Shown piece by piece: positions 1-64,000 of a stretch of DNA of 64,000 nucleotides. Made by a program: the position numbers and the translations under genes. Every line of letters starts with the position of its first letter. Position 1 is the stretch's first letter. Location of the stretch: assembly GCA_951812785.1 (NCBI GenBank), contig OX638335.1:1443653-1507652 (forward strand), written 5' to 3'. The notes beneath the pieces were generated by a model, which did no database searches, was not told the origin of the DNA, and worked only from the letters and a program-made list of their open reading frames with translations. Source of the stretch: an uncultured Gammaproteobacteria bacterium. Its GTDB lineage: Bacteria; Pseudomonadota; Gammaproteobacteria; UBA4575.

Positions 1-738
1 GGGTAGTACTGGCAGCACTAACAAGATCATCCATTCAGGTTTATTACCTGACTCGAGCAAGTACTCAACCAGCTTAAGACGTTTAGAGAAACGCTTTAGT
101 TTTGCTTCTGAACGCGTATTTTCAATCTCTTCACGTAATTCAACTTTCTGTGACTTAAGATCGATTTGAAGCATTAATTCATAGATAGCTTCTGCACCCA
201 TGACGGCACGGAACTCATCACCATGCTGCTCAATCGCATCAAGGTACGCTTCTTCTGAAAGTAACTGCTTAACCTCTAGTGTTGTCATACCTGGGTCAAT
301 GACAACAAATGCTTCGAAATAAAGAATGCGCTCAATCTCGCGCAACGTCATATCTAACAATAAACCAATACGCGATGGCAGTGACTTCAAAAACCAAATG
401 TGTGCTACTGGACATGCTAGTTCAATATGTCCCATACGCTCACGACGCACTTTAGTTTGGGTAACTTCTACTCCACACTTTTCACAAACAACACCACGAT
501 GCTTTAAGCGTTTATATTTTCCACACAAGCATTCGTAATCCTTAGTAGGGCCAAAAATCTTTGCACAGAAAAGCCCATCACGCTCTGGCTTAAATGTTCG
601 GTAGTTAATAGTCTCTGGCTTTTTAACTTCGCCAAAAGACCATGACCGAATCATGTCAGGTGAAGCAAGCCCTATTTTGATTGAATCAAAATCTTCGGAC
701 TGGCCTTGTTGTTTAAGTAAGTTTAATAAGTCTTTCAT
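1..738 (-). CDS. rpoC: DNA-directed RNA polymerase beta' subunit, N-terminal part; gene runs off the left edge
   Basis: Minus-strand translation from ATG at 738 reads [12 protein letters not shown]...IGLASPD..CLCGKYK (zinc-finger Cys motif), the typical RpoC N-terminus. It lies immediately downstream of rpoB in the conserved operon. Confidence 0.9.
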
Positions 739-810
739 CGTGTCTCCTACAGAGTCTACGAACGTTTCAATTTAAATCGCAATTCGTCGTTCAGTTCTAA
801 TCGATCTACT

Positions 811-3800
811 CTAGTCGTTTTGCTCTAGCTCAATATTAATACCGAGCGAACGTATTTCTTTCATTAGAACGTTAAATGATTCCGGCATGCCTGCTTCCAT
901 CTGCTGATCGTTATCAACAATGTTCTTGTACATCTTGTTACGTCCAGCAACATCATCCGACTTCACTGTGAGCATTTCTTGCAAAGTGTATGCAGCGCCA
1001 TAGGCTTCTAACGCCCAGACCTCCATCTCACCAAATCGCTGACCACCAAATTGTGCTTTACCACCCAACGGTTGTTGCGTCACCAAGCTATATGGCCCAG
1101 TTGATCTTGCATGCATTTTGTCATCCACCAAGTGATTTAGTTTCAGAATATGCATGTAACCAACCGTCACTCTGCGTTCAAACTGCTCGCCGGTACGTCC
1201 ATTAATTAACTCTGTCTGTCCGTCTTCTGGCAAATCAGCCAACCTAAGCATACGTTTGATTTCATGCTCTTCTGCACCATCAAATACTGGTGTTGCCATT
1301 GGCACACCACCTTGCAAATTCTTCGACAAGGTCATGATTTCATCATCATTGAATTGCTTTAAGTCAACCTTAGTACCTTCATCTTGGTTGTAAACTTCAT
1401 CCAAGAAACTACGCAATTCTGCAGGCTTTCCATTGTTGTCCAGCATGCCTTGAATCTTCAGACCCAACCCTTTCGCGGCCATTCCCAAATGAATTTCAAG
1501 CACTTGTCCGACATTCATACGAGATGGAACACCCAATGGATTCAATACAATATCAACTGGCGTGCCATCTGGTTTATGTGGCATATCCTCCACAGGCACA
1601 ATCATTGAAATAACACCTTTGTTTCCGTGACGACCAGCCACCTTGTCACCTGGTTGCATGCGTCGTTTAACAGCCAAGTAGACTTTGACCATCTTTAACA
1701 CGCCTGGGGCTAAATCATCACCGGCAGTAATTTTTTCTCGCTGTTCAACTAATCGCTCTTCTGCGATTTCACGTTGACTAGCAATACTCTGAGAAAGCTG
1801 CTCTAAATTCTCATTGACAGATTCATCACGCATACGAATTTCGAACCAACGATCTCGTGATAACTCTTGCAAATAACCAGCAATGACTTTCTCACCAGAC
1901 TTCAACCCATCCGGACCACCTTCAGCCACTTTATTAGTAATTAAACGCTCTACACGACTAAAGATATCTTCTTCATGAATTCGCAATTGATCGCGCATGT
2001 CTTTTTTGACCTGCTCAATTTCTGCTTCTTCAATCTGCAATGCACGTCGATCTTTTTCCACGCCATCTCGCGTGAATACACGCACGTCGATGACGGTACC
2101 TTCCATACCTGAAGGAACGCGCAATGATGTATCTTTTACGTCAGATGCTTTTTCACCAAAAATAGCTCTTAGTAGTTTTTCTTCAGGGGTTAATTGAGTT
2201 TCACCTTTAGGCGTCACTTTACCTACCAAGATATCGCCAGGCTTCACTTCAGCGCCTACGTAGACAATTCCAGAATCATCTAACTTAGCCAACAAGCTTT
2301 CGCTGACATTAGGAATATCCACTGTAATTTCTTCAGCGCCAAGTTTGGTGTCGCGTGCCACGCAACTCATTTCTTCAATATGAATTGTTGTGAAACGATC
2401 TTCCTCTACCACACGCTCAGAAATAAGGATCGAATCCTCAAAGTTGTATCCATTCCACGGCATGAATGCAACTAGCATATTTTGACCTAGCGCTAGTTCT
2501 CCCATATCGGTAGAAGGACCATCCGCTAATACATCACCACGTGCAATCACATCACCTGGTCTTACTAGCGGTTTCTGGTTAATACATGTATTTTGGTTAG
2601 AACGCGTGTATTTGGTGAATGCGTATATATCAACACCGGCTTCGTCTGCTCGTGTTTCAGCATCATTCACACGAACAACAACACGACCCGCATCAACGGT
2701 ATCAACAACGCCACCGCGTTTAGCTACTACTGAAGCACCAGAGTCAATTGCCAACGCACGTTCAATCCCAGTACCCACTAACGGCTTATCTGCCCGCAAA
2801 GTCGGTACTGCTTGGCGTTGCATGTTTGATCCCATCAATGCCCGGTTAGCATCATCATGTTCCAAGAACGGGATCAACGATGACGCCACTGATACTATCT
2901 GCTTAGGCGATACATCCATGTACTCCACTTTGTCTGGTGTCGACAAAGCAAATTCATTTAGATGACGACAAGAAACCAACTCATCAATCAATTGACCCTT
3001 ATCATTCAGACTCGCATTTGCTTGAGCGATAACGTATTGGCTTTCTTCAATCGCGGAAAGATAATCAATATCCCCCGTCGCTTTACCTTTGGTTACTTTA
3101 CGGTACGGGGTTTCCAAGAAACCGTAATCATTGGTACGTGCGTAAATCGCTAATGAGTTAATCAATCCAATGTTTGGGCCCTCAGGCGTTTCAATTGGAC
3201 ATACTCGGCCATAGTGAGTTGGGTGTACATCACGTACTTCAAAGCCAGCACGTTCGCGCGTTAAACCACCTGGCCCTAAGGCTGAAATTCTGCGTTTATG
3301 TGTCACTTCTGATAATGGATTGTTTTGATCCATAAATTGCGACAACTGACTTGAACCAAAGAATTCTTTAATCGCGGCCGCAACAGGCTTAGCGTTAATC
3401 ATTTCTTGAGGCATTAAGCCTTCAGACTCTGCAAGCATTAAGCGCTCTTTAACCGCGCGTTCAACTCGAACCAAGCCAACACGGAACACGTTTTCCGCCA
3501 TCTCACCAACGCAACGCACGCGACGGTTACCCAGATGATCAATATCATCTACCATGCCATTATCGTTACGAATATCGATAAGCACACGCATCACGTCAAG
3601 AATATCTTCTTTACTTAGCGTACCTTCGCCAGTGGTTTCTTCACGACCTAAGCGACGATTAAATTTCATTCGTCCCACAGGGGAAAGATCATAACGATCC
3701 GCCGAGAAGAATAAATTATTAAATAGCGATTGTGCTGCCTCTTTTGTTGGCGGCTCACCTGGACGCATCATTCGGTAAATTTCCACCTGCGCTTCCAGCT

Positions 3801-4893
3801 TAGTAGTAGTCGAATCAATCGCTAATGTCTGTGAAATATAAGGGCCACGATCAATTTCATTGGTATATAAAATCTCAAACTCTTTGATGTCACCTTCTTC
3901 AAGCTTATGAATATTTTCTTCACTCAACTCTTCATTGGCATGGAAAATTAACTCGCCCGTTTCTTTATCAACAATATCATGCGCTATTACCTTGCCCATA
4001 AAATATTCTTGGGGAACGACCAAAGTTTTTAACTTCGCTTCCTCAAGTTGACGCACATGACGCATTGTAATTCTACGACCCGCCTCAACTAACACTTCAC
4101 CTTTGATCTCGATATCAAATGCAGCAATCTCACCGCGCAAGTGTTCAGGCGTTAATGCGAGCTCATAACCTTTCTTAGACACTTTAATTTTGTGGGTATC
4201 AAAGAATATGGAAAGAATTTTTTGAGTGTCGTAACCCAATGCACGCATCAAAATAGTTGCCGCTAATTTTCTGCGCCGGTCAATACGAACGAATAAACAA
4301 TCCTTAGGATCAAACTCCATATCCAACCATGAACCACGGTAAGGAATAATTCGCGCTGAATATAATAGTTTTCCAGAAGAATGCGTCTTACCCTTATCAT
4401 GATCAAAAAACACACCAGGCGAACGATGCAACTGAGAAACAATCACTCGTTCAGTACCATTAATCACAAAGGTTCCTGTGTCAGTCATTAGCGGAAGCTC
4501 ACCCATGTAAACTTCTTGCTCTTTTACATCTTTAACTTTCTTCTGGCTGGCTGGCACGTCTTTATCATAAATAACCAAGCGCACTGTCACACGCAATGGC
4601 GCCGCGTAAGTTAGTCCGCGTAGCTGGCATTCTTTAACATCAAATACTGGCTTGCCCAATCGGTAGCTCACATACTCTAAGATAACGTTGCCAGAATAAC
4701 TTTCAATCGGAAATACGGTATTGAAAGCGCCATGCAATCCAGTATCTGCTCTATTGTCAGCACTTGCATCTAATTGCAGAAATTGTCGATAAGATGCCAG
4801 TTGAATCTGAAGCATGTAAGGTACTTCAAGAATCTGTGGTCGCTTACCGAAGTCCTTTCGAACTCGTTTCTTTTCGGTGAAACTGTATTGCAT
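811..4893 (-). CDS. rpoB: DNA-directed RNA polymerase beta subunit
   Basis: 1360-aa ORF with a canonical RpoB sequence ([18 protein letters not shown]...). It sits in the rplKAJL-rpoBC context. Confidence 0.97.
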
Positions 4894-4923
4894 TTAGCCT
4901 CCTCGTATCCGGGCTTTAAACTG

Positions 4924-4978
4924 ATTACTGAAAAACATCCGTAACACCAAACAGCAGCACTAGATGTTTTTCAGTAAT
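4924..4978 (-). terminator. rplL-rpoB intergenic attenuator/processing hairpin
   Basis: A perfect 16-bp inverted repeat (ATTACTGAAAAACATC...GATGTTTTTCAGTAAT) with a 23-nt loop lies between rplL and rpoB. This is the known position of the partial terminator/RNase III site. Confidence 0.5.
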
Positions 4979-5088
4979 CTTTATAACTAATTAATTAAAC
5001 ACAGCGCCACGGGCAAACACATGCTATGGATTCAGCCATAACATGTGTTCGCATCGCGATGCTTTTAACCACGTAAAGTGATGCAGCG

Positions 5089-5463
5089 TTACTTAAGTTC
5101 TACTTCAGCACCAGCTTCTTCAAGCTGCTTCTTCACGTCTTCTGCTTCGTCTTTAGTTGCGCCTTCTTTAACCGTTGAAGGTGCACCTTCTACCATTTCT
5201 TTCGCTTCTTTTAGTCCTAAGCCAGTGATAGCGCGAACTACTTTAATCACAGCAACCTTGTTGCCGCCGAAACTACTCATAACAACATCGAATTCATCTT
5301 TCTCTGCTGCTGCGCCGGCGTCACCGCCAGCTGCAGCTGGTGCTGCTGCGACAGCTGCAGCTGATACACCAAATTTTTCTTCCATTGCAGAAATCAAATC
5401 AACGACTTCCATAACAGTCATGTTGGAAATAGTTTCCAAAATATCTTCTTGTGATACAGCCAT
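5089..5463 (-). CDS. rplL: 50S ribosomal protein L7/L12
   Basis: 124-aa ORF with the Ala-rich hinge and a conserved C-terminal domain (..[11 protein letters not shown]..). Operon position supports the call. Confidence 0.95.
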
Positions 5464-5508
5464 TTCTAAATGCTCCTAAAAATTTTAAAACCGTTAAGTG
5501 ACTTAACT

Positions 5509-6033
5509 TTAAGCTTGCTTTTGGTCGCGTACAGCAGCAACAGTTCGCACCATCTTTCCATGCGGCTCTGCCAAAGTGCGGACGAATTTCTCGACCGGCG
5601 CCTTCATTACTGCCATCAACATACTGATTGCTTGATCCTTCGTCGGTAAGCTTACCAATCGTTCCAGCTCTGATGCTTCTAGAAGCTGGCCACCAATGGA
5701 TAGCATTTTGACATTAAGCAATTCGTTTTCTTTACTGAAGTCCTTGATAACGCGAGCAGCTGAGCCTGGATCTTCTTGCGAAAACGCAAGAATCATCGGG
5801 CCAACTAAACCATCACGCATGCACTCGAATTCCGTTCCTTCTAATGCGCGCTTAGCAAGTGTGTTTTTAACCACTCTCACATACACACCACCTTGGCGTG
5901 CTTTTGTACGCAAATCAGTTAGAGCTTCAACACCGAGTCCTCGGTATTCGGCAGCAACGGCCGAATGTGCTTCAGCAGCAACCGCAGCAACCTCAGAGAC
6001 AACTTGTTTTTTGTCTTCCAGGTTTAGTGCCAC
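5509..6033 (-). CDS. rplJ: 50S ribosomal protein L10
   Basis: 174-aa ORF (MALNLEDKKQVV...) upstream of rplL. Confidence 0.93.
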   Translation of the reverse strand: MALNLEDKKQVVSEVAAVAAEAHSAVAAEYRGLGVEALTDLRTKARQGGVYVRVVKNTLAKRALEGTEFECMRDGLVGPMILAFSQEDPGSAARVIKDFSKENELLNVKMLSIGGQLLEASELERLVSLPTKDQAISMLMAVMKAPVEKFVRTLAEPHGKMVRTVAAVRDQKQA

Positions 6034-6329
6034 AGTATGGTCCTCCTAAGTTGTTCTTAAGCATGACTCACTTATTCTTTAAGTCTGCTCAAGAGTTACA
6101 CTCGCTGATAATTTCTTATCAGCACAATTGCAGTGTTCCAACCCAGAAGTAATTTCTGAATGGATCCACCGTCTACGTAGGATTCCGATCCCTTCTTTTA
6201 AACGACATACTCGCCATTCCTACGGTCTTTGACGGCCGTTCGAAATTAAAAAACAATTTCGAAACAGCCCAAAGTCTTTTATATAGCGCCTAAATTCATT
6301 AAGAATTGCACTACATCTTTACTAAAAAT

Positions 6330-7022
6330 TTATGCTAGTGCTGTTTGATCAACTTGCACGCCAACACCCATCGTTGACGACACTGAAACTTTCTTCAAGT
6401 ACACACCTTTCGCTGAAGATGGTTTAGCTTCCACTAAGTCACCTATCAAAGCTTCTAGATTTTCCACTAATTTTTGCGCATCGAAATCTACTTTGCCGAT
6501 ACTGCAATGCACAATACCAGTCTTATCTGCGCGGTAGCGTACTTGGCCAGATTTTGCGTTTTTAACAGCATCTTCAACGTTAGGCGTCACAGTGCCCACT
6601 TTAGGATTAGGCATTAATCCACGTGGACCCAATATTTGGCCTAATTGACCAACAACGCGCATTGCGTCTGGTGTTGCAATCACAACATCAAAATCCATTT
6701 CGCCTTTTTTAACTGCGTCTGCAAGGTCGTCAAAACCAACAATATCTGCACCTGCTGCTTGCGCTATTTTGGCTTGATCACCTTGCGCAAATACTGCCAC
6801 ACGAACTGTTTTACCTGTACCGTTAGGTAATACAGTTGAACCACGCACGACTTGATCAGACTTCTTAGGGTCAATACCCAAATTGACAGCAACATCGATT
6901 GATTCAACAAATTTTGCGTGTGCATTATCTTTTACTAATTGCATCGCATCTGTTGGTGTATATGCCTGCTCAGGATTAACCTTTTCGCGAGCTGCTCTTA
7001 TATTTTTACCTGCTTTAGACAT
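6330..7022 (-). CDS. rplA: 50S ribosomal protein L1
   Basis: 230-aa ORF ([15 protein letters not shown]...); operon position. Confidence 0.93.
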
Positions 7023-7024
7023 GA

Positions 7025-7456
7025 TTAAACTCCTTCTACCTCAAGCCCCATACTACGAGCACTACCGGCAATCGTACGCACCGCTGCATCCAAGTCTGCT
7101 GCCGTGAGATCGGGTTCTTTGGTTTTAGTAATTTCTTCAAGCTGAGCGCGAGTGACTTTGCCGACTTTATCTGTGTTAGGTGTACCAGATCCTTTTGGAA
7201 CGCCTGCTGCTTTCTTAAGAAGAATAGACGCAGGGGGCGTCTTCATAATAAATGTGAAGCTACGATCGTTATAAACCGTAATTACCACTGGGACAGGCAT
7301 GCCTTTTTCCAAACTCTGTGTTTGCGCATTAAACGCTTTACAGAACTCCATAATATTTACGCCATGTTGACCTAACGCAGGTCCTACAGGTGGGCTAGGA
7401 TTAGCATCCTGCGCCGGAACCTGAAGCTTAATGTAAGCTTCAATTTTCTTCGCCAT
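7025..7456 (-). CDS. rplK: 50S ribosomal protein L11
   Basis: 143-aa ORF ([44 protein letters not shown]...). Confidence 0.95.
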
Positions 7457-7586
7457 TTTTAGCTCCTTACGGGTGCAATCGCGATGGCTCTAGTCCAACG
7501 CTCCCCGTGTAATGTTTAAAATTAGCGTCATCCTTTTTGAGGATTCCACTTTACTTCTTTTACTTCAATCGTTCTCTACTTACGTT

Positions 7587-8120
7587 TTAACCTTTCTCTA
7601 CCTGGCCGAATTCTAATTCAACTGGGGTTGAACGACCAAATATCTGAACCGCCACTAGCATACGGCTCTTTTCATAATTCACTTCTTCCACGATGCCATT
7701 GAAATCATTGAATGGCCCATTGGTGACGCGTACCACTTCGCCCGGCTCGAATAATACCTTCGGACGGGGCTTATCGACGCCATCTTGAATACGCTGCAAT
7801 ATCGCATCGGCTTCACGATCAGGGATCGGTGCAGGCTTATCAGTAGTACCACCGATAAACCCTAATACTTTAGGAACATCTTTCACTAAGTGCCATGAAT
7901 CATCATCCATCTCCATCTGCACTAGTACATATCCAGGGAAAAACTTGCGCTCACTACGCTTTTTCTGGCCTTCACGCATCTCAACCACTTCTTCCATCGG
8001 CACTAAAATCTCACCGAATTTGTCCTGCATTTGCAAACGCTCAATGCGTTCATGCAAATAACGCCTTACCTGATTTTCAAACCCAGAATAAGCGTGGACT
8101 ACATACCATCTTAATGCCAT
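7587..8120 (-). CDS. nusG: transcription termination/antitermination factor NusG
   Basis: 177-aa ORF with NGN and KOW domains (..[10 protein letters not shown].., ..[13 protein letters not shown]..). Confidence 0.93.
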
Positions 8121-8135
8121 ATCGCTACTCCTCGA

Positions 8136-8504
8136 TTATCCAATGATCATGCTCATGATCCAGCCCAGAAAGGTATCCAGCAACCAGAGAAATAACCCCA
8201 CCAGAACCACGACAACCAAAATTACCAAAGTCGTCTGCAGTGTTTCTGCACGGGTAGGCCATACCATTTTGCGAACTTCTGTTCGCGCAGACTGCATAAA
8301 TCCCATTAATGCACGACCTTTTGTCGTAGTTAATGCTATTCCTGCAGCAATAATTACAAACAGTAGTATACCGAGTACACGGTATAACTGAGGCTGATCC
8401 GCAAATTGATAAAACCCGTAAAAACCAACTAGCAAGAGAACGGCGGCCAATATTAGTTTGACTTTATCCATCCCGCTATTTGTTTGTTCAAGCGTTTCGG
8501 CCAT
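8136..8504 (-). CDS. secE: preprotein translocase subunit SecE
   Basis: 122-aa membrane protein lying between tRNA-Trp and nusG, as in the E. coli tufB-secE-nusG arrangement. Confidence 0.85.
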   Translation of the reverse strand: MAETLEQTNSGMDKVKLILAAVLLLVGFYGFYQFADQPQLYRVLGILLFVIIAAGIALTTTKGRALMGFMQSARTEVRKMVWPTRAETLQTTLVILVVVVLVGLFLWLLDTFLGWIMSMIIG

Positions 8505-8536
8505 TTTATTATTCCCTTAAATTCTTCTGCCACTAT

Positions 8537-8612
8537 TGGCAGGCCAGGAGGGACTTGAACCCCCAACCTACGGTTTTGGAGACCGTCGCTCTGCCAATTG
8601 AGCTACTGGCCT
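8537..8612 (-). tRNA. tRNA-Trp (anticodon CCA)
   Basis: Reverse complement AGGCCAGTAGCTCAATTGGCAGAGCGACGGTCTCCAAAACCGTAGGTTGGGGGTTCAAGTCCCTCCTGGCCTGCCA folds as a cloverleaf with anticodon CCA. Confidence 0.93.
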
Positions 8613-8639
8613 ATTTTACTCTTTATTAATCAATCTGGA

Positions 8640-9830
8640 TTATTCAACAATTTTAGACACAACACCCGCACCTACGGTACGGCCACCTTCACGGATCGCA
8701 AAGCGTAAGCCTTCTTCCATCGCGATCGGCGCATGCATACTCACTGCCATCTTCACGTTATCACCTGGCATCACCATCTCGACACCGTCCGGTAATTCAC
8801 ATGCCCCCGTCACATCCGTCGTACGGAAGTAAAATTGGGGTCTGTAACCATTGAAGAATGGCGTGTGGCGGCCACCCTCATCCTTAGACAAAATGTAGAC
8901 TTCTGCTTCAAACTTAGTATGTGGTGTAATCGTCCCTGGCTTACATAAGACTTGACCACGCTCCACTTCATCTCGCTTCGTACCGCGTAGCAAAATACCT
9001 ACGTTATCCCCTGCTCGACCTTCGTCTAGCAGTTTGCGGAACATCTCAACCCCGGTACACGTGGTCTTTGTGGTCTCCTTGATGCCGACAATCTCGACTT
9101 CTTCTCCCACTTTCACGATGCCGCGCTCAATTCTGCCGGTCACCACGGTGCCACGGCCTGAAATTGAGAATACATCTTCCACGGGCATTAAGTAGTCACC
9201 ATCAATGGCGCGCTCTGGCTCTGGGATGTAAGCATCCATCTCTTCCAATAACTTCAGCACTGATGGCACACCAATGTCGCTGGTATCGCCTTCTAATGCT
9301 TTTAATGCTGATCCTGTGACGATTGGCGTGTCGTCACCTGGGAAGTCGTAGCTAGACAGAAGATCACGGATCTCCATTTCAACTAGCTCTAATAACTCTG
9401 CATCGTCCACTTGGTCTGCTTTGTTCATGTACACCACAATGTAGGGCACCCCTACCTGGCGTGACAATAAGATGTGCTCGCGCGTTTGTGGCATGGGGCC
9501 ATCGGCTGCTGAACATACTAAGATCGCGCCGTCCATCTGCGCCGCACCGGTAATCATGTTCTTCACATAATCCGCGTGTCCTGGGCAATCTACGTGTGCG
9601 TAATGACGTCCATCGGTCTCGTACTCTACGTGAGCTGTTGCAATCGTGATCCCGCGCTCGCGCTCTTCTGGCGCATTATCTATGTCGCCATAGTCCTTGA
9701 ACTCGCCACCCTGGGCTTCCGCAGATACCTTCGTTAACGCCGCCGTTAACGTTGTCTTTCCGTGATCCACGTGACCAATCGTCCCCACATTTACATGCGG
9801 CTTATTGCGTTCAAACTTCTCCTTCGACAT
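8640..9830 (-). CDS. tuf: elongation factor Tu
   Basis: 396-aa ORF with [13 protein letters not shown] and NKAD motifs. Confidence 0.98.
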
Positions 9831-9895
9831 CGATCTCTACCTCTTAAATATTATTAATCATTAAATTAAAAACCATTTTGGGCCCAGTATCTATA

Positions 9896-9970
<75 letters not shown>

Positions 9971-10101
9971 AATGTAATCTTGCCTGACCACTCCTATCCT
10001 TGGACGCTAATTCAACTTCCCTATTATATATTTTCGACTATATACAGTGTTTCTAAATTCAAACCAGCTATTTGCCATTACATCTTATATCAGCATATAG
10101 T

Positions 10102-10175
10102 TGGAGCGGGTGATCGGGATCGAACCGACATCATCAGCTTGGAAGGCTGGGGTTCTACCATTGAACTACACCCGC
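10102..10175 (-). tRNA. tRNA-Gly (anticodon TCC)
   Basis: Reverse complement GCGGGTGTAGTTCAATGGTAGAACCCCAGCCTTCCAAGCTGATGATGTCGGTTCGATCCCGATCACCCGCTCCA. Confidence 0.9.
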
Positions 10176-10189
10176 ATCGCACTAATTTC

Positions 10190-10274
10190 TGGTGGAGGGG
10201 GTAGGATTCGAACCTACGAAGGCATAGCCAGCAGATTTACAGTCTGCCCTCGTTGACCGCTTGAGTACCCCTCC
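10190..10274 (-). tRNA. tRNA-Tyr (anticodon GTA), 85 nt with a long variable arm
   Basis: Reverse complement GGAGGGGTACTCAAGCGGTCAACGAGGGCAGACTGTAAATCTGCTGGCTATGCCTTCGTAGGTTCGAATCCTACCCCCTCCACCA. The Tyr-Gly-Thr-tuf order mirrors the E. coli tyrU-glyT-thrT-tufB cluster. Confidence 0.9.
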
Positions 10275-10551
10275 GTACACAAAGCCGGCTATTGTCGATT
10301 AGATACAAGCCAAGTGTCAACAGAATAGTGACATTTATATCGCGTGATTATCCTGTAACTTCTACAATAGACCATATTTATATGCACGCCTGCTTATATT
10401 TTGCATCCAAAAGAGATATTCATGAGGTGATTTTTCAAATTTGATCCCAAATCAATACATTGGCTAATTAATCTAAAAAATGGGAATTATATACTTACAT
10501 TGACCCCAGAATGATTATTTTTTGCGATAACCCTTGATTCCTGGGGTCATT

Positions 10552-11469
10552 ATGAAAACAGCAAAAACAATATCGGTTAAAAAATTCTTTACCCTGTTCC
10601 CAGATGAGGCTACAGCAGTTTCATTTATAGAAAAACAGGTCTGGGGAAGTAATCAAAAATGCCCACATTGTGGTTCGCAAAGACACTATCGCAAAGAAAA
10701 GATACATGGGCATAGGTGTTTAGACTGTAGAAAAAACTATACCGTAAGAATAGGTACTATATTTGAAAAGTCTAAACTGCCATTGCGTGATTGGTTGTTT
10801 GCTATGCATCTAATGCAAACAAGTCGCAAGGGTATATCAAGCCTCCAGTTAAGCAAAGAACTCGGTATTACCCAGAAGTCCGCTGGGTTTATGTTACACA
10901 GATTGCGTGAATCATGCAAAATGGGTAATGGTATATTGCAGGGCATTGTAGAGATTGATGAGACCTATATTGGCGGTAAAGAGGAAAATAAACACGCCAA
11001 CAAGAAACGCAAGGGCTCACAAGGCGGGAGTGGTAAAGCCATCGTACTAGGAATGCGTGAGCGCGGAGGGCGCGTAAAAGCCATGCAGATGCCAATGCCA
11101 GCAATAACACCCTAAACAAGGCATTACAGGGCCATATCAAGCATTCTGCTACCATCTGCACAGACGAATGGCGGGGCTATTCAAGCATTAGTGGCGATAC
11201 CCATCACAAGGTCAATCATTCAGCCAAGCAGTATGTTGATGGATTAGCCCATACTAACGGCATAGAAAGCGTATGGGCGGTATTAAAGCGGGGGTTCTAC
11301 GGCACCTATCATCAATTTAGCACCAAACACCTAGATCGTTATGTTAATGAATTACCCTTGTAGGTTAAACAAGGGTAATTGTGCCATTGATACCATAGAT
11401 AGGATCAGTGCCTTGGTAAGGAATGCAGGCGATAAGAGATTAAGTTATAGGGAATTGATCGGGGATTAA
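10552..11469 (+). mobile_element. IS1595-family (ISXO2-like) transposase pseudogene with two frameshifts
   Basis: N-terminal zinc-ribbon (CPHCGS..HRCLDCRKNYTVRIGTIF) is followed by DDE-domain segments in other frames (..TDEWRGY.., ..GIESVWAVLKRGFYGTYHQFSTKHLDRYVNE.., ..IDTIDRISALVRNAGDKRLSYRELIG). The frame changes near 11085 and again near 11360. Confidence 0.8.
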
Positions 11470-11678
11470 GGTGCTATGAACCCAAAAGAATCAAAAGCCT
11501 TTAAGAAGGCCATTACCGAGATATTACTAGGTAATGGTAAGCGGGCCCAATACCAAAACAAAAAGCCGACTCAACAAGAATTAAAAACCCATTGGAAGTT
11601 GGTATAAGCAAAGAAGCCCCCAAAACGGGGATTTAAAGTATAAACTTCCACCAGGTTGAATGAGGAAATATTATCACA

Positions 11679-11818
11679 ATGGAAAATCACTCTGATTTTA
11701 CATTTATCACGAACGAAAAGGAACAAAATCTTCTTGAACGCTTCAAGGCGCTAATCTGTAGTAGCTCAGACCTGATCGTACCGTTACCGGTTATTGATAG
11801 GAGTCTGTCAGTTTAGAT
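11679..11818 (+). pseudogene. 46-aa N-terminal fragment of an unidentified gene, cut off at the IS481 end
   Basis: ORF MENHSDFTFITNEKEQNLLERFKALI... stops exactly where the IS481-family element begins. No continuation is found on the far side of the IS. Confidence 0.35.
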
Positions 11819-12798
11819 GTGAGCTAAATTCTTTTCAGCCCAAATCAATTTACCATCCATTAACCTGTCCATGGGTGTGCTACCACCGCCCATGTTGCCT
11901 TGATGAGTGCGTTCATTGTGATCAGTTTCTATCCAGTTGTCTCAATCTTGTTGTCAATCCTCCCTGGTTGAGTACCGTTTTTTCCTGAAGGTAATTTGAT
12001 AAAACTCATTCAGAGATGCCATGGGTTTGCGGTGATCAATGTCGTTAATGGCCAGGTATCACCGATCGTCATGATGCTCCACGCGCCCACAAGATTCTGT
12101 GCCTCTGTCGGTTAAACTACGTAGCATCGGCAAGGCATGCTTTTCAAAAAACGGTAGCACCTCATCAAAGAGTAGGTCTGCGGCGGTAATCGGCGTCTTA
12201 GTCGTGTAGAGTGCCGCAAAGGCGATCTTGCTGTAGGTGTCTACGAACGTTTGCGGGTATAGCCGACCAACACCTTTGAGGTGGCCTAGGTAAAACGTAT
12301 CCTGGCTGCCTAAATAACCAGGATGTGCCGTGTTAATCTCACCACAGGCCTCGTCATCCTGTTTCTGTTTCTCAAGGGCGGCGATCTGTGCATCGCTTAA
12401 GATAATGCCCTCCTTGGCAATTTCTTCTTCGAGTGCTTTGAGTCGTTTCTTGAAGTGCTCTCAATGATGGCGCAGCCAAACGCAACGCACACCGCTACCA
12501 GCGATCAACACACCAGTTCATTGCTGCTTCGATGTTGCCCAACCGCGGGCTGTTCAATCGCTGACGTCACCCCTGCATGTGCTGTGGCTTCATCCACACG
12601 GTTTTTAACATCGGCTGTTCTACGACTCTTGTCAATCCGTGAGTCAATGCCACCTTCTTCAACCCGCTCTTGATAACGATAGAATGTGTCTCGCGACACC
12701 CCCATGACTTGACAGGCGCTAGATACGTTGCCCAGTTCTTCTGCTAAGTTGAGCAAGCCCGCCTTGTGTTTAAGGATTGGATTGTTAGTATGAAGCAT
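11815..12798 (-). mobile_element. IS481-family transposase pseudogene (multiple frameshifts, internal deletion)
   Basis: Intact N-terminus MLHTNNPILKHKAGLLNLAEELGNVS.ACQVMGVSRDTFYRYQERVEEGG is followed by fragments (..LKALEEEIAKEGIILSDAQIAALEKQKQDDEACGEI.., ..GRLYPQTFVDTYSKIAFA..) spread over three frames, ending ..NLAHI*. Confidence 0.8.
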
Positions 12799-12887
12799 GA
12801 GAGTTACCTGCCTTTTTGGTTTGATTTAAAGATTTCAACACCTTTATCAAAACGGGTAACTCTCGCTTTTGCAACCCTTGTGGATTG

Positions 12888-14440
12888 CTAATTGTCAGAT
12901 CGGGTCTGAGCTATTACAGCTGAAGCTAATATTGATTGTTTATTTTTTTCTGCTTTTATCAATTGAACATCAAGCTCATTTTCCATATGCGTAATGCTTG
13001 TTATTTTTTCATCAATCAGTCTTATAATTTCTTCTTGCTCTACCCGGTTAGGTATTAATACATTCATATTTCGCACGCCTTGTACATTCACACCTTTAAC
13101 TGCCACCCCACGAGCGACGACTTTAAAATAGTGCTGTGCTACATTGCTATCTATAAATAGCTGAAGATATTCATTTAATATTGGTGATATCGCCGAAATT
13201 CGCACTGTATCTTGAGTGATATTTCCGCCCTCAAGCTCGACTGGTGCGATTGCTGTCCGCCCATACGTTCCTCGTATAGTTAAGAGCAGATCACCTTGAG
13301 ACAATGATGCTCTTTCATACTTTTTAGCGATTTCAGGTGCTGTTCGATTAAGTTGTTCGAGGAGTACTTTCCCTCCTTTGATATCCTTCACCTTGACGTA
13401 AAGAACTCCATCTTTGACGTTCTCTTTTGGCATCAGGATCCCATAACAAATCACACGCACAGGATCAGTAATACTTTCTAATGTTGATATTGCCCATTCT
13501 TCTGGTACATCAAGACTCATATGCGGATTCGGTTCTTCTAATTTATACTTCTCCTTCCACTTTCCATCCTTTGGCATTTTGCCTTTGGCTTTGAATTGTT
13601 CGAGTTGTTGTTCTTCCCATTTTTGGCGGCGTTCTTTGAGGATGCGTTCGAGTAGTTGGGAGGCGGGTTCGAGTTTGGTCGCTCCCGGCGTCCTGCCTCC
13701 CACGACATTAGCACTTCCTTGTGCGTCATCTTTGATTCTTGCTTCGCGCCATTCCTTGGTGAGTTCACCAGTGACGGCGGCTTTGAGAACGAATTGGCGG
13801 TATTGTTTGAGGAGTTTTTTGGCTTTTTTAGGACTTCAATGCCGGCGTCGATATGGGAGAAGAATTCTTCGATTTTGGCAACGATGCGTTTTGTTGTTCA
13901 TACGGTGCAATAGGTAACTGTAAACTTCGCATAAACTTTAAATTTACACGAGGTCTTGTCGTCCCTTTAGTATTCTCTTTAAATTGCTGAATGACTCTGT
14001 GAGAGTTAATTAAATATGCAATATATTTCGTATCAACTTGATCATCTGGCAATCTAGCGCGTACGAGATCAGCAACAATTATTCCTTCTCCAATACTTTT
14101 TGGTGCAATACAAGCTACTCCTAAAGGCGCGCCCAATTTTGTTATTAATAGATCACCAGGTTTAAAACTATGCTTCGAGAGTTGTTCTGCTTTTTCAGGT
14201 GTTACACATCTAATATTCTTACTCTAGGAAGTAATTGCGTTTAATATTCTGTAGACGAACTATTGGTACACCAGATTCAGTGTACTCACTAGCTTTTAGG
14301 TTTGAACCGAATGGTCCATCGATAATGTCCATCTTTGGGTTAACTGATAAATCAGCAAGCTCTGCCAACACCCAACCTTCAGGCAATTCATTCTCCTGGA
14401 TTCCCGCCTGCGCGGGAATGACGGTGTTTGCCTTACTCAT
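12888..14440 (-). pseudogene. hsdS: type I restriction-modification specificity subunit HsdS, broken into at least three frame segments
   Basis: Segments 14219-14440 (N-terminus), 13828-14136 and 12888-13703 carry HsdS target-recognition and conserved-repeat signatures (..GAPLGVACIAP..IIVADLVRARL.., ..LLLTIRGTYGRTAIAP..). Start overlaps the upstream gene's stop as ATGA. Confidence 0.75.
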
Positions 14441-17294
14441 GCAATGAGGTATCCGTTCAATTCTTGTATTAACTTATCTAAATCTTTCCCAAACAACTCC
14501 CTCGCCTTTAACAACCCACCCTCCTGATTAAAGGGGATGTAGTTGAAGTCGTCTACTGTCATTTCGGCATTTTGGGCGATTTGGTCTTTTATTTTGTTGA
14601 GCCAGGCGAGTTGTTCGTTTGTGAAAGGAAGACTATTATCTTACTGGATTCCCGTTTTCACTGGAAACTGCTCCTGCGTTTCCTGTACTTCCGCCATCCA
14701 TGACGGTCGCGCGGGAATAACGAGTAGTGTCGCTCGAATGACGTTGTGTTTCTTGTTGTTTTAGCCAGTTTTCAAAGCGTTCATTCACTAGATCATTAAA
14801 AGGTTCAAGGACATCACTCAGACCTGTTGAAAAACGAATGAGGCTGATGATGTTGGTTAGTAGTTCTTTGGCTGGCACGCCTTTGACTTTGTTTTTTTCT
14901 AATTGCTCGTAGCTTTCCATACTTGTATGGGTGCCAGGTTATAGGGTGGTTGTTGTATTGCCTCGGCGAGTTTTTCGATTTGGTCGTAACTTAAATGGCG
15001 TTGTTGATAAGGTTGTTGGTAGATGAGTTATATGGCATCTAATTCGTTTTGATGATCGTTAATAAATTGTTGGCAGTTTTTAATAAGCCCTTCTGCTTTT
15101 TCTGTGGTGTAGCCACTTTGTTCGTGAATAAGTTCATCGGCGGATTCGTCGATGATTTGTTCGCTATCTTTGCGTAGTGATTCTAGGAGTTCACGCAGTT
15201 TTGGATTATGAATGGCATAAATCAATAAATCTGCTTTAGGTTTGAAAGTAGTTTGAATGTCATCGTCATTGACTTCTTCTTTGCCTGTTTTGGCTTGCGC
15301 TTCTTTACCAGCGCATCTTCATTGGTGCCATGTATTAGATTTGAAGCGATTGCTGTTAGCGTTGTGGGTGGCAATAGGCTTGCATCAAGCTGTTCAGCAA
15401 CTTCTTTGGGTACAGATTCTTTGACTACGTCATCAATTTGTTTGCGTTGATGTTCGTCTAGTTTCATATCTAGTCGCAGCAGGCGATTTCCGAGTGAACG
15501 CAAACTATCACTATGTCGATCTCCTCGGGCAATTTGATGCATAAGTTTTTCTGTGGAGACACTGGGTTTACTTTCTAGTGATTTGGATTCGGTTTTGTCG
15601 CTTTCAGTTACCCCTACACAGTCGAATGAGTACAAATCGTGTTTTAGTTCTTGCATCGGGCGTGACTTTTCTTAATTCGTCTTCACTGAGTATTCGCGTA
15701 CCTCGGCCTTTCATTTGTTCGTAATAGGCTGGGCTTTTTACATCGCACATAAACATAACGATTTCTAATGGTCTGATGTCTGTATCAGTAGCAATCATAT
15801 CGACGGTTACGCCGACACGCAGTTGTGGATTGGTACGAAATTCGGCAATAGTATCTTCAGCGATTTTTTTACCGACTTTATAAGTCACCTTTTTTACAAA
15901 AGGCATTGGATTCAGCAAAGACTTCTCGTACAGTATCGACAATGCGATCAGCATGGTCGTCATCTTTAGCAAAGATTAGGGTTTTTGGTAACCATTCGCC
16001 TGAGCGCTCTGGAAAGATATCTTTATATACACGGTCTTTGAATGATAGTGCGTATTTGATTTGGTGCGATGATCGATTGGTCAATTTGCTTACCGGTATA
16101 TTCTTCAGCCTGGTCTAATTCTTCCAGGCGTTTTTCCTTGGTGGTTTTATCTCGTATTTGCACGGTAGTGCCGGCTTCAATTTTATCTCCTTGAGCGGTT
16201 TTTTTCGTGCGGATACTGTAGACATCGTAACCAACATTCACTTTATCGATGACGGCATCTTCATGCGTGTATTCACTGACGAGATTTTGATTAAAGAAAC
16301 CGATGGTTTTCTTTGTTGGTGTTGCAGTAAGGCCAATTAGAAATGCATCAAAATATTCCAGCACTTGCCGCCATAGGTTATAGATCGAGCGATGGCATTC
16401 ATCGACAATGACTACATCAAAGGTTTCAATGAGAATACTTGAGTTATAGCTGATGTCTCTAGATTTTTGGTTAAAGCTGTTTGCATCGGCTTCATAGCCT
16501 GAGACTTCGTCAATATCATCATCCAGCTCATTGTTCGTTAGTCTTGAATAGAGTCGCTGAATAGTAGAAATGGTCACTTTGATTTCATCACCAATGCCCG
16601 CCTGCCCCAGAATATGTGCATTATAAAGCTCTGTGAATTTACGCCCATCCTCTGGCACAGTGTACTGCTGGAATTCTTTTAATGCCTGACGCCCGAGGTT
16701 ACCTTGATCAACTAAAAACAATACGCGTTTTACCTTAGCAAATTTCGCTAAGCGATAAATCTCGGTGACGGCTGTAAACGTTTTACCTGAACCCGTTGCC
16801 ATTTGTAATAAAGCACGTGGCTTGGCTTGTTTAAGACTATTCTAGATTCCTGTGATGGCTTCGATTTGGCATTTGCGCAGACCCTTTTTGTTTAGATCTG
16901 GTAGTTGTTGCAAACGATCACGCTCATCCCTAAAGCGGACTGCAATATTAGTCGCCTCGTAAAGAAATGGAAGCGGATGATCTTCTGGTAACCAACATTC
17001 TATGTGTTTGGTGTTTGAAGTCGCATAACGGGCAGACTGCTCTGCGACTTTGCCCAAATTTGCACCTTCACGTTTGGCTTCAATGATCCCGCAGGCTTTG
17101 CCTTATATAAAAAGCATGTAATCAGCAGGACCAGTGTCGGTATCCATTTCACGAACCGCTATGCCGTGAATACCGTATTCTCCAGCGACAAGATTCATAT
17201 CTTTCTTATTCTGAATCTCCCAACCAGCAGCGATCAACTTTTCGTCAATTTCTTTGCGTGTTGCAAGTTCGTCTTTGTCGGTTGGAGGAGACAT
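14437..17294 (-). pseudogene. hsdR: type I restriction enzyme HsdR-like helicase/endonuclease subunit, fragmented by many frameshifts
   Basis: N-terminal fragment at 17103-17294. Helicase fragment at 16023-16802 carries motif I MATGSGKT and motif II DECHRS. Further fragments extend to a C-terminal piece ending ..LIQELNGYLIA* at 14437. No hsdM ORF is present anywhere in the locus. Confidence 0.7.
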
Positions 17295-17318
17295 AATTTA
17301 GTTAGTGAATATTAAAGA

Positions 17319-18535
17319 CACCCTGAAGTGTACTGAGTTTAAAGGATACCGAAAGTAAGAGACAATATCTTAGGAGGTATTCGATGACTCAACGCAAGAT
17401 CTACACAAAGGAATTTAAGCTAGAAGCGGTTCGTTTATTAACGCAAAGTGACTGTCCGACCACGGAGTTAGCCTTGGCGCTTGGGGTGAAACGGAGTCTG
17501 CTCTATTGATGGCAGCAACCATTTCAAACACAGGGCGAATCGGCTTTTACAGGGAAACTAGGTCGCCCTAAGAAAGAAGCAATGAGTGAGGCGGCTCGCC
17601 TCAGGCAAGAGGTTAAGCAGCTGCGCGAGGCGAATGAGATTCTAAAAAAGGCCGCCGCATACTTTGCCAAAGACCTCAAGTGAAGTATGCGTATATCAAA
17701 GAATGTCGTCCCCTTCATTCTGTAGCAGCTCTGTGTCGCGCTTTGTGCGTGTCTGAAAGTGGTTATTATGCTTGGTTAAATAGCGCACCTAGCCCTCGTC
17801 AACAAACGTCAATCGAAACAGTGTTATGGCATTCTTAAGTGTTGGAAACAGTTAATGCAGGAAGGGATTAGTGGTGGGCGTGATCGCGTCGCTCGTCTTC
17901 GACGACAACAGGCTATTGATGCAAAACGAAGAAAACGCTTTGTGGTGACGACACGATCTAAACATCGCGACTGGATTGCGCCGAACCGACTGAAACGCAA
18001 CTTTACGGTCACTCAGCCGAATCAAGTATGGGTAGGCGATGTAACGTTTGTTGCAACCCGTCAAGGTTGGTTGTATGTAGCGGTGCTGGTTGATCTGTAC
18101 CGCCGCAAAGTGGTGGGTTGGTCCCTGTCGAAGAACAATAATGGCCCGTTGGTGGAAGATGCGCTAAAGATGGCAATCACGCATCGAAAGCCAAAATCTG
18201 GATTGATTCATCATACAGATCGTGGCCACCTATGCTATGCAGTCGTATCGGAACCTAGTAGAGCAGCAGGGCATGATCTCCAGTATGAGTCGCAAAAAAG
18301 ACTGCTGGGATAATGCGGTGGCAGAAAGCTTCTTCGCTAATTTAAAAAATGCACTAACATACTACCAAACATACAACACACGAGAGGAGGCGCAATCCGC
18401 GATCTTTGAATATATGGAGATCTTTTATAACCGACAGCGGTTATATCAAACTCTCAACTACCAAACACCTGAACAACATGAATTGATGTATCATGCTGCT
18501 TAATTTAATCATCCTTTTTTCTCAGTACACTTCAG
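17319..18535 (+). mobile_element. IS3-family insertion sequence with degraded orfA/orfB
   Basis: 16-bp terminal inverted repeats: CCTGAAGTGTACTGAG at 17319-17334 and CTCAGTACACTTCAGG at 18520-18535. OrfA (17384-17683) has an in-frame TGA at 17507-17509 in the conserved LLYRW motif. OrfB (17690-18503) has the DDE core (..VWVGDVTF..LYVAVLVDLYRRKVVGW..IHHTDRG..) split by stops and frameshifts. Confidence 0.85.
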
Positions 18536-18572
18536 GCTCTGAATATGATCAAATAAACGTGGAGACAGTTTA

Positions 18573-18920
18573 ATGAAAATTAAACCCCTTCGTACCGAAG
18601 CAGAATATGAAGAAGCTTTGGCTGAAGTCGAAAAACTTTGGGGCACTAAACCTGGCACTCCGGAAGGTGACCGCTTAGACGTATTTATTACTTTAGTTGA
18701 AGCGTATGAAAGAGAACATCATAAGATTTCTCCTCCTAACCCTATTGAAGCAATTATTTTTAGAATGGAACAACTGGGGTTAAGCCGCAAAGATTTAGAG
18801 CCTTATTTAGGCAAAAGTGGCAGAGTGTCTGAAGTACTTAATTGAAAGCGAGACTTATCCCTGCGAATGATTAAAACACTGAATCATGAGCTCAATATAC
18901 CGTTAGAGTCTTTAGATTGA
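18573..18920 (+). pseudogene. HigA-like HTH antitoxin with an in-frame TGA
   Basis: MKIKPLRTEAEYEEALAEVEKLWGTKPGTPEGDRLDVFITLVEAYE..LSRKDLEPYLGKSGRVSEVLN*KRDLSLRMIKTLNHELNIPLESLD. TGA at 18843-18845 sits where the family has Arg. No intact partner toxin; the IS3 element abuts upstream. Confidence 0.6.
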
Positions 18921-19273
18921 TAGCCGACCTTAAAGTCACTTAGCTTTAACGGGGTTGGTAATTGCTTAGCGATGATTGATCTGCGAGCTAAACTGGATTT
19001 TCTTCAAAGGAAAATTAGGTATCGCTACGCGATTCAACTTAAGGGTTCAGTACCCTTTAAATATCTTTTGTTGGCCGCCCACATCTAGCTTGGCCCACTT
19101 TTGCTTGCAATATTTCTTCTATCTTTTTTCTAAATCTATTGCTGTCTTACCATCCAAAGCAAGATACTCATTGTGTGGCGTAAGTTTAAAGTCACTATTG
19201 TTAAGTGATCAGAATATCAGCAAACCAACCTATAATTTTCAGTTTGATGCGCACATCGTTTATGGAGCTAAAA

Positions 19274-20476
19274 CTAAATAAAGGGCCTTGACCCACTGCT
19301 GTCCCAGTAACGCGGCGCCAAAGATAAACTAAGTTGAGGTGAACCATGTTTATCTGGTTTTACTTTATTAAATAAACTGAACAAATCGCGCCTAATAAAT
19401 AAATTGGTATGTAGCAGACGAATGATCTGTTGCATGCTTTGTGTTATTTTTGATTGACACTGCATAAATGCAATGAGCAAATAAACACACAATGCTGCTA
19501 GCACTTGAGTCAAGACCGCATTTTTACTGATCCCTAGAAAATTCTTAATCTTTAAGTTTTGTTTAATCCACTTAAAGCATAATTCCACCTGCCAACGTTG
19601 TTTATAGATGTCGGTAATGGTTTGAGCAGACCAATCAAAATGATTGGTGATGAATGCATAATGTTTACCTGTCTGTGGGGCTTGATATCCAACACGACGA
19701 ATGGGGTACAACTGATTGCCGGCACGTTGTTTTGAGGTGTATTTAATGATTTGATCGCGTGTAATGTTGCTGTTTTCAGCGATGGGTTTGCGCTCCACCA
19801 CACGATATAGCGCATTACCTCGAATACGTGTCACCCAATAAATTCCCTTATCTGTTAAGGCTTTATGCCATCGGTAGTGATTGTAGCCCTTGTCAAAGAC
19901 CACTACGGAACCACCAGGAAGGTTTACCACTTCATTTTCAGAAATACAGCTTTCCGTGACCCGCGCGAAGCTTGGAATCAACCCGTCGTGATCTAAGCCC
20001 AGATGCAGTTTGAAGGCGGCTTTCTTGCGATTGTAATCTGCCGAGGGAAACAGTTTCATCAAAGCATCTAGCAAACTACCATCTCACGAAAACAACTTCC
20101 CTTTGCATCGAAACCCATGTCGGGGTGAGTGATGTAAACAACGTTGATAGAGTTGTTCGAACAAAGAAGCATAAAATTGATAATCGCGTTGTTCATTGGC
20201 GCGTGCCAGGGCTGATTTACTGACCGACTGACAACCTAAATGGTAGTGTGTATATTGTTGGTTGATCAGACAACTTTCAATATCACGTAAACTTTGGCGG
20301 CCATTGAGTTGCCCCACGGCTAATGCCACGAATTGGCTCCAACGCGATAGTGCCATCAACCTGATTCGCGAGGCGTTCAAATTCATGTCTCGGGACCATT
20401 TTAAGCATCTGAGATAGGACAGTGTTACAATGCGGCATGGCTTAAATCTCCTTTGTATACAGTGTTTTCTAGACAA
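19274..20476 (-). mobile_element. IS4-family transposase with an in-frame TGA (reads as two ORFs); whole IS spans about 19279-20553
   Basis: ORFs 20084-20476 and 19274-20074 are in the same frame, separated by TGA at 20081-20083. ~30-bp terminal inverted repeats (AAGGGCCTTGACCCACTGCTGTCCCAGTAA at the left end; its near-perfect complement at 20523-20553). Confidence 0.8.
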
Positions 20477-20574
20477 CTACATTGTATCAATTAGTTGAGA
20501 TTTAAGCCTGTTTATCTTCTCCTTACTGGGACAGCAGTGGGTCAACGCCCTTTAATTCTAAAGTGCGTTGTAAA

Positions 20575-23500
20575 TTCCTAAGCTGCCTGTGCGGCAGTAA
20601 ACATTGCGTTGGACTTGTACCGCCCGTTTCGTACTTTCTAAGCTGCCTGTGCGGCAGTAAACGTATGCATCCTTCCGGATGATACCAGTTTAGCTTTCTA
20701 AGCTGCCTGTGCGGCAGCTAACTATCGCGCAGTTCTTTTGAGTCCATGACCCACTTTCTAAGCTGCCTGTGCGGCAGCTAACAAGAATCAGTAGCATTTG
20801 AAGATATACTTGAATTTCTAAGCTGCCTGTGCGGCAGTAAACCTAATGCAGAAATCAACTCACAAGATTTATCATTTCTAAGCTGCCTGTGCGGCAGTAA
20901 ACATCGATCAAGCCGCTGGCCGATTTATATCGCGTTTCTAAGCTGCCTGTGCGGCAGTAAACCACTACCACTTGGTCGCCTCGGCGAAGCAATTTTTCTA
21001 AGCTGCCTGTGCGGCAGTAAACTGGTTAATCATACGACCGACTGACGACTTTGATTTCTAAGCTGCCTGTGCGGCAGTAAACTTCATTTTGTTTCTTCCG
21101 ACTTTCCAATCGTTTTTCTAAGCTGCCTGTGCGGCAGTAAACATGTAAAAAATGCATTAGCTGTTAATGCTGTGTTTCTAAGCTGCCTGTGCGGCAGTAA
21201 ACATCGATCAAGCCGCTGGCCGATTTATATCGCGTTTCTAAGCTGCCTGTGCGGCAGTAAACCACCGAGCAGCCAACACCACGGCCGTTCATCATTTCTA
21301 AGCTGCCTGTGCGGCAGTAAACAATGAAAAACTGGAAAGCAGCAGTGCGAACGTTTTCTAAGCTGCCTGTGCGGCAGTAAACGTACATCGCATATTGAGC
21401 AAGAAGTTATGCAATTTCTAAGCTGCCTGTGCGGCAGTAAACACCCTTGACTTATACCTTGAGATTTTGGTACTGTTTCTAAGCTGCCTGTGCGGCAGTA
21501 AACACTGTCGTAAAATGGTACACGGCGGCGGCGTTTTTCTAAGCTGCCTGTGCGGCAGTAAACGCTACACCACCTGTAATATTGACTTGTGCGCCTTTCT
21601 AAGCTGCCTGTGCGGCAGTAAACTACTTATAGCAACCTCAACTGATGTGGTGTCCTTTCTAAGCTGCCTGTGCGGCAGTAAACTACTTATAGCAACCTCA
21701 ACTGATGTGGTGTCCTTTCTAAGCTGCCTGTGCGGCAGTAAACCTTGTTGTTTTTTGTCGCTCTTAGAGCTGACTTTTCTAAGCTGCCTGTGCGGCAGTA
21801 AACTATTGGCTGTTGTCCAATATGCTGCAACTCTTTTTCTAAGCTGCCTGTGCGGCAGTAAACTAGCGAAGTGGTTCACAGCTGCCCAGTTGGATTTTCT
21901 AAGCTGCCTGTGCGGCAGTAAACGCACCGGTCTAGAAATTATAAGTTTACGAAGATTTCTAAGCTGCCTGTGCGGCAGTAAACCCAACTCGGTCTCAAGT
22001 CAAAAAAATCTACTGTTTCTAAGCTGCCTGTGCGGCAGTAAACGTGATCAAGCAATTGATGTGATCGATAAATTATTTCTAAGCTGCCTGTGCGGCAGTA
22101 AACCGGCGGTGGTAGAGGTGAAGCGATATCAGTGTTTTCTAAGCTGCCTGTGCGGCAGTAAACAATTCTTTTTGTCGCTCATAATTCTTGTCATTTTTCT
22201 AAGCTGCCTGTGCGGCAGTAAACGTTTCTTTCTTTTTATCTCTCTCTCTCCTTTCTAAGCTGCCTGTGCGGCAGTAAACGTTAGCATCACTGCGTTACAA
22301 AATATTACACGTTTCTAAGCTGCCTGTGCGGCAGTAAACAACATGTATATTACCTTTGCCCCAAGCGTTTATTTCTAAGCTGCCTGTGCGGCAGTAAACG
22401 GCTAACGCCGGTGACCAAGATGTCTTTGGATTTTCTAAGCTGCCTGTGCGGCAGTAAACCTGTGCATAGTCAAATAATGCATGGTTTTACATTTCTAAGC
22501 TGCCTGTGCGGCAGTAAACTGCATAAGCATGCCTAAAGACTTTCCTCGTGCTTTCTAAGCTGCCTGTGCGGCAGTAAACGTGGCCGAGGCGAAGCAATAT
22601 CTGTCTGGCTCTTTCTAAGCTGCCTGTGCGGCAGTAAACGGTGGTGGAAAACATGCTCTTAATTTTAGTGATTTCTAAGCTGCCTGTGCGGCAGTAAACC
22701 CGACGCCAGACTACAAAGACCTGAATATTTATTTCTAAGCTGCCTGTGCGGCAGTAAACTCGATACACAGGTGACACAACTCAAAATGTATTTTCTAAGC
22801 TGCCTGTGCGGCAGTAAACTCGTGTCACAGTCAGATAATGCATGGATTTACTTTCTAAGCTGCCTGTGCGGCAGTAAACGTGCAGGAGTAGGTACATTAG
22901 GCGACTATCTATTTCTAAGCTGCCTGTGCGGCAGTAAACGTGGCCGAGGCGAGGCAATATCTGTCTGGCTTTTTCTAAGCTGCCTGTGCGGCAGTAAACG
23001 CAACACGTGAGATCGATGAGATCTTATTAAATTTCTAAGCTGCCTGTGCGGCAGTAAACGTGCGTCTGTTATGCGCGGCACAACAGATAACTTTCTAAGC
23101 TGCCTGTGCGGCAGTAAACTTCGCAGCATCAACACGGGACTACAACACAATTTTCTAAGCTGCCTGTGCGGCAGTAAACGGTTAATGGATTTCTGTGCAC
23201 GCCATTCACCCTTTCTAAGCTGCCTGTGCGGCAGTAAACGGTGCAGGATTTCCCTTTCAGCGAATTGATGGTTTCTAAGCTGCCTGTGCGGCAGTAAACC
23301 TGTTGAGATTTTTGACAATGTCGGCGGTGCATTTCTAAGCTGCCTGTGCGGCAGTAAACACAAAAAGAATTCGCACAAAGTGGCATCAGGTTTTCTAAGC
23401 TGCCTGTGCGGCAGTAAACATGAATACCGGCGAGCTCAATCATCTATCGCATTTCTAAGCTGCCTGTGCGGCAGTAAACTGTCTGTTCGACCGTCTACAA

Positions 23501-26500
23501 TGTACAGCAACTTTCTAAGCTGCCTGTGCGGCAGTAAACGGGCAACTTAGCAACACGTAACACAGTGCAAGTTTCTAAGCTGCCTGTGCGGCAGTAAACT
23601 GGCCAAGAATCGACAACCATCATCTTGATGTTTTCTAAGCTGCCTGTGCGGCAGTAAACAAACAGAAATCAATTTTGAGAAAAATCGCTGATTTCTAAGC
23701 TGCCTGTGCGGCAGTAAACCAAAATTGATGGGAAGTCTAGACCTTCTTGAATTTCTAAGCTGCCTGTGCGGCAGTAAACCGCCTTGTTTTGACATCATCC
23801 AATCGATGATATTTCTAAGCTGCCTGTGCGGCAGTAAACTACCCGGCTCACATCTTGGATCTTTTAGATCGTTTCTAAGCTGCCTGTGCGGCAGTAAACT
23901 CGGAAATACTCAACAAAATGAACAACTTACATTTCTAAGCTGCCTGTGCGGCAGTAAACAGCGAATGCTTCAGACCAGTCAGTATTCGGCTTTTCTAAGC
24001 TGCCTGTGCGGCAGTAAACTGATGCTGTGTTCAAACCCAGTTAGCAAGCATTTTCTAAGCTGCCTGTGCGGCAGTAAACTAAAATTCCCTGTTACTCCAA
24101 ATCCTTTGACTTTTCTAAGCTGCCTGTGCGGCAGTAAACGCATGGACACATAATCAGTCTTATGAGTGTTATTTCTAAGCTGCCTGTGCGGCAGTAAACA
24201 TGCTAGGTTACAACGACCAGAATATTTAGGCTTTCTAAGCTGCCTGTGCGGCAGTAAACCTCTTGCAATACGTTGATCGTCAGTTTCCACCTTTCTAAGC
24301 TGCCTGTGCGGCAGTAAACTGTAACTCTTCAATTTCGCATAATTGATTCATTTTCTAAGCTGCCTGTGCGGCAGTAAACTAAAATTCCCTGTTACTCCAA
24401 ATCCTTTGACTTTTCTAAGCTGCCTGTGCGGCAGTAAACTCTGTCTGATTCGATCAATCCCGAAATCCACATTTCTAAGCTGCCTGTGCGGCAGTAAACA
24501 TAGTCGTTTAGCGAGAGGAGCGATTTGGGGATTTCTAAGCTGCCTGTGCGGCAGTAAACCTAGATATGTGGGTCGCCAAGCTCTGCCATCTTTTCTAAGC
24601 TGCCTGTGCGGCAGTAAACTATCGCAATACAAACTACTCACTACGGATCTTTTTCTAAGCTGCCTGTGCGGCAGTAAACTGAAACTGCCTGTAACGCCAA
24701 AACCTTTGACGTTTCTAAGCTGCCTGTGCGGCAGTAAACAGCAATCGGCGGAGTAGTCTCGACAGTCCTTGTTTCTAAGCTGCCTGTGCGGCAGTAAACT
24801 TGATGTTGCAACTGGATCTGCATTTAATCACTTTCTAAGCTGCCTGTGCGGCAGTAAACGCGCTAACAAATAGCGCTGGGATTTTTTGATCGTTTCTAAG
24901 CTGCCTGTGCGGCAGTAAACTATGATTTAGATCTCACACATGCTGAAAGTATTTTCTAAGCTGCCTGTGCGGCAGTAAACGGCAAATGCGAGTGACCAGG
25001 ATGTGTTTGGTTTTTCTAAGCTGCCTGTGCGGCAGTAAACCGAGTGCTATCAGATCAAGTCGATAAAAATCATTTCTAAGCTGCCTGTGCGGCAGTAAAC
25101 AACCCTGGCTATCCTAACGTTTTCGCTCGTGCTTTCTAAGCTGCCTGTGCGGCAGTAAACTTTCCCTTTGTAATATGTCCAATGCCGCTTCGTTTCTAAG
25201 CTGCCTGTGCGGCAGTAAACATGAATATAGGAGAGCTCAATCATCAATTGCTTTTCTAAGCTGCCTGTGCGGCAGTAAACCAGTTAATGCACGGCCGCCA
25301 GCTTCAACGTAATTTCTAAGCTGCCTGTGCGGCAGTAAACAATCAATTTTGAGGAGTATTGCGCATGAACGCTTTCTAAGCTGCCTGTGCGGCAGTAAAC
25401 CAGATGATCCTGCATTAACGATCTACGCGTTATTTCTAAGCTGCCTGTGCGGCAGTAAACTGCCACCATCTTTTGACTTTAGATGCTGTGCGTTTCTAAG
25501 CTGCCTGTGCGGCAGTAAACGGCTTCTTCTCTGACAAATTGACTTGCCAGGGTTTCTAAGCTGCCTGTGCGGCAGTAAACAGTGAGCATGGTCATATAAT
25601 ATCACTCATGTCTTTCTAAGCTGCCTGTGCGGCAGTAAACGTGGTGCAGTGGCGGATGAGGTTGAGTAAGTATTTCTAAGCTGCCTGTGCGGCAGTAAAC
25701 AGCCCGGACAGTCCGGCCCATCTCCGACAACCTTTCTAAGCTGCCTGTGCGGCAGTAAACATTCTGCTCCTAAATAATATCTGATTTTTGTTTTTCTAAG
25801 CTGCCTGTGCGGCAGTAAACATGATCGATGCGCAGTTAGCAAGACTGCGCGCTTTCTAAGCTGCCTGTGCGGCAGTAAACTACATATAGGTGAAATCAAT
25901 TCACATTCCCTCTTTCTAAGCTGCCTGTGCGGCAGTAAACTGTCTCATGTTGTACTGCAAGATTTCTGGCGCTTTCTAAGCTGCCTGTGCGGCAGTAAAC
26001 TTCGTGCTCGTCGTCTTGTCAGCAAATCAACTTTTCTAAGCTGCCTGTGCGGCAGTAAACGTTGTTGATCGTCGCTCTTGGATGCGACGATCTTTCTAAG
26101 CTGCCTGTGCGGCAGTAAACGAAGGTCTTGCAATTGATATATGCACGCTCTCTTTCTAAGCTGCCTGTGCGGCAGTAAACGCAGCACTGCTACTGGTGCG
26201 AGATAACTAAGTTTTCTAAGCTGCCTGTGCGGCAGTAAACTTTTTATCTCAAGCGCCGATGCTGCGCGGGCATTTCTAAGCTGCCTGTGCGGCAGTAAAC
26301 TAAGCTGTAAGACGAGGAAATAATTATGTCATTTTCTAAGCTGCCTGTGCGGCAGTAAACGAATATTCCTTCGGAACGTGTCACCGCATTTATTTCTAAG
26401 CTGCCTGTGCGGCAGTAAACGTGCTGTGACAGCATTAACAATTAACAATAATTTTCTAAGCTGCCTGTGCGGCAGTAAACTTTTTATCTCAAGCGCCGAT

Positions 26501-29500
26501 GCTGCGCGGGCATTTCTAAGCTGCCTGTGCGGCAGTAAACTAAGCTGTAAGACGAGGAAATAATTATGTCATTTTCTAAGCTGCCTGTGCGGCAGTAAAC
26601 GAATATTCCTTCGGAACGTGTCACCGCATTTATTTCTAAGCTGCCTGTGCGGCAGTAAACGTGCTGTGACAGCATTAACAATTAACAATAATTTTCTAAG
26701 CTGCCTGTGCGGCAGTAAACTAAATTTAGCAATGAGAATTGCAGCACTTGTTTTTCTAAGCTGCCTGTGCGGCAGTAAACGACAATTTGTCGAGCAAGCG
26801 TATGAAGAAATCTTTCTAAGCTGCCTGTGCGGCAGTAAACTCATTGCGCCTGCAACTGCGATTGCAATTGCATTTCTAAGCTGCCTGTGCGGCAGTAAAC
26901 AGCAGCCAGAAATGTCAGGGATTGCGTTATTTTTTCTAAGCTGCCTGTGCGGCAGTAAACCAAATGGCAATGTTGGTAAAATGTTCGGTCATTTTCTAAG
27001 CTGCCTGTGCGGCAGTAAACTTTGAAAAACTCAGGTATTAAAGCAAAAAATTTTTCTAAGCTGCCTGTGCGGCAGTAAACCGATCGAGGCGGTGGTAGAG
27101 ATGAAACAGGAGTTTCTAAGCTGCCTGTGCGGCAGTAAACGGACTAATGAGACCAGCAGCTACTAATTCGCTTTTCTAAGCTGCCTGTGCGGCAGTAAAC
27201 TTGCAAAGTGGTTTACTGCTGCACAGTTAGACTTTCTAAGCTGCCTGTGCGGCAGTAAACATAACAACACAAGAAGTAATGAAATTAGTAGTTTTCTAAG
27301 CTGCCTGTGCGGCAGTAAACTTGAAGTCAAATTTACATTGATGCCGGAAAGCTTTCTAAGCTGCCTGTGCGGCAGTAAACTGAAATTTCCGGTAACGCCG
27401 AAGCCTTTGACGTTTCTAAGCTGCCTGTGCGGCAGTAAACATATAATTCTGACATTATTTTTTACCTCGTCTTTTCTAAGCTGCCTGTGCGGCAGTAAAC
27501 GCACGCTTTCAATTCATAAACAGACAATGCACTTTCTAAGCTGCCTGTGCGGCAGTAAACCAACAGACAGTCAGACAGTCGCAGATCAATATTTTCTAAG
27601 CTGCCTGTGCGGCAGTAAACGTACGTCTTTTTTACACAAACTATTATCAACGTTTCTAAGCTGCCTGTGCGGCAGTAAACTCGACTTCCATTGTTTGCAT
27701 TCGAATTTTGTCTTTCTAAGCTGCCTGTGCGGCAGTAAACGCCGAGCGGTAACGATACTGCCGGACCCCTCTTTTCTAAGCTGCCTGTGCGGCAGTAAAC
27801 ATAAAATTAATTACATGCGCAAACACTATAATTTTCTAAGCTGCCTGTGCGGCAGTAAACACACGCTTTCGATTCATAAACAGACAATGCATTTTCTAAG
27901 CTGCCTGTGCGGCAGTAAACATAAAATTAATTACATGCGCAAACACTATAATTTTCTAAGCTGCCTGTGCGGCAGTAAACTTTTTGGTTAGCACCAAGAG
28001 CCCGCGCACGCGTTTCTAAGCTGCCTGTGCGGCAGTAAACATGTTGTCATTGATGAAAATACACATGTTTTTTTTCTAAGCTGCCTGTGCGGCAGTAAAC
28101 AAACACTCGCGACTATCGCGGCTCCGCCAACATTTCTAAGCTGCCTGTGCGGCAGTAAACGAACAAAATTAGGTATCAAAGGCTTGCTAGAATTTCTAAG
28201 CTGCCTGTGCGGCAGTAAACTCGATTTTGATGTTGCGAAGTTGCCGCCTCTTTTTCTAAGCTGCCTGTGCGGCAGTAAACCTCCGACTGATGGCGGCATG
28301 CCAAGATAATCTTTTCTAAGCTGCCTGTGCGGCAGTAAACTGTCGCGATACTAGTGATTCTAGAACGTAGATTTTCTAAGCTGCCTGTGCGGCAGTAAAC
28401 TGTCGCGATACTAGTGATTCTAGAACGTAGATTTTCTAAGCTGCCTGTGCGGCAGTAAACAGGTAATCTTCCTGCATTATTGCCATGGATTCTTTCTAAG
28501 CTGCCTGTGCGGCAGTAAACGCAACTGGTACAAATAACCACAAATATTGAATTTTCTAAGCTGCCTGTGCGGCAGTAAACTGAAATTGGTGCAGGAGTTG
28601 GGCGAAGAGATGTTTCTAAGCTGCCTGTGCGGCAGTAAACGCAACTGGTACAAATAACCACAAATATTGAGTTTTCTAAGCTGCCTGTGCGGCAGTAAAC
28701 ATACTACAGATAACAAAAATTAATAAGCAACTTTTCTAAGCTGCCTGTGCGGCAGTAAACCGTGTGTTTTTTTGTTTTGTTGTGACTGATTTTTTCTAAG
28801 CTGCCTGTGCGGCAGTAAACGGAACTGCAGCATATCGGACAACAACCAATTCTTTCTAAGCTGCCTGTGCGGCAGTAAACCGGCACAACTGACAACGGAC
28901 TTGAGCTTGTGTTTTCTAAGCTGCCTGTGCGGCAGTAAACGCTTATTACCCTGGCCCGCGGGTAGATCTTCGTTTCTAAGCTGCCTGTGCGGCAGTAAAC
29001 TATCAAATGCAGAATCAGTATCGCCGCCGAGATTTCTAAGCTGCCTGTGCGGCAGTAAACATGTTGCGATTACTAATGTTGCATCGCAACAGTTTCTAAG
29101 CTGCCTGTGCGGCAGTAAACTGCTCTTCGTTCTCTGTCTTTTCGTTCTTCTGTTTCTAAGCTGCCTGTGCGGCAGTAAACTTTCTTGACGCATTTCTACA
29201 ACAGCTTCAACCTTTCTAAGCTGCCTGTGCGGCAGTAAACATGAAATTAGTGGTGGAATTAGGAGAAGAAATTTTCTAAGCTGCCTGTGCGGCAGTAAAC
29301 GCAATTAGTACAAATAACCACAGATATAACATTTTCTAAGCTGCCTGTGCGGCAGTAAACCAGGAAGGGATTTTTTTGACCAGCCCGTTGGCTTTCTAAG
29401 CTGCCTGTGCGGCAGTAAACTGAGTTGGGGAGCAATCGGCGGCGCTATAGGTTTTCTAAGCTGCCTGTGCGGCAGTAAACGTAACTTAGATTTTGTAGTT

Positions 29501-32500
29501 CAAAAACGAGGCTTTCTAAGCTGCCTGTGCGGCAGTAAACACACGCTTTCAGTACATAAACAAACGATGCACTTTCTAAGCTGCCTGTGCGGCAGTAAAC
29601 TTTTAGAAGGATGTGGATTATGTGTTTTAATCTTTCTAAGCTGCCTGTGCGGCAGTAAACGCACAAAATTAGGTATTGCTGGTCTATTAGAATTTCTAAG
29701 CTGCCTGTGCGGCAGTAAACTATTCGAGATTCAGGTGTTTCTTTTGACCTGATTTCTAAGCTGCCTGTGCGGCAGTAAACGACGCGCGTTAACTGCGCAA
29801 GAAGAATTGGTCTTTCTAAGCTGCCTGTGCGGCAGTAAACTTGTCATCGCGCTGCGCAAAGCGCGAGTGGTTTTTCTAAGCTGCCTGTGCGGCAGTAAAC
29901 GTCGTTCGAGTGCTTCAGCACCAGCAACACCCTTTCTAAGCTGCCTGTGCGGCAGTAAACACAATGTCAATAATCTCTGTACGACAATTAACTTTCTAAG
30001 CTGCCTGTGCGGCAGTAAACTGAAATTAGTGGTAGAATTAGGTGAAGAACTGTTTCTAAGCTGCCTGTGCGGCAGTAAACTCTGTCTGATTCGATCAATT
30101 CCGAAGTCCACATTTCTAAGCTGCCTGTGCGGCAGTAAACTCTGTCTGATTCGATCAATTCCGAAGTCCACATTTCTAAGCTGCCTGTGCGGCAGTAAAC
30201 TCTGTCTGATTCGATCAATTCCGAAGTCCACATTTCTAAGCTGCCTGTGCGGCAGTAAACACAGTGTGCATCTCATAACTAAGCAAGACACTTTTCTAAG
30301 CTGCCTGTGCGGCAGTAAACATAGTCGTTTAGCGAGAGGAGTAATTTGGGGATTTCTAAGCTGCCTGTGCGGCAGTAAACAGATGCTCAAAAATATGCAA
30401 CTTAGTAAGTTATTTCTAAGCTGCCTGTGCGGCAGTAAACGCGGTACTGCTGCTGTACGCGTGTAATCAACTTTTCTAAGCTGCCTGTGCGGCAGTAAAC
30501 ATTCAGCCTATCAACACATTACAACAGCAATCTTTCTAAGCTGCCTGTGCGGCAGTAAACGGACTTTACCGCGCGGACGAAAGCGATAGCGCCTTTCTAA
30601 GCTGCCTGTGCGGCAGTAAACTACCACAATGTGACCTTCATACTAACGGGGCATTTCTAAGCTGCCTGTGCGGCAGTAAACAAGATTTACATTAGCATTA
30701 CCAACGATCTGTTTTTCTAAGCTGCCTGTGCGGCAGTAAACCAAATGATCCTGTTACTCCGAAGCCCTTGACTTTTCTAAGCTGCCTGTGCGGCAGTAAA
30801 CGAAATCTAGATTTCGTAGTTCAAAGACGCGGATTTCTAAGCTGCCTGTGCGGCAGTAAACGTTACTGGTTAAGACTCTTTCAACAGATTGTTTTTCTAA
30901 GCTGCCTGTGCGGCAGTAAACGCCCCGAAAGTGGTCGATAACGACAAAAGTGCTTTCTAAGCTGCCTGTGCGGCAGTAAACGTCTATTACGTACCTAGAC
31001 TTGCCCCGAAAGTTTTCTAAGCTGCCTGTGCGGCAGTAAACTCAATACAAACAGAAAACGAATGAAACCAAAGTTTCTAAGCTGCCTGTGCGGCAGTAAA
31101 CGAATCTGCTTGGTTGCGTACGAGACGCGCTGATTTCTAAGCTGCCTGTGCGGCAGTAAACTCCCTGCGCGATTTCGTTGCCTGATTGATCCTTTTCTAA
31201 GCTGCCTGTGCGGCAGTAAACTAATGTTTGTCGTTTTGCTTGCGTCATACTGCTTTCTAAGCTGCCTGTGCGGCAGTAAACTCCGCGCAAAGATTTTCAC
31301 GTCGTGCCGCGCGTTTCTAAGCTGCCTGTGCGGCAGTAAACATTTTGAAAATGTCAAAAAAGGTGATTTGGGCTTTCTAAGCTGCCTGTGCGGCAGTAAA
31401 CCAATACCGCGCTCTGTATTCAAACTGGATCATTTTCTAAGCTGCCTGTGCGGCAGTAAACATAGCTAAACTTGGTAATGTAAATGAAGCTCATTTCTAA
31501 GCTGCCTGTGCGGCAGTAAACTTAGATGGTCAGTCGAAGACGCAAAAGCGGCTTTTCTAAGCTGCCTGTGCGGCAGTAAACGTGTCAGAATATATGGAAA
31601 AATTTGGCCGCTTTTTCTAAGCTGCCTGTGCGGCAGTAAACCTAGCAAGCCTTTAATACCTAACTTCGTCCGATTTCTAAGCTGCCTGTGCGGCAGTAAA
31701 CATATCACGAAGCAGCATTGGACATATTGGTAATTTCTAAGCTGCCTGTGCGGCAGTAAACTTTTAATGGCATTTAAAGATTCATTCTTGTCATTTCTAA
31801 GCTGCCTGTGCGGCAGTAAACACAATTAGTAAGAATAACCACAAATATAGAGTTTTCTAAGCTGCCTGTGCGGCAGTAAACTGGCAAGTCTATATGTAGA
31901 AGAAGAAGCGAAATTTCTAAGCTGCCTGTGCGGCAGTAAACTTAGTCAGTACAAACTACTTACGACCGATCTTTTTCTAAGCTGCCTGTGCGGCAGTAAA
32001 CATTACACAATCACGATTATGCAACTGTAGAGATTTCTAAGCTGCCTGTGCGGCAGTAAACTTTCTATAACAGCTTCAACTGAAGCAGTGTCATTTCTAA
32101 GCTGCCTGTGCGGCAGTAAACGCTATAGAACTAGAACAAGAAGAATTAGAATTTTTCTAAGCTGCCTGTGCGGCAGTAAACCAACTAGAGAGTGATACTT
32201 AAAAAATTAGGGTTTTCTAAGCTGCCTGTGCGGCAGTAAACTTTGTTATTGTCGCTTTCTGATGCGACTGGATTTTCTAAGCTGCCTGTGCGGCAGTAAA
32301 CATATCATCAATTATTTACAGTTAGGCACAGATTTTCTAAGCTGCCTGTGCGGCAGTAAACGTAACGAGACTGCTGGACCGCGCTGCGCCCAGTTTCTAA
32401 GCTGCCTGTGCGGCAGTAAACCATAGCACAGCACTAATACGGTGCACGCCGATTTTCTAAGCTGCCTGTGCGGCAGTAAACGAAATCTCGATTTCGTAGT

Positions 32501-34822
32501 TCAGAAGCGCGGCTTTCTAAGCTGCCTGTGCGGCAGTAAACTTGCAAAGTGGTTCACAGCAGCGCAGTTAGATTTTCTAAGCTGCCTGTGCGGCAGTAAA
32601 CAGCAACCGGAAATGTCAGGGATCGCGTTATTCTTTCTAAGCTGCCTGTGCGGCAGTAAACGAGTCGACAGCGCCAGATTTTGGTGCTGTCGATTTCTAA
32701 GCTGCCTGTGCGGCAGTAAACATGAAAGATTGGAAAGCAGCGGTACGAACCTTTTCTAAGCTGCCTGTGCGGCAGTAAACGGATTTCAAATCCCAGATAC
32801 GGCGGCAGTCGATTTCTAAGCTGCCTGTGCGGCAGTAAACCTATGATTATCGGATAAATTTTCATCATTATATTTCTAAGCTGCCTGTGCGGCAGTAAAC
32901 GGCATTTCAATGGGCTCGGAAGGCATGAAATATTTCTAAGCTGCCTGTGCGGCAGTAAACGTAACGAGACTGCTGGACCGCGCTGCGCCCAGTTTCTAAG
33001 CTGCCTGTGCGGCAGTAAACCATAGCACAGCACTAATACGGTGCACGCCGATTTTCTAAGCTGCCTGTGCGGCAGTAAACTGATGCCTGAGAGCGGGGCT
33101 GTTGTACCAAGTTTTCTAAGCTGCCTGTGCGGCAGTAAACACGTTCTCCCGCATACCCGTCAACTTCACCACTTTCTAAGCTGCCTGTGCGGCAGTAAAC
33201 TAAGAAAGAAGCAATGAGTGAGGCGGCTCGCCTTTCTAAGCTGCCTGTGCGGCAGTAAACTCGTGCCGATTAGTTGCACAGAAGTACTGCCTTTTCTAAG
33301 CTGCCTGTGCGGCAGTAAACAACTACTTAGATATGATAAGCGATTAGATAAATTTCTAAGCTGCCTGTGCGGCAGTAAACCCCGTCAAGTTATTATAACT
33401 GGTCCGCGCGGCTTTCTAAGCTGCCTGTGCGGCAGTAAACACTATGAGAGACAAAAAGAATTTGCGCAGAGCTTTTCTAAGCTGCCTGTGCGGCAGTAAA
33501 CGCCCGTCAAAACTTTGTGCAATATAAGGCATCTTTCTAAGCTGCCTGTGCGGCAGTAAACCGAAAAAAACAGATACACGTCTGTATTATATGTTTCTAA
33601 GCTGCCTGTGCGGCAGTAAACGTATCGTGCGCCGTATCTGGCGCGAGCCTCTTTTTCTAAGCTGCCTGTGCGGCAGTAAACTGAGCGCATGTTTACCGCC
33701 ACCTAAGTATTCTTTTCTAAGCTGCCTGTGCGGCAGTAAACGTGCAGTAGTGCCAAGCGGCAACGAAACTGCATTTCTAAGCTGCCTGTGCGGCAGTAAA
33801 CTGAGTGCGTGTTTGCCTCCGCCAAGGTACTCATTTCTAAGCTGCCTGTGCGGCAGTAAACCCAAAACTGGATGCATGAGCGGAGCAGCCATGTTTCTAA
33901 GCTGCCTGTGCGGCAGTAAACCAGTTAGTAAAAATGGTATGACATTCGGTTGCTTTCTAAGCTGCCTGTGCGGCAGTAAACACGCGGTCGAATGTCCAAG
34001 TATAGAGTCGCCATTTCTAAGCTGCCTGTGCGGCAGTAAACTTCTGCGTTTTGCCGCATCGATGACATCTGCGTTTCTAAGCTGCCTGTGCGGCAGTAAA
34101 CGCTTTGTTGAGCCTTTTTTTCGGCCAGCACCTTTTCTAAGCTGCCTGTGCGGCAGTAAACGGCTCTCAAATACGAGATAACACATCAATTGATTTCTAA
34201 GCTGCCTGTGCGGCAGTAAACCTAGCAACTTGCTTGCAAGTTGCTAGCCTAGAGTTTCTAAGCTGCCTGTGCGGCAGTAAACATGGCTAGTAATAAGATA
34301 CGAGCTCGTCGACTTTTCTAAGCTGCCTGTGCGGCAGTAAACCGGAGATAATTATGAGTTGGGGTAGTGCAATATTTCTAAGCTGCCTGTGCGGCAGTAA
34401 ACTGTGGATAGACGGCTATTTTTTAGCGACCGATTTTCTAAGCTGCCTGTGCGGCAGTAAACATGGTTTAGAGCAAGTTACAGATCGCGACTTATTTCTA
34501 AGCTGCCTGTGCGGCAGTAAACTCTGTCTGATTCGATCGATGCCAAAATCCACATTTCTAAGCTGCCTGTGCGGCAGTAAACTTAGCGAGAGGAGCAATT
34601 TGGGGCGGATTGGCTTTCTAAGCTGCCTGTGCGGCAGTAAACAAACGCAGAATGTCAGCGCGACAATACAAGCATTTCTAAGCTGCCTGTGCGGCAGTAA
34701 ACACCAGGGAGGATTGACCAAAAGATCGAGACAATTTCTAAGCTGCCTGTGCGGCAGTAAACCTTAAACACTACTATTATAGTGTTTGCGCATATTTCTA
34801 AGCTGCCTGTGCGGCAGTAAAC
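20575..34822 (-). CRISPR. type I-F CRISPR array, ~238 repeats and 237 spacers, transcribed right to left
   Basis: 28-nt repeat (minus-strand reading GTTTACTGCCGCACAGGCAGCTTAGAAA) on a strict 60-nt period with mostly 32-nt spacers. The distal repeat at 20575-20602 carries one substitution. The leader-proximal repeat ends at 34822, next to cas6f. Confidence 0.98.
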
Positions 34823-34952
34823 ACCAAGTATAATGCGCAAAAAAACAGCTACAACAAACACTTAACTCCAATCGATATAAAATATCAATGAAATCAAGGC
34901 TTGTTGTAACTCATTGATTTTATTGAGCGTTAAAGAACGGTAAAAATAAAGG
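34823..34952 (-). promoter_or_regulatory. CRISPR leader (AT-rich) between cas6f and the first repeat
   Basis: 130-bp AT-rich segment directly upstream of the leader-proximal repeat in array orientation. A TATACT -10-like box sits about 10 nt before the repeat. Confidence 0.6.
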
Positions 34953-35504
34953 TCAAAACCAGGGGACGGTGGCAATTTTGGATAATCCAAATAAGTCAAA
35001 TTTTCCCGTGATGGGCTGACTGGTTAAATCACTAAATTTAATGTAGCGCCTGTGTTTATGTTTGTTCGATCCACTGATGAGTTCGATATAGGGATTCTCT
35101 AATCCTTGGGTAAACATCTTTGCACGGTATTGTTTAACCTCTTCCTCTGTGATTGAACCACGTTTTATCAATCGATTCAGTTTGGCTTGGCTCATGTTGG
35201 CTTGCACTCGGCTAACGGTGCGGTATTGAACGTTATCCGGTACAGGTTGAATCGCTGACACCTGACAGTAACCGCTCATGCCGCCAACCCAGTTTTTATC
35301 CTGTAATTGAGTCAATGCAGTTTGTGTTCCATGTATGCGCAACTGATCGCCCAACGTCTTTTGATAGGCTGGAAAGCTCACGCCAATGTCGGTGCTGTTC
35401 AGGTCACACAGGGCTTTGTGGAATTTGGCGTACAACGAATCCATAAGTATCCTGGATCGGAATTCCGGGTCGGGTAATAACGTGATATTCAAGTAGTTAT
35501 CCAT
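34953..35504 (-). CDS. cas6f: Cas6f (Csy4) crRNA endoribonuclease
   Basis: 183 aa; MDNYLNITLLPDPEF...GLSKIATVPWF matches the Cas6f N- and C-terminal signatures. Last gene of the operon, next to the leader. Confidence 0.93.
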   Translation of the reverse strand: MDNYLNITLLPDPEFRSRILMDSLYAKFHKALCDLNSTDIGVSFPAYQKTLGDQLRIHGTQTALTQLQDKNWVGGMSGYCQVSAIQPVPDNVQYRTVSRVQANMSQAKLNRLIKRGSITEEEVKQYRAKMFTQGLENPYIELISGSNKHKHRRYIKFSDLTSQPITGKFDLFGLSKIATVPWF

Positions 35505-35512
35505 ATATCTAC

Positions 35513-36538
35513 CTATTTATCACTTTCACCGAATACACCGCCACGTACCAATACCGCCATCACGTAATGTTCATCTTCCACGCGTTCCAATGCACCACCA
35601 CGCGCCCAATGATCAAAAAAGCTATAGAAGTCTTGTTTTTCTGCGGGTGTACGGAAGGCTTTACCCTGATTGGTCACTGCACCATAGGGTTCGATAGCGA
35701 TTGGGCCAACCGAAGCTTCCGGGTCAGCAAACTCTCCATACCAAGTATCAATGGTACGGATGGCATTACCTATTTTTTGCGAGTGCATGGCAGCAATATT
35801 ATTTACATGGTAAAGAATTTTGCTTTTCTCACCTTTACCTTTATCCAGCACGAGTTCTTCGCTGGGATAGACATCTTGTGCTTTACCCACTTTGGCATAG
35901 CAGGTGATATCGAGCATAAGAAAATCATCTTCACTGGCTAATGCTGTTGCAATGCGTTCTGCCAAGATAGTAACTTCCGCATCACTTGCTGACAGGTCAC
36001 GCGGATTAAACTCCAAAGCATTAAATTGCCAACTCTGCTCTGCACCCTGGTTTAAGGCGCTGACTTCGACCTGGATGTTTTCGGCTCCAAAGCGGTTGCG
36101 CCAAAGGAATCGTGCATTGGCGATGTTCAAGGCATAACGCTTTGCCAGTTCTCTCATACCCCGTGTTTGCAGATAGCCATTGACTGCTGCTTGGTAGCTT
36201 TGTTTGAATAAGGCATTGTTGCAGGCTGAAGGCTGTTGCAAGCCACCCAATACTTTTAAGGTAAAGTGTAATTTAAGCGTGTCTTGTTCTGTACCCAAAG
36301 CACAGGCATCTATCGTTTGTAAATTGGGTTTTTCAACTTCTGCGTTTAATTTTTGCGGGTCTTTTTTTATCGCCTCCTTTAGGCGGTTAGCGATCGTCCC
36401 CCGCACTGATTTCTCTTGCAGTTTCAGCGGTGTCACTTCATTTTTATTATCCCAACTTGTGCCATACATATAGCCATCACTGGGTACCAGTTTTTTTTCA
36501 AATGCGAGTACAGATGCAATATTGTCTTTCTTAGCCAT
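35513..36538 (-). CDS. cas7f: Cas7f (Csy3) Cascade backbone subunit
   Basis: 341 aa, in the conserved I-F gene order. Confidence 0.9.
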   Translation of the reverse strand: MAKKDNIASVLAFEKKLVPSDGYMYGTSWDNKNEVTPLKLQEKSVRGTIANRLKEAIKKDPQKLNAEVEKPNLQTIDACALGTEQDTLKLHFTLKVLGGLQQPSACNNALFKQSYQAAVNGYLQTRGMRELAKRYALNIANARFLWRNRFGAENIQVEVSALNQGAEQSWQFNALEFNPRDLSASDAEVTILAERIATALASEDDFLMLDITCYAKVGKAQDVYPSEELVLDKGKGEKSKILYHVNNIAAMHSQKIGNAIRTIDTWYGEFADPEASVGPIAIEPYGAVTNQGKAFRTPAEKQDFYSFFDHWARGGALERVEDEHYVMAVLVRGGVFGESDK

Positions 36539-36556
36539 AGCTATTCTCCTGATATG

Positions 36557-37489
36557 TTAAAAATCAAATTCACTTGACGGATCTTTTGCAACCGTATTAA
36601 GGGCTACACATTGGTAAAAGTTACTAGCCTTATCAACTTGATAGCACCACAACATGTCGCTTATTGATTCAAAGCGATGAGGCATTTTGAATTCACCTAA
36701 GGTCACCAGGCTTTCAGCGAAGCAATGTGGTTGATCTGGGTCACGTTGGTTTTTGGCTTGGCCTAATTCACTAATACCGTGGAAGCCTGTAGCAATGGGT
36801 ACAATCCAGCCTAGGGGCTTGTCAGTTTGGCTTTTGCGGCGTTTTTTCCATAACACGCCATCTTTTGTTTGTTCGCAACGATGATGAATTGCCACATAGT
36901 CAATTAACGCAGCCATAGCATCATCCTGGCCTTGCCCCATCGCTTCAATCATTAGGTCGCGGCGCTCAATCAGCACATAACCTGGCATAATTTTTCGCGT
37001 AAACCGACGTAAATCCTCTTCGTTGTTATCTTCAAGTACAAAAATAGCAGGTGGGCTAAAGCTTTGAATATCCCCACCCGCCATTTTTATTTTGCTGTTG
37101 AGTAAATGGCTTATTTGCGCTTTTATTGCATCTTCTTGCTCCTGGCTTATCCCCTGCAATTCCAGTAATAAAGACACCTCAAGATGGCAACGAGCTTCCT
37201 CAATAAACGATGAACGCGATCCGGTTTTATCTAAGGGGTTACCGGTACCTATAATGGATGACACAAAATCATTTGTTCCACGATAGGTTTGTAAGTTCAT
37301 TTGGTGGCTCACCACACCGGTTGCCGTCACCTTTACATCTATGCCACCCTCATTTAATTTACGTTGTAGGGCGTGAGTCGCCCCTAACCATGCGGTCATC
37401 GCGGGAAAGCCAATGGTAAAAGGGCTGGAGAGGGCATTAGCGTTATGAATGTGAAGATGTGGAATCAGCAGTATCTTTTTATAGCTCAT
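36557..37489 (-). CDS. cas5f: Cas5f (Csy2)
   Basis: 310 aa; overlaps cas8f stop as ATGA; I-F order. Confidence 0.88.
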   Translation of the reverse strand: MSYKKILLIPHLHIHNANALSSPFTIGFPAMTAWLGATHALQRKLNEGGIDVKVTATGVVSHQMNLQTYRGTNDFVSSIIGTGNPLDKTGSRSSFIEEARCHLEVSLLLELQGISQEQEDAIKAQISHLLNSKIKMAGGDIQSFSPPAIFVLEDNNEEDLRRFTRKIMPGYVLIERRDLMIEAMGQGQDDAMAALIDYVAIHHRCEQTKDGVLWKKRRKSQTDKPLGWIVPIATGFHGISELGQAKNQRDPDQPHCFAESLVTLGEFKMPHRFESISDMLWCYQVDKASNFYQCVALNTVAKDPSSEFDF

Positions 37490-38802
37490 CGTAACGCCTC
37501 CTTGTGTTTCACGACCTGCTTATGGATATGCTTAAATTCGCCGTCTGAAAATATAAAAGTTTTTTTGCCGAGCAATTTTTCATAACCATTAAAGATAAAT
37601 TTAGCGATGTCAGTGCATAGCATATCTAACCAGTCATTTTCATCTTCTCGTTGCGCTTCATTGGCCATACAGAGCCATATTTTTTGAGTAGGGTTTAACT
37701 GGCTAGTATCTGGGTTGTATTGCGCTTCGCTTACGCTTCTTACTCGCCACATTCTTTCAATAATTCGATCCATGATGGCCTGGTAATATTCATCGCGCGC
37801 ACTCCGGATATGCCTATTATTTTTGTGGTTAAGAAATATTAAGTCATGCAAGGCATAAAACAAATCTCTACATTGAAAATAACTGAACGATTGGCTAAAA
37901 AAGTCCACTGTTGGAAAGTGGATGTCACGCTTGATTAATTTGGGTGGCTCGCTCGGTAGCAGATGCACTTTGCCACCGTTTTGATTGTTCAAAACGCTAA
38001 TATTCTGCGGCTTGGTACCGCCATAACCCATCGTGGTTAAGTTGGCCAGTTGCTTATAACCCCCTATATACATTTCATTGTTCTTTTCACATTTCGCAAA
38101 GTCTCTTGCGCCCGCATCCGGACCTATATACATTTCATTGTTCTTTTCACAAGTTCTGGCAATTTTTGTTTCTTCAGAAAAACGGATGGTATCAATCCTT
38201 TTTCTCAGCTCGAATACTATGCCAGATGCAGACAGTATCGATAATTGGTGGTAGCCATTTTCTACAGGAAAGTAGACCTGTTTAATTTTGGAACTCGTTA
38301 TGCTATCAGCATCGCTATTCGTCATGGCTAAAAAGCCTTCTTTTAAAGTGCTGTATGACTCTGCTTTAATCTTGAGAAGTTGTTGTGCTAAATCAGAATC
38401 TTGCTCGATGTGGCTAAGTAAGGTTTGCCCATCTTGCATATTAAGCGTCAAAAATTTATAGACATCTAATGCGGCAGCATTGCCCAGTGCATCGGCCTCC
38501 ACAACAACGTTGCCACTGCGTAAATAGCCATCGTTGCTTGCTTGGCTATCGGCAATAATTGATGAGGCATAGCCATTCTTATTTTTACGTGAACTAGGAT
38601 GGCTGAAAGTACATGGATGCGTGGATATGGACATTTGCCCCGCTCGCTTGGCGGCATTTGGCAACCAATTTTCCAAACTAAATTGCTCGGAGCACTCCTG
38701 TTCCTTAGCCTGGATCATCGTTTCATCTGCACCAGCATGAAGATTTTTCTTTAACCAAGCCGCTTTACGCTTGTCAAAGAATTCAGCTATTACTTTCTCC
38801 AT
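37486..38802 (-). CDS. cas8f: Cas8f (Csy1) large subunit
   Basis: 438 aa, first gene of the csy operon. Contains an internal 29-bp perfect direct repeat (see findings). Confidence 0.88.
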   Translation of the reverse strand: MEKVIAEFFDKRKAAWLKKNLHAGADETMIQAKEQECSEQFSLENWLPNAAKRAGQMSISTHPCTFSHPSSRKNKNGYASSIIADSQASNDGYLRSGNVVVEADALGNAAALDVYKFLTLNMQDGQTLLSHIEQDSDLAQQLLKIKAESYSTLKEGFLAMTNSDADSITSSKIKQVYFPVENGYHQLSILSASGIVFELRKRIDTIRFSEETKIARTCEKNNEMYIGPDAGARDFAKCEKNNEMYIGGYKQLANLTTMGYGGTKPQNISVLNNQNGGKVHLLPSEPPKLIKRDIHFPTVDFFSQSFSYFQCRDLFYALHDLIFLNHKNNRHIRSARDEYYQAIMDRIIERMWRVRSVSEAQYNPDTSQLNPTQKIWLCMANEAQREDENDWLDMLCTDIAKFIFNGYEKLLGKKTFIFSDGEFKHIHKQVVKHKEALR

Positions 38803-39013
38803 CTACATTATCCTTTTTACGCTAATAATTTTAGCCAAAAGCCAGTTATAAAAACTTTGCAGAAGCATCTTTAGGTGATGATACTTGCTGGTTGAATCCT
38901 GAGACATCTCATCAAGAACGAGTACTTCTTGCTGGCGAGAAACCGTTAGTGTCTCTTTTCTCACATACCGCTTAGCCATATTTTTTATACCCTACTTTAT
39001 CATTGATAGGTCA

Positions 39014-39042
39014 AGCATAAGCATAAAGATCAATATTTTCAA
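39014..39042 (-). promoter_or_regulatory. candidate sigma70 promoter for the csy operon (TTGAAA-17-TATGCT)
   Basis: -35 TTGAAA (complement of 39037-39042), 17-nt spacer, -10 TATGCT (complement of 39014-39019). It directly abuts the CC PAM of the psi-spacer target. Confidence 0.45.
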
Positions 39043-39077
39043 CCATTTAACTATTGGTATAAAATACTCCAACTACT
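39043..39077 (+). promoter_or_regulatory. CC PAM plus seed-matched target site of the adjacent psi-spacer; overlaps an extended -10 (TGgTATAAA, 39055-39063) that faces the mini-CRISPR
   Basis: Positions 1-14 of the site match psi-spacer 39096-39128 except at positions 6 and 12; 22/33 overall; CC immediately 5'. Confidence 0.55.
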
Positions 39078-39156
39078 GAAAAAGCAGCTTAGAAAATTTA
39101 CCTATTCGTGGTTATTTATCCATTTACTGCTTACTGCCGCATAGGCAGCTTGAACC
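39068..39156 (+). ncRNA. degenerate mini-CRISPR (psiR1-psiS-psiR2), candidate crRNA-like regulator of the CreR/CreA type
   Basis: psiR1 at 39068-39095 matches 19/28 but ends in a perfect GCAGCTTAGAAA 5' handle. 33-nt psi-spacer at 39096-39128. psiR2 at 39129-39156 matches 22/28 and keeps the intact hairpin CTGCCGCATAGGCAG. Orientation is opposite to the cas genes. Confidence 0.6.
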
Positions 39157-39182
39157 ATCTACCTTGATCTCCAGTAGGTGGT

Positions 39183-42100
39183 TCACACTCTCACCAATCC
39201 GAATTGGTCGTTATATTTATATTTAGCGCTTTCATCGTGCCAAAAACTTAACTCGCCATAGCGCAACGATGCCCTACGCATACTCATATCTTGTGCGTCT
39301 GCCATACTTGCTATTTCTGCTTCAAAGTCGCGTTGTAGCCATAGCCGTTTGCTTGCTTCTGTAGCCAACTGCACACGATCAATACCAAGCGGTAGTTCAC
39401 GTGGCACAGGAAAGCCTTTTTCGTTTTTTTCACAAAAGGTACATGCCTGCTTATTTTCATCAAAGGCCAAAAACACTTTCAAGCTCGGCGGAGATTTTCT
39501 AAACGACACTATGTGTTGCGGGTATGCCGTCAAAAACCAGGCTTCACGCAAATAGCCTTGTAGCTGAGCAGGGCCGTTACCGTCTCGTCCATAGTTAGCC
39601 AATAACTTGCAAATAACATAATGTTCTAAATCTGCCAATTGTTTTTTAGGCTGTAGATCTTTTGATTTTTGGATACGTGCAATAGCATCTACACGCTGTA
39701 ATAAGGCATCCGCATCCAGCAAGTCATTCAAGTTGTGGCTTGCCAACCTGATTTGGTCTTCAAAACCTGGCCTGTTAAATACTTTACCGTTTTCAAGGTG
39801 TTTATCGCGTACCCCCCGCCAGTTGTATTGCAGCAAACTGATGTTAGGCACTTCCACGCCGATTTTACGATGACGACGCACACGTCCTGCCAATTGGATA
39901 ATTGAACGATACGAAGATGGTTCCACAACTGCCCAGTCAAAATCGTGGTCGCGACCAACCTCTTCTACGGGAGTTGCCACTAACACAAACAGCACATGTT
40001 TAACCTGTGGTTCGGTTCGCTTTATATGCTCAAGGTGTTGACGAATAACAGTGTTTAGAAAAGCTTTGGGTTGTTCATCTATGTCTTCTTTACGTTTTAA
40101 TACTTGGCCTAGGTGCTGTTCTTGTTTATGGCGCATCAGCAAGACTTGCTGACTGTGGTACGGCATCGTTCTTATCTGAACGTCTGCTGGCAGATCCATC
40201 TTTAGCAAGTAACGGGCTAAGGCTATGCAGGGTTGAATATTCGCCATGCGCACCACGCCAAACGACACCGCCAATTGGCTTTGTTGATCAACCATGTGAT
40301 GGTGCTGATGTTTAGTGAGAACACTATCAGTAATGATTTTAAAATAGGCTTGTTGTTTACTCGCTATAACGTTTTCATCGTTAGGGCTATGGGTAAAATC
40401 AGCAAAGATTTGTTCACAAGGAGTAATGTCAGCTTTGCGCTTAACCGGTTGTTTGACTAATTTAGCAACGCGTTTTTCGACAAATTTCACGTGTTCACTG
40501 CGGTAAGCAGGTATTGCATCCCGCACTTGCAAGCCATGATTACTTGCGACGACTGTGTTAAATTCATCTATCCATGCACAGCCCACCGTCGCACTGGCAT
40601 CACGGCTTTTACAGTAGATTAGCCATCCATCTCGGTACGCTTTGAAGTAGCCTTCAGCTAAATCAGGCGTAATGGTTGCCGAGGAGATCATCACCTTTCG
40701 ACCTAACATACCTGCTAAGTGAATGAGGCGTCCAATAGCGACTAAATCCTCACCGGTAAAATCGTCAACTTCATCAATTACTAGATCAGAAGACATTAAC
40801 CGTAGAGTAGGCAAAATATAGCGCCCCCCACGCTTAGTCTCAGTTGCCGCCATAAGATGGTCGATGGTGCAGGCTAATACCGGCGCATAGAGGAATTTTT
40901 TATCACGTTGTTCACGCAGTACGGTAGTCATACCTTCTTCAGGAATAGCGCAATCGTAATCGACTTCTTCATCCAACAATGTTTCTTGTGACTCTGAACC
41001 ACTTGCTTCAAAACTCAGTTCTTCTGTCTCAGTTTTTGCTTGCTGATGTAACGCCATGACGGCACGCGAGCCGATCAGTACCGCCAGTTCGGTTGCATCC
41101 AAACCCACTCGCTCACGGTATTCATCACCTGTTTGTAATGTGAGGGTACGTAAGCCCAGAGCCAAAATAAAACGCAGGCTATTCCCATCATTTGATACAG
41201 CCTGCATCACTTTGGCATTGGCAAAGGTTTTACCGCAGCCCGTACTTGCCATATTCACAGCGAAAAAACCTTGCTTTTGCGTATTATTCTTGCGCCAATG
41301 TTTAATGTTATCTACGGCTTTATCTTGCCAACGAAATTCGCCAGGGCTTAGTTTTTTCAATGCTGTGATGTCTTGCGCTATGGGTGGTTCAGCTTCAAAT
41401 GCCGGTAGCAAATGTGCAGTGTTTAAACCATGCCTTGCAACACCAACCAAATGCTCATCCAGCTTTTGCTTTAAAGCTTTAGTTTTAAAATCGGTATTGG
41501 CAAATAAGCCGAGCTTGTCTTGCCATTTTTTATCGGCATTTTGTGATGAGTAATAATGATCACCCAGCATTACGCATAACCGCGCATAATTTAATACTGA
41601 TCGGTAACTGCCATCATTGAGTGATTGCAATACCTGCGATTCACAAGCTAGTAAGCGTTGTGACCATTTTTTAATTTGCTTTAACCAAGGTTGCGAAGCG
41701 CTGAGTAGCCCATTAGGAAAATTAAAACATTGTTCAACCCGCTGCTTATATTCAGCCTGATCATAGTTGTTTTCGTAACCCCACTGCTGAGTAACCAGGC
41801 ATAAAACATTATCAATGTTAGGACAGCATTCAGCCCGCATATCCACATCTTTATTTAGCGGTAAACGATGATGGGAGACAACCAGCCAAGCCACTAGTTT
41901 AGCTATCGGTGGTAAATTTTTTAGCGGATTAGTCTGCTGTTTACTGGCAATGGCTTTTATCTTGGCTTCATCAATGTCGCCTTTTGCTAAGGTCTCAAGC
42001 CAACCACTATCGTTTACATTGTTTGTATCGCCTTGATGCATTTGAATAAGTGCATTCAGCAATAAACACGAAATCCATTCATGCCGAATAGGGTCACCTT

Positions 42101-42545
42101 TAAAGCCCATTTTATTCTTAGGCTTCAATTTTTCCTGGAACAGTTGGCTGGCTTTACCCCAATCATGCAAAAGCGCGGCAATAGCCACCAAGGCTTTAAT
42201 TAAGGGTAAATACGCCCAGTCATTTTCAATATGAGAATTTAATAAATTTCGCCTCGTCGTGTTAACGGGCACGGCTCCTTCGCGATCAAATTTCTGACGA
42301 TTACCCACCACCCAAACCAACTCACTACGCGCACGGCTGCGTATCCAATGACAGCTTACCGCAGTGTTTTTACTGGCAGTTTTTCTAAGTAATTTTTTTA
42401 CTGCCAGTAAGCCTTCCTGGGTGATAATTGTTTGCCAGGTGTTATCGCCAATGCGGTTGGCGAAGGCATCAAGCACACGGCGACTGCGGGCGTGGGCTTT
42501 TTTTTCGCATTGACTAACAAAGGTAACCATCATGACCAAAGACAC
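39183..42545 (-). CDS. cas3: Cas2-Cas3 fusion (Cas3f) helicase-nuclease
   Basis: 1120 aa with an N-terminal Cas2 domain (..VSQCEKKAHARSRRVLDAFA..HWIRSRARSELVWVVGN..), HD nuclease and SF2 helicase. The ORF-track start is GTG at 42545; ATG codons 4-5 codons downstream are more likely the real start. Confidence 0.93.
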   Translation of the reverse strand: MSLVMMVTFVSQCEKKAHARSRRVLDAFANRIGDNTWQTIITQEGLLAVKKLLRKTASKNTAVSCHWIRSRARSELVWVVGNRQKFDREGAVPVNTTRRNLLNSHIENDWAYLPLIKALVAIAALLHDWGKASQLFQEKLKPKNKMGFKGDPIRHEWISCLLLNALIQMHQGDTNNVNDSGWLETLAKGDIDEAKIKAIASKQQTNPLKNLPPIAKLVAWLVVSHHRLPLNKDVDMRAECCPNIDNVLCLVTQQWGYENNYDQAEYKQRVEQCFNFPNGLLSASQPWLKQIKKWSQRLLACESQVLQSLNDGSYRSVLNYARLCVMLGDHYYSSQNADKKWQDKLGLFANTDFKTKALKQKLDEHLVGVARHGLNTAHLLPAFEAEPPIAQDITALKKLSPGEFRWQDKAVDNIKHWRKNNTQKQGFFAVNMASTGCGKTFANAKVMQAVSNDGNSLRFILALGLRTLTLQTGDEYRERVGLDATELAVLIGSRAVMALHQQAKTETEELSFEASGSESQETLLDEEVDYDCAIPEEGMTTVLREQRDKKFLYAPVLACTIDHLMAATETKRGGRYILPTLRLMSSDLVIDEVDDFTGEDLVAIGRLIHLAGMLGRKVMISSATITPDLAEGYFKAYRDGWLIYCKSRDASATVGCAWIDEFNTVVASNHGLQVRDAIPAYRSEHVKFVEKRVAKLVKQPVKRKADITPCEQIFADFTHSPNDENVIASKQQAYFKIITDSVLTKHQHHHMVDQQSQLAVSFGVVRMANIQPCIALARYLLKMDLPADVQIRTMPYHSQQVLLMRHKQEQHLGQVLKRKEDIDEQPKAFLNTVIRQHLEHIKRTEPQVKHVLFVLVATPVEEVGRDHDFDWAVVEPSSYRSIIQLAGRVRRHRKIGVEVPNISLLQYNWRGVRDKHLENGKVFNRPGFEDQIRLASHNLNDLLDADALLQRVDAIARIQKSKDLQPKKQLADLEHYVICKLLANYGRDGNGPAQLQGYLREAWFLTAYPQHIVSFRKSPPSLKVFLAFDENKQACTFCEKNEKGFPVPRELPLGIDRVQLATEASKRLWLQRDFEAEIASMADAQDMSMRRASLRYGELSFWHDESAKYKYNDQFGLVRV

Positions 42546-42699
42546 CCGTTACCCAGATAGGTTAGAATCCGGTTGTCGTCTGGCCAAGAATCGACAACCA
42601 TCATCTTGATGTTTACAGCACAAACGAAATGCTGCATCCAAAGGGATTTGCGAGTGACATTGCTTACCACACAATGTTTCAGCTCACCCCTTAGGCGAC

Positions 42700-42728
42700 A
42701 TATTAGAAGCAATCTAAAAATATTTCAA
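42700..42728 (-). promoter_or_regulatory. candidate sigma70 promoter for cas2-3 (TTGAAA-17-TAATAT)
   Basis: -35 TTGAAA (complement of 42723-42728), 17-nt spacer, -10 TAATAT (complement of 42700-42705). It is separated by one nucleotide from the CC PAM of the psi-spacer target. Confidence 0.45.
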
Positions 42729-42730
42729 TC

Positions 42731-42752
42731 CCTATAAAGAGTTATTTTAGCA
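42731..42752 (+). promoter_or_regulatory. CC PAM plus seed-matched target of psi-spacer 42800-42819
   Basis: CC at 42731-42732; the next 10 nt (tataaagagt) match the psi-spacer perfectly; 15/20 overall. Confidence 0.55.
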
Positions 42753-42771
42753 AATAATCTGCTATACTTTG

Positions 42772-42847
42772 AATATCTGCCGTATAGGCAGCTTAGAAAT
42801 ATAAAGAGTCGTTTTACACGTTCACTGCCGCACAGGCAGCTTATTGA
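42772..42847 (+). ncRNA. degenerate mini-CRISPR with a 20-nt psi-spacer, second candidate CreR/CreA-like crRNA-like gene
   Basis: psiR1' at 42772-42799 (22/28) keeps a perfect hairpin plus handle CTGCCGTATAGGCAGCTTAGAAA. psi-spacer tataaagagtcgttttacac at 42800-42819. psiR2' at 42820-42847 is GTTCACTGCCGCACAGGCAG with an intact hairpin, then degenerates to cttattga. Sits in a 345-bp gap between cas1 and cas2-3, in the opposite orientation. Confidence 0.6.
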
Positions 42848-42890
42848 TTCGGCAGAGATTATGGTTGTATGCATATTTGGCCTGCTATAG

Positions 42891-43829
42891 CTATTCGCCA
42901 AGACTAACTTGCTTCACCTGTTCAAACATAAAATCCAGTGCTTTGTGCTGGGTAAAGTTTTGCAGACATTGTTGGCGAAACTCCTGTTCGCTGGAGTTTT
43001 CCTTAGCACAGATAAAAGCCCAGGGCAGAATCAATGTGTCCTTTACCAAATCGGCAATATCAAAGACCAATGCACCACGACGAGTTTTACCATGCATCAC
43101 GGCAAACCCATGTGGAATGCCCAGTACCCAAAGGGTGGTTGCGGCTAAACCATAAGCCAGGTAATTGCCATGATTGAGAAAGGCATTGGCAGTATCTTCG
43201 GCTTCGTGGGTGCGGGTGAAGTCGCCATACTCGGTGCGGGTAGCGGCCAGTTTATACAACCATTTGGTGAGCTGGGCTTCGGTGTTGAGTAGTTCACTGA
43301 CTCTGGTGCAATGTTTTATTCTGTTGATGGCGTTATCTAATGCGCTTTTTATTGATGGGTCGTCGCTTGAAAAGCCTTCGCTCTTGAGATCGCGGTCACG
43401 TGACCAAACTTGTTGTAAAAATTCAATTCTTGCCTGCTGGAATTGTTTAGCAGCTTGCAAGCGCTTACTGTCGTCAAACCAGAATTGCATCCACCCTTGC
43501 ATATATTCGGTGGGACGATATTCGCTTTGTGGTGTCAGCCATTCAATTTCATTAGCCATAAGTAATGGTGTGCCACCTCCACCACAAAAACCAACTAATA
43601 CACCAGCTTGTGCGAGCATACGCATAGCTGCTTGAGTAATAGATGTGCCTGTTCCCAATAACAAGCAGGTGGTATTGGCAATCGGGATATTCCAATACTG
43701 GTTTTCTTCTTTGGCTTCAGTAAGGTACAAAACACGGCCATCTTTTTGCATGACGCGACATTTTTCAAGGTAATAAATGTTCGCTCGCTTAGAATGGAGG
43801 ATGGCTTTCAGGTCAGTCAGTTGATCCAC
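42891..43829 (-). CDS. cas1: Cas1 integrase (I-F type)
   Basis: 312 aa, MDQLTDLKAILHSKRANIYYLEKCRV...; first gene of the cas operon. Confidence 0.93.
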   Translation of the reverse strand: MDQLTDLKAILHSKRANIYYLEKCRVMQKDGRVLYLTEAKEENQYWNIPIANTTCLLLGTGTSITQAAMRMLAQAGVLVGFCGGGGTPLLMANEIEWLTPQSEYRPTEYMQGWMQFWFDDSKRLQAAKQFQQARIEFLQQVWSRDRDLKSEGFSSDDPSIKSALDNAINRIKHCTRVSELLNTEAQLTKWLYKLAATRTEYGDFTRTHEAEDTANAFLNHGNYLAYGLAATTLWVLGIPHGFAVMHGKTRRGALVFDIADLVKDTLILPWAFICAKENSSEQEFRQQCLQNFTQHKALDFMFEQVKQVSLGE

Positions 43830-44052
43830 GATATTAGGTGATGTTCATGCTATTGTTGAACCTGATATTACATTGTTACAATTTTTTATCAAACCATTAT
43901 GCTTCCCAATATCCAGAATATAGAGAGCACCAAAATATAGCTCTTTTAGAAATAATGATATTAGGCCACCTCAAAGAGACAGAAAATATTGCCAGGACTT
44001 AAGGACTTACCTAGACTTTATGGTTGGTAGAGCAACATTTTATCGGTGGAAT

Positions 44053-44140
44053 TTGAATGATCGCGCAGGCGATGAAAACTGCAGAAACGCGCAAGCAAAA
44101 TCTTATTGAAAATTGAATGATCGCGCAGGCGATGAAAACT
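44053..44140 (+). repeat. orphan two-repeat CRISPR-like unit with a non-I-F repeat
   Basis: Identical 28-nt repeats TTGAATGATCGCGCAGGCGATGAAAACT at 44053-44080 and 44113-44140 flank a 32-nt spacer at 44081-44112. The repeat carries a 5-bp stem ATCGC/GCGAT with a 4-nt loop and a GAAAACT tail. Confidence 0.5.
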
Positions 44141-44151
44141 TTTTAAAAAAT

Positions 44152-44509
44152 TTAATGTAAAGAGATAAATTCTTCTTCACGCAATTTAGTGAGTTGTCTT
44201 TGCCACAGAGTAATATTTCCAGGGTTTGATCCAGATGAAAGTGCATCCAGCCATTTGTCATGGCATAACATTAACAGCTCCAGCCCTTCTTCCGTAAAGT
44301 CAGAAATTTTCAATTCAAACTCTATCCAATCGTTTTCTTTCCATTCCTTATCGTCTAAATACTGGCCGATTCAGAAGGCCTGCTTCTTCAAAGAAATGTA
44401 GTAATGGTCTATACCTGTTTTTAAATTCTTCCGCTGCTTTGTGGCGAATATTGGCTTCAGACTTTTCATCAATATACCATTTACATGCATCAATCACCAT
44501 GTCTTTCAT
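44152..44509 (-). pseudogene. hypothetical ~118-aa protein interrupted by a frameshift
   Basis: Good SD (GAGAGG) before the ATG at 44509. MKDMVIDACKWYIDEKSEANIRHKAAEEFKNRYRPLLHFFEEAGLLNRPV... then continues in another frame as ..YLDDKEWKENDWIEFELKISDFTEEGLELLMLCHDKWLDALSSGSNPGNITLWQRQLTKLREEEFISLH*. Confidence 0.4.
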
Positions 44510-44593
44510 ATTATTTGCCTCTCACAAGCCCTGAAATAAAATCAGTAAACTTTGTTGGCGGGTTGTGGCAATTTAATGTCAGCTAAGTATCAA

Positions 44594-45427
44594 ATAACCA
44601 TTGTTGTATCTCTTTTTTATTAGCTAACACTAGTTGTTGGGCTTCTGGTTGGGCATCGTGAAATTTAATATTCACTTGCATTTCTTGCAGTAGATAATGG
44701 GTGAGTGTAGCACGAGTAGGAATAACAATTCACCTTCTTGCATCATATATTCTTGTTGAATCACATTTTTTTGTTCGCGGCTTAAACGACTGTCTGGTGC
44801 AAGTTTTACATCAATGAATGTGTTCCAAGCTACATCATCGGTACTAGTGTGAGTCGCATTGTCTAACAAGCCAGCTTGACCTACAAAACGGCTAAGTACA
44901 AAGTCTCTAAATGCCTTATTTTTTTCGTCGTAAGCACGCAAATGCCACCTTAGCCCAGTTTTGACAAACACATGAGGCTGAATAACTCGACCCTGATTAT
45001 TTGGATTGCTTAAGGAAAGATATTCCACGTCTACCCGCTTCTTTTGTTTAGTAGCTTGCACCAATAAGCACATAACTTAGGGAGTAACGTAACGTCTAGG
45101 CAAACTTAGAGAGGAGCTGGTTACTCGATGATTTCCTTTAGGCTCAGCAGCTAAAATTAAACCATTATGATCTAACCAATCTAAGTATTCGCTGGCATCA
45201 CAACTAATAAAAACTGGAGAGAAGTTTTGTGAAGCAACAAACCCTTTTAAACTAGGTTGATACACTAGGTTTTCAGGGTGTTCTTGTTGGTAATAAGAAA
45301 GATATTTCTGGGCTTGTGTTCTACTAATACCAAAGTATTGGCTTACTTGTGTACTATTAATTGAACCTTGCCAAAATGCCAATAACTCAATGAAATAACA
45401 CCTAACGTCCGTATTGGATTGACTCAC
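44594..45427 (-). pseudogene. WYL-domain transcriptional regulator of the BrxR/CapW type, with an in-frame TAA and a C-terminal frameshift
   Basis: N-terminal wHTH segment (45077-45427), WYL-like core ..VKTGLRWHLRAYDEKNKAFRDFVLSRF.. (44672-45073, same frame, separated by TAA at 45077-45079), and a WCX-like tail readable only after a frameshift (..IVIPTRATLTHYLLQEMQVNIKFHDAQPEAQQLVLANKKEIQQWLFDT*). Confidence 0.55.
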
Positions 45428-45488
45428 TTTAATGCTTCCTTGTACAACACTAGAGCAAATAAATACTGTATTAAATAGAGGGAATTAA

Positions 45489-46223
45489 TCAACTATACAA
45501 TGATTTGATTTTTGATCTGTAGTGGTCGAATAAAACCGCGAGATAACCATGCCCATCTAGCTGCTTTTTTATCTCGTCAAGAACCGCCTTCCTCTCAGGG
45601 GTAAACCTACCTAATATCAAAACAACTTTTGACGTTATCGTTTCTATTACTTGATGGAGGTTCTTGCTATTGATTAATAAGGAAATGAATTGTGCTAATT
45701 CTATTGTGGGCACTGTAATAGAGTTGTTTGACTCTGACATAGCGATATTTGATTGCTGACTATCATTTAGATTTAAATCCCATGCAGAAATACCGTAAGC
45801 GCAAGTGCTTTCAATGCAAGCATTGCTAAAATCTGTTTTAACCAAACTCATATTACTTAGATTTGTACCCACCAAAACTGATCCAGAGAAGCTGGTTTCT
45901 TCAGCGCTGCAATATGAAAGATCGACGCCTGTGAAATTACATTTTAAACAGTAGGAATCAACTAAATCTGAAAAGTGAAAATGACTATTCGAAAAATCGC
46001 AATCTATAAATGTACTGTTTCGCATAGAAACACGATCCATATTCATTCCAGAGAAATTAAATCCTTGGAAGAGTGGTAAATCGTAGAACTCTTCACCACT
46101 AGGACAATCTCTCACGAAATCAGTATCACTTAAGTCAACGCTTCTCCCCTCATCTGTAAGGCGCCACTTGTTCCAGGATTTCGCACCAGATTTTAACTTT
46201 TCTAATACTTGTGACGATAGCAT
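45489..46223 (-). CDS. pentapeptide-repeat protein with an uncharacterised C-terminal domain
   Basis: 244 aa; the N-terminal two thirds are tandem pentapeptide repeats (..FSGMNMDRVSMRNSTFIDCDFSNSHFHFSDLVDSYCLKCNFTGVDLSYCSAEETSFSGSVLVGTNLSNMSL..). Confidence 0.65.
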   Translation of the reverse strand: MLSSQVLEKLKSGAKSWNKWRLTDEGRSVDLSDTDFVRDCPSGEEFYDLPLFQGFNFSGMNMDRVSMRNSTFIDCDFSNSHFHFSDLVDSYCLKCNFTGVDLSYCSAEETSFSGSVLVGTNLSNMSLVKTDFSNACIESTCAYGISAWDLNLNDSQQSNIAMSESNNSITVPTIELAQFISLLINSKNLHQVIETITSKVVLILGRFTPERKAVLDEIKKQLDGHGYLAVLFDHYRSKIKSLYS

Positions 46224-46461
46224 ATATTTCCCTGAATGAATCTAACACCCGCATCAGCGGCGCGGCTTTTCCGCGTCCGACTGTATGCGTTTGTTAGCGT
46301 GATTTTGGGTAAGTTGCAGCCATCGCTCAAACGAATTCATTAGCTGATTTTATCGACCTGACTTTTTAGTTCGCCTGTAACCATTATTTATTTTATTTGG
46401 GCAATTTAGCTTTGACCGTAGTATATCGTGTACGAGCTATATCTAACTCTTTGGCTGATAA

Positions 46462-47004
46462 TTAACTATCTTTTGCTATCACAGCTTTGGTCGTTATTAG
46501 TGGCAGACTTGCTTGATTTATGAGCAATTTTACGATTGCTTTGGGATCATAGAACTTTTTAGTTGGAATCCTGATGAGTACATGATGTGAATTTAAAGCT
46601 TCATTAACATATTCATCCCTTTTTACTCTCTTTCTTCTTTTATGTGTTGAGTCGTCTAGCTCTATCACTGCGATGACTTTTGTTGTTTTATCTGTTATGA
46701 CGAAATCCATGCGTTTTGACCACGCTTTAGATTTGTATTTGAATTCAACTGGCTCAACTAAAGCGATTAATGAGGTTTGGCAATGGACGAGATATTTTCC
46801 ATCTAGCGCAACTTGAAGTGCATAGAATAGTTTCTTCTCGCTTTCGGTACAGAGTGATTCTCTTTTTTTGTGGAGGATTGAGGGTTTTGCTGGGTTTTTA
46901 TCAGTAGGTTTATTTTTTTTATCAGTAGGTTTATTTACTGTGAAATATATTCTTGCGATTGCGAGCAATGCAAATACAACGAATACAGTGATTAATAATT
47001 CCAT
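46462..47004 (-). CDS. DUF2726-family membrane-anchored protein (nuclease-like fold)
   Basis: 180 aa; N-terminal TM helix; core ..YALQVALDGKYLVHCQTSLIALVEPV..RMDFVITDKTTKVIAVIELDDSTHKR.. typical of DUF2726. Contains a 21-bp tandem duplication (KPTDKKN-KPTDKN). Confidence 0.55.
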   Translation of the reverse strand: MELLITVFVVFALLAIARIYFTVNKPTDKKNKPTDKNPAKPSILHKKRESLCTESEKKLFYALQVALDGKYLVHCQTSLIALVEPVEFKYKSKAWSKRMDFVITDKTTKVIAVIELDDSTHKRRKRVKRDEYVNEALNSHHVLIRIPTKKFYDPKAIVKLLINQASLPLITTKAVIAKDS

Positions 47005-47227
47005 TCAGCAATCATAATCACAATAGACAAATATTGGAATTATTAATTGTGTTTTGTAGATACAACTTGCAGAATTTTTTACAGACTAGCACCTGATTTT
47101 ATTCAGAGATTTTTTCGGTATCGCTAACGGCGATAATTGATTTGTAAGCTAAACCGGCTCTTTCTCAGAAACAATTATGGAATGGCTGTACCATATTTAA
47201 TTTGCGTGTTAAACCAACACGCAATGT

Positions 47228-47314
47228 TGGTGCCCGGGGCCGGAGTCGAACCGGCACGCCCGTGAAGGCGAGGGATTTTAAGTCCCTTGCGTCTACCAAT
47301 TCCGCCACCCGGGC
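47228..47314 (-). tRNA. tRNA-Leu (anticodon TAA)
   Basis: Reverse complement GCCCGGGTGGCGGAATTGGTAGACGCAAGGGACTTAAAATCCCTCGCCTTCACGGGCGTGCCGGTTCGACTCCGGCCCCGGGCACCA. Confidence 0.9.
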
Positions 47315-47349
47315 ATTGGGTATTGCGGTAATTTTTATTCAAAGTAACT

Positions 47350-47423
47350 TGGAGGCGAGTAGCGGAATCGAACCGCTGTACACGGCTTTGCAGGCCGCTG
47401 CATCACCACTCTGCCAACTCGCC
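47350..47423 (-). tRNA. tRNA-Cys (anticodon GCA)
   Basis: Reverse complement GGCGAGTTGGCAGAGTGGTGATGCAGCGGCCTGCAAAGCCGTGTACAGCGGTTCGATTCCGCTACTCGCCTCCA. Confidence 0.9.
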
Positions 47424-47726
47424 GTGGTTTTTACTGATTAATCTGTCTGCAAGTTCTGTGCTTGCCCAGATTATTATATTACAAGTTACTTTATGAAGTA
47501 TTAGTAACCTCATATTTTTACTAATTTTTTATCTTAATTCAGGCTAAAGATTTGTCGTTAACCTGTTTTGCGAAGCTGCGAATTATAACCAAAATTTTTC
47601 TGACTGTTTGGTTTATTTAAAACCTTATTTCTATTTCACTGTCATATGGATTGACAAGGCCGCATCTGTAATTGTCTCTTACAGCGATTGTTTTAAACGG
47701 CTTTTTTGGCTGTGAATTATTTGATT

Positions 47727-47783
47727 TGGAGCGGGAAACGAGATTCGAACTCGCGACCCCAACCTCGGTAAGGTTACGCTGTT
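47727..47783 (-). repeat. partial 3' copy of tRNA-Gly(GCC), a likely att-site duplication
   Basis: 39 nt are identical to the 3' end of the intact tRNA-Gly at 49310-49384 (TGGAGCGGGAAACGAGATTCGAACTCGCGACCCCAACCT), followed by about 11 similar nt. Confidence 0.7.
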
Positions 47784-47897
47784 AAACCTGATTTTTCAAG
47801 TTTTTCCATAGACTTAGATGGATTTTCACACATGCAAAATAGTCATACATCGACACATGAGCATTATGTAATTTAGCCAAACATATATGTATTTAAA

Positions 47898-48323
47898 CTA
47901 TAAAAGCTTCGACTCTTCTAACTTTTCAATCACTTTCTTTGTAGAACATATACAAGTTTTAGCTTTATCTATAGTAAATTCTCTATCCAGATGATAATCA
48001 GCATCAACTCGATTCTGTCTAGCCTGATCTAAAATATATGATATTCCGAGTAATTTTATTTGTGTTTCTTGTGGCAGATGACTTGTACAATTTTGGAATG
48101 CACCGATTAACCTTCTATGGACGCCACCAACATTTTGATGTGGTTTAGTCGGAAAATTTGACGCTACGTTGTTACATATATGATAGACACAATAATAAGC
48201 TCTACTTGCCGCAACTCGCGCGCAGGATTCTGCATGTAATACTGTTGAATCATTAAGAATTGATTGTGCAAAGTCTAGAAATAACTTTGGATCAAATGAC
48301 GTTTCAGACATCTCCAGGCGCAA
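47898..48323 (-). CDS. hypothetical 141-aa protein, downstream gene of a two-gene islet cassette
   Basis: ORF overlaps the upstream gene by 20 nt. No recognisable family from sequence alone. Confidence 0.4.
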   Translation of the reverse strand: MRLEMSETSFDPKLFLDFAQSILNDSTVLHAESCARVAASRAYYCVYHICNNVASNFPTKPHQNVGGVHRRLIGAFQNCTSHLPQETQIKLLGISYILDQARQNRVDADYHLDREFTIDKAKTCICSTKKVIEKLEESKLL

Positions 48324-49080
48324 ACTGAATTGTAAAATTATTCAACGTACACTTGCTAAGACCACTTTCGGCTAAAGCGTCAGCAATTTTAAAATTCAAA
48401 TCTACAACTTTATTAATACTTGCTGAAATATAATACTTAAAGCTAACCCACGAAGAATCATCATCTTCCTGGATATTTACTTCCAGACCTCTAAACAAAT
48501 AATTAGACTCTACTTTTATATCATCAGTAACTATTGTTTCCACAATATTCAACATATTAATTATGTCATTTTCCGCCAAATCTTGGTCTTCAATGTAAGA
48601 TCTAACAGAATTTATTTGATATTCAAAATCCTTAAATGTTTCATCAGTCAGCTTTTGGAGCTTAACAAAGTGATCACTAGCTTCTTTAAATTTTCCAGAT
48701 TTAATAGCATAGTCAATTACATCATATAAAACTTTAATATTGCCAGGATCTCTAGCATTCACTCGTTTTGCAATCTCATACGCTTTTCCAAAACAACCAA
48801 AATATGACAAAAAAACAGCATAATTACTGTTAGCATTTTGATCGTATTGAGCAAGCTTCAATGCTTTCTCATGATTATCAACCATACTATTATAATCACG
48901 TGAAACTGCACCTAACATTCCATAAAGCTCGTATGCATTTTTGGAATCTACTCTCATTAAGTCACTAATCTGCTTTTTAATACGTAAAATTTCAAGTTCA
49001 GTAATATCGCGCTTAGAATTAAAAATTCCTTGTAGTTCAGTGTGAATGCCACTGTAGATTGTTGCAGGCTCTTGGCTCAT
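48304..49080 (-). CDS. hypothetical 258-aa protein, upstream gene of the two-gene islet cassette
   Basis: Helical, repeat-like composition. Sits between the tRNA-Gly partial copy and the intact tRNA-Gly. Confidence 0.4.
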   Translation of the reverse strand: MSQEPATIYSGIHTELQGIFNSKRDITELEILRIKKQISDLMRVDSKNAYELYGMLGAVSRDYNSMVDNHEKALKLAQYDQNANSNYAVFLSYFGCFGKAYEIAKRVNARDPGNIKVLYDVIDYAIKSGKFKEASDHFVKLQKLTDETFKDFEYQINSVRSYIEDQDLAENDIINMLNIVETIVTDDIKVESNYLFRGLEVNIQEDDDSSWVSFKYYISASINKVVDLNFKIADALAESGLSKCTLNNFTIQFAPGDV

Positions 49081-49309
49081 ATTCTTTAGAAATAATATTG
49101 ATGAAATAGTTTCTCAGTTCAACTGAAGCTATCGGCCTTATATATGACTTAGCCACACCAGACATCTGATACAAGAATCTATTTTGATAATTATTGCAGA
49201 TGGCTTATATCAATTTGATCACAATACCAATGAAAAAGACACAGATACTGTTTTCGTATCCACTTACTTTTCAAATGGATACTTAAGCTATTGACTTATA
49301 ATGAATTCT

Positions 49310-49384
49310 TGGAGCGGGAAACGAGATTCGAACTCGCGACCCCAACCTTGGCAAGGTTGTGCTCTACCACTGAGCTATTCCCGC
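49310..49384 (-). tRNA. tRNA-Gly (anticodon GCC)
   Basis: Reverse complement GCGGGAATAGCTCAGTGGTAGAGCACAACCTTGCCAAGGTTGGGGTCGCGAGTTCGAATCTCGTTTCCCGCTCCA. Gly-Cys-Leu order downstream of pgsA matches E. coli glyW-cysT-leuZ. Confidence 0.92.
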
Positions 49385-49514
49385 AATTTGGTGTAGGCGG
49401 CTATTCTAGTGCAATTCGTAAGTCTGTCAACGAAGTGTTTGTTTATATTTGTAATTTTCGTGACGGACTTGCTGCAAATTGTGTCGTTTTTGCTTTTAGC
49501 CAAAACATTTGGCG

Positions 49515-50063
49515 CTATTCTGCTCTAAATGCTGCTCTTAGGTAGCCAATCATTGAAACTACGGTAAGTACGGCGGCAATATCCAGTAACCACAATCCGG
49601 TTTGGTAAGTGGAGATCCCAAGTATTGGCTGATACCAAAGTAAAAATAGAATGGCGACTATTTGTGCAGTCGTTTTGATCTTACCCAGGTAAGACACAGA
49701 CACTTTACCTTGATTGCCAAGTTCGGCCATCCACTCACGCAACGCTGAGACGGTAATCTCGCGCCCTATTATTATGAGCGCCGGTATCAGCACATGCATG
49801 CTGGGATGACGGTAGACAACAATCACCAAGGCACAGGTCACGATAAGTTTATCGGCCACCGGGTCTAAGAACGCACCAAAGGCTGAGGTTTGATTTAGCT
49901 TTCTTGCCAGGTAGCCATCGAGTAAATCAGTAAGCCCGGCAACACCAAAGATAATAGCCGCAATAGGCATGGCATAGGGAATAGAAGAGAAATACACCAC
50001 TATCAACAACGGTATTAAGGCAATACGTAATAACGTGAGTATATTTGGAATGGTGTAAGACAT
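49515..50063 (-). CDS. pgsA: CDP-diacylglycerol--glycerol-3-phosphate 3-phosphatidyltransferase
   Basis: 182-aa membrane protein with the CDP-alcohol phosphatidyltransferase motif (..DLLDGYLARK..DPVADKL..), in the uvrC-pgsA-tRNA context. Confidence 0.88.
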   Translation of the reverse strand: MSYTIPNILTLLRIALIPLLIVVYFSSIPYAMPIAAIIFGVAGLTDLLDGYLARKLNQTSAFGAFLDPVADKLIVTCALVIVVYRHPSMHVLIPALIIIGREITVSALREWMAELGNQGKVSVSYLGKIKTTAQIVAILFLLWYQPILGISTYQTGLWLLDIAAVLTVVSMIGYLRAAFRAE

Positions 50064-50071
50064 TATTTCAT

Positions 50072-51904
50072 TTAATGGCTATGCAGTATTTCATGTATGG
50101 ATTGCGCCAATTGTTTGCTAATACCCGTGACTTTGGCTAACTCTTGTTCGCTTGCTCTTTCGATGCCACGCATGCCCCCAAAATGTTTTAGTAAACTTTG
50201 GCGGCGTTTAGGACCCAGTCCGGCAATCCCTTCTAGTGGGGACATTGTACGCGATCTATTCCTGCGTTTCCGGTGGCTTGTAATCGCGAAGCGGTGTGCT
50301 TCATCACGAATTTGTTGAATTAAGTGTAGTGCGAGTGAGTCTGCACCTAAATGTATCGGCTGTTTGTCACCCAATATAAATAATTGTTCCATACCTGGTC
50401 TTCTCTCTACTCCTTTAGCCACACCTACAACTAACACGTCCTCAATTTGTAACTCTTGCATCACCTGGCCTGCTTGAGTCAGCTGGCCTTTGCCTCCATC
50501 AATAAACAAAATATCCGGTAGCCTGCCCTCACCTTTTTTAATTCTTGTATAACGACGGGTCAACGCTTGCAACATGGCCGCATAGTCATCACCGGGCGTA
50601 ATATCTTCAATATTAAATTTACGGTATTCGCCTTTATTTGGCCCTTCTCTATTAAATACTACGCATGAAGCCACGGCTAATTCGCCGGAGGTATGACTAA
50701 TATCAAAACACTCCATGCGTCGAATGGGATTTTTTAATTTAAAAATACTTTCTAGTGCTGTGAATCGTTGTTCCATACCGGCTTGGCTGGCTAAACGTGA
50801 TTCAAAAGCCGTCACGACATTTTTACTAGCAAATTCTAACCAGCGAGCGCGCTTACCTCTGACTGATGATGTAATTTTAACTTTTGCACCACGTTGATTA
50901 GAGAGCATTTCTGCAAGCACATCACTTTCTGTTGGTTCGTGCGCCGTAATGATTTCTTCTGGAGGTCTGCGATGTAAATAATATTGCCCTATAAATGCTG
51001 ACAGGAATTCTTGCTCATTATAATGCGCTGGCGTTTTAGGGAAAAAACATTTGTTGCCCAAGTTCATTTTATTGCGTACCTGGAATACCTGCACACAAGC
51101 TAAAGAATCACGCATACGAGACGTAATAATGTCACAGTCGCCAGACAAGTCACTGACGTATTGCTGTTGAGAAACTTGTCTTAATGCATCTATTTGATCA
51201 CGAAGCTTGGCGGCATGCTCAAATTCTAAATTTTCTGATGCCCTTTCCATTTCAGACACCAAATGATTAATGACCTGTTCACTCTTCCCTTGCAAAAACT
51301 TACGTGCAAAATCTACATCTTTGGCATAAATTTTTTCACTCACCATGTTGACACAAGGAGCTGTGCACCTTTCAATTTGGTATTGCAAACACGGGCGCGA
51401 ACGATTCCGATAATAACTTTCACTGCACTGACGCACTTTGAATGTTTTTTGCAACAAACTTAATGTTTCACGCACTGCGCCGACACTGGCATAGGGGCCA
51501 AAATATTCGCCTTTCTTTTTCTTCGCGCCACGATAAAAACTTAAGCTGGGAAATTCCTGCTGGGATAATAATATGTACGGGTAGCTTTTATCATCGCGCA
51601 ATAAAATATTATATTTTGGGCGGTGTTCTTTAATCAGGTTATTTTCCAGTAACAACGCTTCCGCTTCAGTATTGGTCACAGTGACTTCCATTGTGGTCAC
51701 TTGCTGAACCATTTGCTTGATGCGCGGGCTGATACTACTGCGATTAAAATAAGACGAGACACGCTTTTTAAGGTTTTTAGCTTTTCCCACATAGATGATA
51801 GTGGCATCACTATTTAACATACGATACACACCGGGCTGATGTGTCAGCGTTTTTAGAAACGCCTTATCGTCAAATTGGTCAAATTGGGGAGGTACCTCAG
51901 GCAT
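50072..51904 (-). CDS. uvrC: excinuclease ABC subunit C
   Basis: 610 aa; N-terminal GIY-YIG (..GVYRMLNSDATIIYVGKAKNLKKRVSSYF..) and C-terminal endonuclease plus HhH domains. Confidence 0.95.
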   Translation of the reverse strand: MPEVPPQFDQFDDKAFLKTLTHQPGVYRMLNSDATIIYVGKAKNLKKRVSSYFNRSSISPRIKQMVQQVTTMEVTVTNTEAEALLLENNLIKEHRPKYNILLRDDKSYPYILLSQQEFPSLSFYRGAKKKKGEYFGPYASVGAVRETLSLLQKTFKVRQCSESYYRNRSRPCLQYQIERCTAPCVNMVSEKIYAKDVDFARKFLQGKSEQVINHLVSEMERASENLEFEHAAKLRDQIDALRQVSQQQYVSDLSGDCDIITSRMRDSLACVQVFQVRNKMNLGNKCFFPKTPAHYNEQEFLSAFIGQYYLHRRPPEEIITAHEPTESDVLAEMLSNQRGAKVKITSSVRGKRARWLEFASKNVVTAFESRLASQAGMEQRFTALESIFKLKNPIRRMECFDISHTSGELAVASCVVFNREGPNKGEYRKFNIEDITPGDDYAAMLQALTRRYTRIKKGEGRLPDILFIDGGKGQLTQAGQVMQELQIEDVLVVGVAKGVERRPGMEQLFILGDKQPIHLGADSLALHLIQQIRDEAHRFAITSHRKRRNRSRTMSPLEGIAGLGPKRRQSLLKHFGGMRGIERASEQELAKVTGISKQLAQSIHEILHSH

Positions 51905-51922
51905 ATTACCGTGGTGAAATTG

Positions 51923-52561
51923 CTACGAGTCAATTAGCTCTCTGATTTTAGCGAATACTGCCTCAAATTGATCTACTGTCAGACGTTTGGTGGATGTGTT
52001 ATAGCGGCTGCAATGGTATGAATCGACCAAAATAAATTGGTCTGGTAGCTCATGCACTGCGCCATGACCAAATGGGTAATCTTTAAGACGCAAGCTTAAC
52101 GATCGAAGTGTGGTCTCATGAGCGATTCGCCCTAGTGCCAAGACAATATTATCTGGCGATAAAGCAAGTAATTCTTGCTGAATATATTGGTTGCAAGTTT
52201 TTATTTCTGCGGGTGTCGGTTTATTTTGTGGTGGGACACATTTCACTGCATTGGTAATACGCGCATCTATCAATTTCAAACCATCTTTAACATGCTTAGA
52301 TTCAGGTGCACTAGAAAAACCAAATTTATGTAACGTGTTGTATAACAGAATACCGGCATAGTCTCCGGTAAAGGGTCTACCTGTGGCATTCGCACCATGC
52401 AATCCTGGTGCTAACCCTACAATCAATAATTTTGCATTGGCATCGCCAAACGGTGGGACTGGCTTACAGAAGTAATCAGGGAATTTTTTTTTAGATTCTA
52501 CAAGAAAATCTGCAAGACGTTCGCAGTCCTTGCAACGTGTTGAGAATTTTTTAGTGGCCAT
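51923..52561 (-). CDS. uracil-DNA glycosylase, family 4
   Basis: 212 aa with Cys-rich N-terminus and ..LLIVGLAPGLHGANATGRPFTG.. motif. Confidence 0.75.
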   Translation of the reverse strand: MATKKFSTRCKDCERLADFLVESKKKFPDYFCKPVPPFGDANAKLLIVGLAPGLHGANATGRPFTGDYAGILLYNTLHKFGFSSAPESKHVKDGLKLIDARITNAVKCVPPQNKPTPAEIKTCNQYIQQELLALSPDNIVLALGRIAHETTLRSLSLRLKDYPFGHGAVHELPDQFILVDSYHCSRYNTSTKRLTVDQFEAVFAKIRELIDS

Positions 52562-52576
52562 CGTTGTAATGGCACA

Positions 52577-53545
52577 TTAAAAAATAAGTAACGCAGAACC
52601 CCAGGTAAAGCCGCCGCCAAAGGCTTCTAATATAACTGACTCACCTTTCTTAATTCTTCCATCACGTACGGCAGTATCCAGTGCCAATGGAATTGATGCT
52701 GCTGATGTATTGCCATGAAGGTCAACGGTCACGACTACTTTTTCCATCGGCAGCTTTAATTTTCTTGCAATGGCTTGGATAATTCTCGTATTCGCTTGAT
52801 GTGGCACTAACCAGTCTATTTGCGATTTATCAAAGTTATTAGCCTCCAAAGTTTCATCGGCAATTTTACCTAAGGTATTGACTGCCATTTTGAACACTTC
52901 ATTGCCTTTCATGTAGACATAGGCCTCGCCTTTTTTCAGTAAGTCATAGCCTTCAGAAATACCACATGGCACTGTTAATAGATGTTCGTAGCTTCCATCT
53001 GCATGCAAATGAGTAGACAAAATACCCGGCTCATCGCTAGCTTCTAAGACTACTGCTCCGCCACCGTCGCCAAATAACACGCAGGTATCACGATCTGTCC
53101 AATCGACAATTCTTGAGAATGTCTCTGCCCCAATGACCAATGCTATTTTGACTGTCCCTGCTTTAATAAAGTTATCTGCAATCGCTAGCGCGTAAACAAA
53201 CCCTGTACATACTGCCTGCACATCAAATGCTGGGCATCCATGAATTTCTAATCGTTTTTGAATTAAACATGCAGTACTAGGAAAGACTTTATCTGCGGTC
53301 GTGGTAGCAACAATAATTAAATCAATATCACTATTCTTTTTGCCCGCCATGTCCATCGCACGGCGCGCGGCTATTACACCTAAGTCAGACGTTGTTTCCC
53401 CTTCTGCCGCTATATGACGCTCACGAATACCTGTACGGTCACGAATCCATTCGTCTGAGGTCTCAACCATTGTTTCTAAATCTGTATTGGTGAGTATCTT
53501 TTCAGGTAGATAACTACCTGTTCCTGTGATTTTCGAATATTTCAT
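52577..53545 (-). CDS. fabH: 3-oxoacyl-ACP synthase III
   Basis: 322 aa; active-site Cys context ..[15 protein letters not shown]..; in the plsX-fabH operon. Confidence 0.93.
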
Positions 53546-54558
53546 TTCGTATTGGCCAAGTAATTTTCTAGTTGTTTATCAATCAACGTCGGTACACTTT
53601 TCTGTACTTCTATATAAGCAATTGAAATGGCATGCTCAAATGAAAATGCATCTGCACCCCCATGGCTTTTAATTACAATACCTTTAAGCCCTAGCAATGA
53701 CGCCCCATTATAGCGCCTTGGATCGATAGAGTTTTTAAATTCATTCAGTATTGGTGTTGCCAATACTGCAATGAATTTTGTAAATAAGTTTTTAGTAAAT
53801 GATTTTCTAGCATAGCTGGAAATAAGTTTAGCCACACCTTCGCTGGTTTTAAGCGATACGTTACCAACAAAACCATCGCAGGCAATCACATCAACTTCAC
53901 CGCAAAAAATATCATCACCCTCAACATAGCCAATATAATTTAATGGGCTACTCTCTAACAAGACATTAGCTTCTTTAACTTGATCATTACCTTTTATCGC
54001 TTCTGAACCCACGTTAAGTAAACCGACTCTTGGCGATGCAATATCATCGACTGCACTCGCTAATACTGACCCCATCACAGCAAACTGAAATAAGTTCTCA
54101 GCTTTACAGTCAACGTTAGCGCCTAAATCCAACATATGAGTATGGCCATCCATAGCCGGCAAAGTTGTATTAATTGCAGGGCGATCTATGCCTGCCAAGG
54201 TGTTTAGCACATATCTCGCTGTCGCCATGAGCGCACCAGTGTTACCTGCACTCACGCATGCTTGAGCCTGGTCTTCTTTGACTAGATTTATGGCTACGCG
54301 CATTGAGGAATCTTTCTTGGAACGTAATGCTTGTGCGGGTGGTTCATTCATTTCCACCACTTGTGTCGCATGATGAATTTTAAGCCGATCAGATTGACTG
54401 CTAGAGGCTTGCTCTAATTCATATTCTATCTTTGCTTGATCTCCAACCAAGACAAGATTCAAATCATCATGTTTTTTCAATGCGCTTAACGCGGCAGGCA
54501 CAACGACCATAGGACCAAAGTCCCCGCCCATCGCATCTAATGAAATTGTATTATTCAT
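53542..54558 (-). CDS. plsX: phosphate acyltransferase PlsX
   Basis: 338 aa; overlaps fabH; rpmF-plsX-fabH order. Confidence 0.92.
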
Positions 54559-54643
54559 GACAATAGAAACAAGTAACGCAACACTATGTAAGTGTTGCGT
54601 TAAGAATAATTAACACTGAATTTAAAGCAGTTCGAGAGACGAA

Positions 54644-54832
54644 TTAATCTTCGTCTATTTCGTCTTGCTTGATAACCTGGCGACCACGATAGAAACCGTC
54701 AGGGCTGACGTGATGTCTACGATGCGTTTCACCAGTAGTAGGCTCGATAGAAAGAGTTTCAGATTTTAATGCATCATGTGCACGACGCATGCCTCTTTTC
54801 GATGGTGTTTTTCGATTCTGTTGTACTGCCAT
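54644..54832 (-). CDS. rpmF: 50S ribosomal protein L32
   Basis: 62 aa, [22 protein letters not shown].. Confidence 0.93.
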
Positions 54833-54852
54833 TGGTGATCTCCGGTCTATCT

Positions 54853-55428
54853 TTAAAGTTTTAAGTCTTTCAGTTTAGCAAACGGATTATCTTTCTCATC
54901 CGTTGGCACTTCATCAAATTCATGCATCCACTGTTTCACAGGGGATTCACACTTTTCTATATCCGCATGCTTCGCAACAATCGGTATAGAAAGAATAATT
55001 TCATCTTCGATAAAACTAGCAGTGGTAATTACCTGCCCCGTGTATTCAAAGATTTCATGCCCTTCCTCACTTGCCAGCTCTAGTGAGTCTGGTGTAATCA
55101 ATAACAACTGAAACTGACTACTAATGGGTACCGCTGTATTTCCCATACACCGTTGACATGTTTGCCCGACCTCGCCTTCAATAGTACCTTTGACCATTGG
55201 AAATTTTAACGATGACATTGAAAAGGTCATTGTTACGTAAAATTCACCGTCTGAGTTAGATGCCAATTCGATAATTCTTGGCATATCCTTGACGGGAATA
55301 TTTCCTGCGAATTGGCGCCCCCGATTGGCGAATAATACGGGGTCAAATTGCAAAGATAGATCGTTGCTCATTCGGCGGACAAGTGTATAGTTTGGCTTAA
55401 GTTTCGTCAAAGTTTTTACTGAAATCAA
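54853..55428 (-). CDS. yceD: YceD/DUF177 large-subunit assembly protein
   Basis: 191 aa with a Cys pair ..CQRCMG..; immediately upstream of rpmF as in the E. coli yceD-rpmF arrangement. Confidence 0.8.
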
Positions 55429-55472
55429 CCACTTCTTAGGCCTGTTTCACTCAATAAATTGGAAAATAACTC

Positions 55473-56051
55473 ATGACCCGTCTAATTCTGGCTTCAAGCT
55501 CTCCCTATCGTAAGGAATTACTAGAAAGACTACATGTCGAGTTTGAGTGTATTTCCCCCGATATTGATGAAGCTAGCCTCGAAAATGAGCAACCTAGGGC
55601 CTATGTTCAACGATTAGCAATAGAAAAAGCAGCTAAAATTGGCAAAACACAGGTGGATAGCTTAATTATTGGCTCTGATCAGTGTTGTGTGAACAATAAT
55701 ATCATTCTCGGCAAGCCTAAAGACCGTGATAATGCTATCGAGCAACTCAATGCAGCGTCAGGCAAGTACATAGAATTTCTGACAGGCGTTTCTATTCAGC
55801 ACCCCCAATCGGGTTGGCATCGGGAATGGATGGATAGATTTACAGTGGAATTTAGAGAACTATCATTGGCTGAAATTGAGCGTTACCTAGATACTGAACA
55901 ACCTTTCAATTGCGCGGGAAGTTTCAAATCGGAGAAATTGGGCATTTCTTTATGCAAATCAATGCGCGGAGATGACCCCACGGCATTGATTGGTTTACCA
56001 CTAATTAGGGTTGCACAATGTTTGAGAGAGTTTGGGCTGCAGGTGCCTTAA
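55473..56051 (+). CDS. maf: Maf-like nucleotide pyrophosphatase (YceF type)
   Basis: 192 aa, MTRLILASSSPYRKELLERL.. N-terminus typical of Maf; divergent from yceD. Confidence 0.85.
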   Translation: MTRLILASSSPYRKELLERLHVEFECISPDIDEASLENEQPRAYVQRLAIEKAAKIGKTQVDSLIIGSDQCCVNNNIILGKPKDRDNAIEQLNAASGKYIEFLTGVSIQHPQSGWHREWMDRFTVEFRELSLAEIERYLDTEQPFNCAGSFKSEKLGISLCKSMRGDDPTALIGLPLIRVAQCLREFGLQVP

Positions 56052-56195
56052 GTTTTAAAACACGCCATCCTCGTGAAAACGAGGATCTAACAGCAATAAA
56101 TTTTGTACTTCACTCTAACTTCAGTTTGATTCCCGCCCCTGCAATTGCTCTACCTTCTGCACCTATACGGTCGCACATAGGAAGACAACTGTTAC

Positions 56196-57137
56196 TTAAC
56201 GTAGCCTTACACCTTCTAACCAAAGCCTTAACTGCGAGCCCATAGAACTACCTATACGTCCAGCTAAACGTTGGAAGATATCTTCTTGATACGAGTAATC
56301 AACAATATCTTCTACACCAACGACTTCACGTGCAACATAACCTGCACTGCCTAGACCATCAATCAAACCAAGTTCCATCGCTTTAGTGCCCGTCCAGAAT
56401 AAACCACTAAACAGTGTTGGATCATCAGACAAATGCTCTCCACGCCCTTCTTTCACCACTTCTATAAACTCTTGGTGAATTTCATTTAACATTTTTTGCA
56501 CATGTTGTTTTTCAACTGGGTTTTCAGGGGAGAAAGGGTCAAGCGCTGCTTTGTGTTCACCCGCTGTTAACAAGCGTCTTTCAATACCTAATTTTTCAAT
56601 CGCCTCTTCAAAACCAAACCCATCCATGCGCACACCTATAGAACCAACAATACTGGACTCATTGGCAAAGATTTTATCGGCAGCCACTGCAACATAAATA
56701 CCACCAGATGCGCAGATATCTGATATCACTGCGTATATAGGTTTAATTGGATACATTTCTCGCAATCGTTTAATTTCAGAATTAATATAAGCAGATTGGA
56801 CAGGCGAACCACCGGGACTATTAATACTTAAAATAACCGCTGCTGAATTTTCATTTTCAAACGCTGAACGCAACCCAGACACTACATTATTGGCACTGGC
56901 ATTCTCACCATCTGCGATCACACCAGCTAAATTAACTAATGCGGTGTGACGTTTATTAGACATCAAGGTTCCTGTGCTCTTTGAACCAACAAGTGCAACT
57001 AAAAATATAATCAGGTAAGCAGCGAAGAACAGTTTAAAGAATATTCCCCAACGCCTCGCGCGGCGTTGTTCTTTGAGTCCGGCATTTGCCAGCTCAACAA
57101 TGACATCACGTTCCCAATTCGGTTTTGATTCATCCAT
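56196..57137 (-). CDS. sppA: S49-family signal peptide peptidase (SppA/SohB-like)
   Basis: 313 aa; N-terminal TM segment; ..INSPGGS.. and ..ASGGYY-like.. motifs of the S49 family. Confidence 0.75.
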   Translation of the reverse strand: MDESKPNWERDVIVELANAGLKEQRRARRWGIFFKLFFAAYLIIFLVALVGSKSTGTLMSNKRHTALVNLAGVIADGENASANNVVSGLRSAFENENSAAVILSINSPGGSPVQSAYINSEIKRLREMYPIKPIYAVISDICASGGIYVAVAADKIFANESSIVGSIGVRMDGFGFEEAIEKLGIERRLLTAGEHKAALDPFSPENPVEKQHVQKMLNEIHQEFIEVVKEGRGEHLSDDPTLFSGLFWTGTKAMELGLIDGLGSAGYVAREVVGVEDIVDYSYQEDIFQRLAGRIGSSMGSQLRLWLEGVRLR

Positions 57138-57225
57138 GCGGCTAAGTTACCTCGAATAAAAATTTAGTGGATGGCAATCTATAATTATATAAATTGTAGC
57201 ATGTGTACGGCTAAATCTGCTTTCT

Positions 57226-58197
57226 CTATTTCCCTTTCCGTAACAGTTTACACAGATTTTTTAGCTCTTCAGGAAGCGGTGCCTGGAACTCCAAGGTTTG
57301 ACTCAAGCTAGATAAATGAAGCTTCAAATAACTCGCATGTAAAAACATTCGTTGTAAACCTTGTTTTTGCAGTGCTCGATTATATTCAAAATCTCCATAG
57401 CGTTTATCGCCCGCAACAGGATGCCCCTCAAGTTGCGCATGCACTCTGATTTGGTGTGTGCGCCCAGTCAAAATACTAGCCGACATTAAAGTATGTTGGC
57501 CAAAACGCTCCTTAGTAGAAAATATTGTCAGCGCTTGCTTGCCAGTTTCTGCTCCAATCATTTTAGAACTAACGCTATTATTAGTTTGCTTCTCCAGCGC
57601 ATGCTCGACTGTCCGCTTTTTAACCTTCCAGTCTCCTTTTGCAAGAAACACATATTCCTTTTCTGATTCTTTAGCATGTAAACCATTTTGAACATCAAGC
57701 AATGCCCGCCTTGTTTTAGCCAGAACCAAGCAACCACTGGTTTCTTTATCAATGCGATGGGCTAATTCTAAAAACGGTTGATTCACTCTACTTGCACGAA
57801 AAACTTCAATTATCCCCCAATATTCGCCGGTGCCACTATGCACTGCCAACCCTGCTGGCTTATTGATCACCAACAAATGTTCATTTTCGAACACAATCTG
57901 ATTTTCTAGGCGTTGAATAAGATCAGGAGGAGCTTGACGCACTTTATCGCTAGAATGTTCGACTGAAATTGGTGGCAATCTAACCATATCACCTAGTTTG
58001 ACTCGATACACCGGTTTAACGCGGCCTTTATTAACGCGCACCTCACCACTACGCAGCGCTCTGTAGATTCTGCTTTTGGGTACTTTAGTAAAATGAGCGA
58101 GTAAAAAGTTGTCTATACGCTGGCCTGCATGACCTTCATCCACTTCCACTAATTTTGCTTTGCTTACAGTCACTATGTATTTAAAACCTGAGGTCAT
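57226..58197 (-). CDS. rluC: 23S rRNA pseudouridine synthase (RluC-like, RluA family, S4 domain)
   Basis: 323 aa; N-terminal S4 domain; catalytic ..HRIDKETSGCLVLAK..; divergent from rne as in E. coli. Confidence 0.85.
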   Translation of the reverse strand: MTSGFKYIVTVSKAKLVEVDEGHAGQRIDNFLLAHFTKVPKSRIYRALRSGEVRVNKGRVKPVYRVKLGDMVRLPPISVEHSSDKVRQAPPDLIQRLENQIVFENEHLLVINKPAGLAVHSGTGEYWGIIEVFRASRVNQPFLELAHRIDKETSGCLVLAKTRRALLDVQNGLHAKESEKEYVFLAKGDWKVKKRTVEHALEKQTNNSVSSKMIGAETGKQALTIFSTKERFGQHTLMSASILTGRTHQIRVHAQLEGHPVAGDKRYGDFEYNRALQKQGLQRMFLHASYLKLHLSSLSQTLEFQAPLPEELKNLCKLLRKGK

Positions 58198-58574
58198 TGC
58201 CGCACATTGAAATGATTGATATAGTTAGGGCGTTAAGTTGTTTGAGAATAATACTTTAGTACTACTCAGACCACTCTCAGTGCACCCAAAACTGGGGCCA
58301 TGCAAGAGAGCTAAAAAGCTTAATTACCTTACTTCTGAATGTAATAACACAATCAGAGTTTAAATAGATTTTACTACCGTCATGACGGACAAAGTAAATT
58401 AATAAAGAATGTTCATTCTACTTTCAATCTGCAATCTAATAATGCTCTCTCACAGAGAGACCGTTACGTTGTGCATAGATAACCTGTTTGGGCTCCCTGG
58501 AGTTGGACACATTAAGCACGGCGGGTTGACGCCCTACCAGCAATTGAAAGCGGAAGTAGAAAACCGAGACCAAT
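58198..58574 (+). promoter_or_regulatory. rne 5' leader (candidate autoregulatory 5' UTR)
   Basis: 377-bp gap between divergent rluC and rne. Enterobacterial rne has a long structured autoregulated 5' UTR at this position; no specific hairpins were verified here. Confidence 0.3.
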
Positions 58575-60779
58575 ATGAAAAGAATACTAGTCAATGCTAC
58601 ACAGCAAGAAGAATTGCGTGTTGCGATGGTCGATGGCCAAAAGCTATACGATCTCGATATCGAAGTTCCTTCACAAGAACAAAAGAAAGCCAACATATAC
58701 AAAGGCATTATCACTCGTGTTGAACCGAGTCTAGAAGCAGCATTTGTTAACTACGGCGTAGATCGCCACGGCTTCCTGCCCTTCAAAGAAATATCCAAGC
58801 TTTATTTCAAGGAAAATAATACTCCTGCGGGCGAACGCCCGGCAATTAAAGACCTTATCAAGGAAGGACAGCAACTCATCGTTCAAGTTGAACGAGAAGA
58901 GCGTGGCAATAAAGGCGCAGCACTCACAACTTTTATCAGCTTAGCTGGACGTTATTTGGTATTAATGCCAAATAATCCACGTGCTGGCGGTGTATCTCGT
59001 CGCATTGAAGGCAATGACCGTAAAGAAGTTCGCGAAGCTTTAAATCAAGTCAAAATTCCTGACGGCATGGGCGCCATTGTACGTACCGCTGGTGTTGGTC
59101 GCACCAGTGAAGAACTAGGCTGGGACATCGCCTACTTAGAAAAAGTTTGGACAGCAATTGAAGCGGCTGCCGCACAAAAAAATGATCCTTTCCTGATTTA
59201 CCAGGAAAGCAACGCAATGATTCGTGCGCTACGTGACCACTTCCGCAATGACATTAATGAAATTATTATTGATGATGCCAAGGTTTATAAAGATGCGTAC
59301 AACTTCTTAGAGCAAGTGATGCCTAATGAACTTCGTAAACTTAGTTTGTATGAAGACCATGTACCTTTGTTCAATCGTTACCAAGTTGAAGCTCAAATTG
59401 AATCGGCCTTTCAGCGCGAAGTAAATTTACCATCAGGTGGCGCAATTGTTATCGATCATACCGAAGCATTGCTTTCAATTGATATTAACTCTGCGCGTGC
59501 CACTAAAGGCAGCGACATTGAGCAAACTGCTTTACAAACAAACTTGGAAGCTGCTGATGAAATTGCTCGTCAATTACGTTTGCGTGACTTGGGTGGATTA
59601 ATTGTTGTCGATTTCATCGATATGTTGGCTAATAAGAACCAGCGTGAAGTTGAGAATCGTTTACGTGATGCAATTGAAGTTGATCGCGCCCGCATACAGT
59701 TAGGACGAATTTCACGCTTCGGACTATTAGAAATGTCGCGCCAAAGACTTCGACCTTCATTGGGTGAATCTAGCCAGATCGTTTGTCCTCGATGTACTGG
59801 CCACGGAACAATTCGCACCAGCGAGTCACTTGCTCTAGCTATTTTAAGATTGCTAGAAGAAGAAGCAATGAAAGACAAAACGGGTAAAGTGATTGCACGC
59901 GTCCCCGTTGATGTTGGCACATTTCTGCTTAATGAAAAACGTTTGTCCCTACAAGAAATTGAACAACGCCATAAATTTGATTTAGTTATTGTTCCACAAG
60001 CCAATTTAGAAACACCACACTTTGAAGTACAACGTATACGTAATGACGATACAGAAGTCAAAGATAAGACCAGTTACGAGTTAAGCACTAGTGAAGAAGA
60101 AAATGCAGAAATCACTACGACAACGCGTAGACCTGTCGACAAACCTGCTGTATCTACTGTCACTATGGATGCACCTACTCCAACTCAGAGCAACACAAGT
60201 AACAAACCCTCGAAGAGTATCCTTGCAAAACTATTTGGTTGGTTGTTTGAAGACACAACTAAGAAAGAAGAGACTAAAACCAAAGAAAAATCTGACGGTA
60301 ATCAACGCCGCAGACGACACAACAATAACAATCGTAATCGCAACAATAATAATAGACGCAGGAACCCTAATCAGCGCGGATCTAATCGTAAAGGTGGTCG
60401 CAGTGGAAATAGAAGTGACCAACCACGTGCAGATGATGGTGGCAAAGGTCAAACGGATAATCGTAATTGCAATAACAACCGTTCTGACTCACAGCAAAAG
60501 CAAGGCCAGAATGCTGAGCAATCAGATAGTTCGCAAAGTAATGAAAATAAGCAGTCAAGCCAGTCTGGGAATACACGAAACAGAAATTCACGGTCCCGCC
60601 AACAAGCCAGGCAGTCAAAAAGCGAACAAAATAGAACTGAGCAACAGGCCGCACCACGATCAGGAAATACACAACCTAGCAAATCTCAAGGGAGTGAGCC
60701 ATCTGGTAATACTCAGACAAGCACTGCTGAATTGAGCAAGCCTCAAACAGAAACTAAACCAACAAATACTGAAGGCTAG
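58575..60779 (+). CDS. rne: ribonuclease E
   Basis: 734 aa; N-terminal S1 and catalytic domain ([30 protein letters not shown]..). C-terminal Arg/Asn/Gln/Ser-rich low-complexity scaffold tail. Confidence 0.95.
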
Positions 60780-60796
60780 AACTTTCAGCAATCCTA

Positions 60797-61288
60797 TTAA
60801 AGGTGATGACGTTTGCGCATCACCTTTAATAAATTCCAACAGCACTCTTCTATCGTGTTAAATACCTCATTGAATAAATCACTATCCTTGTAATAAGGGT
60901 CGGGCACTTCTTCGCCCACTTTGTCAGGGTGATAATTCAAGAACAGTTCGATTTCATCCCGATGAGATAATGGGGATTTAACTTGCAAGCAACTTGAATT
61001 GGTATTATCCATTGGTAGGATATAATCAAACCCATCAAAATCCTCAACTTTTACCTCACGTGCTTCGGCGAATGAAATATCATAACCTTTTTCTAGTGCT
61101 GCTGCGCATGCTCTAGGATCTGGTTTCTCTCCCAGATGATAAGCGTGAGTTCCTGCTGAATCGACACGAATGACATCTTCCAACCCATGTGTACGTACCA
61201 AGTGATTAAATACACCTTCTGCTGTTGGCGAACGACATATATTCCCCATACACACAAATAATACATTAAATTTTTCAGCTTCAACCAC
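60797..61288 (-). CDS. low-molecular-weight protein-tyrosine phosphatase
   Basis: 163 aa with P-loop VLFVCMGNICRSPTAEG (CX5R) and a downstream DPYY motif. Confidence 0.88.
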   Translation of the reverse strand: MVEAEKFNVLFVCMGNICRSPTAEGVFNHLVRTHGLEDVIRVDSAGTHAYHLGEKPDPRACAAALEKGYDISFAEAREVKVEDFDGFDYILPMDNTNSSCLQVKSPLSHRDEIELFLNYHPDKVGEEVPDPYYKDSDLFNEVFNTIEECCWNLLKVMRKRHHL

Positions 61289-61298
61289 AATTGCGTCC

Positions 61299-61550
61299 CT
61301 ACTCTTGTGGTTTAATAGTTGCTGTTGCTAATGCCCACAAAATCGCTTTTCCACACCATAATGCCAAATAAAAAATAAATACTCGTTTCCATATTTCTAT
61401 AGATTCGAAATTAAGATTATTAATAATATGTTGCTTGATTTCAGTAAATGGCTGGCCACCAGCTATCATTTCATATGCTGGAATTAACACAAACGAAATT
61501 AATAGCGCGATTAGTAGAAATAAAAATACTCGCTTAATAAATATAGCCAT
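61299..61550 (-). CDS. small hypothetical membrane protein
   Basis: 83 aa with two predicted TM helices, tightly packed between neighbouring genes. Confidence 0.4.
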   Translation of the reverse strand: MAIFIKRVFLFLLIALLISFVLIPAYEMIAGGQPFTEIKQHIINNLNFESIEIWKRVFIFYLALWCGKAILWALATATIKPQE

Positions 61551-61556
61551 AAAGAT

Positions 61557-62891
61557 TTAGCGTGAAAATTCTATGCGCTGACCAAGATACTCTTGCGTGG
61601 TTATTTTATTATCAGCATATACGATTTTTCCATTGACGATTGTAGTGTCTATTTTAGATCGGAACTTAAAGCCATCGAATGGAGACCACCCACATTTATA
61701 TAAGAGCTTATCTTCCGTATCAACGCATGATTGATTCATATCTACTAGAATAATGTCAGCCCAATAACCTTCTCTTAAGAATCCTCTATCTATTATACCA
61801 AATCGTTTAGCCACACTATGACTAGACGCTTCTACAAGGCGTTCGATTGTTAACTTTTTGTCTTGTACTAAATCTAAAAGACTTACAAAAGCATATTGAA
61901 CCAGAGGCAATCCCGCCGCGACTTCAAAATAACTACCAGTTTTTTCTGTCAATGTATGAGGTGCATGGTCGGTTGCTACTACATCTATCCTACCTTCAGC
62001 CAAGGCTTGAACCAGAGCATCTCTATCTTTCTCTGTTTTAATCGCAGGATTACATTTAATAAACCCACCCCGTTGCGCATAATCTTTTTCACTAAAGAAT
62101 AAATGGTGCGCACATACTTCTACGGTAATTTGTTTATCTTCAATAGGGCGAGTACTGAAAAACTCTAACTCTTTAGCGGTAGTGAGGTGCAACACATGCA
62201 GTTTGGTACCATGTTTTTTCGCTAGATTCGTCGCCTTCAAAGAAGACAAGTAACATGCCTGCTCTGAACGAATCGTAGGATGAAGCTGCATAGGAATATC
62301 ATCACCATATTGCTGTTTATATTTATCTTCATTGGCGTAGATTGTGGGGCTATCTTCACAGTGTGTAACTACTATAGTCTGCGCATCAGCAAATATGTTT
62401 TCTAACACTTGATCATCATTCACCAGCATATTGCCAGTTGAAGCACCCATAAAGATTTTTATACCGCAAGTAACACCGCGAGTTAATTGACGTAACTCAT
62501 CTATATTGTCATTGGTAGCACCAAGGTAGAAAGCGTAATTGCCTGCACACTTACCTGAGGCATATTGAAATTTTTCTTCTAAACGCTGCAAACTAACCGT
62601 AGGAGGTTTTACATTAGGCATATCAAAGAAGCTGGTAATGCCGCCGACAATTGCAGCTCTAGATTCTGAAGCAAGGTTGCCCTTATGATTTAGCCCAGGT
62701 TCACGGAAATGCACTTGATCATCAATCATTCCAGGCATGATCATTTTACCTTTTGCATCAATGACTTCAGATGCAGGCCTGGATTGTAAATTACCACCTA
62801 TTTCGACGATTCGCCCGTCTTCTATTAGAATATCTTGCTCAGAAATAGTGCCTTCGTTGACAACAGAACCGTTAATTATAAGTATGGACAA
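61557..62891 (-). CDS. pyrC: cyclic amidohydrolase, dihydroorotase-like (class I PyrC/allantoinase fold)
   Basis: 444 aa; metal-binding ..MPGMIDDQVHFREPG.. and a downstream ..VATDHAPH.. motif. Confidence 0.75.
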   Translation of the reverse strand: MSILIINGSVVNEGTISEQDILIEDGRIVEIGGNLQSRPASEVIDAKGKMIMPGMIDDQVHFREPGLNHKGNLASESRAAIVGGITSFFDMPNVKPPTVSLQRLEEKFQYASGKCAGNYAFYLGATNDNIDELRQLTRGVTCGIKIFMGASTGNMLVNDDQVLENIFADAQTIVVTHCEDSPTIYANEDKYKQQYGDDIPMQLHPTIRSEQACYLSSLKATNLAKKHGTKLHVLHLTTAKELEFFSTRPIEDKQITVEVCAHHLFFSEKDYAQRGGFIKCNPAIKTEKDRDALVQALAEGRIDVVATDHAPHTLTEKTGSYFEVAAGLPLVQYAFVSLLDLVQDKKLTIERLVEASSHSVAKRFGIIDRGFLREGYWADIILVDMNQSCVDTEDKLLYKCGWSPFDGFKFRSKIDTTIVNGKIVYADNKITTQEYLGQRIEFSR

Positions 62892-63218
62892 GATTGCACC
62901 TATATTTATGAGCTAAATTAAATAATTCTTAGAATAATATTATTCGGCTTATGAAACATTGTTAATTCGCTTTTTATTGATCACCAATAAGCTTAATTTG
63001 CCCTCCAGACTAACACACTCGAAAACAAAGAATAAGCCTTAAGCAACTACAAATCACTTCAAATCAGCACTAAGTTAAGTGTAACTGTACAGAACAGCTT
63101 ATTGCTGTAACCATAGAAGAAGACTCTAAACAAAACCCAGGTTATGAGTTCTCATTCAAAATCGTTCTCGCGATCGATTATATACAAGCGTAAAATCATC
63201 GCATGAATTAATTAGTAT

Positions 63219-64000
63219 TTAGGTGCCACAGAAAGTTTTATATTCACCAAATTCTTTAGGTGCAGGCTGTTCATATTCACCTTTCCCGAATTGCTGTAGA
63301 TAAGGCCGATTAAGAACATCTACAAGCATTTCAAATTTAGAATAATCAGAAACAGAAATAGCAGCTTCTAATGCTTCTTCAACTTTGTGGTTGCGTGGGA
63401 TATAAATAGGATTGACTTGATTCATCAACTCAATACTCGCAGTAATAGTTAACTCACTGCTTGCTAAACGATCACGCCAGCGATCAAGCCACTGTTCAAA
63501 CTTCATCGTATTTGAAAAGTGCTTGTGCGCAGCTTTATTGTCACCTGTTAACACATCAGCCAAATCACGGAATAGCGATGTGTAATCAACATGATACTCA
63601 TGCATTTCAGCGAGTAAATCATTGACCAAATCCAAATCATTCTGTTGTGTACTCTTGATACCAAGCTTGCAGCACATACCTTGCAACCAATACGTTGAAT
63701 ATTTTTCTGGAAACTCATTTAAATTTTTAGTTACTAATTCAACTGCACGTTCTTGATCAGTATCGATTACTGCAAGCAGTGACTCAGCTAATCTAGTCAA
63801 ATTCCATTGAGCAATAGGTGGTTGATTTTGAAATGCGTAACGACCCTGCTTATCAATCGAGCTATAAACTGCAGCAGGATTGTAACTATCCATAAATGCA
63901 CATGGACCATAATCAATAGTTTCGCCTGATATAGTCATATTGTCCGTGTTCATTACTCCATGCACAAAGCCAATTAACATCCATTTCGAAACAAGCAATG
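63219..64000 (-). CDS. selO: protein adenylyltransferase SelO (YdiU/UPF0061), C-terminal part; gene continues past the window edge
   Basis: ..GFVHGVMNTDNMTISGETIDYGPCAFMD.. is the SelO catalytic-region signature. ORF is open to the right edge. Confidence 0.8.
   Translation of the reverse strand, partial: LLVSKWMLIGFVHGVMNTDNMTISGETIDYGPCAFMDSYNPAAVYSSIDKQGRYAFQNQPPIAQWNLTRLAESLLAVIDTDQERAVELVTKNLNEFPEKYSTYWLQGMCCKLGIKSTQQNDLDLVNDLLAEMHEYHVDYTSLFRDLADVLTGDNKAAHKHFSNTMKFEQWLDRWRDRLASSELTITASIELMNQVNPIYIPRNHKVEEALEAAISVSDYSKFEMLVDVLNRPYLQQFGKGEYEQPAPKEFGEYKTFCGT

Follow-up and report, generated by a model that had tools for sequence, protein, structure and literature searches.

The type I-F locus and the insertion between cas1 and cas2-3

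The stretch of DNA analysed here, hereafter the window, is 64 kb long and carries a type I-F CRISPR-Cas locus, the relevant features of which are collected in Table 1. The six proteins Cas1f, Cas2-3, Csy1, Csy2, Csy3 and Cas6f all score above the NCBIfam cut-offs with full-length alignments. The start of cas2-3 was placed at the ATG at 42533 and not at the GTG at 42545, since the sequence MMVTF is conserved in all relatives and the HMM alignment begins there. The nearest Cas2-3 relative is 83% identical. A gap of 380 bp separates cas2-3 from csy1.

Table 1. Positions in the window of the features discussed in the text
Feature	Position	Strand	Remarks
Type I-F CRISPR array	20575..34822	-	238 repeats (GTTTACTGCCGCACAGGCAGCTTAGAAA), 237 spacers
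Consensus repeat downstream of sp187	23572..23599	-	first base G, as the base after the protospacer
Array spacer sp187	23600..23631	-	187th of 237 counted from the leader; crRNA-sense ACATCAAGATGATGGTTGTCGATTCTTGGCCA
Consensus repeat 5' of sp187 (transcript sense)	23632..23659	-	source of the 5' handle CUUAGAAA
csy1-csy2-csy3-cas6f	34953..38802	-	each full length
cas2-3 (type I-F Cas3f)	39183..42533	-	1116 aa from ATG 42533
uORF	42530..42604	-	24 codons, MMVVDSWPDDNRILTYLGNGCLWS and stop; start inside the protospacer; TGA overlaps the cas2-3 ATG (ATGA)
Intergenic cassette between cas1 and cas2-3	42534..42890	-	357 bp; insertion relative to relatives
Hairpin	42571..42599	-	arms 42571-42578 / 42592-42599 (GGUUGUCG / CGACAACC in mRNA), 5' arm within the protospacer
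Protospacer, 32/32 to sp187	42581..42612	-	cas2-3 leader, ~+81 to +112 relative to the predicted start of transcription
PAM position	42613..42614	-	AA on the minus (crRNA-sense) strand, not CC
Sigma-70-like promoter TTGAAA-N17-TAATAT	42700..42728	-	predicted driver of the cas2-3 leader; consensus match only
CC PAM and 20-nt mini-array target	42731..42752	+	positions 1-10 and 13-17 match (15/17)
Antisense regulatory mini-array	42772..42847	+	psiR1 AATATCTGCCGTATAGGCAGCTTAGAAA, 20-nt pseudo-spacer TATAAAGAGTCGTTTTACAC, psiR2 GTTCACTGCCGCACAGGCAGCTTATTGA; Rfam DR4 matches
cas1 (Cas1f)	42891..43829	-	without the last ~6-7 residues present in relatives

The repeats of the array are 28 nt long, match Rfam RF01317 and are of the CRISPR-DR4 type, and 230 of the 237 spacers have a length of 32 nt. 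An A+T-rich leader adjoins cas6f (34823 to ~34950). The array is transcribed from right to left, as an earlier note on this sequence had proposed, since the degenerate repeats sit at its distal end, at 20.5 kb, with the leader at the cas6f end. If spacers are added in a polarised manner, about 186 of them are younger than sp187, the 187th from the leader. Several blocks of spacers are duplicated within the array (sp136-139 = sp140-143, sp77 = sp78 = sp79, sp30/31 = sp40/41, sp219 = sp220, and others), and several more are near-duplicates with 1-3 mismatches, which suggest repeated capture from variants of one target. Beyond the distal end lies a graveyard of insertion sequences (IS) and type I restriction-modification fragments (10300-20500), which reaches back to a cluster of tRNA genes (Trp, Thr, Gly and Tyr, 8537-10274). 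The restriction-modification fragments include an HsdS-like (12888-13703) and a ResIII (16023-16802) segment, and the last repeat is abutted by a split IS4-like transposase (DUF4372, 20084-20476, and DDE_Tnp_1, 19274-20074).

In most relatives, 15-40 bp separate cas1 from cas2-3, or the two genes overlap through an ATGA; in the remaining ones the junction holds unrelated cargo (Bro-N/KilA-N genes, VapBC or other ORFs). The 357-bp cassette is therefore an insertion, and no homologue of it was found in any relative examined. The junction is a recurrent site of cargo insertion in the clade (Bro-N/KilA-N, VapBC; L033, L034 and L038). The Cas1 protein of the window ends in FMFEQVKQVSLGE and lacks the DWxTxxx tail with which its relatives terminate (42891-42960), as if the insertion had replaced the 3' end of cas1; in the relative L038, a duplicated cas1 tail of 35 aa was kept after the VapBC insertion. 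On the other side of cas1, a WYL-domain regulator that is intact in relatives (284-330 aa, directly upstream of cas1) is broken here (44589-45427): the homology crosses an in-frame stop near 45077 and shifts frame near 44724. Possibly, regulation was rewired and mini-arrays took the place of the protein regulator; otherwise the break may be an error of the assembly.

The cassette includes a mini-array in antisense orientation to the cas genes, whose pseudo-spacer (42800-42819) partially matches a CC-flanked target that abuts the -35 element of the TTGAAA-N17-TAATAT promoter facing cas2-3. The nuclease gene, besides the Cascade operon, would then be under crRNA-like control. This module is absent from all relatives examined. 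A second antisense mini-array occupies the gap between cas2-3 and csy1 (39043-39156) and consists of a handle (GCAGCTTAGAAA), a pseudo-spacer (39096-39127) and psiR2 (CTTACTGCCGCATAGGCAGCTTGAAC). Its target at 39045-39076 is likewise flanked by CC (39043-39076 with the PAM), and the mismatches are found exactly at positions 6 and 12. In the relatives L037-L039, this gap likewise holds an equivalent mini-array, with a pseudo-spacer of 20 nt. The targets resemble those of published I-F1 regulatory mini-arrays, and a comparable mini-array RNA repressed transcription while its unusual repeat and spacer features blocked cleavage (PMC10120712). Since both mini-arrays have CC beside their best seed-matched targets, 5'-CC was taken as the PAM of this system; no foreign protospacer was found for any of the array spacers tested. 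Upstream of cas1, at 44053-44139 on the minus strand, two identical 27-nt repeats (GTTTTCATCGCCTGCGCGATCATTCAA) are spaced at a 60-nt period, which is the I-F-like 28+32 geometry. They have a 5-bp stem at the positions of the I-F repeat stem, but agree with the array repeat at only 13 of 28 positions. The pair could be a diverged third mini-array, judging from this arrangement; no target for it was found.

The promoter predicted within the cassette would produce a leader of ~160 nt ahead of cas2-3. A 181-nt leader RNA folds better than its shuffled counterparts (z = -2.9), and the local hairpin has a free energy of -13.3 kcal/mol as RNA (z = -1.9). The leader contains a short uORF that opens with ATGATGGTT, the same 9-mer that starts cas2-3 (sites 42604 and 42533). 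Apart from these two starts and the copy in the array, the 9-mer was not found elsewhere in the window, and its duplication arose in only 46 of 20000 shuffled leaders (0.23%), which is significant. The next 62 nt of the leader have a collinear similarity to nucleotides ~71-106 of cas2-3 that was equalled in 12 of 1000 dinucleotide shuffles and in 3.7% of control segments. The last 71 nt of the leader may thus be a decayed and internally deleted copy of the cas2-3 5' end. The overlap between the uORF stop and the cas2-3 ATG mimics the translational coupling to cas1 or cargo genes in relatives.

Two other derivations of the leader were considered and rejected. The ATGA overlap and a DSW motif had given rise to the idea of a relic of the cas1 3' end, which yielded no DNA-profile match and a protein local score of 25, equal to the shuffle mean (225 of 500 shuffles were equal or better). 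A relic of a Bro-N/KilA-N cargo gene gave only tblastn E-values above 0.3. Rfam matches on the leader were confined to the two mini-array repeats.

A spacer identical to the cas2-3 leader

The 32-mer TGGCCAAGAATCGACAACCATCATCTTGATGT has exactly two copies in the window, one as spacer sp187 in the array and one in the cas2-3 leader, between the predicted promoter and the ATG. No third site was found in the window at up to three mismatches, and none of 100 shuffles had any match. The 32/32 identity between an array spacer and the cas2-3 5' UTR that the earlier note had described was thus recovered exactly. The distance to the cas2-3 start had been given there as about 30 bp and is in fact 48 nt, counted from the ATG at 42533, while the spacing of about 120 bp to the mini-array target (42733-42752) holds, at 121 bp. 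The crRNA has the same sense as the cas2-3 mRNA, as had also been stated, and it can therefore pair only with the template strand of the DNA.

Read in the crRNA sense, the array has CTTAGAAA followed by ACATC...GGCCA and GTTTAC, and the target has TGCTGTAA followed by ACATC...GGCCA and GACGAC. This alignment confirms the AA reported at the PAM position. These are also the last two bases of the 5' handle CUUAGAAA, and the G on the other side of the protospacer is repeat-like as well, so that the full identity between sp187 and its target is 35 nt and not 32. The chance of such repeat-identical flanks is about 0.02 (P(AA) = 0.097, P(G) = 0.21). No CC is found within slip distance of the protospacer in either orientation, and sp187 is thus neither a slipped nor a flipped canonical capture.

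Both repeats that flank sp187 are of the consensus type and undecayed, and the cas genes are full length. Tolerance of the spacer can therefore not be ascribed to decay. The proposal that the missing PAM explains survival is judged correct: the target is flanked by AA, and the cas genes and repeats are intact. From the intact target, the intact cas genes and the approximately 186 newer spacers, we infer that there is no interference at 42581-42612. The 8-bp inverted repeat noted earlier across the protospacer is present, but its overlap is unremarkable, as perfect 8-bp repeats of this kind, with a loop of 3-20 nt, have a frequency here of one in 856 nt.

Only two other spacers, sp27 and sp2, match the non-array part of the window, including the cas region, over more than 14 nt. 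sp27 (33201-33232) is a second perfect 32/32 self-match, to 17569-17600 within a decayed IS3-family orfA that is followed by orfB remnants up to ~18500. At its target, GA occupies the PAM position and the 3' side carries GG, and this GG signature marks sp27 as a flipped canonical capture. The leader-proximal sp2 (34703-34734) matches 11937-11968 with three mismatches and AG at the PAM position. Its target is surrounded by transposase fragments, of the rve type (12062-12460, minus strand) and IS1595-like (11202-11360).

Origin of sp187

sp187 is probably a self-derived spacer that arose from a rare, PAM-independent capture of the cell's own cas2-3 leader and survived through its inert flank. 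According to this model, the Cas1-Cas2-3 integrase would have captured a 32-bp fragment of the cas2-3 leader and placed it next to the array leader, as the newest spacer of that time. With AA at its PAM position, as in the flank of the array copy, the target would not let Cas8f license R-loop formation; Cas2-3 would not be recruited and the cell would survive. The spacer would then have been carried passively during the addition of about 186 newer ones. The trigger may have been either naive capture at a cas-locus hotspot or priming by the mini-array RNA. The exact match, the orientation, the flanks, the array position and the intact repeats and cas genes all support self-capture, as does the failure to find another source in viral contigs, phages, plasmids and metagenomes, and we infer that the direction of transfer was from chromosome to array. 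The repeat-identical flank would be the most inert possible, since the same flank protects every spacer in the array, and it would presumably be inert for priming as well.

In the native I-F system of Pectobacterium, chromosomal spacers are acquired constantly, with the CRISPR-Cas locus among the hotspots. The surviving chromosomal protospacers have a canonical PAM in 66-70% of cases, as opposed to 93-95% for plasmid protospacers, and the wild type tolerates a perfect self-match through a non-consensus PAM (PMC5059440, PMC6990116). Self-targeting spacers make up 0.4% of all spacers (PMC6990116), so that about one would be expected among 237. Against self-capture, 97.8% of I-F captures have the consensus PAM, and shifts by 1-2 nt or flips account for most of the rest (PMC4678832); in another data set, +/-1 slips made up 24 of 28 non-consensus cases (PMC4117759). 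Priming is efficient in Pectobacterium from a perfect match whose PAM deviates by a single base (TG; PMC5059440, PMC6990116), and a perfect self-match might therefore be costly. Purely random capture does not account for a protospacer 121 bp from the mini-array target.

This proximity is suggestive and would be explained by a primed event, which is a sub-case of self-capture that differs in the trigger alone. The mini-array guide, bound at its CC-flanked partial target, would occasionally recruit Cas1-Cas2-3 to take up spacers from the DNA around it, and only the rare PAM-less product would have survived. The protospacer does lie in cis near a partially matched site, as in primed adaptation, 121 bp away on the PAM-proximal side, although the priming ability of the guide is putative; random capture from the 2.16-Mb genome would be unlikely to fall so close unless the locus is a hotspot. 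A Pectobacterium spacer with six mismatches was found to prime from the chromosome (PMC5059440). However, the pseudo-spacer of the guide is 20 nt long with 15 of the first 17 positions matching, and the comparable I-F1 mini-array guide repressed without cleavage (PMC10120712). More than 90% of primed events use the consensus PAM, and the flank of sp187's target is AA, although survivorship would remove CC-flanked self-spacers. No other spacer of the 237 maps to the cas region, but CC-flanked products would be lethal and hence invisible. sp187 is old, with no sign of ongoing events, and the CRISPR-Cas locus is a capture hotspot in a native I-F system that may or may not have a mini-array (PMC5059440). 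Priming is therefore considered an unlikely trigger.

It is similarly doubtful that the spacer came from a foreign element carrying a homologous, CC-flanked cassette, or that it is older than the arrival of the 357-bp cassette. The cassette is absent from all relatives and sits in a junction that is a hotspot for cargo in the clade, sp187 is old, and the other two self-matches in the window, sp27 and sp2, are directed against remnants of mobile elements (IS). Regulatory mini-arrays resembling those of the host have been reported in phages (PMC10120712; bioRxiv 2024.10.29.618823). However, the 32-mer of sp187, its 26-mer core and two 19-20-mer cores were all absent from viral contigs and metagenomes. 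Phages had no match to the 167-nt leader or to the whole cassette, and plasmid matches to them were limited to the repeat-like part. The one hit of the searches for a foreign source fell by chance inside a 531-aa ORF. Overall, searches with cassette, leader and protospacer in viral contigs, phages, plasmids and metagenomes returned nothing beyond generic I-F repeats, and the GG/CC-flanked copy on a foreign element that the earlier note had envisaged did not turn up in any of these collections. Nor did the neighbouring spacers point to a common foreign element, as sp186 and sp188 had no viral match. A foreign source would also demand 32/32 identity combined with a difference at both PAM bases. 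As for the possibility raised before that the stretch is a recent insertion and the spacer predates it, the insertion (42534-42890) stands, but there is no evidence for its recent date or for a greater age of the spacer.

A canonical capture from a CC-flanked site, followed by mutation of the PAM from CC to AA with the protospacer left intact, would fit the very high PAM fidelity of I-F capture (PMC4678832), and PAM mutation is documented as a route to tolerance in Pectobacterium (PMC6990116). It has a small probability, as it requires two substitutions in the PAM and none in 32 bp, and the usual routes are spacer loss, cas mutation or target deletion (PMC6990116). More improbable still is a functional crRNA, in which Cascade loaded with sp187 would bind the transcribed, transiently unwound leader without a PAM and act as a non-cleaving roadblock or decoy that ties the output of Cas2-3 to the abundance of crRNA or Cascade. 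Such a role is less likely than a priming scar. The site is well placed for it, between the predicted promoter and the cas2-3 ATG and across the uORF start and one arm of the hairpin in a leader with a fold z of -2.9, and the match is still perfect after ~186 added spacers. Against this, there is no PAM, whereas known crRNA-like regulators use a consensus PAM and partial pairing (PMC10120712), and no homologous leader was found for comparison. The arrangement does not recur: of the 983 spacers screened in 24 related I-F loci, none has a match of more than 15 nt in the cas neighbourhood of its locus, and the decoy or regulatory role suggested earlier thus gains no comparative support.

The least credible origin, with scarcely any probability, is that the leader copy is itself a relic of a CRISPR unit (an array or mini-array in either orientation) or an ectopic spacer integration. 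The earlier note had suggested an inverted array unit from the "gtttac" in the downstream flank. On the plus strand, this GTTTAC, which starts where the match ends, opens a 28-mer in which 13 of 28 bases equal the repeat, but 1.2% of background positions are as good and, with ~28 alignments tried, the similarity is not significant. In the crRNA sense the target flanks have only 6/28 and 10/28 identity to the repeat, and they are not direct repeats of each other, which would have indicated a neo-repeat. A 32/32 spacer beside repeats that have decayed to random sequence is also implausible, and the suggestion was rejected.

Relationship to known systems and significance

A close likeness to the proposed self-capture of the cas2-3 leader is found in the I-F system of Pectobacterium atrosepticum, in which a CRISPR2 spacer matches traG in the island HAI2 (Vercoe 2013, Dy 2013, Staals 2016). 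The two cases share a perfect self-match that is tolerated alongside active cas genes, in Pectobacterium because the PAM is non-consensus. However, the traG target has a one-base PAM difference (TG), lies in a mobile island and demonstrably primes self-acquisition, while in sp187 both PAM bases differ (AA, as in the repeat) and the target is the cas2-3 leader itself. Stern et al. (2010), as summarised in PMC6990116, divided non-effective self-targeting into classes with no PAM, extended repeat pairing, mutated repeats or missing cas genes. sp187 has full-length identity to a chromosomal site outside the array, and its target lacks the consensus PAM and has identity reaching into the repeat. 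It therefore resembles the "no PAM" and "extended identity with repeat" classes, and one in 237 equals the reported 0.4%. In contrast to the other classes, the repeats and cas genes are intact, and the target is part of the CRISPR-cas locus itself and not of a housekeeping gene or a prophage.

crRNA-like mini-arrays (CreR/CreA; I-F1, Shmakov et al. 2023) also have a guide that matches DNA upstream of a cas gene that is left uncleaved. These are standalone units with degenerate repeats and a short or partial spacer that recognise a promoter target with a consensus CC PAM. sp187, on the other hand, is an array spacer between consensus repeats that matches its target over 32 nt, in the absence of a PAM and at ~80-110 nt from the start of the leader. 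Of four hallmarks of such regulators (a standalone unit, partial seed-centred pairing, a consensus PAM and conservation among related loci), it has none. A missing consensus PAM at the expected place is shared with the slipped and flipped acquisition errors of I-F systems (Richter 2014, Vorontsova 2015, Staals 2016). While sp27 is a textbook flip, sp187 lacks a CC within slip distance and so falls into the rarest class, termed "other".

For type I-E systems, Levy et al. are said to have described in 2015 a hotspot of chromosomal spacer capture close to the array and in the cas locus. The source of sp187 likewise lies in the cas operon, with 7.8 kb between it and the end of the array that adjoins the leader, which resembles the cas-locus hotspot in I-F (Staals 2016); its use in the organism of the window would be deduced from one spacer.

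sp187 thus most likely derives from self DNA by accident and does no harm, and as such it adds another tolerated, PAM-less case to a class of self-targeting spacers that is already known; about one is expected per array of this size. Only the place of its target is unusual: it lies in the leader that precedes the nuclease gene of the same system, at 121 bp from a mini-array target. That location is a curiosity that motivates a survey and no discovery in itself. The identity of the target flank with the repeat suggests a rule for which self-spacers persist, namely those that resemble the array itself to Cascade. If self-spacers were found to cluster near mini-array targets, it would follow that crRNA-guided autoregulation can leak into priming, and this leak, if true, would be a measurable cost to weigh against the benefit of such regulators. 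If sp187 is indeed a priming scar, crRNA-like autoregulators would carry a hidden cost in autoimmunity.

Follow-up and report, generated by a model that had tools for sequence, protein, structure and literature searches.

A putative crRNA-like guide for cas2-3 encoded between cas1 and cas2-3 of a CRISPR-Cas locus of type I-F

That crRNA-like guides can mediate the self-repression of CRISPR effectors is already established, and every type I case described has as its target the Cascade genes or else a toxin or a different defence system. In P. aeruginosa an I-F1 mini-array represses the Cascade promoter, Cascade alone sufficing (PMC10120712), and the effector promoters described as type I targets are those of cas8 (I-E and I-F1), cas10d (I-D) and cas6 (I-B) (PMC10120712; bioRxiv 10.1101/2023.03.10.532045). 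Such regulatory mini-arrays, or CreR units, are degenerate two-repeat elements that keep only the parts of a mature guide and lie opposite to the cas genes (PMC10120712; bioRxiv 10.1101/2023.03.10.532045); the guide matches in part, anchored by its seed, a PAM-flanked cas promoter site, and in I-F systems every sixth position is mismatched. The I-F CreA guides of P. aeruginosa CreTA1 and CreTA2 keep the handle of the first repeat (psiR1) and the hairpins of both, and act, with positions 6 and 12 mismatched, at a CC PAM upstream of a -35 element; CreA1 has a 20-nt pseudo-spacer (psiS), a mature RNA of 48 nt and more than 90% repression from its site upstream of the -35, and CreA is "almost always" found between cas2-3 and csy1 (bioRxiv 10.64898/2026.06.02.729485). 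Under the control of CreA is a mini-ORF of 15 nt that contains two proline codons and lies between a Shine-Dalgarno (SD) sequence and a G+C-rich hairpin. A crRNA-like guide encoded within a type I cas operon also represses a neighbouring promoter via Cascade in the I-F CreA/CreP of A. baylyi ADP1 and in CRISPR-supervised immune systems, where the control falls on a KilA-domain toxin or on some other defence system beside the Cascade genes (PMC12980059; bioRxiv 10.1101/2024.12.27.630466). A separately regulated cas3 promoter is possible in I-F, as the I-Fb system of A. baumannii shows, but its regulators, H-NS and BaeR, are DNA-binding proteins and not a self-encoded guide RNA (PMC12625773). 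The locus described here shares the degenerate anatomy of CreR units but differs from them in position, between cas1 and cas2-3 where those of I-F1 lie between cas2-3 and csy1, and in its target, which abuts predicted promoters of the nuclease-helicase gene. Our literature search, which took in neither the majority of subscription journals nor the locus tables in the supplement to Shmakov et al., returned no guide in a cas1/cas2-3 gap or directed at a cas3 promoter, and an unremarked example may be present in those tables or journals.

The window, by which we mean the whole 64-kb stretch of DNA that was analysed, carries a complete I-F gene set, Cas6f included, in a chromosomal cas operon neighboured by rpoB, tuf, uvrC and an RNase E/G-family gene. 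The start of cas2-3 was placed at the ATG at 42533, on the grounds that residue 1 is where the Cas3f profile begins to align and that relatives likewise open with MMVTF; the gap to cas1 therefore measures 357 bp, and not the 345 bp of the initial annotation. That annotation had also called the gap unusual, and it is indeed uncommon but not exceptional, since at least 100 bp separate the two genes in 22 of 71 relatives, whose gaps are prone to insertion and hold toxin-antitoxin pairs or KilA-N, Bro-N, RhuM and Fic-like genes. A degenerate two-repeat mini-CRISPR lies in the gap of the window on the strand opposite to the cas genes, and the features of the interval are as follows.

39183 to 42533, minus strand: cas2-3 (Cas3f), the gene proposed as regulated (NCBIfam TIGR02562, 975.8 bits, profile positions 1-1109)
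42560 to 42701, minus strand: leader RNA, structured and conserved, about 140 nt long (145 bits against covariance model R1)
42700 to 42728, minus strand: P2, candidate promoter toward cas2-3, TTGAAA-17-TAATAT (promoter scan, consensus match only)
42731 to 42752, plus strand as the non-target strand: CC PAM (42731-32) and 20-nt protospacer (42733-42752), seed positions 1-10 perfectly matched
42744 to 42773, minus strand: P1, candidate promoter toward cas2-3, TTCAAA-18-TG-TAAAAT (promoter scan, consensus match only)
42760 to 42768, plus strand: candidate extended -10 of the mini-CRISPR, TGcTATACT (read from the sequence)
42772 to 42799, plus strand: psiR1, aatatCTGCCGTATAGGCAGCTTAGAAA (Rfam CRISPR-DR4, 31.3 bits, model positions 6-28), with an intact hairpin, CTGCCGTATAGGCAG, at 42777-42791 and an intact 8-nt handle, CTTAGAAA, at 42792-42799
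42800 to 42819, plus strand: psiS, the 20-nt pseudo-spacer, TATAAAGAGTCGTTTTACAC
42820 to 42847, plus strand: psiR2, GTTCACTGCCGCACAGGCAGcttattga (Rfam CRISPR-DR4, 34 bits, E 5e-5, model positions 1-28)
42891 to 43829, minus strand: cas1 (Cas1f), the upstream neighbour (NCBIfam TIGR03637, 499 bits)

The repeats of this element have decayed selectively. In psiR1 the first five 5' nucleotides are degenerate, and it departs from the repeat of the 238-repeat array, GTTTACTGCCGCACAGGCAGCTTAGAAA, solely in its 5' flank or loop; in psiR2 the opening 20 nt, GTTCACTGCCGCACAGGCAG, which comprise the 3' handle and the Cas6f hairpin, are intact, and the closing 8 nt (cttattga) are degenerate, as the initial annotation had read them. 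Differences from the array repeat are confined to the loop or to parts that are cut away, and the portions kept in the two repeats are, as read from the letters, exactly those that a mature crRNA would contain, with a predicted guide of 48 nt spanning 42792-42839. The psiR1 handle and Cas6 hairpins of a CreR-type mini-CRISPR are present, and the 20-nt length of psiS is the most frequent among 98 distinct short I-F mini-arrays. Rfam CRISPR-DR4 (RF01317) recognizes both plus-strand repeats at scores just under its 35-bit gathering score (34 bits, and 31.3 bits with E 3.4e-4), as expected with partial repeats. Outside the 238-repeat array, which is on the other strand, the repeat hairpin occurs three times in the 64 kb, always on the plus strand (39134, 42777 and 42825), and folding of the mini-array transcript gave no significant structure besides the repeat hairpins (z 0.02). 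An ordinary CRISPR array, which would have full-length repeats, spacers of about 32 nt and a leader able to support acquisition, was ruled out, as the element has two partial repeats and one 20-nt spacer and is situated within the cas operon. A phage RNA anti-CRISPR (Racr or Cracr) was likewise dismissed on the ground that the element lies within a chromosomal cas operon and not in a mobile element; a scan of viral contigs for the handle plus seed yielded two identical matches, both hairpin-less and judged to be due to chance.

The site that the guide matches lies 67 nt upstream of psiS. The seed target, TATAAAGAGT, occupies 42733-42742 and is preceded by CC at 42731-32 (CCC at 42730-32), the CC plus 10-nt seed occurs once in the window, and psiS and target are identical at 15 of 20 positions, the mismatches being at 11, 12, 18, 19 and 20, of which 12 and 18 are flipped-out, non-pairing positions. 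Only 4 of 20000 shuffled spacers attained a CC-flanked 10-nt seed match in the cas1/cas2-3 gap of the window. The match claimed in the initial annotation stands. The strand with which the guide is predicted to pair is the minus strand. Predicted promoters overlap and abut the site, giving the arrangement of CreR units, in which psiS partially matches, from the PAM-proximal end, a site at the PAM of the subtype near a cas promoter. The -10 of P1 falls inside the protospacer, and the -35 of P2, a promoter that had been proposed in the initial annotation and was recovered by the scan (42728..42700), is separated from the PAM by two nucleotides (42729-30) rather than the one first given. The plus-strand TATACT at 42763-42768, suggested as a promoter element of the mini-CRISPR, is readable as part of an extended -10 from which transcription is predicted to start near 42775, at the base of the psiR1 hairpin, but was omitted by the promoter scan because it has no -35 match. 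Comparable candidate promoters end immediately ahead of psiR1 in two of the related loci considered next (L017 and L069).

An antisense mini-array was found in the same gap of three other I-F loci (L017, L067 and L069), the Cas2-3 proteins of which are only 39-51% identical. Each of these loci has a distinct pseudo-spacer, the 5' end of which matches a CC-flanked site 82-84 nt upstream, a match attained by none of 20000 shuffled spacers at any of the three. The four guide/target pairs, that of the window included, all differ, the targets are all on one strand and 67-84 nt upstream of psiS, and mismatches inside the paired stretch are mostly at positions 12 and 18; the match in the window, with a 10-nt seed and a mismatch at position 11, is the weakest of the four. 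The same selective repeat decay, with the psiR1 hairpin and handle and the first 20 nt of psiR2 kept, is apparent in all three relatives, and the psiR1 stem of L017 carries a compensatory double change, CTACC/GGTAG. Their targets adjoin or overlap a predicted -35 directed at cas2-3: the PAM is 0-7 nt from the -35, or overlaps it, in L067 and L069, and by eye only it is also beside a -35 in L017 and in the csy1-gap modules. The two-promoter layout, with a second -10 within the protospacer, is shared by the window and L069. These two loci also carry a second, unrelated guide in the usual cas2-3/csy1 position, a further departure from described CreR units; the cas2-3/csy1 gap is about 55 bp in L017 and about 25 bp in L067 and contains no module, so that the cassette there appears to stand first in a cas2-3-csy operon. 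Downstream of the target, cas2-3 is the sole feature common to all four loci. The element is rare, being present in 3 of 71 Cas1 relatives, a relaxed hairpin-plus-handle search of the gaps of all 22 relatives disclosed no mini-arrays besides these three, and a metagenome scan for short-spacer mini-arrays recovered 120 loci, none in a cas1/cas2-3 gap; selection for the element is therefore not general.

Between P2 and cas2-3, ending 26 nt ahead of the ATG at 42533, lies a structured leader RNA that is conserved in nine members, the window and eight in other loci, of which the window scores best. In the alignment 90.2% of cells are paired and 34 of 43 pairs have changed on both sides, a level equalled by none of 500 shuffles, and no Rfam family matches it. 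The initial annotation had noted in this interval a strong SD followed by ATT-GTG-TGG-TAA. Both strings fall within the leader, and the SD, AAGGGGTG, is better read as one strand of a covarying helix: it pairs with CCCTT, and compensatory changes (GC in seven sequences, AU in two) preserve the helix. The nine leaders share neither a conserved start codon nor an ORF (ATG in four, AAG in two, CTG and GTG in one each, the segment being absent from L031), and stops are scattered. Three small ORFs were considered, namely ATT-GTG-TGG-TAA, a TTG frame of 41 codons and an ATG frame of 35 codons that closes with ATGA at the cas2-3 start, and were rejected, since what the nine members conserve is base pairs and not frames, starts or stops; the shared strings MQH[FY]VC and PxDA were rejected as peptides on the same ground of unconserved frames. 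In all nine the leader stops 12-26 nt short of the start codon of the following cas gene and no terminator intervenes, as in a 5' UTR. Elsewhere the leader is found behind known cas2-3/csy1-gap modules, directly 5' of the csy1 ribosome-binding site. Searched without filters, the window's own cas2-3/csy1-gap leader showed no member of this RNA family, and scanning metagenomes for CCTTNGGATGCAGCANTNCGTNTGTG, a conserved block of the leader, gave no matches. The proposal that the gap holds the same module as the window's cas3/csy1 gap stands for its design but not for the leader, which is homologous to csy1 leaders of other genomes and not to the window's own. One member, L031, has no upstream mini-array and is missing hairpin 1 of the leader, and the leader of L069 is short, at about 85 nt, with no SD or mini-ORF.

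We consider, with a probability of roughly two in three, that the interval encodes a CreR or "regulatory mini-array" guide that represses cas2-3 through the Csy complex of its own operon; a crRNA-like feedback loop on cas2-3 had been suggested for the window, and the recurrence in L017, L067 and L069 supports it. From the anatomy, the statistics and the recurrence with co-varying pairs we infer the functional steps of transcription, processing, loading, binding and repression. Transcription of the plus strand would begin at about 42775, and Cas6f would cleave 3' of both hairpins, at 42791 and 42839, releasing a 48-nt RNA made up of the 8-nt handle CUUAGAAA, the 20-nt guide and a 20-nt hairpin tail, the length of CreA1. 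A shortened Csy (Cascade) complex would take up this RNA and be directed to the CC-flanked site at 42731-42752. Pairing is limited to the seed and five more bases, so Csy should bind without licensing cleavage by Cas2-3, as expected of CreR units. The bound complex, which would cover the -10 of P1 and abut the -35 of P2, would reduce initiation toward cas2-3; since the strand with which the guide pairs is the non-template one, transcription reading through from cas1 would be blocked as well, and the mini-array's own promoter would probably be damped. Plentiful free Csy complex would thus lower Cas2-3 output, and inhibition of Csy by DNA-binding anti-CRISPRs, or its titration by crRNAs from the 238-repeat array, would raise it, an autorepression that would sense crRNA load and anti-CRISPRs, as is expected of CreR units. 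With the distinct and unrelated guide of the cas2-3/csy1 gap added, the locus would have two self-repression loops orthogonal to each other, acting on the nuclease and on the Cascade genes respectively.

An alternative, raised already in the initial annotation, is a CreTA-type addiction module, in which the guide (CreA) would silence a toxic RNA or peptide encoded in the approximately 160 nt from the target to cas2-3, so that loss or inhibition of Cascade would arrest the cell. A creA guide and a toxin before a cas gene are documented for I-F systems in P. aeruginosa and A. baylyi, the toxin in such precedents sometimes shares the promoter of the cas gene, and the interval here holds a highly structured, conserved RNA with a purine-rich 5' stretch and a terminal G+C-rich hairpin. 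In L017 an ORF of 49 codons occupies the equivalent place, behind a good ribosome-binding site, GGGAGAGG, and the loss of hairpin 1 from L031 would fit an inactivated toxin. We nevertheless regard a toxin as unlikely: the supposed SD is base-paired in a compensated helix, start codon and reading frame vary among the nine leaders, these run into the next cas gene instead of terminating, and L069 has the short leader described above. As the initial annotation had remarked, no rare-codon toxin is evident, the leader having neither a rare-codon run nor a pair of proline codons, and nothing comparable with the mini-ORF controlled by CreA of P. aeruginosa or, between target and cas2-3, with the extra protein gene of A. 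baylyi was found downstream of the target. Relatives with KilA-N, Bro-N, RhuM or Fic-like genes in the gap had no detectable mini-array.

The element might instead be an inert relic, a decaying regulatory cassette or array fragment that landed in the gap and has no function. Its position is rare, the gap is insertion-prone in relatives, the guide-target match is the weakest of the four, and the nearest other Cas1 in the collections is only 85% identical, so that there is no close relative of the source genome by which to gauge purifying selection. Decay of this kind would have had to spare exactly the 23 and 20 repeat nucleotides that a guide needs and scramble the remainder, to retain a PAM-flanked seed match with two of its five mismatches at positions 12 and 18, and to sit above a leader that scores at the top of its family; with the arrangement repeated, through different guide/target pairs, in four divergent loci, we regard a relic as unlikely. 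A role mainly in cis, as an insulator or convergent transcription unit, would make the guide secondary, and expression of cas1 would be uncoupled from that of cas2-3 by antisense transcripts running from about 42775 into the cas1 3' end. This reading has in its favour that the mini-array is directed at cas1 in all four loci, that no strong terminator follows psiR2 in the window, where the sole candidate is the psiR2 hairpin with a T-rich tail, and that the 10-bp stem terminator just past psiR2 in L067 could work both ways. Such a role would leave the PAM-flanked guide/target pairs that co-vary between loci unexplained, as well as the kept Cas6f hairpins and handle; moreover, the mini-arrays of L067 and L069 are separated from cas1 by a toxin-antitoxin pair, so that an antisense transcript would not reach cas1 directly. 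We rate it as very improbable.

Our preferred reading, that of a CreR guide acting on cas2-3, admits a bolder extension, which we advance only tentatively: portable cassettes, each consisting of a guide gene, a target whose PAM abuts a -35, and a 5' leader, may give rise to two orthogonal self-guided loops, and the leader may be a new post-transcriptional regulatory RNA. UGGAU is invariant in the leader (UGGAUG in eight of nine members) and GGA is present in the downstream ribosome-binding site, and given these motifs the leader might be bound by CsrA/RsmA. That it is a new CreT-type RNA toxin is less likely.

Cas2-3 is a processive nuclease-helicase that also takes part, with Cas1, in the adaptation complex. 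If the proposed loop operates, the most dangerous component of the system would be directly controlled by the free surveillance complex, and expression of cas2-3 would be uncoupled from that of cas1. Cas3 could then rise when Cascade is blocked or saturated with crRNA, as from the 238-repeat array in this genome, and self-damage and spurious primed adaptation would be limited at rest. The two unrelated guides per locus in the window and in L069 would constitute a natural case of multiplexed orthogonal autoregulation, and the leader offers a separate lead as a candidate for a new RNA that regulates I-F cas operons in cis.

The window carries a complete type I-F system on its minus strand, placed on the chromosome by the neighbouring rpoB, tuf, uvrC and RNase E/G-family genes, and all six of its Cas proteins pass the NCBIfam I-F equivalog cut-offs. 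We suggest, with a probability of about two in three, that the mini-CRISPR in the gap between cas1 and cas2-3 is a functional guide that regulates Cas2-3. The features are listed below; promoters are predictions from a scan for consensus matches.

43829..42891, minus strand: cas1
42533..39183, minus strand: cas2-3
38802..34953, minus strand: csy1-3 and cas6f
34822..20575: CRISPR array of 238 repeats, repeat GTTTACTGCCGCACAGGCAGCTTAGAAA
42772-42799, plus strand: psiR1, first partial repeat, aatatCTGCCGTATAGGCAGCTTAGAAA
42800-42819, plus strand: psiS, pseudo-spacer of 20 nt, TATAAAGAGTCGTTTTACAC
42820-42847, plus strand: psiR2, second partial repeat, GTTCACTGCCGCACAGGCAGcttattga
42731-32, cas1/cas2-3 gap: PAM CC, then protospacer TATAAAGAGTTATTTTAGCA
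42773..42744, cas-sense: P1, TTCAAA-18-TG-TAAAAT, -10 within the protospacer
42728..42700, cas-sense: P2, TTGAAA-17-TAATAT, -35 two bases from the PAM
42760-68, plus strand: candidate extended -10 TGcTATACT, seen by eye, absent from the scan list
39043-39156, cas2-3/csy1 gap: another module of the same design; PAM CC 39043-44, protospacer from 39045 (mismatches at 6 and 12), handle 39088-95, psiS 39096-39128 (33 nt), psiR2 39129-56

The Cas3f profile alignment begins at residue 1 of the cas2-3 model starting at ATG 42533, and the N-terminus MMVTF is the same in relatives; the gap therefore spans 42534-42890, or 357 bp rather than the 345 bp of the initial annotation. The collections searched contained no close relatives of this lineage, the closest Cas1 besides the exact database copy being 85% identical. 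The 238-repeat array, directly downstream of cas6f, is very large, and its far end has degenerate repeats (GTTAGCTG..., ...GGAA) beside a DDE transposase ORF (19274-20074). Just upstream of cas1 lies a gene for a 133-aa WYL-domain protein (44672-45073, minus strand); WYL proteins are regulators of some CRISPR-Cas loci.

Direct checking of the sequence agreed with all the coordinates first assigned to the mini-CRISPR, and comparison with the array repeat bore out an intact hairpin and handle in psiR1, whose changes are confined to the loop and the first five bases; in psiR2, position 4 and three of the final four bases are changed. Both match Rfam CRISPR-DR4 on the plus strand (34 and 31.3 bits, just below the threshold of 35 bits), and the 64 kb contain just three copies of the repeat hairpin beyond those of the large array, all of them in plus orientation: two in this gap and one between cas2-3 and csy1. 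Two partial repeats and a single 20-nt spacer do not make an ordinary array; judged against the array repeat, the parts retained are exactly those of a mature I-F crRNA, namely a 5' handle of 8 nt and a 3' hairpin tail of 20 nt, the latter being held by Cas6f. The predicted mature RNA of 48 nt (42792-42839) is equal in size to P. aeruginosa CreA1, likewise a 48-nt RNA with a 20-nt psiS (bioRxiv 10.64898/2026.06.02.729485), and 20 nt is the commonest spacer length in 98 distinct short I-F mini-arrays from metagenomes. A 7-nt complementarity, TCTGCCG/CGGCAGA (42776-42782 and 42850-42856), flanks the whole guide unit; the predicted precursor fold that it dominates is not better than that of shuffled sequence (z 0.02).

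The match claimed between the first 10 nt of psiS and a CC-flanked site (15/20 overall) was confirmed: positions 1-10 and 13-17 pair, with mismatches at 11, 12, 18, 19 and 20, two of which, 12 and 18, are guide positions that I-F complexes flip out of pairing (PMC10120712). The window has a single instance of CC followed by the 10-nt seed, and 4 of 20000 composition-matched shuffles reached a CC-flanked 10-nt seed anywhere in the gap. The promoter-like site reported to lie one base from the PAM was found by the scan, but the spacing is two bases. By eye, the plus-strand extended -10 would start transcription at the base of the psiR1 hairpin, and the guide would also limit itself, since its own promoter has its -35 region in the protospacer.

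Eighty loci were fetched with Cas1 relatives (77-85% identity), and the cas1/cas2-3 junction was visible in 71. The two genes overlap or almost touch in 49, as had been expected (in 45 by 4 bp, the cas2-3 ATG lying on the cas1 stop codon), but gaps of 100-1400 bp in 22 make such an interval less unusual than first supposed. Most gaps contain opposite-strand type II toxin-antitoxin pairs or cas-strand KilA-N, Bro-N, RhuM or Fic-like genes, assigned by eye from translations (insertion-spot gaps: L001, L004, L006, L015, L019, L033, L036, L041, L052, L063, L065, L067, L068, L069, L071, L074, L077, the L numbers denoting loci from other genomes or metagenomes), and no mini-array was detectable beside the sense-strand genes of these relatives' gaps. 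The ~97 residues of Cas2 in the window's Cas2-3 match several of the relatives downstream of cas1 at ~80% identity, and where they alone match (L005, L010, L047, L048, L034, L024 and others) the remainder must be far more diverged or differently arranged.

In three of the 22 gaps there is a mini-array of two repeats that, like the one in the window, runs antisense to the cas genes: those of Amphritea atlantica (L017), a Thiohalomonadaceae MAG (L067) and a Methylomonas MAG (L069); a relaxed hairpin-plus-handle search added none. Their proteins are distant from those of the window (Cas2-3 39-51%, Csy1 26-31% identity), and their pseudo-spacers (21, 32 and 26 nt) are each distinct. In each, the pseudo-spacer 5' end matches a CC-flanked same-strand site that lies 82-84 nt upstream, as against 67 nt in the window; the seed runs reach 13, 18 and 18 when mismatches at 12 and/or 18 are allowed, and 0 of 20000 shuffles equalled these matches. 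Promoter-like elements recur at the PAM: the L067 -35 TGGACA overlaps it, an L069 promoter TTGATA-16-TATACT begins one base away, and by eye TTGCAT directly adjoins it in L017. A second L069 promoter is like P1 of the window in having its -10 within the protospacer. The L017 mini-array promoters end at psiR1, whose stem shows two compensating changes (CTACC/GGTAG).

Sequences from target to cas2-3 differ among the four loci, and cas2-3 is the sole element shared downstream by all. The window and L067 are ~75% identical over ~100 nt of this interval; the L069 leader is ~85 nt, without SD or mini-ORF; and L017 has ~225 nt with an SD-led 49-codon ORF, possibly a small protein under guide control (~8140-8300, plus strand; strong ribosome-binding site GGGAGAGG, then MLFFKLVRRVILRLV...). 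With cas2-3/csy1 gaps of ~55 and ~25 bp and no module in them, the L017 and L067 cassettes appear to head a cas2-3-csy1-4 unit. In L069 and the window the usual cas2-3/csy1 gap contains a further module, whose guide is unrelated to the first; that of the window, where the PAM complement on the minus strand is directly followed by TTGAAA-17-TATGCT, shares the design, as proposed initially, but neither the guide nor the leader family.

Nine leaders in total fit a covariance model built on the window, L067 and L149: window 42560-42701 (minus), L067 8856-8998, L149 3478-3612, L068 7800-7935, L066 11420-11556, L107 177-318, L143 4901-5041, L197 2287-2414 and L031 11295-11440. Two (window, L067) precede cas2-3 and seven csy1; each stops 12-26 nt short of the following start codon, with no terminator after it, and eight are preceded by an antisense mini-array whose target is CC-flanked. 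In the alignment 90.2% of cells are paired and 34/43 pairs vary on both sides, against ~40% paired in slid controls and 0/500 shuffles equalling it; because the alignment had been fitted to the model, the figures are biased in favour of the structure, but the margin is wide. The single-stranded motifs CACUC, UGGAUG, AGUCA and UUAACA are conserved, and the leader may be one bound by CsrA/RsmA; Rfam gave no match to the family, and the window's own csy1 leader lies outside it. This conserved, covarying structured RNA of ~140 nt forms the 5' leader of csy1 or cas2-3 in I-F loci, behind guide-targeted promoters, and because the leader family is shared, the cassette before the window's cas2-3 is evidently homologous to those controlling csy1 elsewhere.

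CreTA, in which a guide antitoxin represses a toxin, was the alternative raised initially. Its defining SD/mini-ORF was sought and not found: the supposed strong SD AAGGGGTG is a strand of helix 2 pairing with CCCTT (AU in two sequences and GC in the other seven), ATT-GTG-TGG-TAA sits in the loop of hairpin 1, and the nine leaders share no start codon, reading frame or stop. A CreTA module is thus unlikely, and would require the structured leader to be a toxin of some other kind. An inert relic would fit the rarity of the element but neither its selective retention nor its recurrence, and four independent guide/target pairs with the same geometry speak strongly against both chance and decay; we consider it quite improbable. 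A purely cis antisense or insulator role leaves the co-varying pairs unexplained and is very improbable indeed. Selective retention, the PAM-flanked match and the four pairs together favour crRNA-like feedback on cas2-3, as first proposed.

Under such feedback, plus-strand transcription from ~42775 and Cas6f cleavage after 42791 and after 42839 would yield a 48-nt RNA assembling a shortened Csy complex, which would recognise CC 42731-32 and base-pair with the minus strand at the seed and at five further positions. Pairing of such limited extent would, as with CreA and CreR, keep the complex stably on the DNA without recruiting Cas2-3. Once bound, the complex would lie over the -10 of P1 and against the -35 of P2 and, since the guide pairs with the non-template strand, would by the general behaviour of type I CRISPRi also obstruct cas1 read-through. 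The output of cas2-3 would thus track shortage of free, DNA-binding-competent Csy complex; the same logic has been shown for CreR, with crRNA load and anti-CRISPRs (bioRxiv 10.1101/2023.03.10.532045).

Whereas this module lies between cas1 and cas2-3 and is aimed at cas2-3, the I-F mini-arrays of Shmakov, including the tested P. aeruginosa YL84 case (PMC10120712), P. aeruginosa CreTA1/2 (bioRxiv 10.64898/2026.06.02.729485) and A. baylyi CreA/CreP (PMC12980059) all lie between cas2-3 and csy1. These guides, and those of CRISPR-supervised defence genes (bioRxiv 10.1101/2024.12.27.630466), are aimed at the promoter of the Cascade genes, at a toxin or at another defence system, and A. baumannii has a dedicated, protein-regulated cas3 promoter (PMC12625773). 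No I-F crRNA-like regulator away from Cascade genes was found in the literature searched, which covered few subscription papers and none of the large supplementary locus tables. Among 120 metagenomic short-spacer mini-arrays, none was in a cas1/cas2-3 gap; the placeable ones were mostly in the cas2-3/csy1 gap, with nine 750 bp upstream of cas1. The latter, L085 (10465-10515, same strand as cas1, psiS ATATATATAATGGTTATCATA) and the near-identical L090, L110, L113, L115, L157 and L191-L193, have a CC-flanked partial match just downstream and a RhuM/Fic-like ORF between match and cas1, resembling the I-F 'Fic' cases of CRISPR-supervised immune systems. Short-spacer mini-arrays in the cas2-3/csy1 gap are cas-sense, opposite to the usual antisense, in L082, L099, L111, L116, L121, L130, L135, L136, L154, L156 and L168. 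Because the I-F regulators found in the literature searched all adjoin Cascade genes, the cas1/cas2-3 module would represent a known device in a new place, acting upon a new gene and, in the window, doubled.

What the first reader, a model, noticed from the sequence alone, without database searches (positions are those of the whole stretch)
44053..44140. Orphan two-repeat CRISPR-like unit with a different 28-nt repeat, located upstream of cas1
Two identical 28-mers TTGAATGATCGCGCAGGCGATGAAAACT are separated by exactly 32 nt. These are the I-F repeat and spacer dimensions, and the fold is the same: a 7-nt 5' flank, a 5-bp stem ATCGC/GCGAT with a 4-nt loop, and a 7-nt tail ending GAAAACT. The sequence does not match the resident repeat. 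It lies 225 bp upstream of cas1. If transcribed in the I-F-like sense it points away from cas1, which is the same divergent arrangement as the two intra-operon modules. It could be a remnant of a second array from a divergent or lost I-F-like system. It could also be a mobile-element-borne mini-array or a third regulatory crRNA-like element. No CC-flanked seed match for its spacer was evident nearby by eye.
Basis: seen in the sequence. Interest (0 to 1): 0.55.

Follow-up and report, generated by a model that had tools for sequence, protein, structure and literature searches.

The report
Stray CRISPR spacer insertion beside cas1
The two identical 28-base repeats around a 32-base insert upstream of cas1 are most likely a scar left when the cell's own CRISPR integrase pasted a spacer into ordinary DNA; a second scar of the same size sits inside the cas8f (csy1) gene, so this locus holds two rare natural examples of off-target spacer integration.

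Summary
TTGAATGATCGCGCAGGCGATGAAAACT occurs exactly twice (44053-44080 and 44113-44140), 32 nt apart, with no other copy in the window.

It is not a known CRISPR repeat. It has no Rfam match. No array with this repeat or hairpin was found in genome, metagenome or viral collections. It matches the resident I-F repeat at only 12 of 28 positions.

It is not a regulatory crRNA-like element either. Its spacer has no CC-flanked seed target above chance. The two resident-like mini-arrays inside the cas operon do have such targets directly beside them.

The decisive clue is a second unit. A scan of the non-array part of the window for direct repeats at spacings of 36-95 nt finds only two, both perfect and both at spacing 60, which is the resident repeat plus spacer period. 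The second unit (38063-38151) lies inside csy1/cas8f. It is an exact 20-codon insertion that is absent from all 12 nearest homologues.

A 28-29 bp target duplication flanking a 31-32 bp unrelated insert is the signature of Cas1-Cas2/3 integration. I therefore read the finding as an off-target spacer integration ("neo-CRISPR" unit), probably recent and probably non-functional. Confidence is about 0.7. No empty site is available for the finding itself.

The parts
44053..44080 (.). Unit A, copy 1 of the duplicated 28-bp target (TTGAATGATCGCGCAGGCGATGAAAACT on +)
   Evidence: Exact match; only two copies in the window.
44081..44112 (.). Unit A, 32-nt insert (spacer) GCAGAAACGCGCAAGCAAAATCTTATTGAAAA
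   Evidence: Its length equals the modal resident spacer length (32 nt in 230 of 237 spacers). It is unrelated to either flank, has no other copy in the window and has no phage or viral match.
44113..44140 (.). Unit A, copy 2 of the duplicated 28-bp target
   Evidence: Identical to copy 1.
38063..38091 (.). Unit B, copy 1 of a 29-bp (28 + 1 ambiguous) duplicated target inside csy1/cas8f (CCTATATACATTTCATTGTTCTTTTCACA on +)
38092..38122 (.). Unit B, 31-nt (32 with the ambiguous base) insert, 58% G+C, unrelated to its flanks
   Evidence: Together with one repeat copy it forms the 60-bp, 20-codon insertion absent from all 12 nearest Csy1 homologues and from P. aeruginosa Csy1 in the PDB.
38123..38151 (.). 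Unit B, copy 2 of the duplicated target
   Evidence: Identical to copy 1.
42891..43829 (-). cas1 (type I-F), intact; inferred catalyst of both integrations
   Evidence: PF01867; best homologues are named type I-F Cas1.
39183..42545 (-). cas2-3 fusion, intact; partner of Cas1 in the I-F integrase
   Evidence: Pfam Cas3_I-F_Cas2, Cas3_HD and helicase domains.
20575..34822 (-). Resident I-F CRISPR array of 238 repeats of 28 nt with period 60. It sets the 28 + 32 ruler and shows a very active adaptation history.
   Evidence: Rfam CRISPR-DR4 hits; repeat and spacer counts.
43989..44017 (+). Sigma-70-like promoter match (TTGCCA-17-TAGACT) 35 nt upstream of unit A. It could drive a + strand transcript but may be chance.
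   Evidence: 5 promoter-like sites found against 3.1 expected in shuffles, so this is not significant.

Best explanation
Unit A is a natural off-target (non-canonical) spacer integration, a two-repeat 'neo-CRISPR'.

Proposed mechanism: the resident type I-F Cas1-Cas2/3 integrase, loaded with a 32-nt prespacer, attacked ordinary intergenic DNA upstream of cas1 instead of the leader-repeat junction. Its two strand-transfer reactions landed 28 bp apart on opposite strands, and gap repair copied the 28 bp between them. The result is target-insert-target with exactly the resident dimensions.

What is shown: the 28 + 32 geometry, the perfect identity of the copies, the absence of any relation to known repeats, and a second unit of the same geometry inside cas8f that is a proven insertion.

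What is inferred: that the resident integrase made it, that it is recent (no mutation between the copies), and that it is now inert. Cas6f and the Csy complex are unlikely to use it, because the closing base pair of the hairpin and the 8-nt 5' handle differ from the resident repeat, and there is no I-F leader to allow further growth.
For: (1) Geometry. The repeat is exactly 28 bp and the insert exactly 32 nt. The resident array has 28-nt repeats, and 230 of its 237 spacers are 32 nt.

(2) Uniqueness of the spacing. Outside the array, a scan for direct repeats with at least 21 of 28 matching positions at spacings 36-95 finds only two. Both are perfect and both are at spacing 60; none occurs at any other spacing.

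(3) The second unit (38063-38151, in csy1) has an unrelated, non-hairpin 'repeat'. It is an exact 20-residue insertion: 12 homologues at 69-80% identity (417-421 aa, against 438 aa here) all carry a single copy of CEKNNE(I/M/F)(Y/F/Q)... and align without gaps once the 60 bp are removed. The alignment to P. aeruginosa Csy1 breaks at the same place. This gives empty-site evidence for the mechanism in this very locus.

(4) The adaptation genes cas1 and cas2-3 are intact, and the 238-repeat array indicates intense adaptation.

(5) For I-F Cas1-2/3, the published in vitro data say that only a 5' GT of the repeat is required and the rest of the repeat is free (bioRxiv 10.1101/2023.05.26.542337). 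Read on the - strand, which is the array's sense, both duplicated segments have GT at positions 2-3 (A|GTTTTC..., T|GTGAAAAG...). Unit B can be read as a 28-mer starting with GT plus a 32-nt spacer.

(6) Off-target integration creating neo-CRISPR units has been shown experimentally in E. coli, with circumstantial natural cases in two other species (Nivala et al. 2018, as described in the papers read).

(7) In about 170 kb of related I-F loci, no such non-array unit occurs. The two here are therefore not a common background feature.
Against: There is no empty site for unit A itself. No Cas1 above 85% identity exists in the protein collection, and the source genome could not be retrieved.

No protospacer was found for either insert. 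This says little, because none of the 237 resident spacers hits the phage collection either.

In the - strand reading, unit A starts AG rather than GT. A GT start would require a 27 + 33 unit, or a cut one base upstream. The orientation is unresolved.

Neither site has a leader-like IHF motif next to it. The events would therefore be leader-independent, and the published I-F work treats leader-independent integration as inefficient.

Unit A's hairpin and its 8-of-9 central match to the resident repeat (null probability about 0.0015 per orientation) could also be read as distant kinship to I-F repeats rather than as target-site preference.
Confidence: 0.7

Rival explanations
1. Unit A is a remnant or mini-array of a second, divergent I-F-like or other CRISPR system, lost or carried on a mobile element. 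Its repeat would be a true CRISPR repeat of another family.
For: It has the 28/32 dimensions, a hairpin at the I-F position, and an in-register central match of 8 of 9 positions to the resident repeat. It sits in a decaying defence-island region with a nonsense-interrupted WYL gene and a frameshifted gene.
Against: It matches no Rfam CRISPR-DR family (best E = 1.5). The 20-mer core gives only 18 single chance hits in unrelated contigs among 185,579 species genomes, none of them arrays. The 24-mer and the paired-hairpin pattern are absent from 241 million metagenome records and from viral contigs. It lacks the conserved I-F 5' GTTyAC and the CTTAGAAA handle. Terminal repeats of decayed arrays are usually degenerate, whereas these are identical. 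Unit B shows the same geometry arising inside a gene with no array ancestry.
Confidence: 0.12
2. Unit A is a third regulatory crRNA-like element (CreA/CreR-type mini-array). It would load into the resident Csy complex and repress a promoter through partial complementarity.
For: It is close to the cas operon. A promoter-like site lies 35 nt upstream on the + strand. It has the same + strand orientation as the two intra-operon mini-arrays.
Against: The two genuine mini-arrays keep 19-24 of 28 identity to the resident repeat, including the CTTAGAAA handle. Each has a CC-flanked target beside it: 12 and 9 consecutive base-pairing positions at 39045 and 42733. Unit A has 12 of 28 identity and a different handle. 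Its best CC-flanked seeds are 6-7 nt and lie in unrelated places such as the EF-Tu gene at 9721 and array repeats, which is chance level. It has a full-length spacer and two identical repeats, unlike the degenerate distal repeat typical of regulatory mini-arrays (bioRxiv 10.1101/2023.03.03.530964).
Confidence: 0.05
3. Unit A has a non-CRISPR origin. It would be a duplicated protein-binding palindrome (operator) or a tandem terminator hairpin downstream of the frameshifted gene 44152-44509, and the 28/32 dimensions would be a coincidence.
For: ATCGCnnnnGCGAT is a palindrome. The - strand copy at 44133-44120 scores as a weak terminator-like site just after the stop codon of the upstream gene. 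A WYL-type regulator gene lies next door.
Against: Exact 28 + 32 with sharp boundaries is unlikely by chance, and it occurs twice in the window at the same period and at no other spacing. The 5-bp stem is weak and the terminator count is at the shuffle level (1 found against 0.8 expected). Operator duplications do not normally produce perfect 28-bp copies separated by unrelated sequence.
Confidence: 0.08

Closest known systems
Off-target (non-canonical) spacer integration generating neo-CRISPR loci (Nivala, Shipman and Church 2018, E. coli type I-E, with putative natural cases in two other species)
   Same: A repeat-length stretch of non-CRISPR DNA is duplicated around a spacer-length insert. 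The copies are identical and unrelated to the resident repeat. The event depends on an active Cas1-Cas2 module in the same cell.
   Different: This is a natural case, not an induced one, in a type I-F system with a Cas2-3 fusion in an uncultured gammaproteobacterium. There are two events within 6 kb of each other inside the cas locus itself, one of them in frame within the effector gene cas8f. No IHF-like motif was seen next to either site. I could not read the original paper; its content is taken from citing papers and from my own recollection.
Regulatory mini-arrays / crRNA-like RNAs in I-F1 loci (Shmakov et al. 2023; CreTA/CreR of the Li laboratory)
   Same: A two-repeat unit in or beside a cas operon, on the strand opposite to the cas genes.
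   Different: Those elements keep resident-like repeats and a PAM-flanked partial target nearby. The two in this window do; unit A does not.
Canonical type I-F CRISPR array (Rfam CRISPR-DR4)
   Same: 28-nt repeat, 32-nt spacer and a central hairpin.
   Different: Only 12 of 28 positions are identical. The 3' handle and the base of the hairpin differ. There are only two repeats, no leader, and no Rfam match.

Membership tests
Off-target spacer integration (neo-CRISPR unit) | The duplicated target has the same length as the resident repeat | tested here: met
   Unit A is exactly 28 bp. Unit B is 29 bp, which is 28 plus one ambiguous base. The resident repeat is 28 nt.
Off-target spacer integration (neo-CRISPR unit) | The insert has the resident spacer length and is unrelated to the flanks | tested here: met
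   Unit A's insert is 32 nt; unit B's is 31 or 32 nt. The resident mode is 32 nt (230 of 237 spacers). Neither insert has another copy in the window.
Off-target spacer integration (neo-CRISPR unit) | Relatives carry an empty site (single copy of the target, no insert) | tested here: inconclusive
   This is met for unit B at the protein level: 12 of 12 homologues lack exactly 20 residues. For unit A it could not be tested, because there is no close relative of this locus.
Off-target spacer integration (neo-CRISPR unit) | An intact adaptation module (Cas1 and Cas2) is present in the same genome | tested here: met
   cas1 (312 aa) and cas2-3 (1120 aa) are intact open reading frames with the expected domains. 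The array has 238 repeats. Enzymatic activity was not tested.
Off-target spacer integration (neo-CRISPR unit) | The insert derives from a PAM-flanked protospacer in foreign DNA | tested here: inconclusive
   No match was found in the phage, plasmid or viral collections. The 237 resident spacers also have no phage match, so this test has no power.
Off-target spacer integration (neo-CRISPR unit) | The target site meets the I-F integrase requirement for a 5' GT at the leader side | tested here: inconclusive
   The requirement comes from bioRxiv 10.1101/2023.05.26.542337. On the - strand, GT is at positions 2-3 of both duplicated segments. This fits unit B as 28 + 32, but fits unit A only as 27 + 33 or with a cut shifted by one base.
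Type I-F CRISPR repeat family | The repeat matches the I-F consensus or the Rfam CRISPR-DR4 model, including the 8-nt CUUAGAAA handle | tested here: not met
   No CRISPR-DR4 hit even at E up to 10. Identity is 12 of 28, and the tail is GAAAACT.
Type I-F CRISPR repeat family | An array with a leader carrying an IHF site and several spacers | tested here: not met
   There are two repeats and one spacer. No IHF-consensus site lies within 200 nt on the - strand side, and the only one on the + strand side is at -166. The resident leader has one at -97.
Regulatory mini-array (CreA/CreR-type crRNA-like RNA) | Repeat-like sequence derived from the resident repeat (a match of at least 16 bp in Shmakov et al.) | tested here: not met
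   The longest in-register block is 9 nt with one mismatch. The two intra-operon modules score 19-24 of 28.
Regulatory mini-array (CreA/CreR-type crRNA-like RNA) | The spacer seed pairs with a PAM-flanked site in a nearby promoter | tested here: not met
   The best CC-flanked seeds are 6-7 nt and lie in unrelated places. The internal positive controls give 12 and 9.

The most novel reading that the evidence does not exclude
The locus records the CRISPR integrase acting on its own cas locus. One event seeded a new two-repeat array with a brand-new repeat sequence, a natural snapshot of how CRISPR arrays are born. It may be transcribed from the promoter-like site at 43989-44017. The other event rewrote the effector gene cas8f by adding 20 in-frame residues. 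If both events cluster at the cas locus because Cas1-Cas2/3 acts preferentially in cis near where it is made or near the array, then adaptation would be a previously unappreciated source of mutation and innovation in cas genes themselves.
Probability: 0.15. Interest if true: 0.8.

Novelty: new member of a known kind. Interest (0 to 1): 0.6.

Why it matters
Off-target spacer integration has been shown mainly under over-expression in E. coli, and natural examples are few and circumstantial. This locus offers two clean natural cases in a type I-F system.

- One case has direct empty-site support from homologues.
- One case lies inside the effector gene cas8f without breaking its reading frame.
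- The pair gives real target sequences with which to test what the I-F integrase needs in a target, since published work says only a 5' GT.
- It shows that CRISPR-like two-repeat units near cas genes need not be remnants or regulators.
- It bears on how new arrays with new repeat sequences originate.
- In practical terms, array finders and mini-array surveys should expect such scars.

Tried and rejected
- **Repeat identity.** I searched the 20-mer core in species-representative genomes and found only 18 single chance hits in unrelated contigs, none of them arrays. In viral contigs it gave none. The 24-mer in metagenomes gave none. A paired-hairpin pattern that allows the flanks to differ gave none in metagenomes or viral contigs. 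Rfam at a permissive E-value gave nothing credible.
- **Spacer origin.** Phage, plasmid and viral searches for both inserts found only chance-level partial hits. The control with the whole resident array was also empty.
- **Self-targets.** A seed scan of the window with and without a CC PAM gave two things worth noting. One is a 16-of-18 match of spacer A to the pseudouridine synthase gene at about 57535-57552, with a GA rather than CC flank. The other is a 19-of-32 in-register match to the resident spacer at 31222-31253. I judge both marginal (expected about 0.05 by chance for the latter) and did not rely on either.
- **Retrieving the source genome or a close relative for an empty site at unit A.** Exact look-ups of Cas1, Csy3 and P0001 failed. 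The nearest Cas1 is 85% identical. The regions upstream of cas1 in relatives (L019, L021, L027) share no sequence with the window.
- **Leader-like features.** No IHF consensus lies close to either unit.
- **Literature.** The Nivala et al. 2018 paper (PMC5832444) and Santiago-Frangos et al. 2021 (PMC8552246) are not held. I used citing papers and a related preprint instead.
- **Terminator or operator reading.** I considered and rejected this on geometry.

Full report
**Observation.** The 28-mer TTGAATGATCGCGCAGGCGATGAAAACT lies at 44053-44080 and 44113-44140. The two copies are identical and are separated by 32 nt. There is no further copy at up to three mismatches, and no shuffle gives two matches. 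The neighbouring bases differ on both sides, so the duplication is exactly 28 bp. The + strand RNA folds into a 5-bp stem with a 4-nt loop at -7.1 kcal/mol, compared with -8.6 for the resident repeat. The unit starts 223 nt upstream of the GTG start of cas1.

**Context.**
- The window carries a complete type I-F1 locus on the - strand: cas1 42891-43829, cas2-3 39183-42545, csy1/cas8f 37486-38802, csy2, csy3 and cas6f 34953-35504.
- Next comes a very large array of 238 repeats (20575-34822) with the repeat GTTTACTGCCGCACAGGCAGCTTAGAAA. Of its 237 spacers, 230 are 32 nt long.
- Upstream of unit A lie a frameshifted small gene (44152-44509), a WYL-domain gene interrupted by one in-frame stop (44672-45427) and a pentapeptide-repeat gene.
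- The organism is an uncultured gammaproteobacterium. Its RpoB is 97% identical to MAG proteins.
- No Cas1 above 85% identity exists in the protein collection apart from its own entry.

**Is it a CRISPR repeat of another system?** I found no support for this.
- No Rfam CRISPR-DR model matches.
- The 20-mer core occurs only as single chance hits in 18 unrelated contigs, most of them metagenome-assembled, among 185,579 species genomes.
- The 24-mer, and a two-hairpin pattern that lets the flanks vary, are absent from metagenome and viral collections.
- In register it shares 12 of 28 positions with the resident repeat. Eight of these fall in the central nine bases. That block has a null frequency of about 0.0015 per orientation among the window's own 28-mers.
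- The I-F 5' end and the CTTAGAAA handle are missing.

**Is it a regulatory crRNA-like element?** The window supplies its own positive controls. The two intra-operon gaps hold resident-like mini-arrays on the + strand: 39068-39156 and 42772-42847, with 19-24 of 28 identity to the resident repeat and the handle kept. Each has a CC-flanked partial target directly beside it, with 12 and 9 consecutive pairing positions at 39045 and 42733 when every sixth base is ignored. This matches the known I-F1 regulatory mini-arrays (bioRxiv 10.1101/2023.03.03.530964). Unit A's spacer, in either sense, has only 6-7-nt CC-flanked seeds in unrelated places. It also has a full-length spacer and two identical repeats.

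**The decisive result.** I scanned the non-array part of the window for direct repeats at spacings of 36-95 nt, requiring at least 21 of 28 matching positions. Exactly two turned up. Both are perfect and both are at spacing 60. The second, unit B, is CCTATATACATTTCATTGTTCTTTTCACA at 38063-38091 and 38123-38151. It lies inside csy1, around a 31-nt stretch of 58% G+C that is unrelated to the flanks. In the protein it reads CEKNNEMYIG-PDAGARDFAK-CEKNNEMYIG. The 12 nearest homologues (69-80% identity, 417-421 residues against 438 here) all have one copy of that motif and lack exactly 20 residues. The alignment to P. aeruginosa Csy1 breaks at the same place. Unit B is therefore a 60-bp insertion with a 28-29-bp target duplication. 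Its 'repeat' is ordinary coding sequence with no hairpin. About 170 kb of related I-F loci contain nothing similar outside true arrays.

**Mechanism.** To my knowledge, only a CRISPR integrase makes a staggered cut of repeat length and fills it with a spacer-length insert. I therefore read both units as off-target integrations by the resident Cas1-Cas2/3. Three lines of published work make this plausible:
- Integration duplicates the repeat.
- For the I-F enzyme in vitro, only the 5' GT of the repeat is needed, and integration proceeds into unrelated repeats.
- Off-target integration producing neo-CRISPR units was shown in E. coli, with circumstantial natural cases (Nivala et al. 2018, as cited; the original paper could not be read).

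Read in the array's sense (- strand), both duplicated segments have GT at positions 2-3. Unit B fits a 28-mer starting with GT plus a 32-nt spacer. Unit A would need 27 + 33 or a cut shifted by one base, so its orientation remains open. Unit A's palindrome and its central similarity to the resident repeat may have favoured the site, but this is an inference.

**What is not shown.**
- There is no empty site for unit A.
- No protospacer was found for either insert. Resident spacers also find nothing, so this absence is uninformative.
- Neither site has a leader-like IHF site close by.
- Expression and processing are untested. From the known specificity of Cas6f for the base of its hairpin, and of the Csy complex for the 8-nt handle (my own knowledge, not tested here), I expect unit A to be inert.

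**Verdict.** The best explanation is an off-target spacer integration scar (confidence 0.7). The rivals are a foreign array remnant (0.12), a non-CRISPR palindrome duplication (0.08) and a regulatory element (0.05). The phenomenon is known, so this is a new member of a known kind. It is still worth attention, because it pairs two natural events in one cas locus, one of them inside cas8f.

Noticed in passing
window 38063-38151 (inside csy1/cas8f, - strand gene 37486-38802): A second 28/29 + 31/32 unit: a perfect 29-bp direct repeat at spacing 60 around a 58% G+C insert. It adds exactly 20 in-frame residues to Cas8f, and these are absent from all 12 nearest homologues and from P. aeruginosa Csy1.
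   Followed up: yes
window 39045-39156 (cas2-3/csy1 gap) and 42733-42847 (cas1/cas2-3 gap): Two resident-like mini-arrays on the + strand: repeats at 39068-39095 and 39129-39156 with a 33-nt spacer, and at 42772-42799 and 42820-42847 with a 20-nt spacer. Each has a CC-flanked partial target just upstream of itself (39045 and 42733). They look like CreA/CreR-type regulatory crRNA-like elements. Whether a toxin gene accompanies them was not examined.
   Followed up: partly
window 44152-44509 and 44672-45427 (- strand): The two genes directly upstream of cas1 look inactivated. The small gene is split by a frameshift into two 53-residue ORFs. The HTH/WYL-type regulator is interrupted by a single in-frame stop at 45077-45079. 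A related locus (L027) has an intact WYL-WCX gene in the same position.
   Followed up: partly
window 20575-34822: A very long I-F array of 238 repeats. Some spacers are duplicated in tandem (TRF reports 100% identical 60-nt periods at 21594-21743 and 28312-28460). None of the 237 spacers matches the phage collection at megablast sensitivity.
   Followed up: partly
window 31222-31253 compared with 44081-44112: Spacer A and one resident spacer share 19 of 32 positions in register and in the same sense, including GCAG at the start and CGCAAGCAAAA in the middle. About 0.05 such matches are expected by chance. If real, it would suggest related protospacers and a + strand sense for unit A.
   Followed up: partly
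window 57521-57552 (- strand, pseudouridine synthase gene 57226-58197): 16 of the first 18 bases of spacer A match here, but the flank is GA rather than CC. This is probably chance.
   Followed up: partly
L027 5426-6308; L029 5454-6308; L022 6980-7180: In related I-F loci the gap between cas1 and cas2-3 carries cargo genes (ORF6N plus Fic-like C-terminal domain; Bro-N; VapB antitoxin). In this window the same gap holds a mini-array.
   Followed up: no
L024-L026 (Coxiella burnetii chromosomes): A type I-F cas locus whose Csy1 is 74% identical to the window's. Its cas1 and cas2-3 are split into fragments in all three records, and csy2 is also split in L024 and L025, so the system appears to be decaying.
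   Followed up: no
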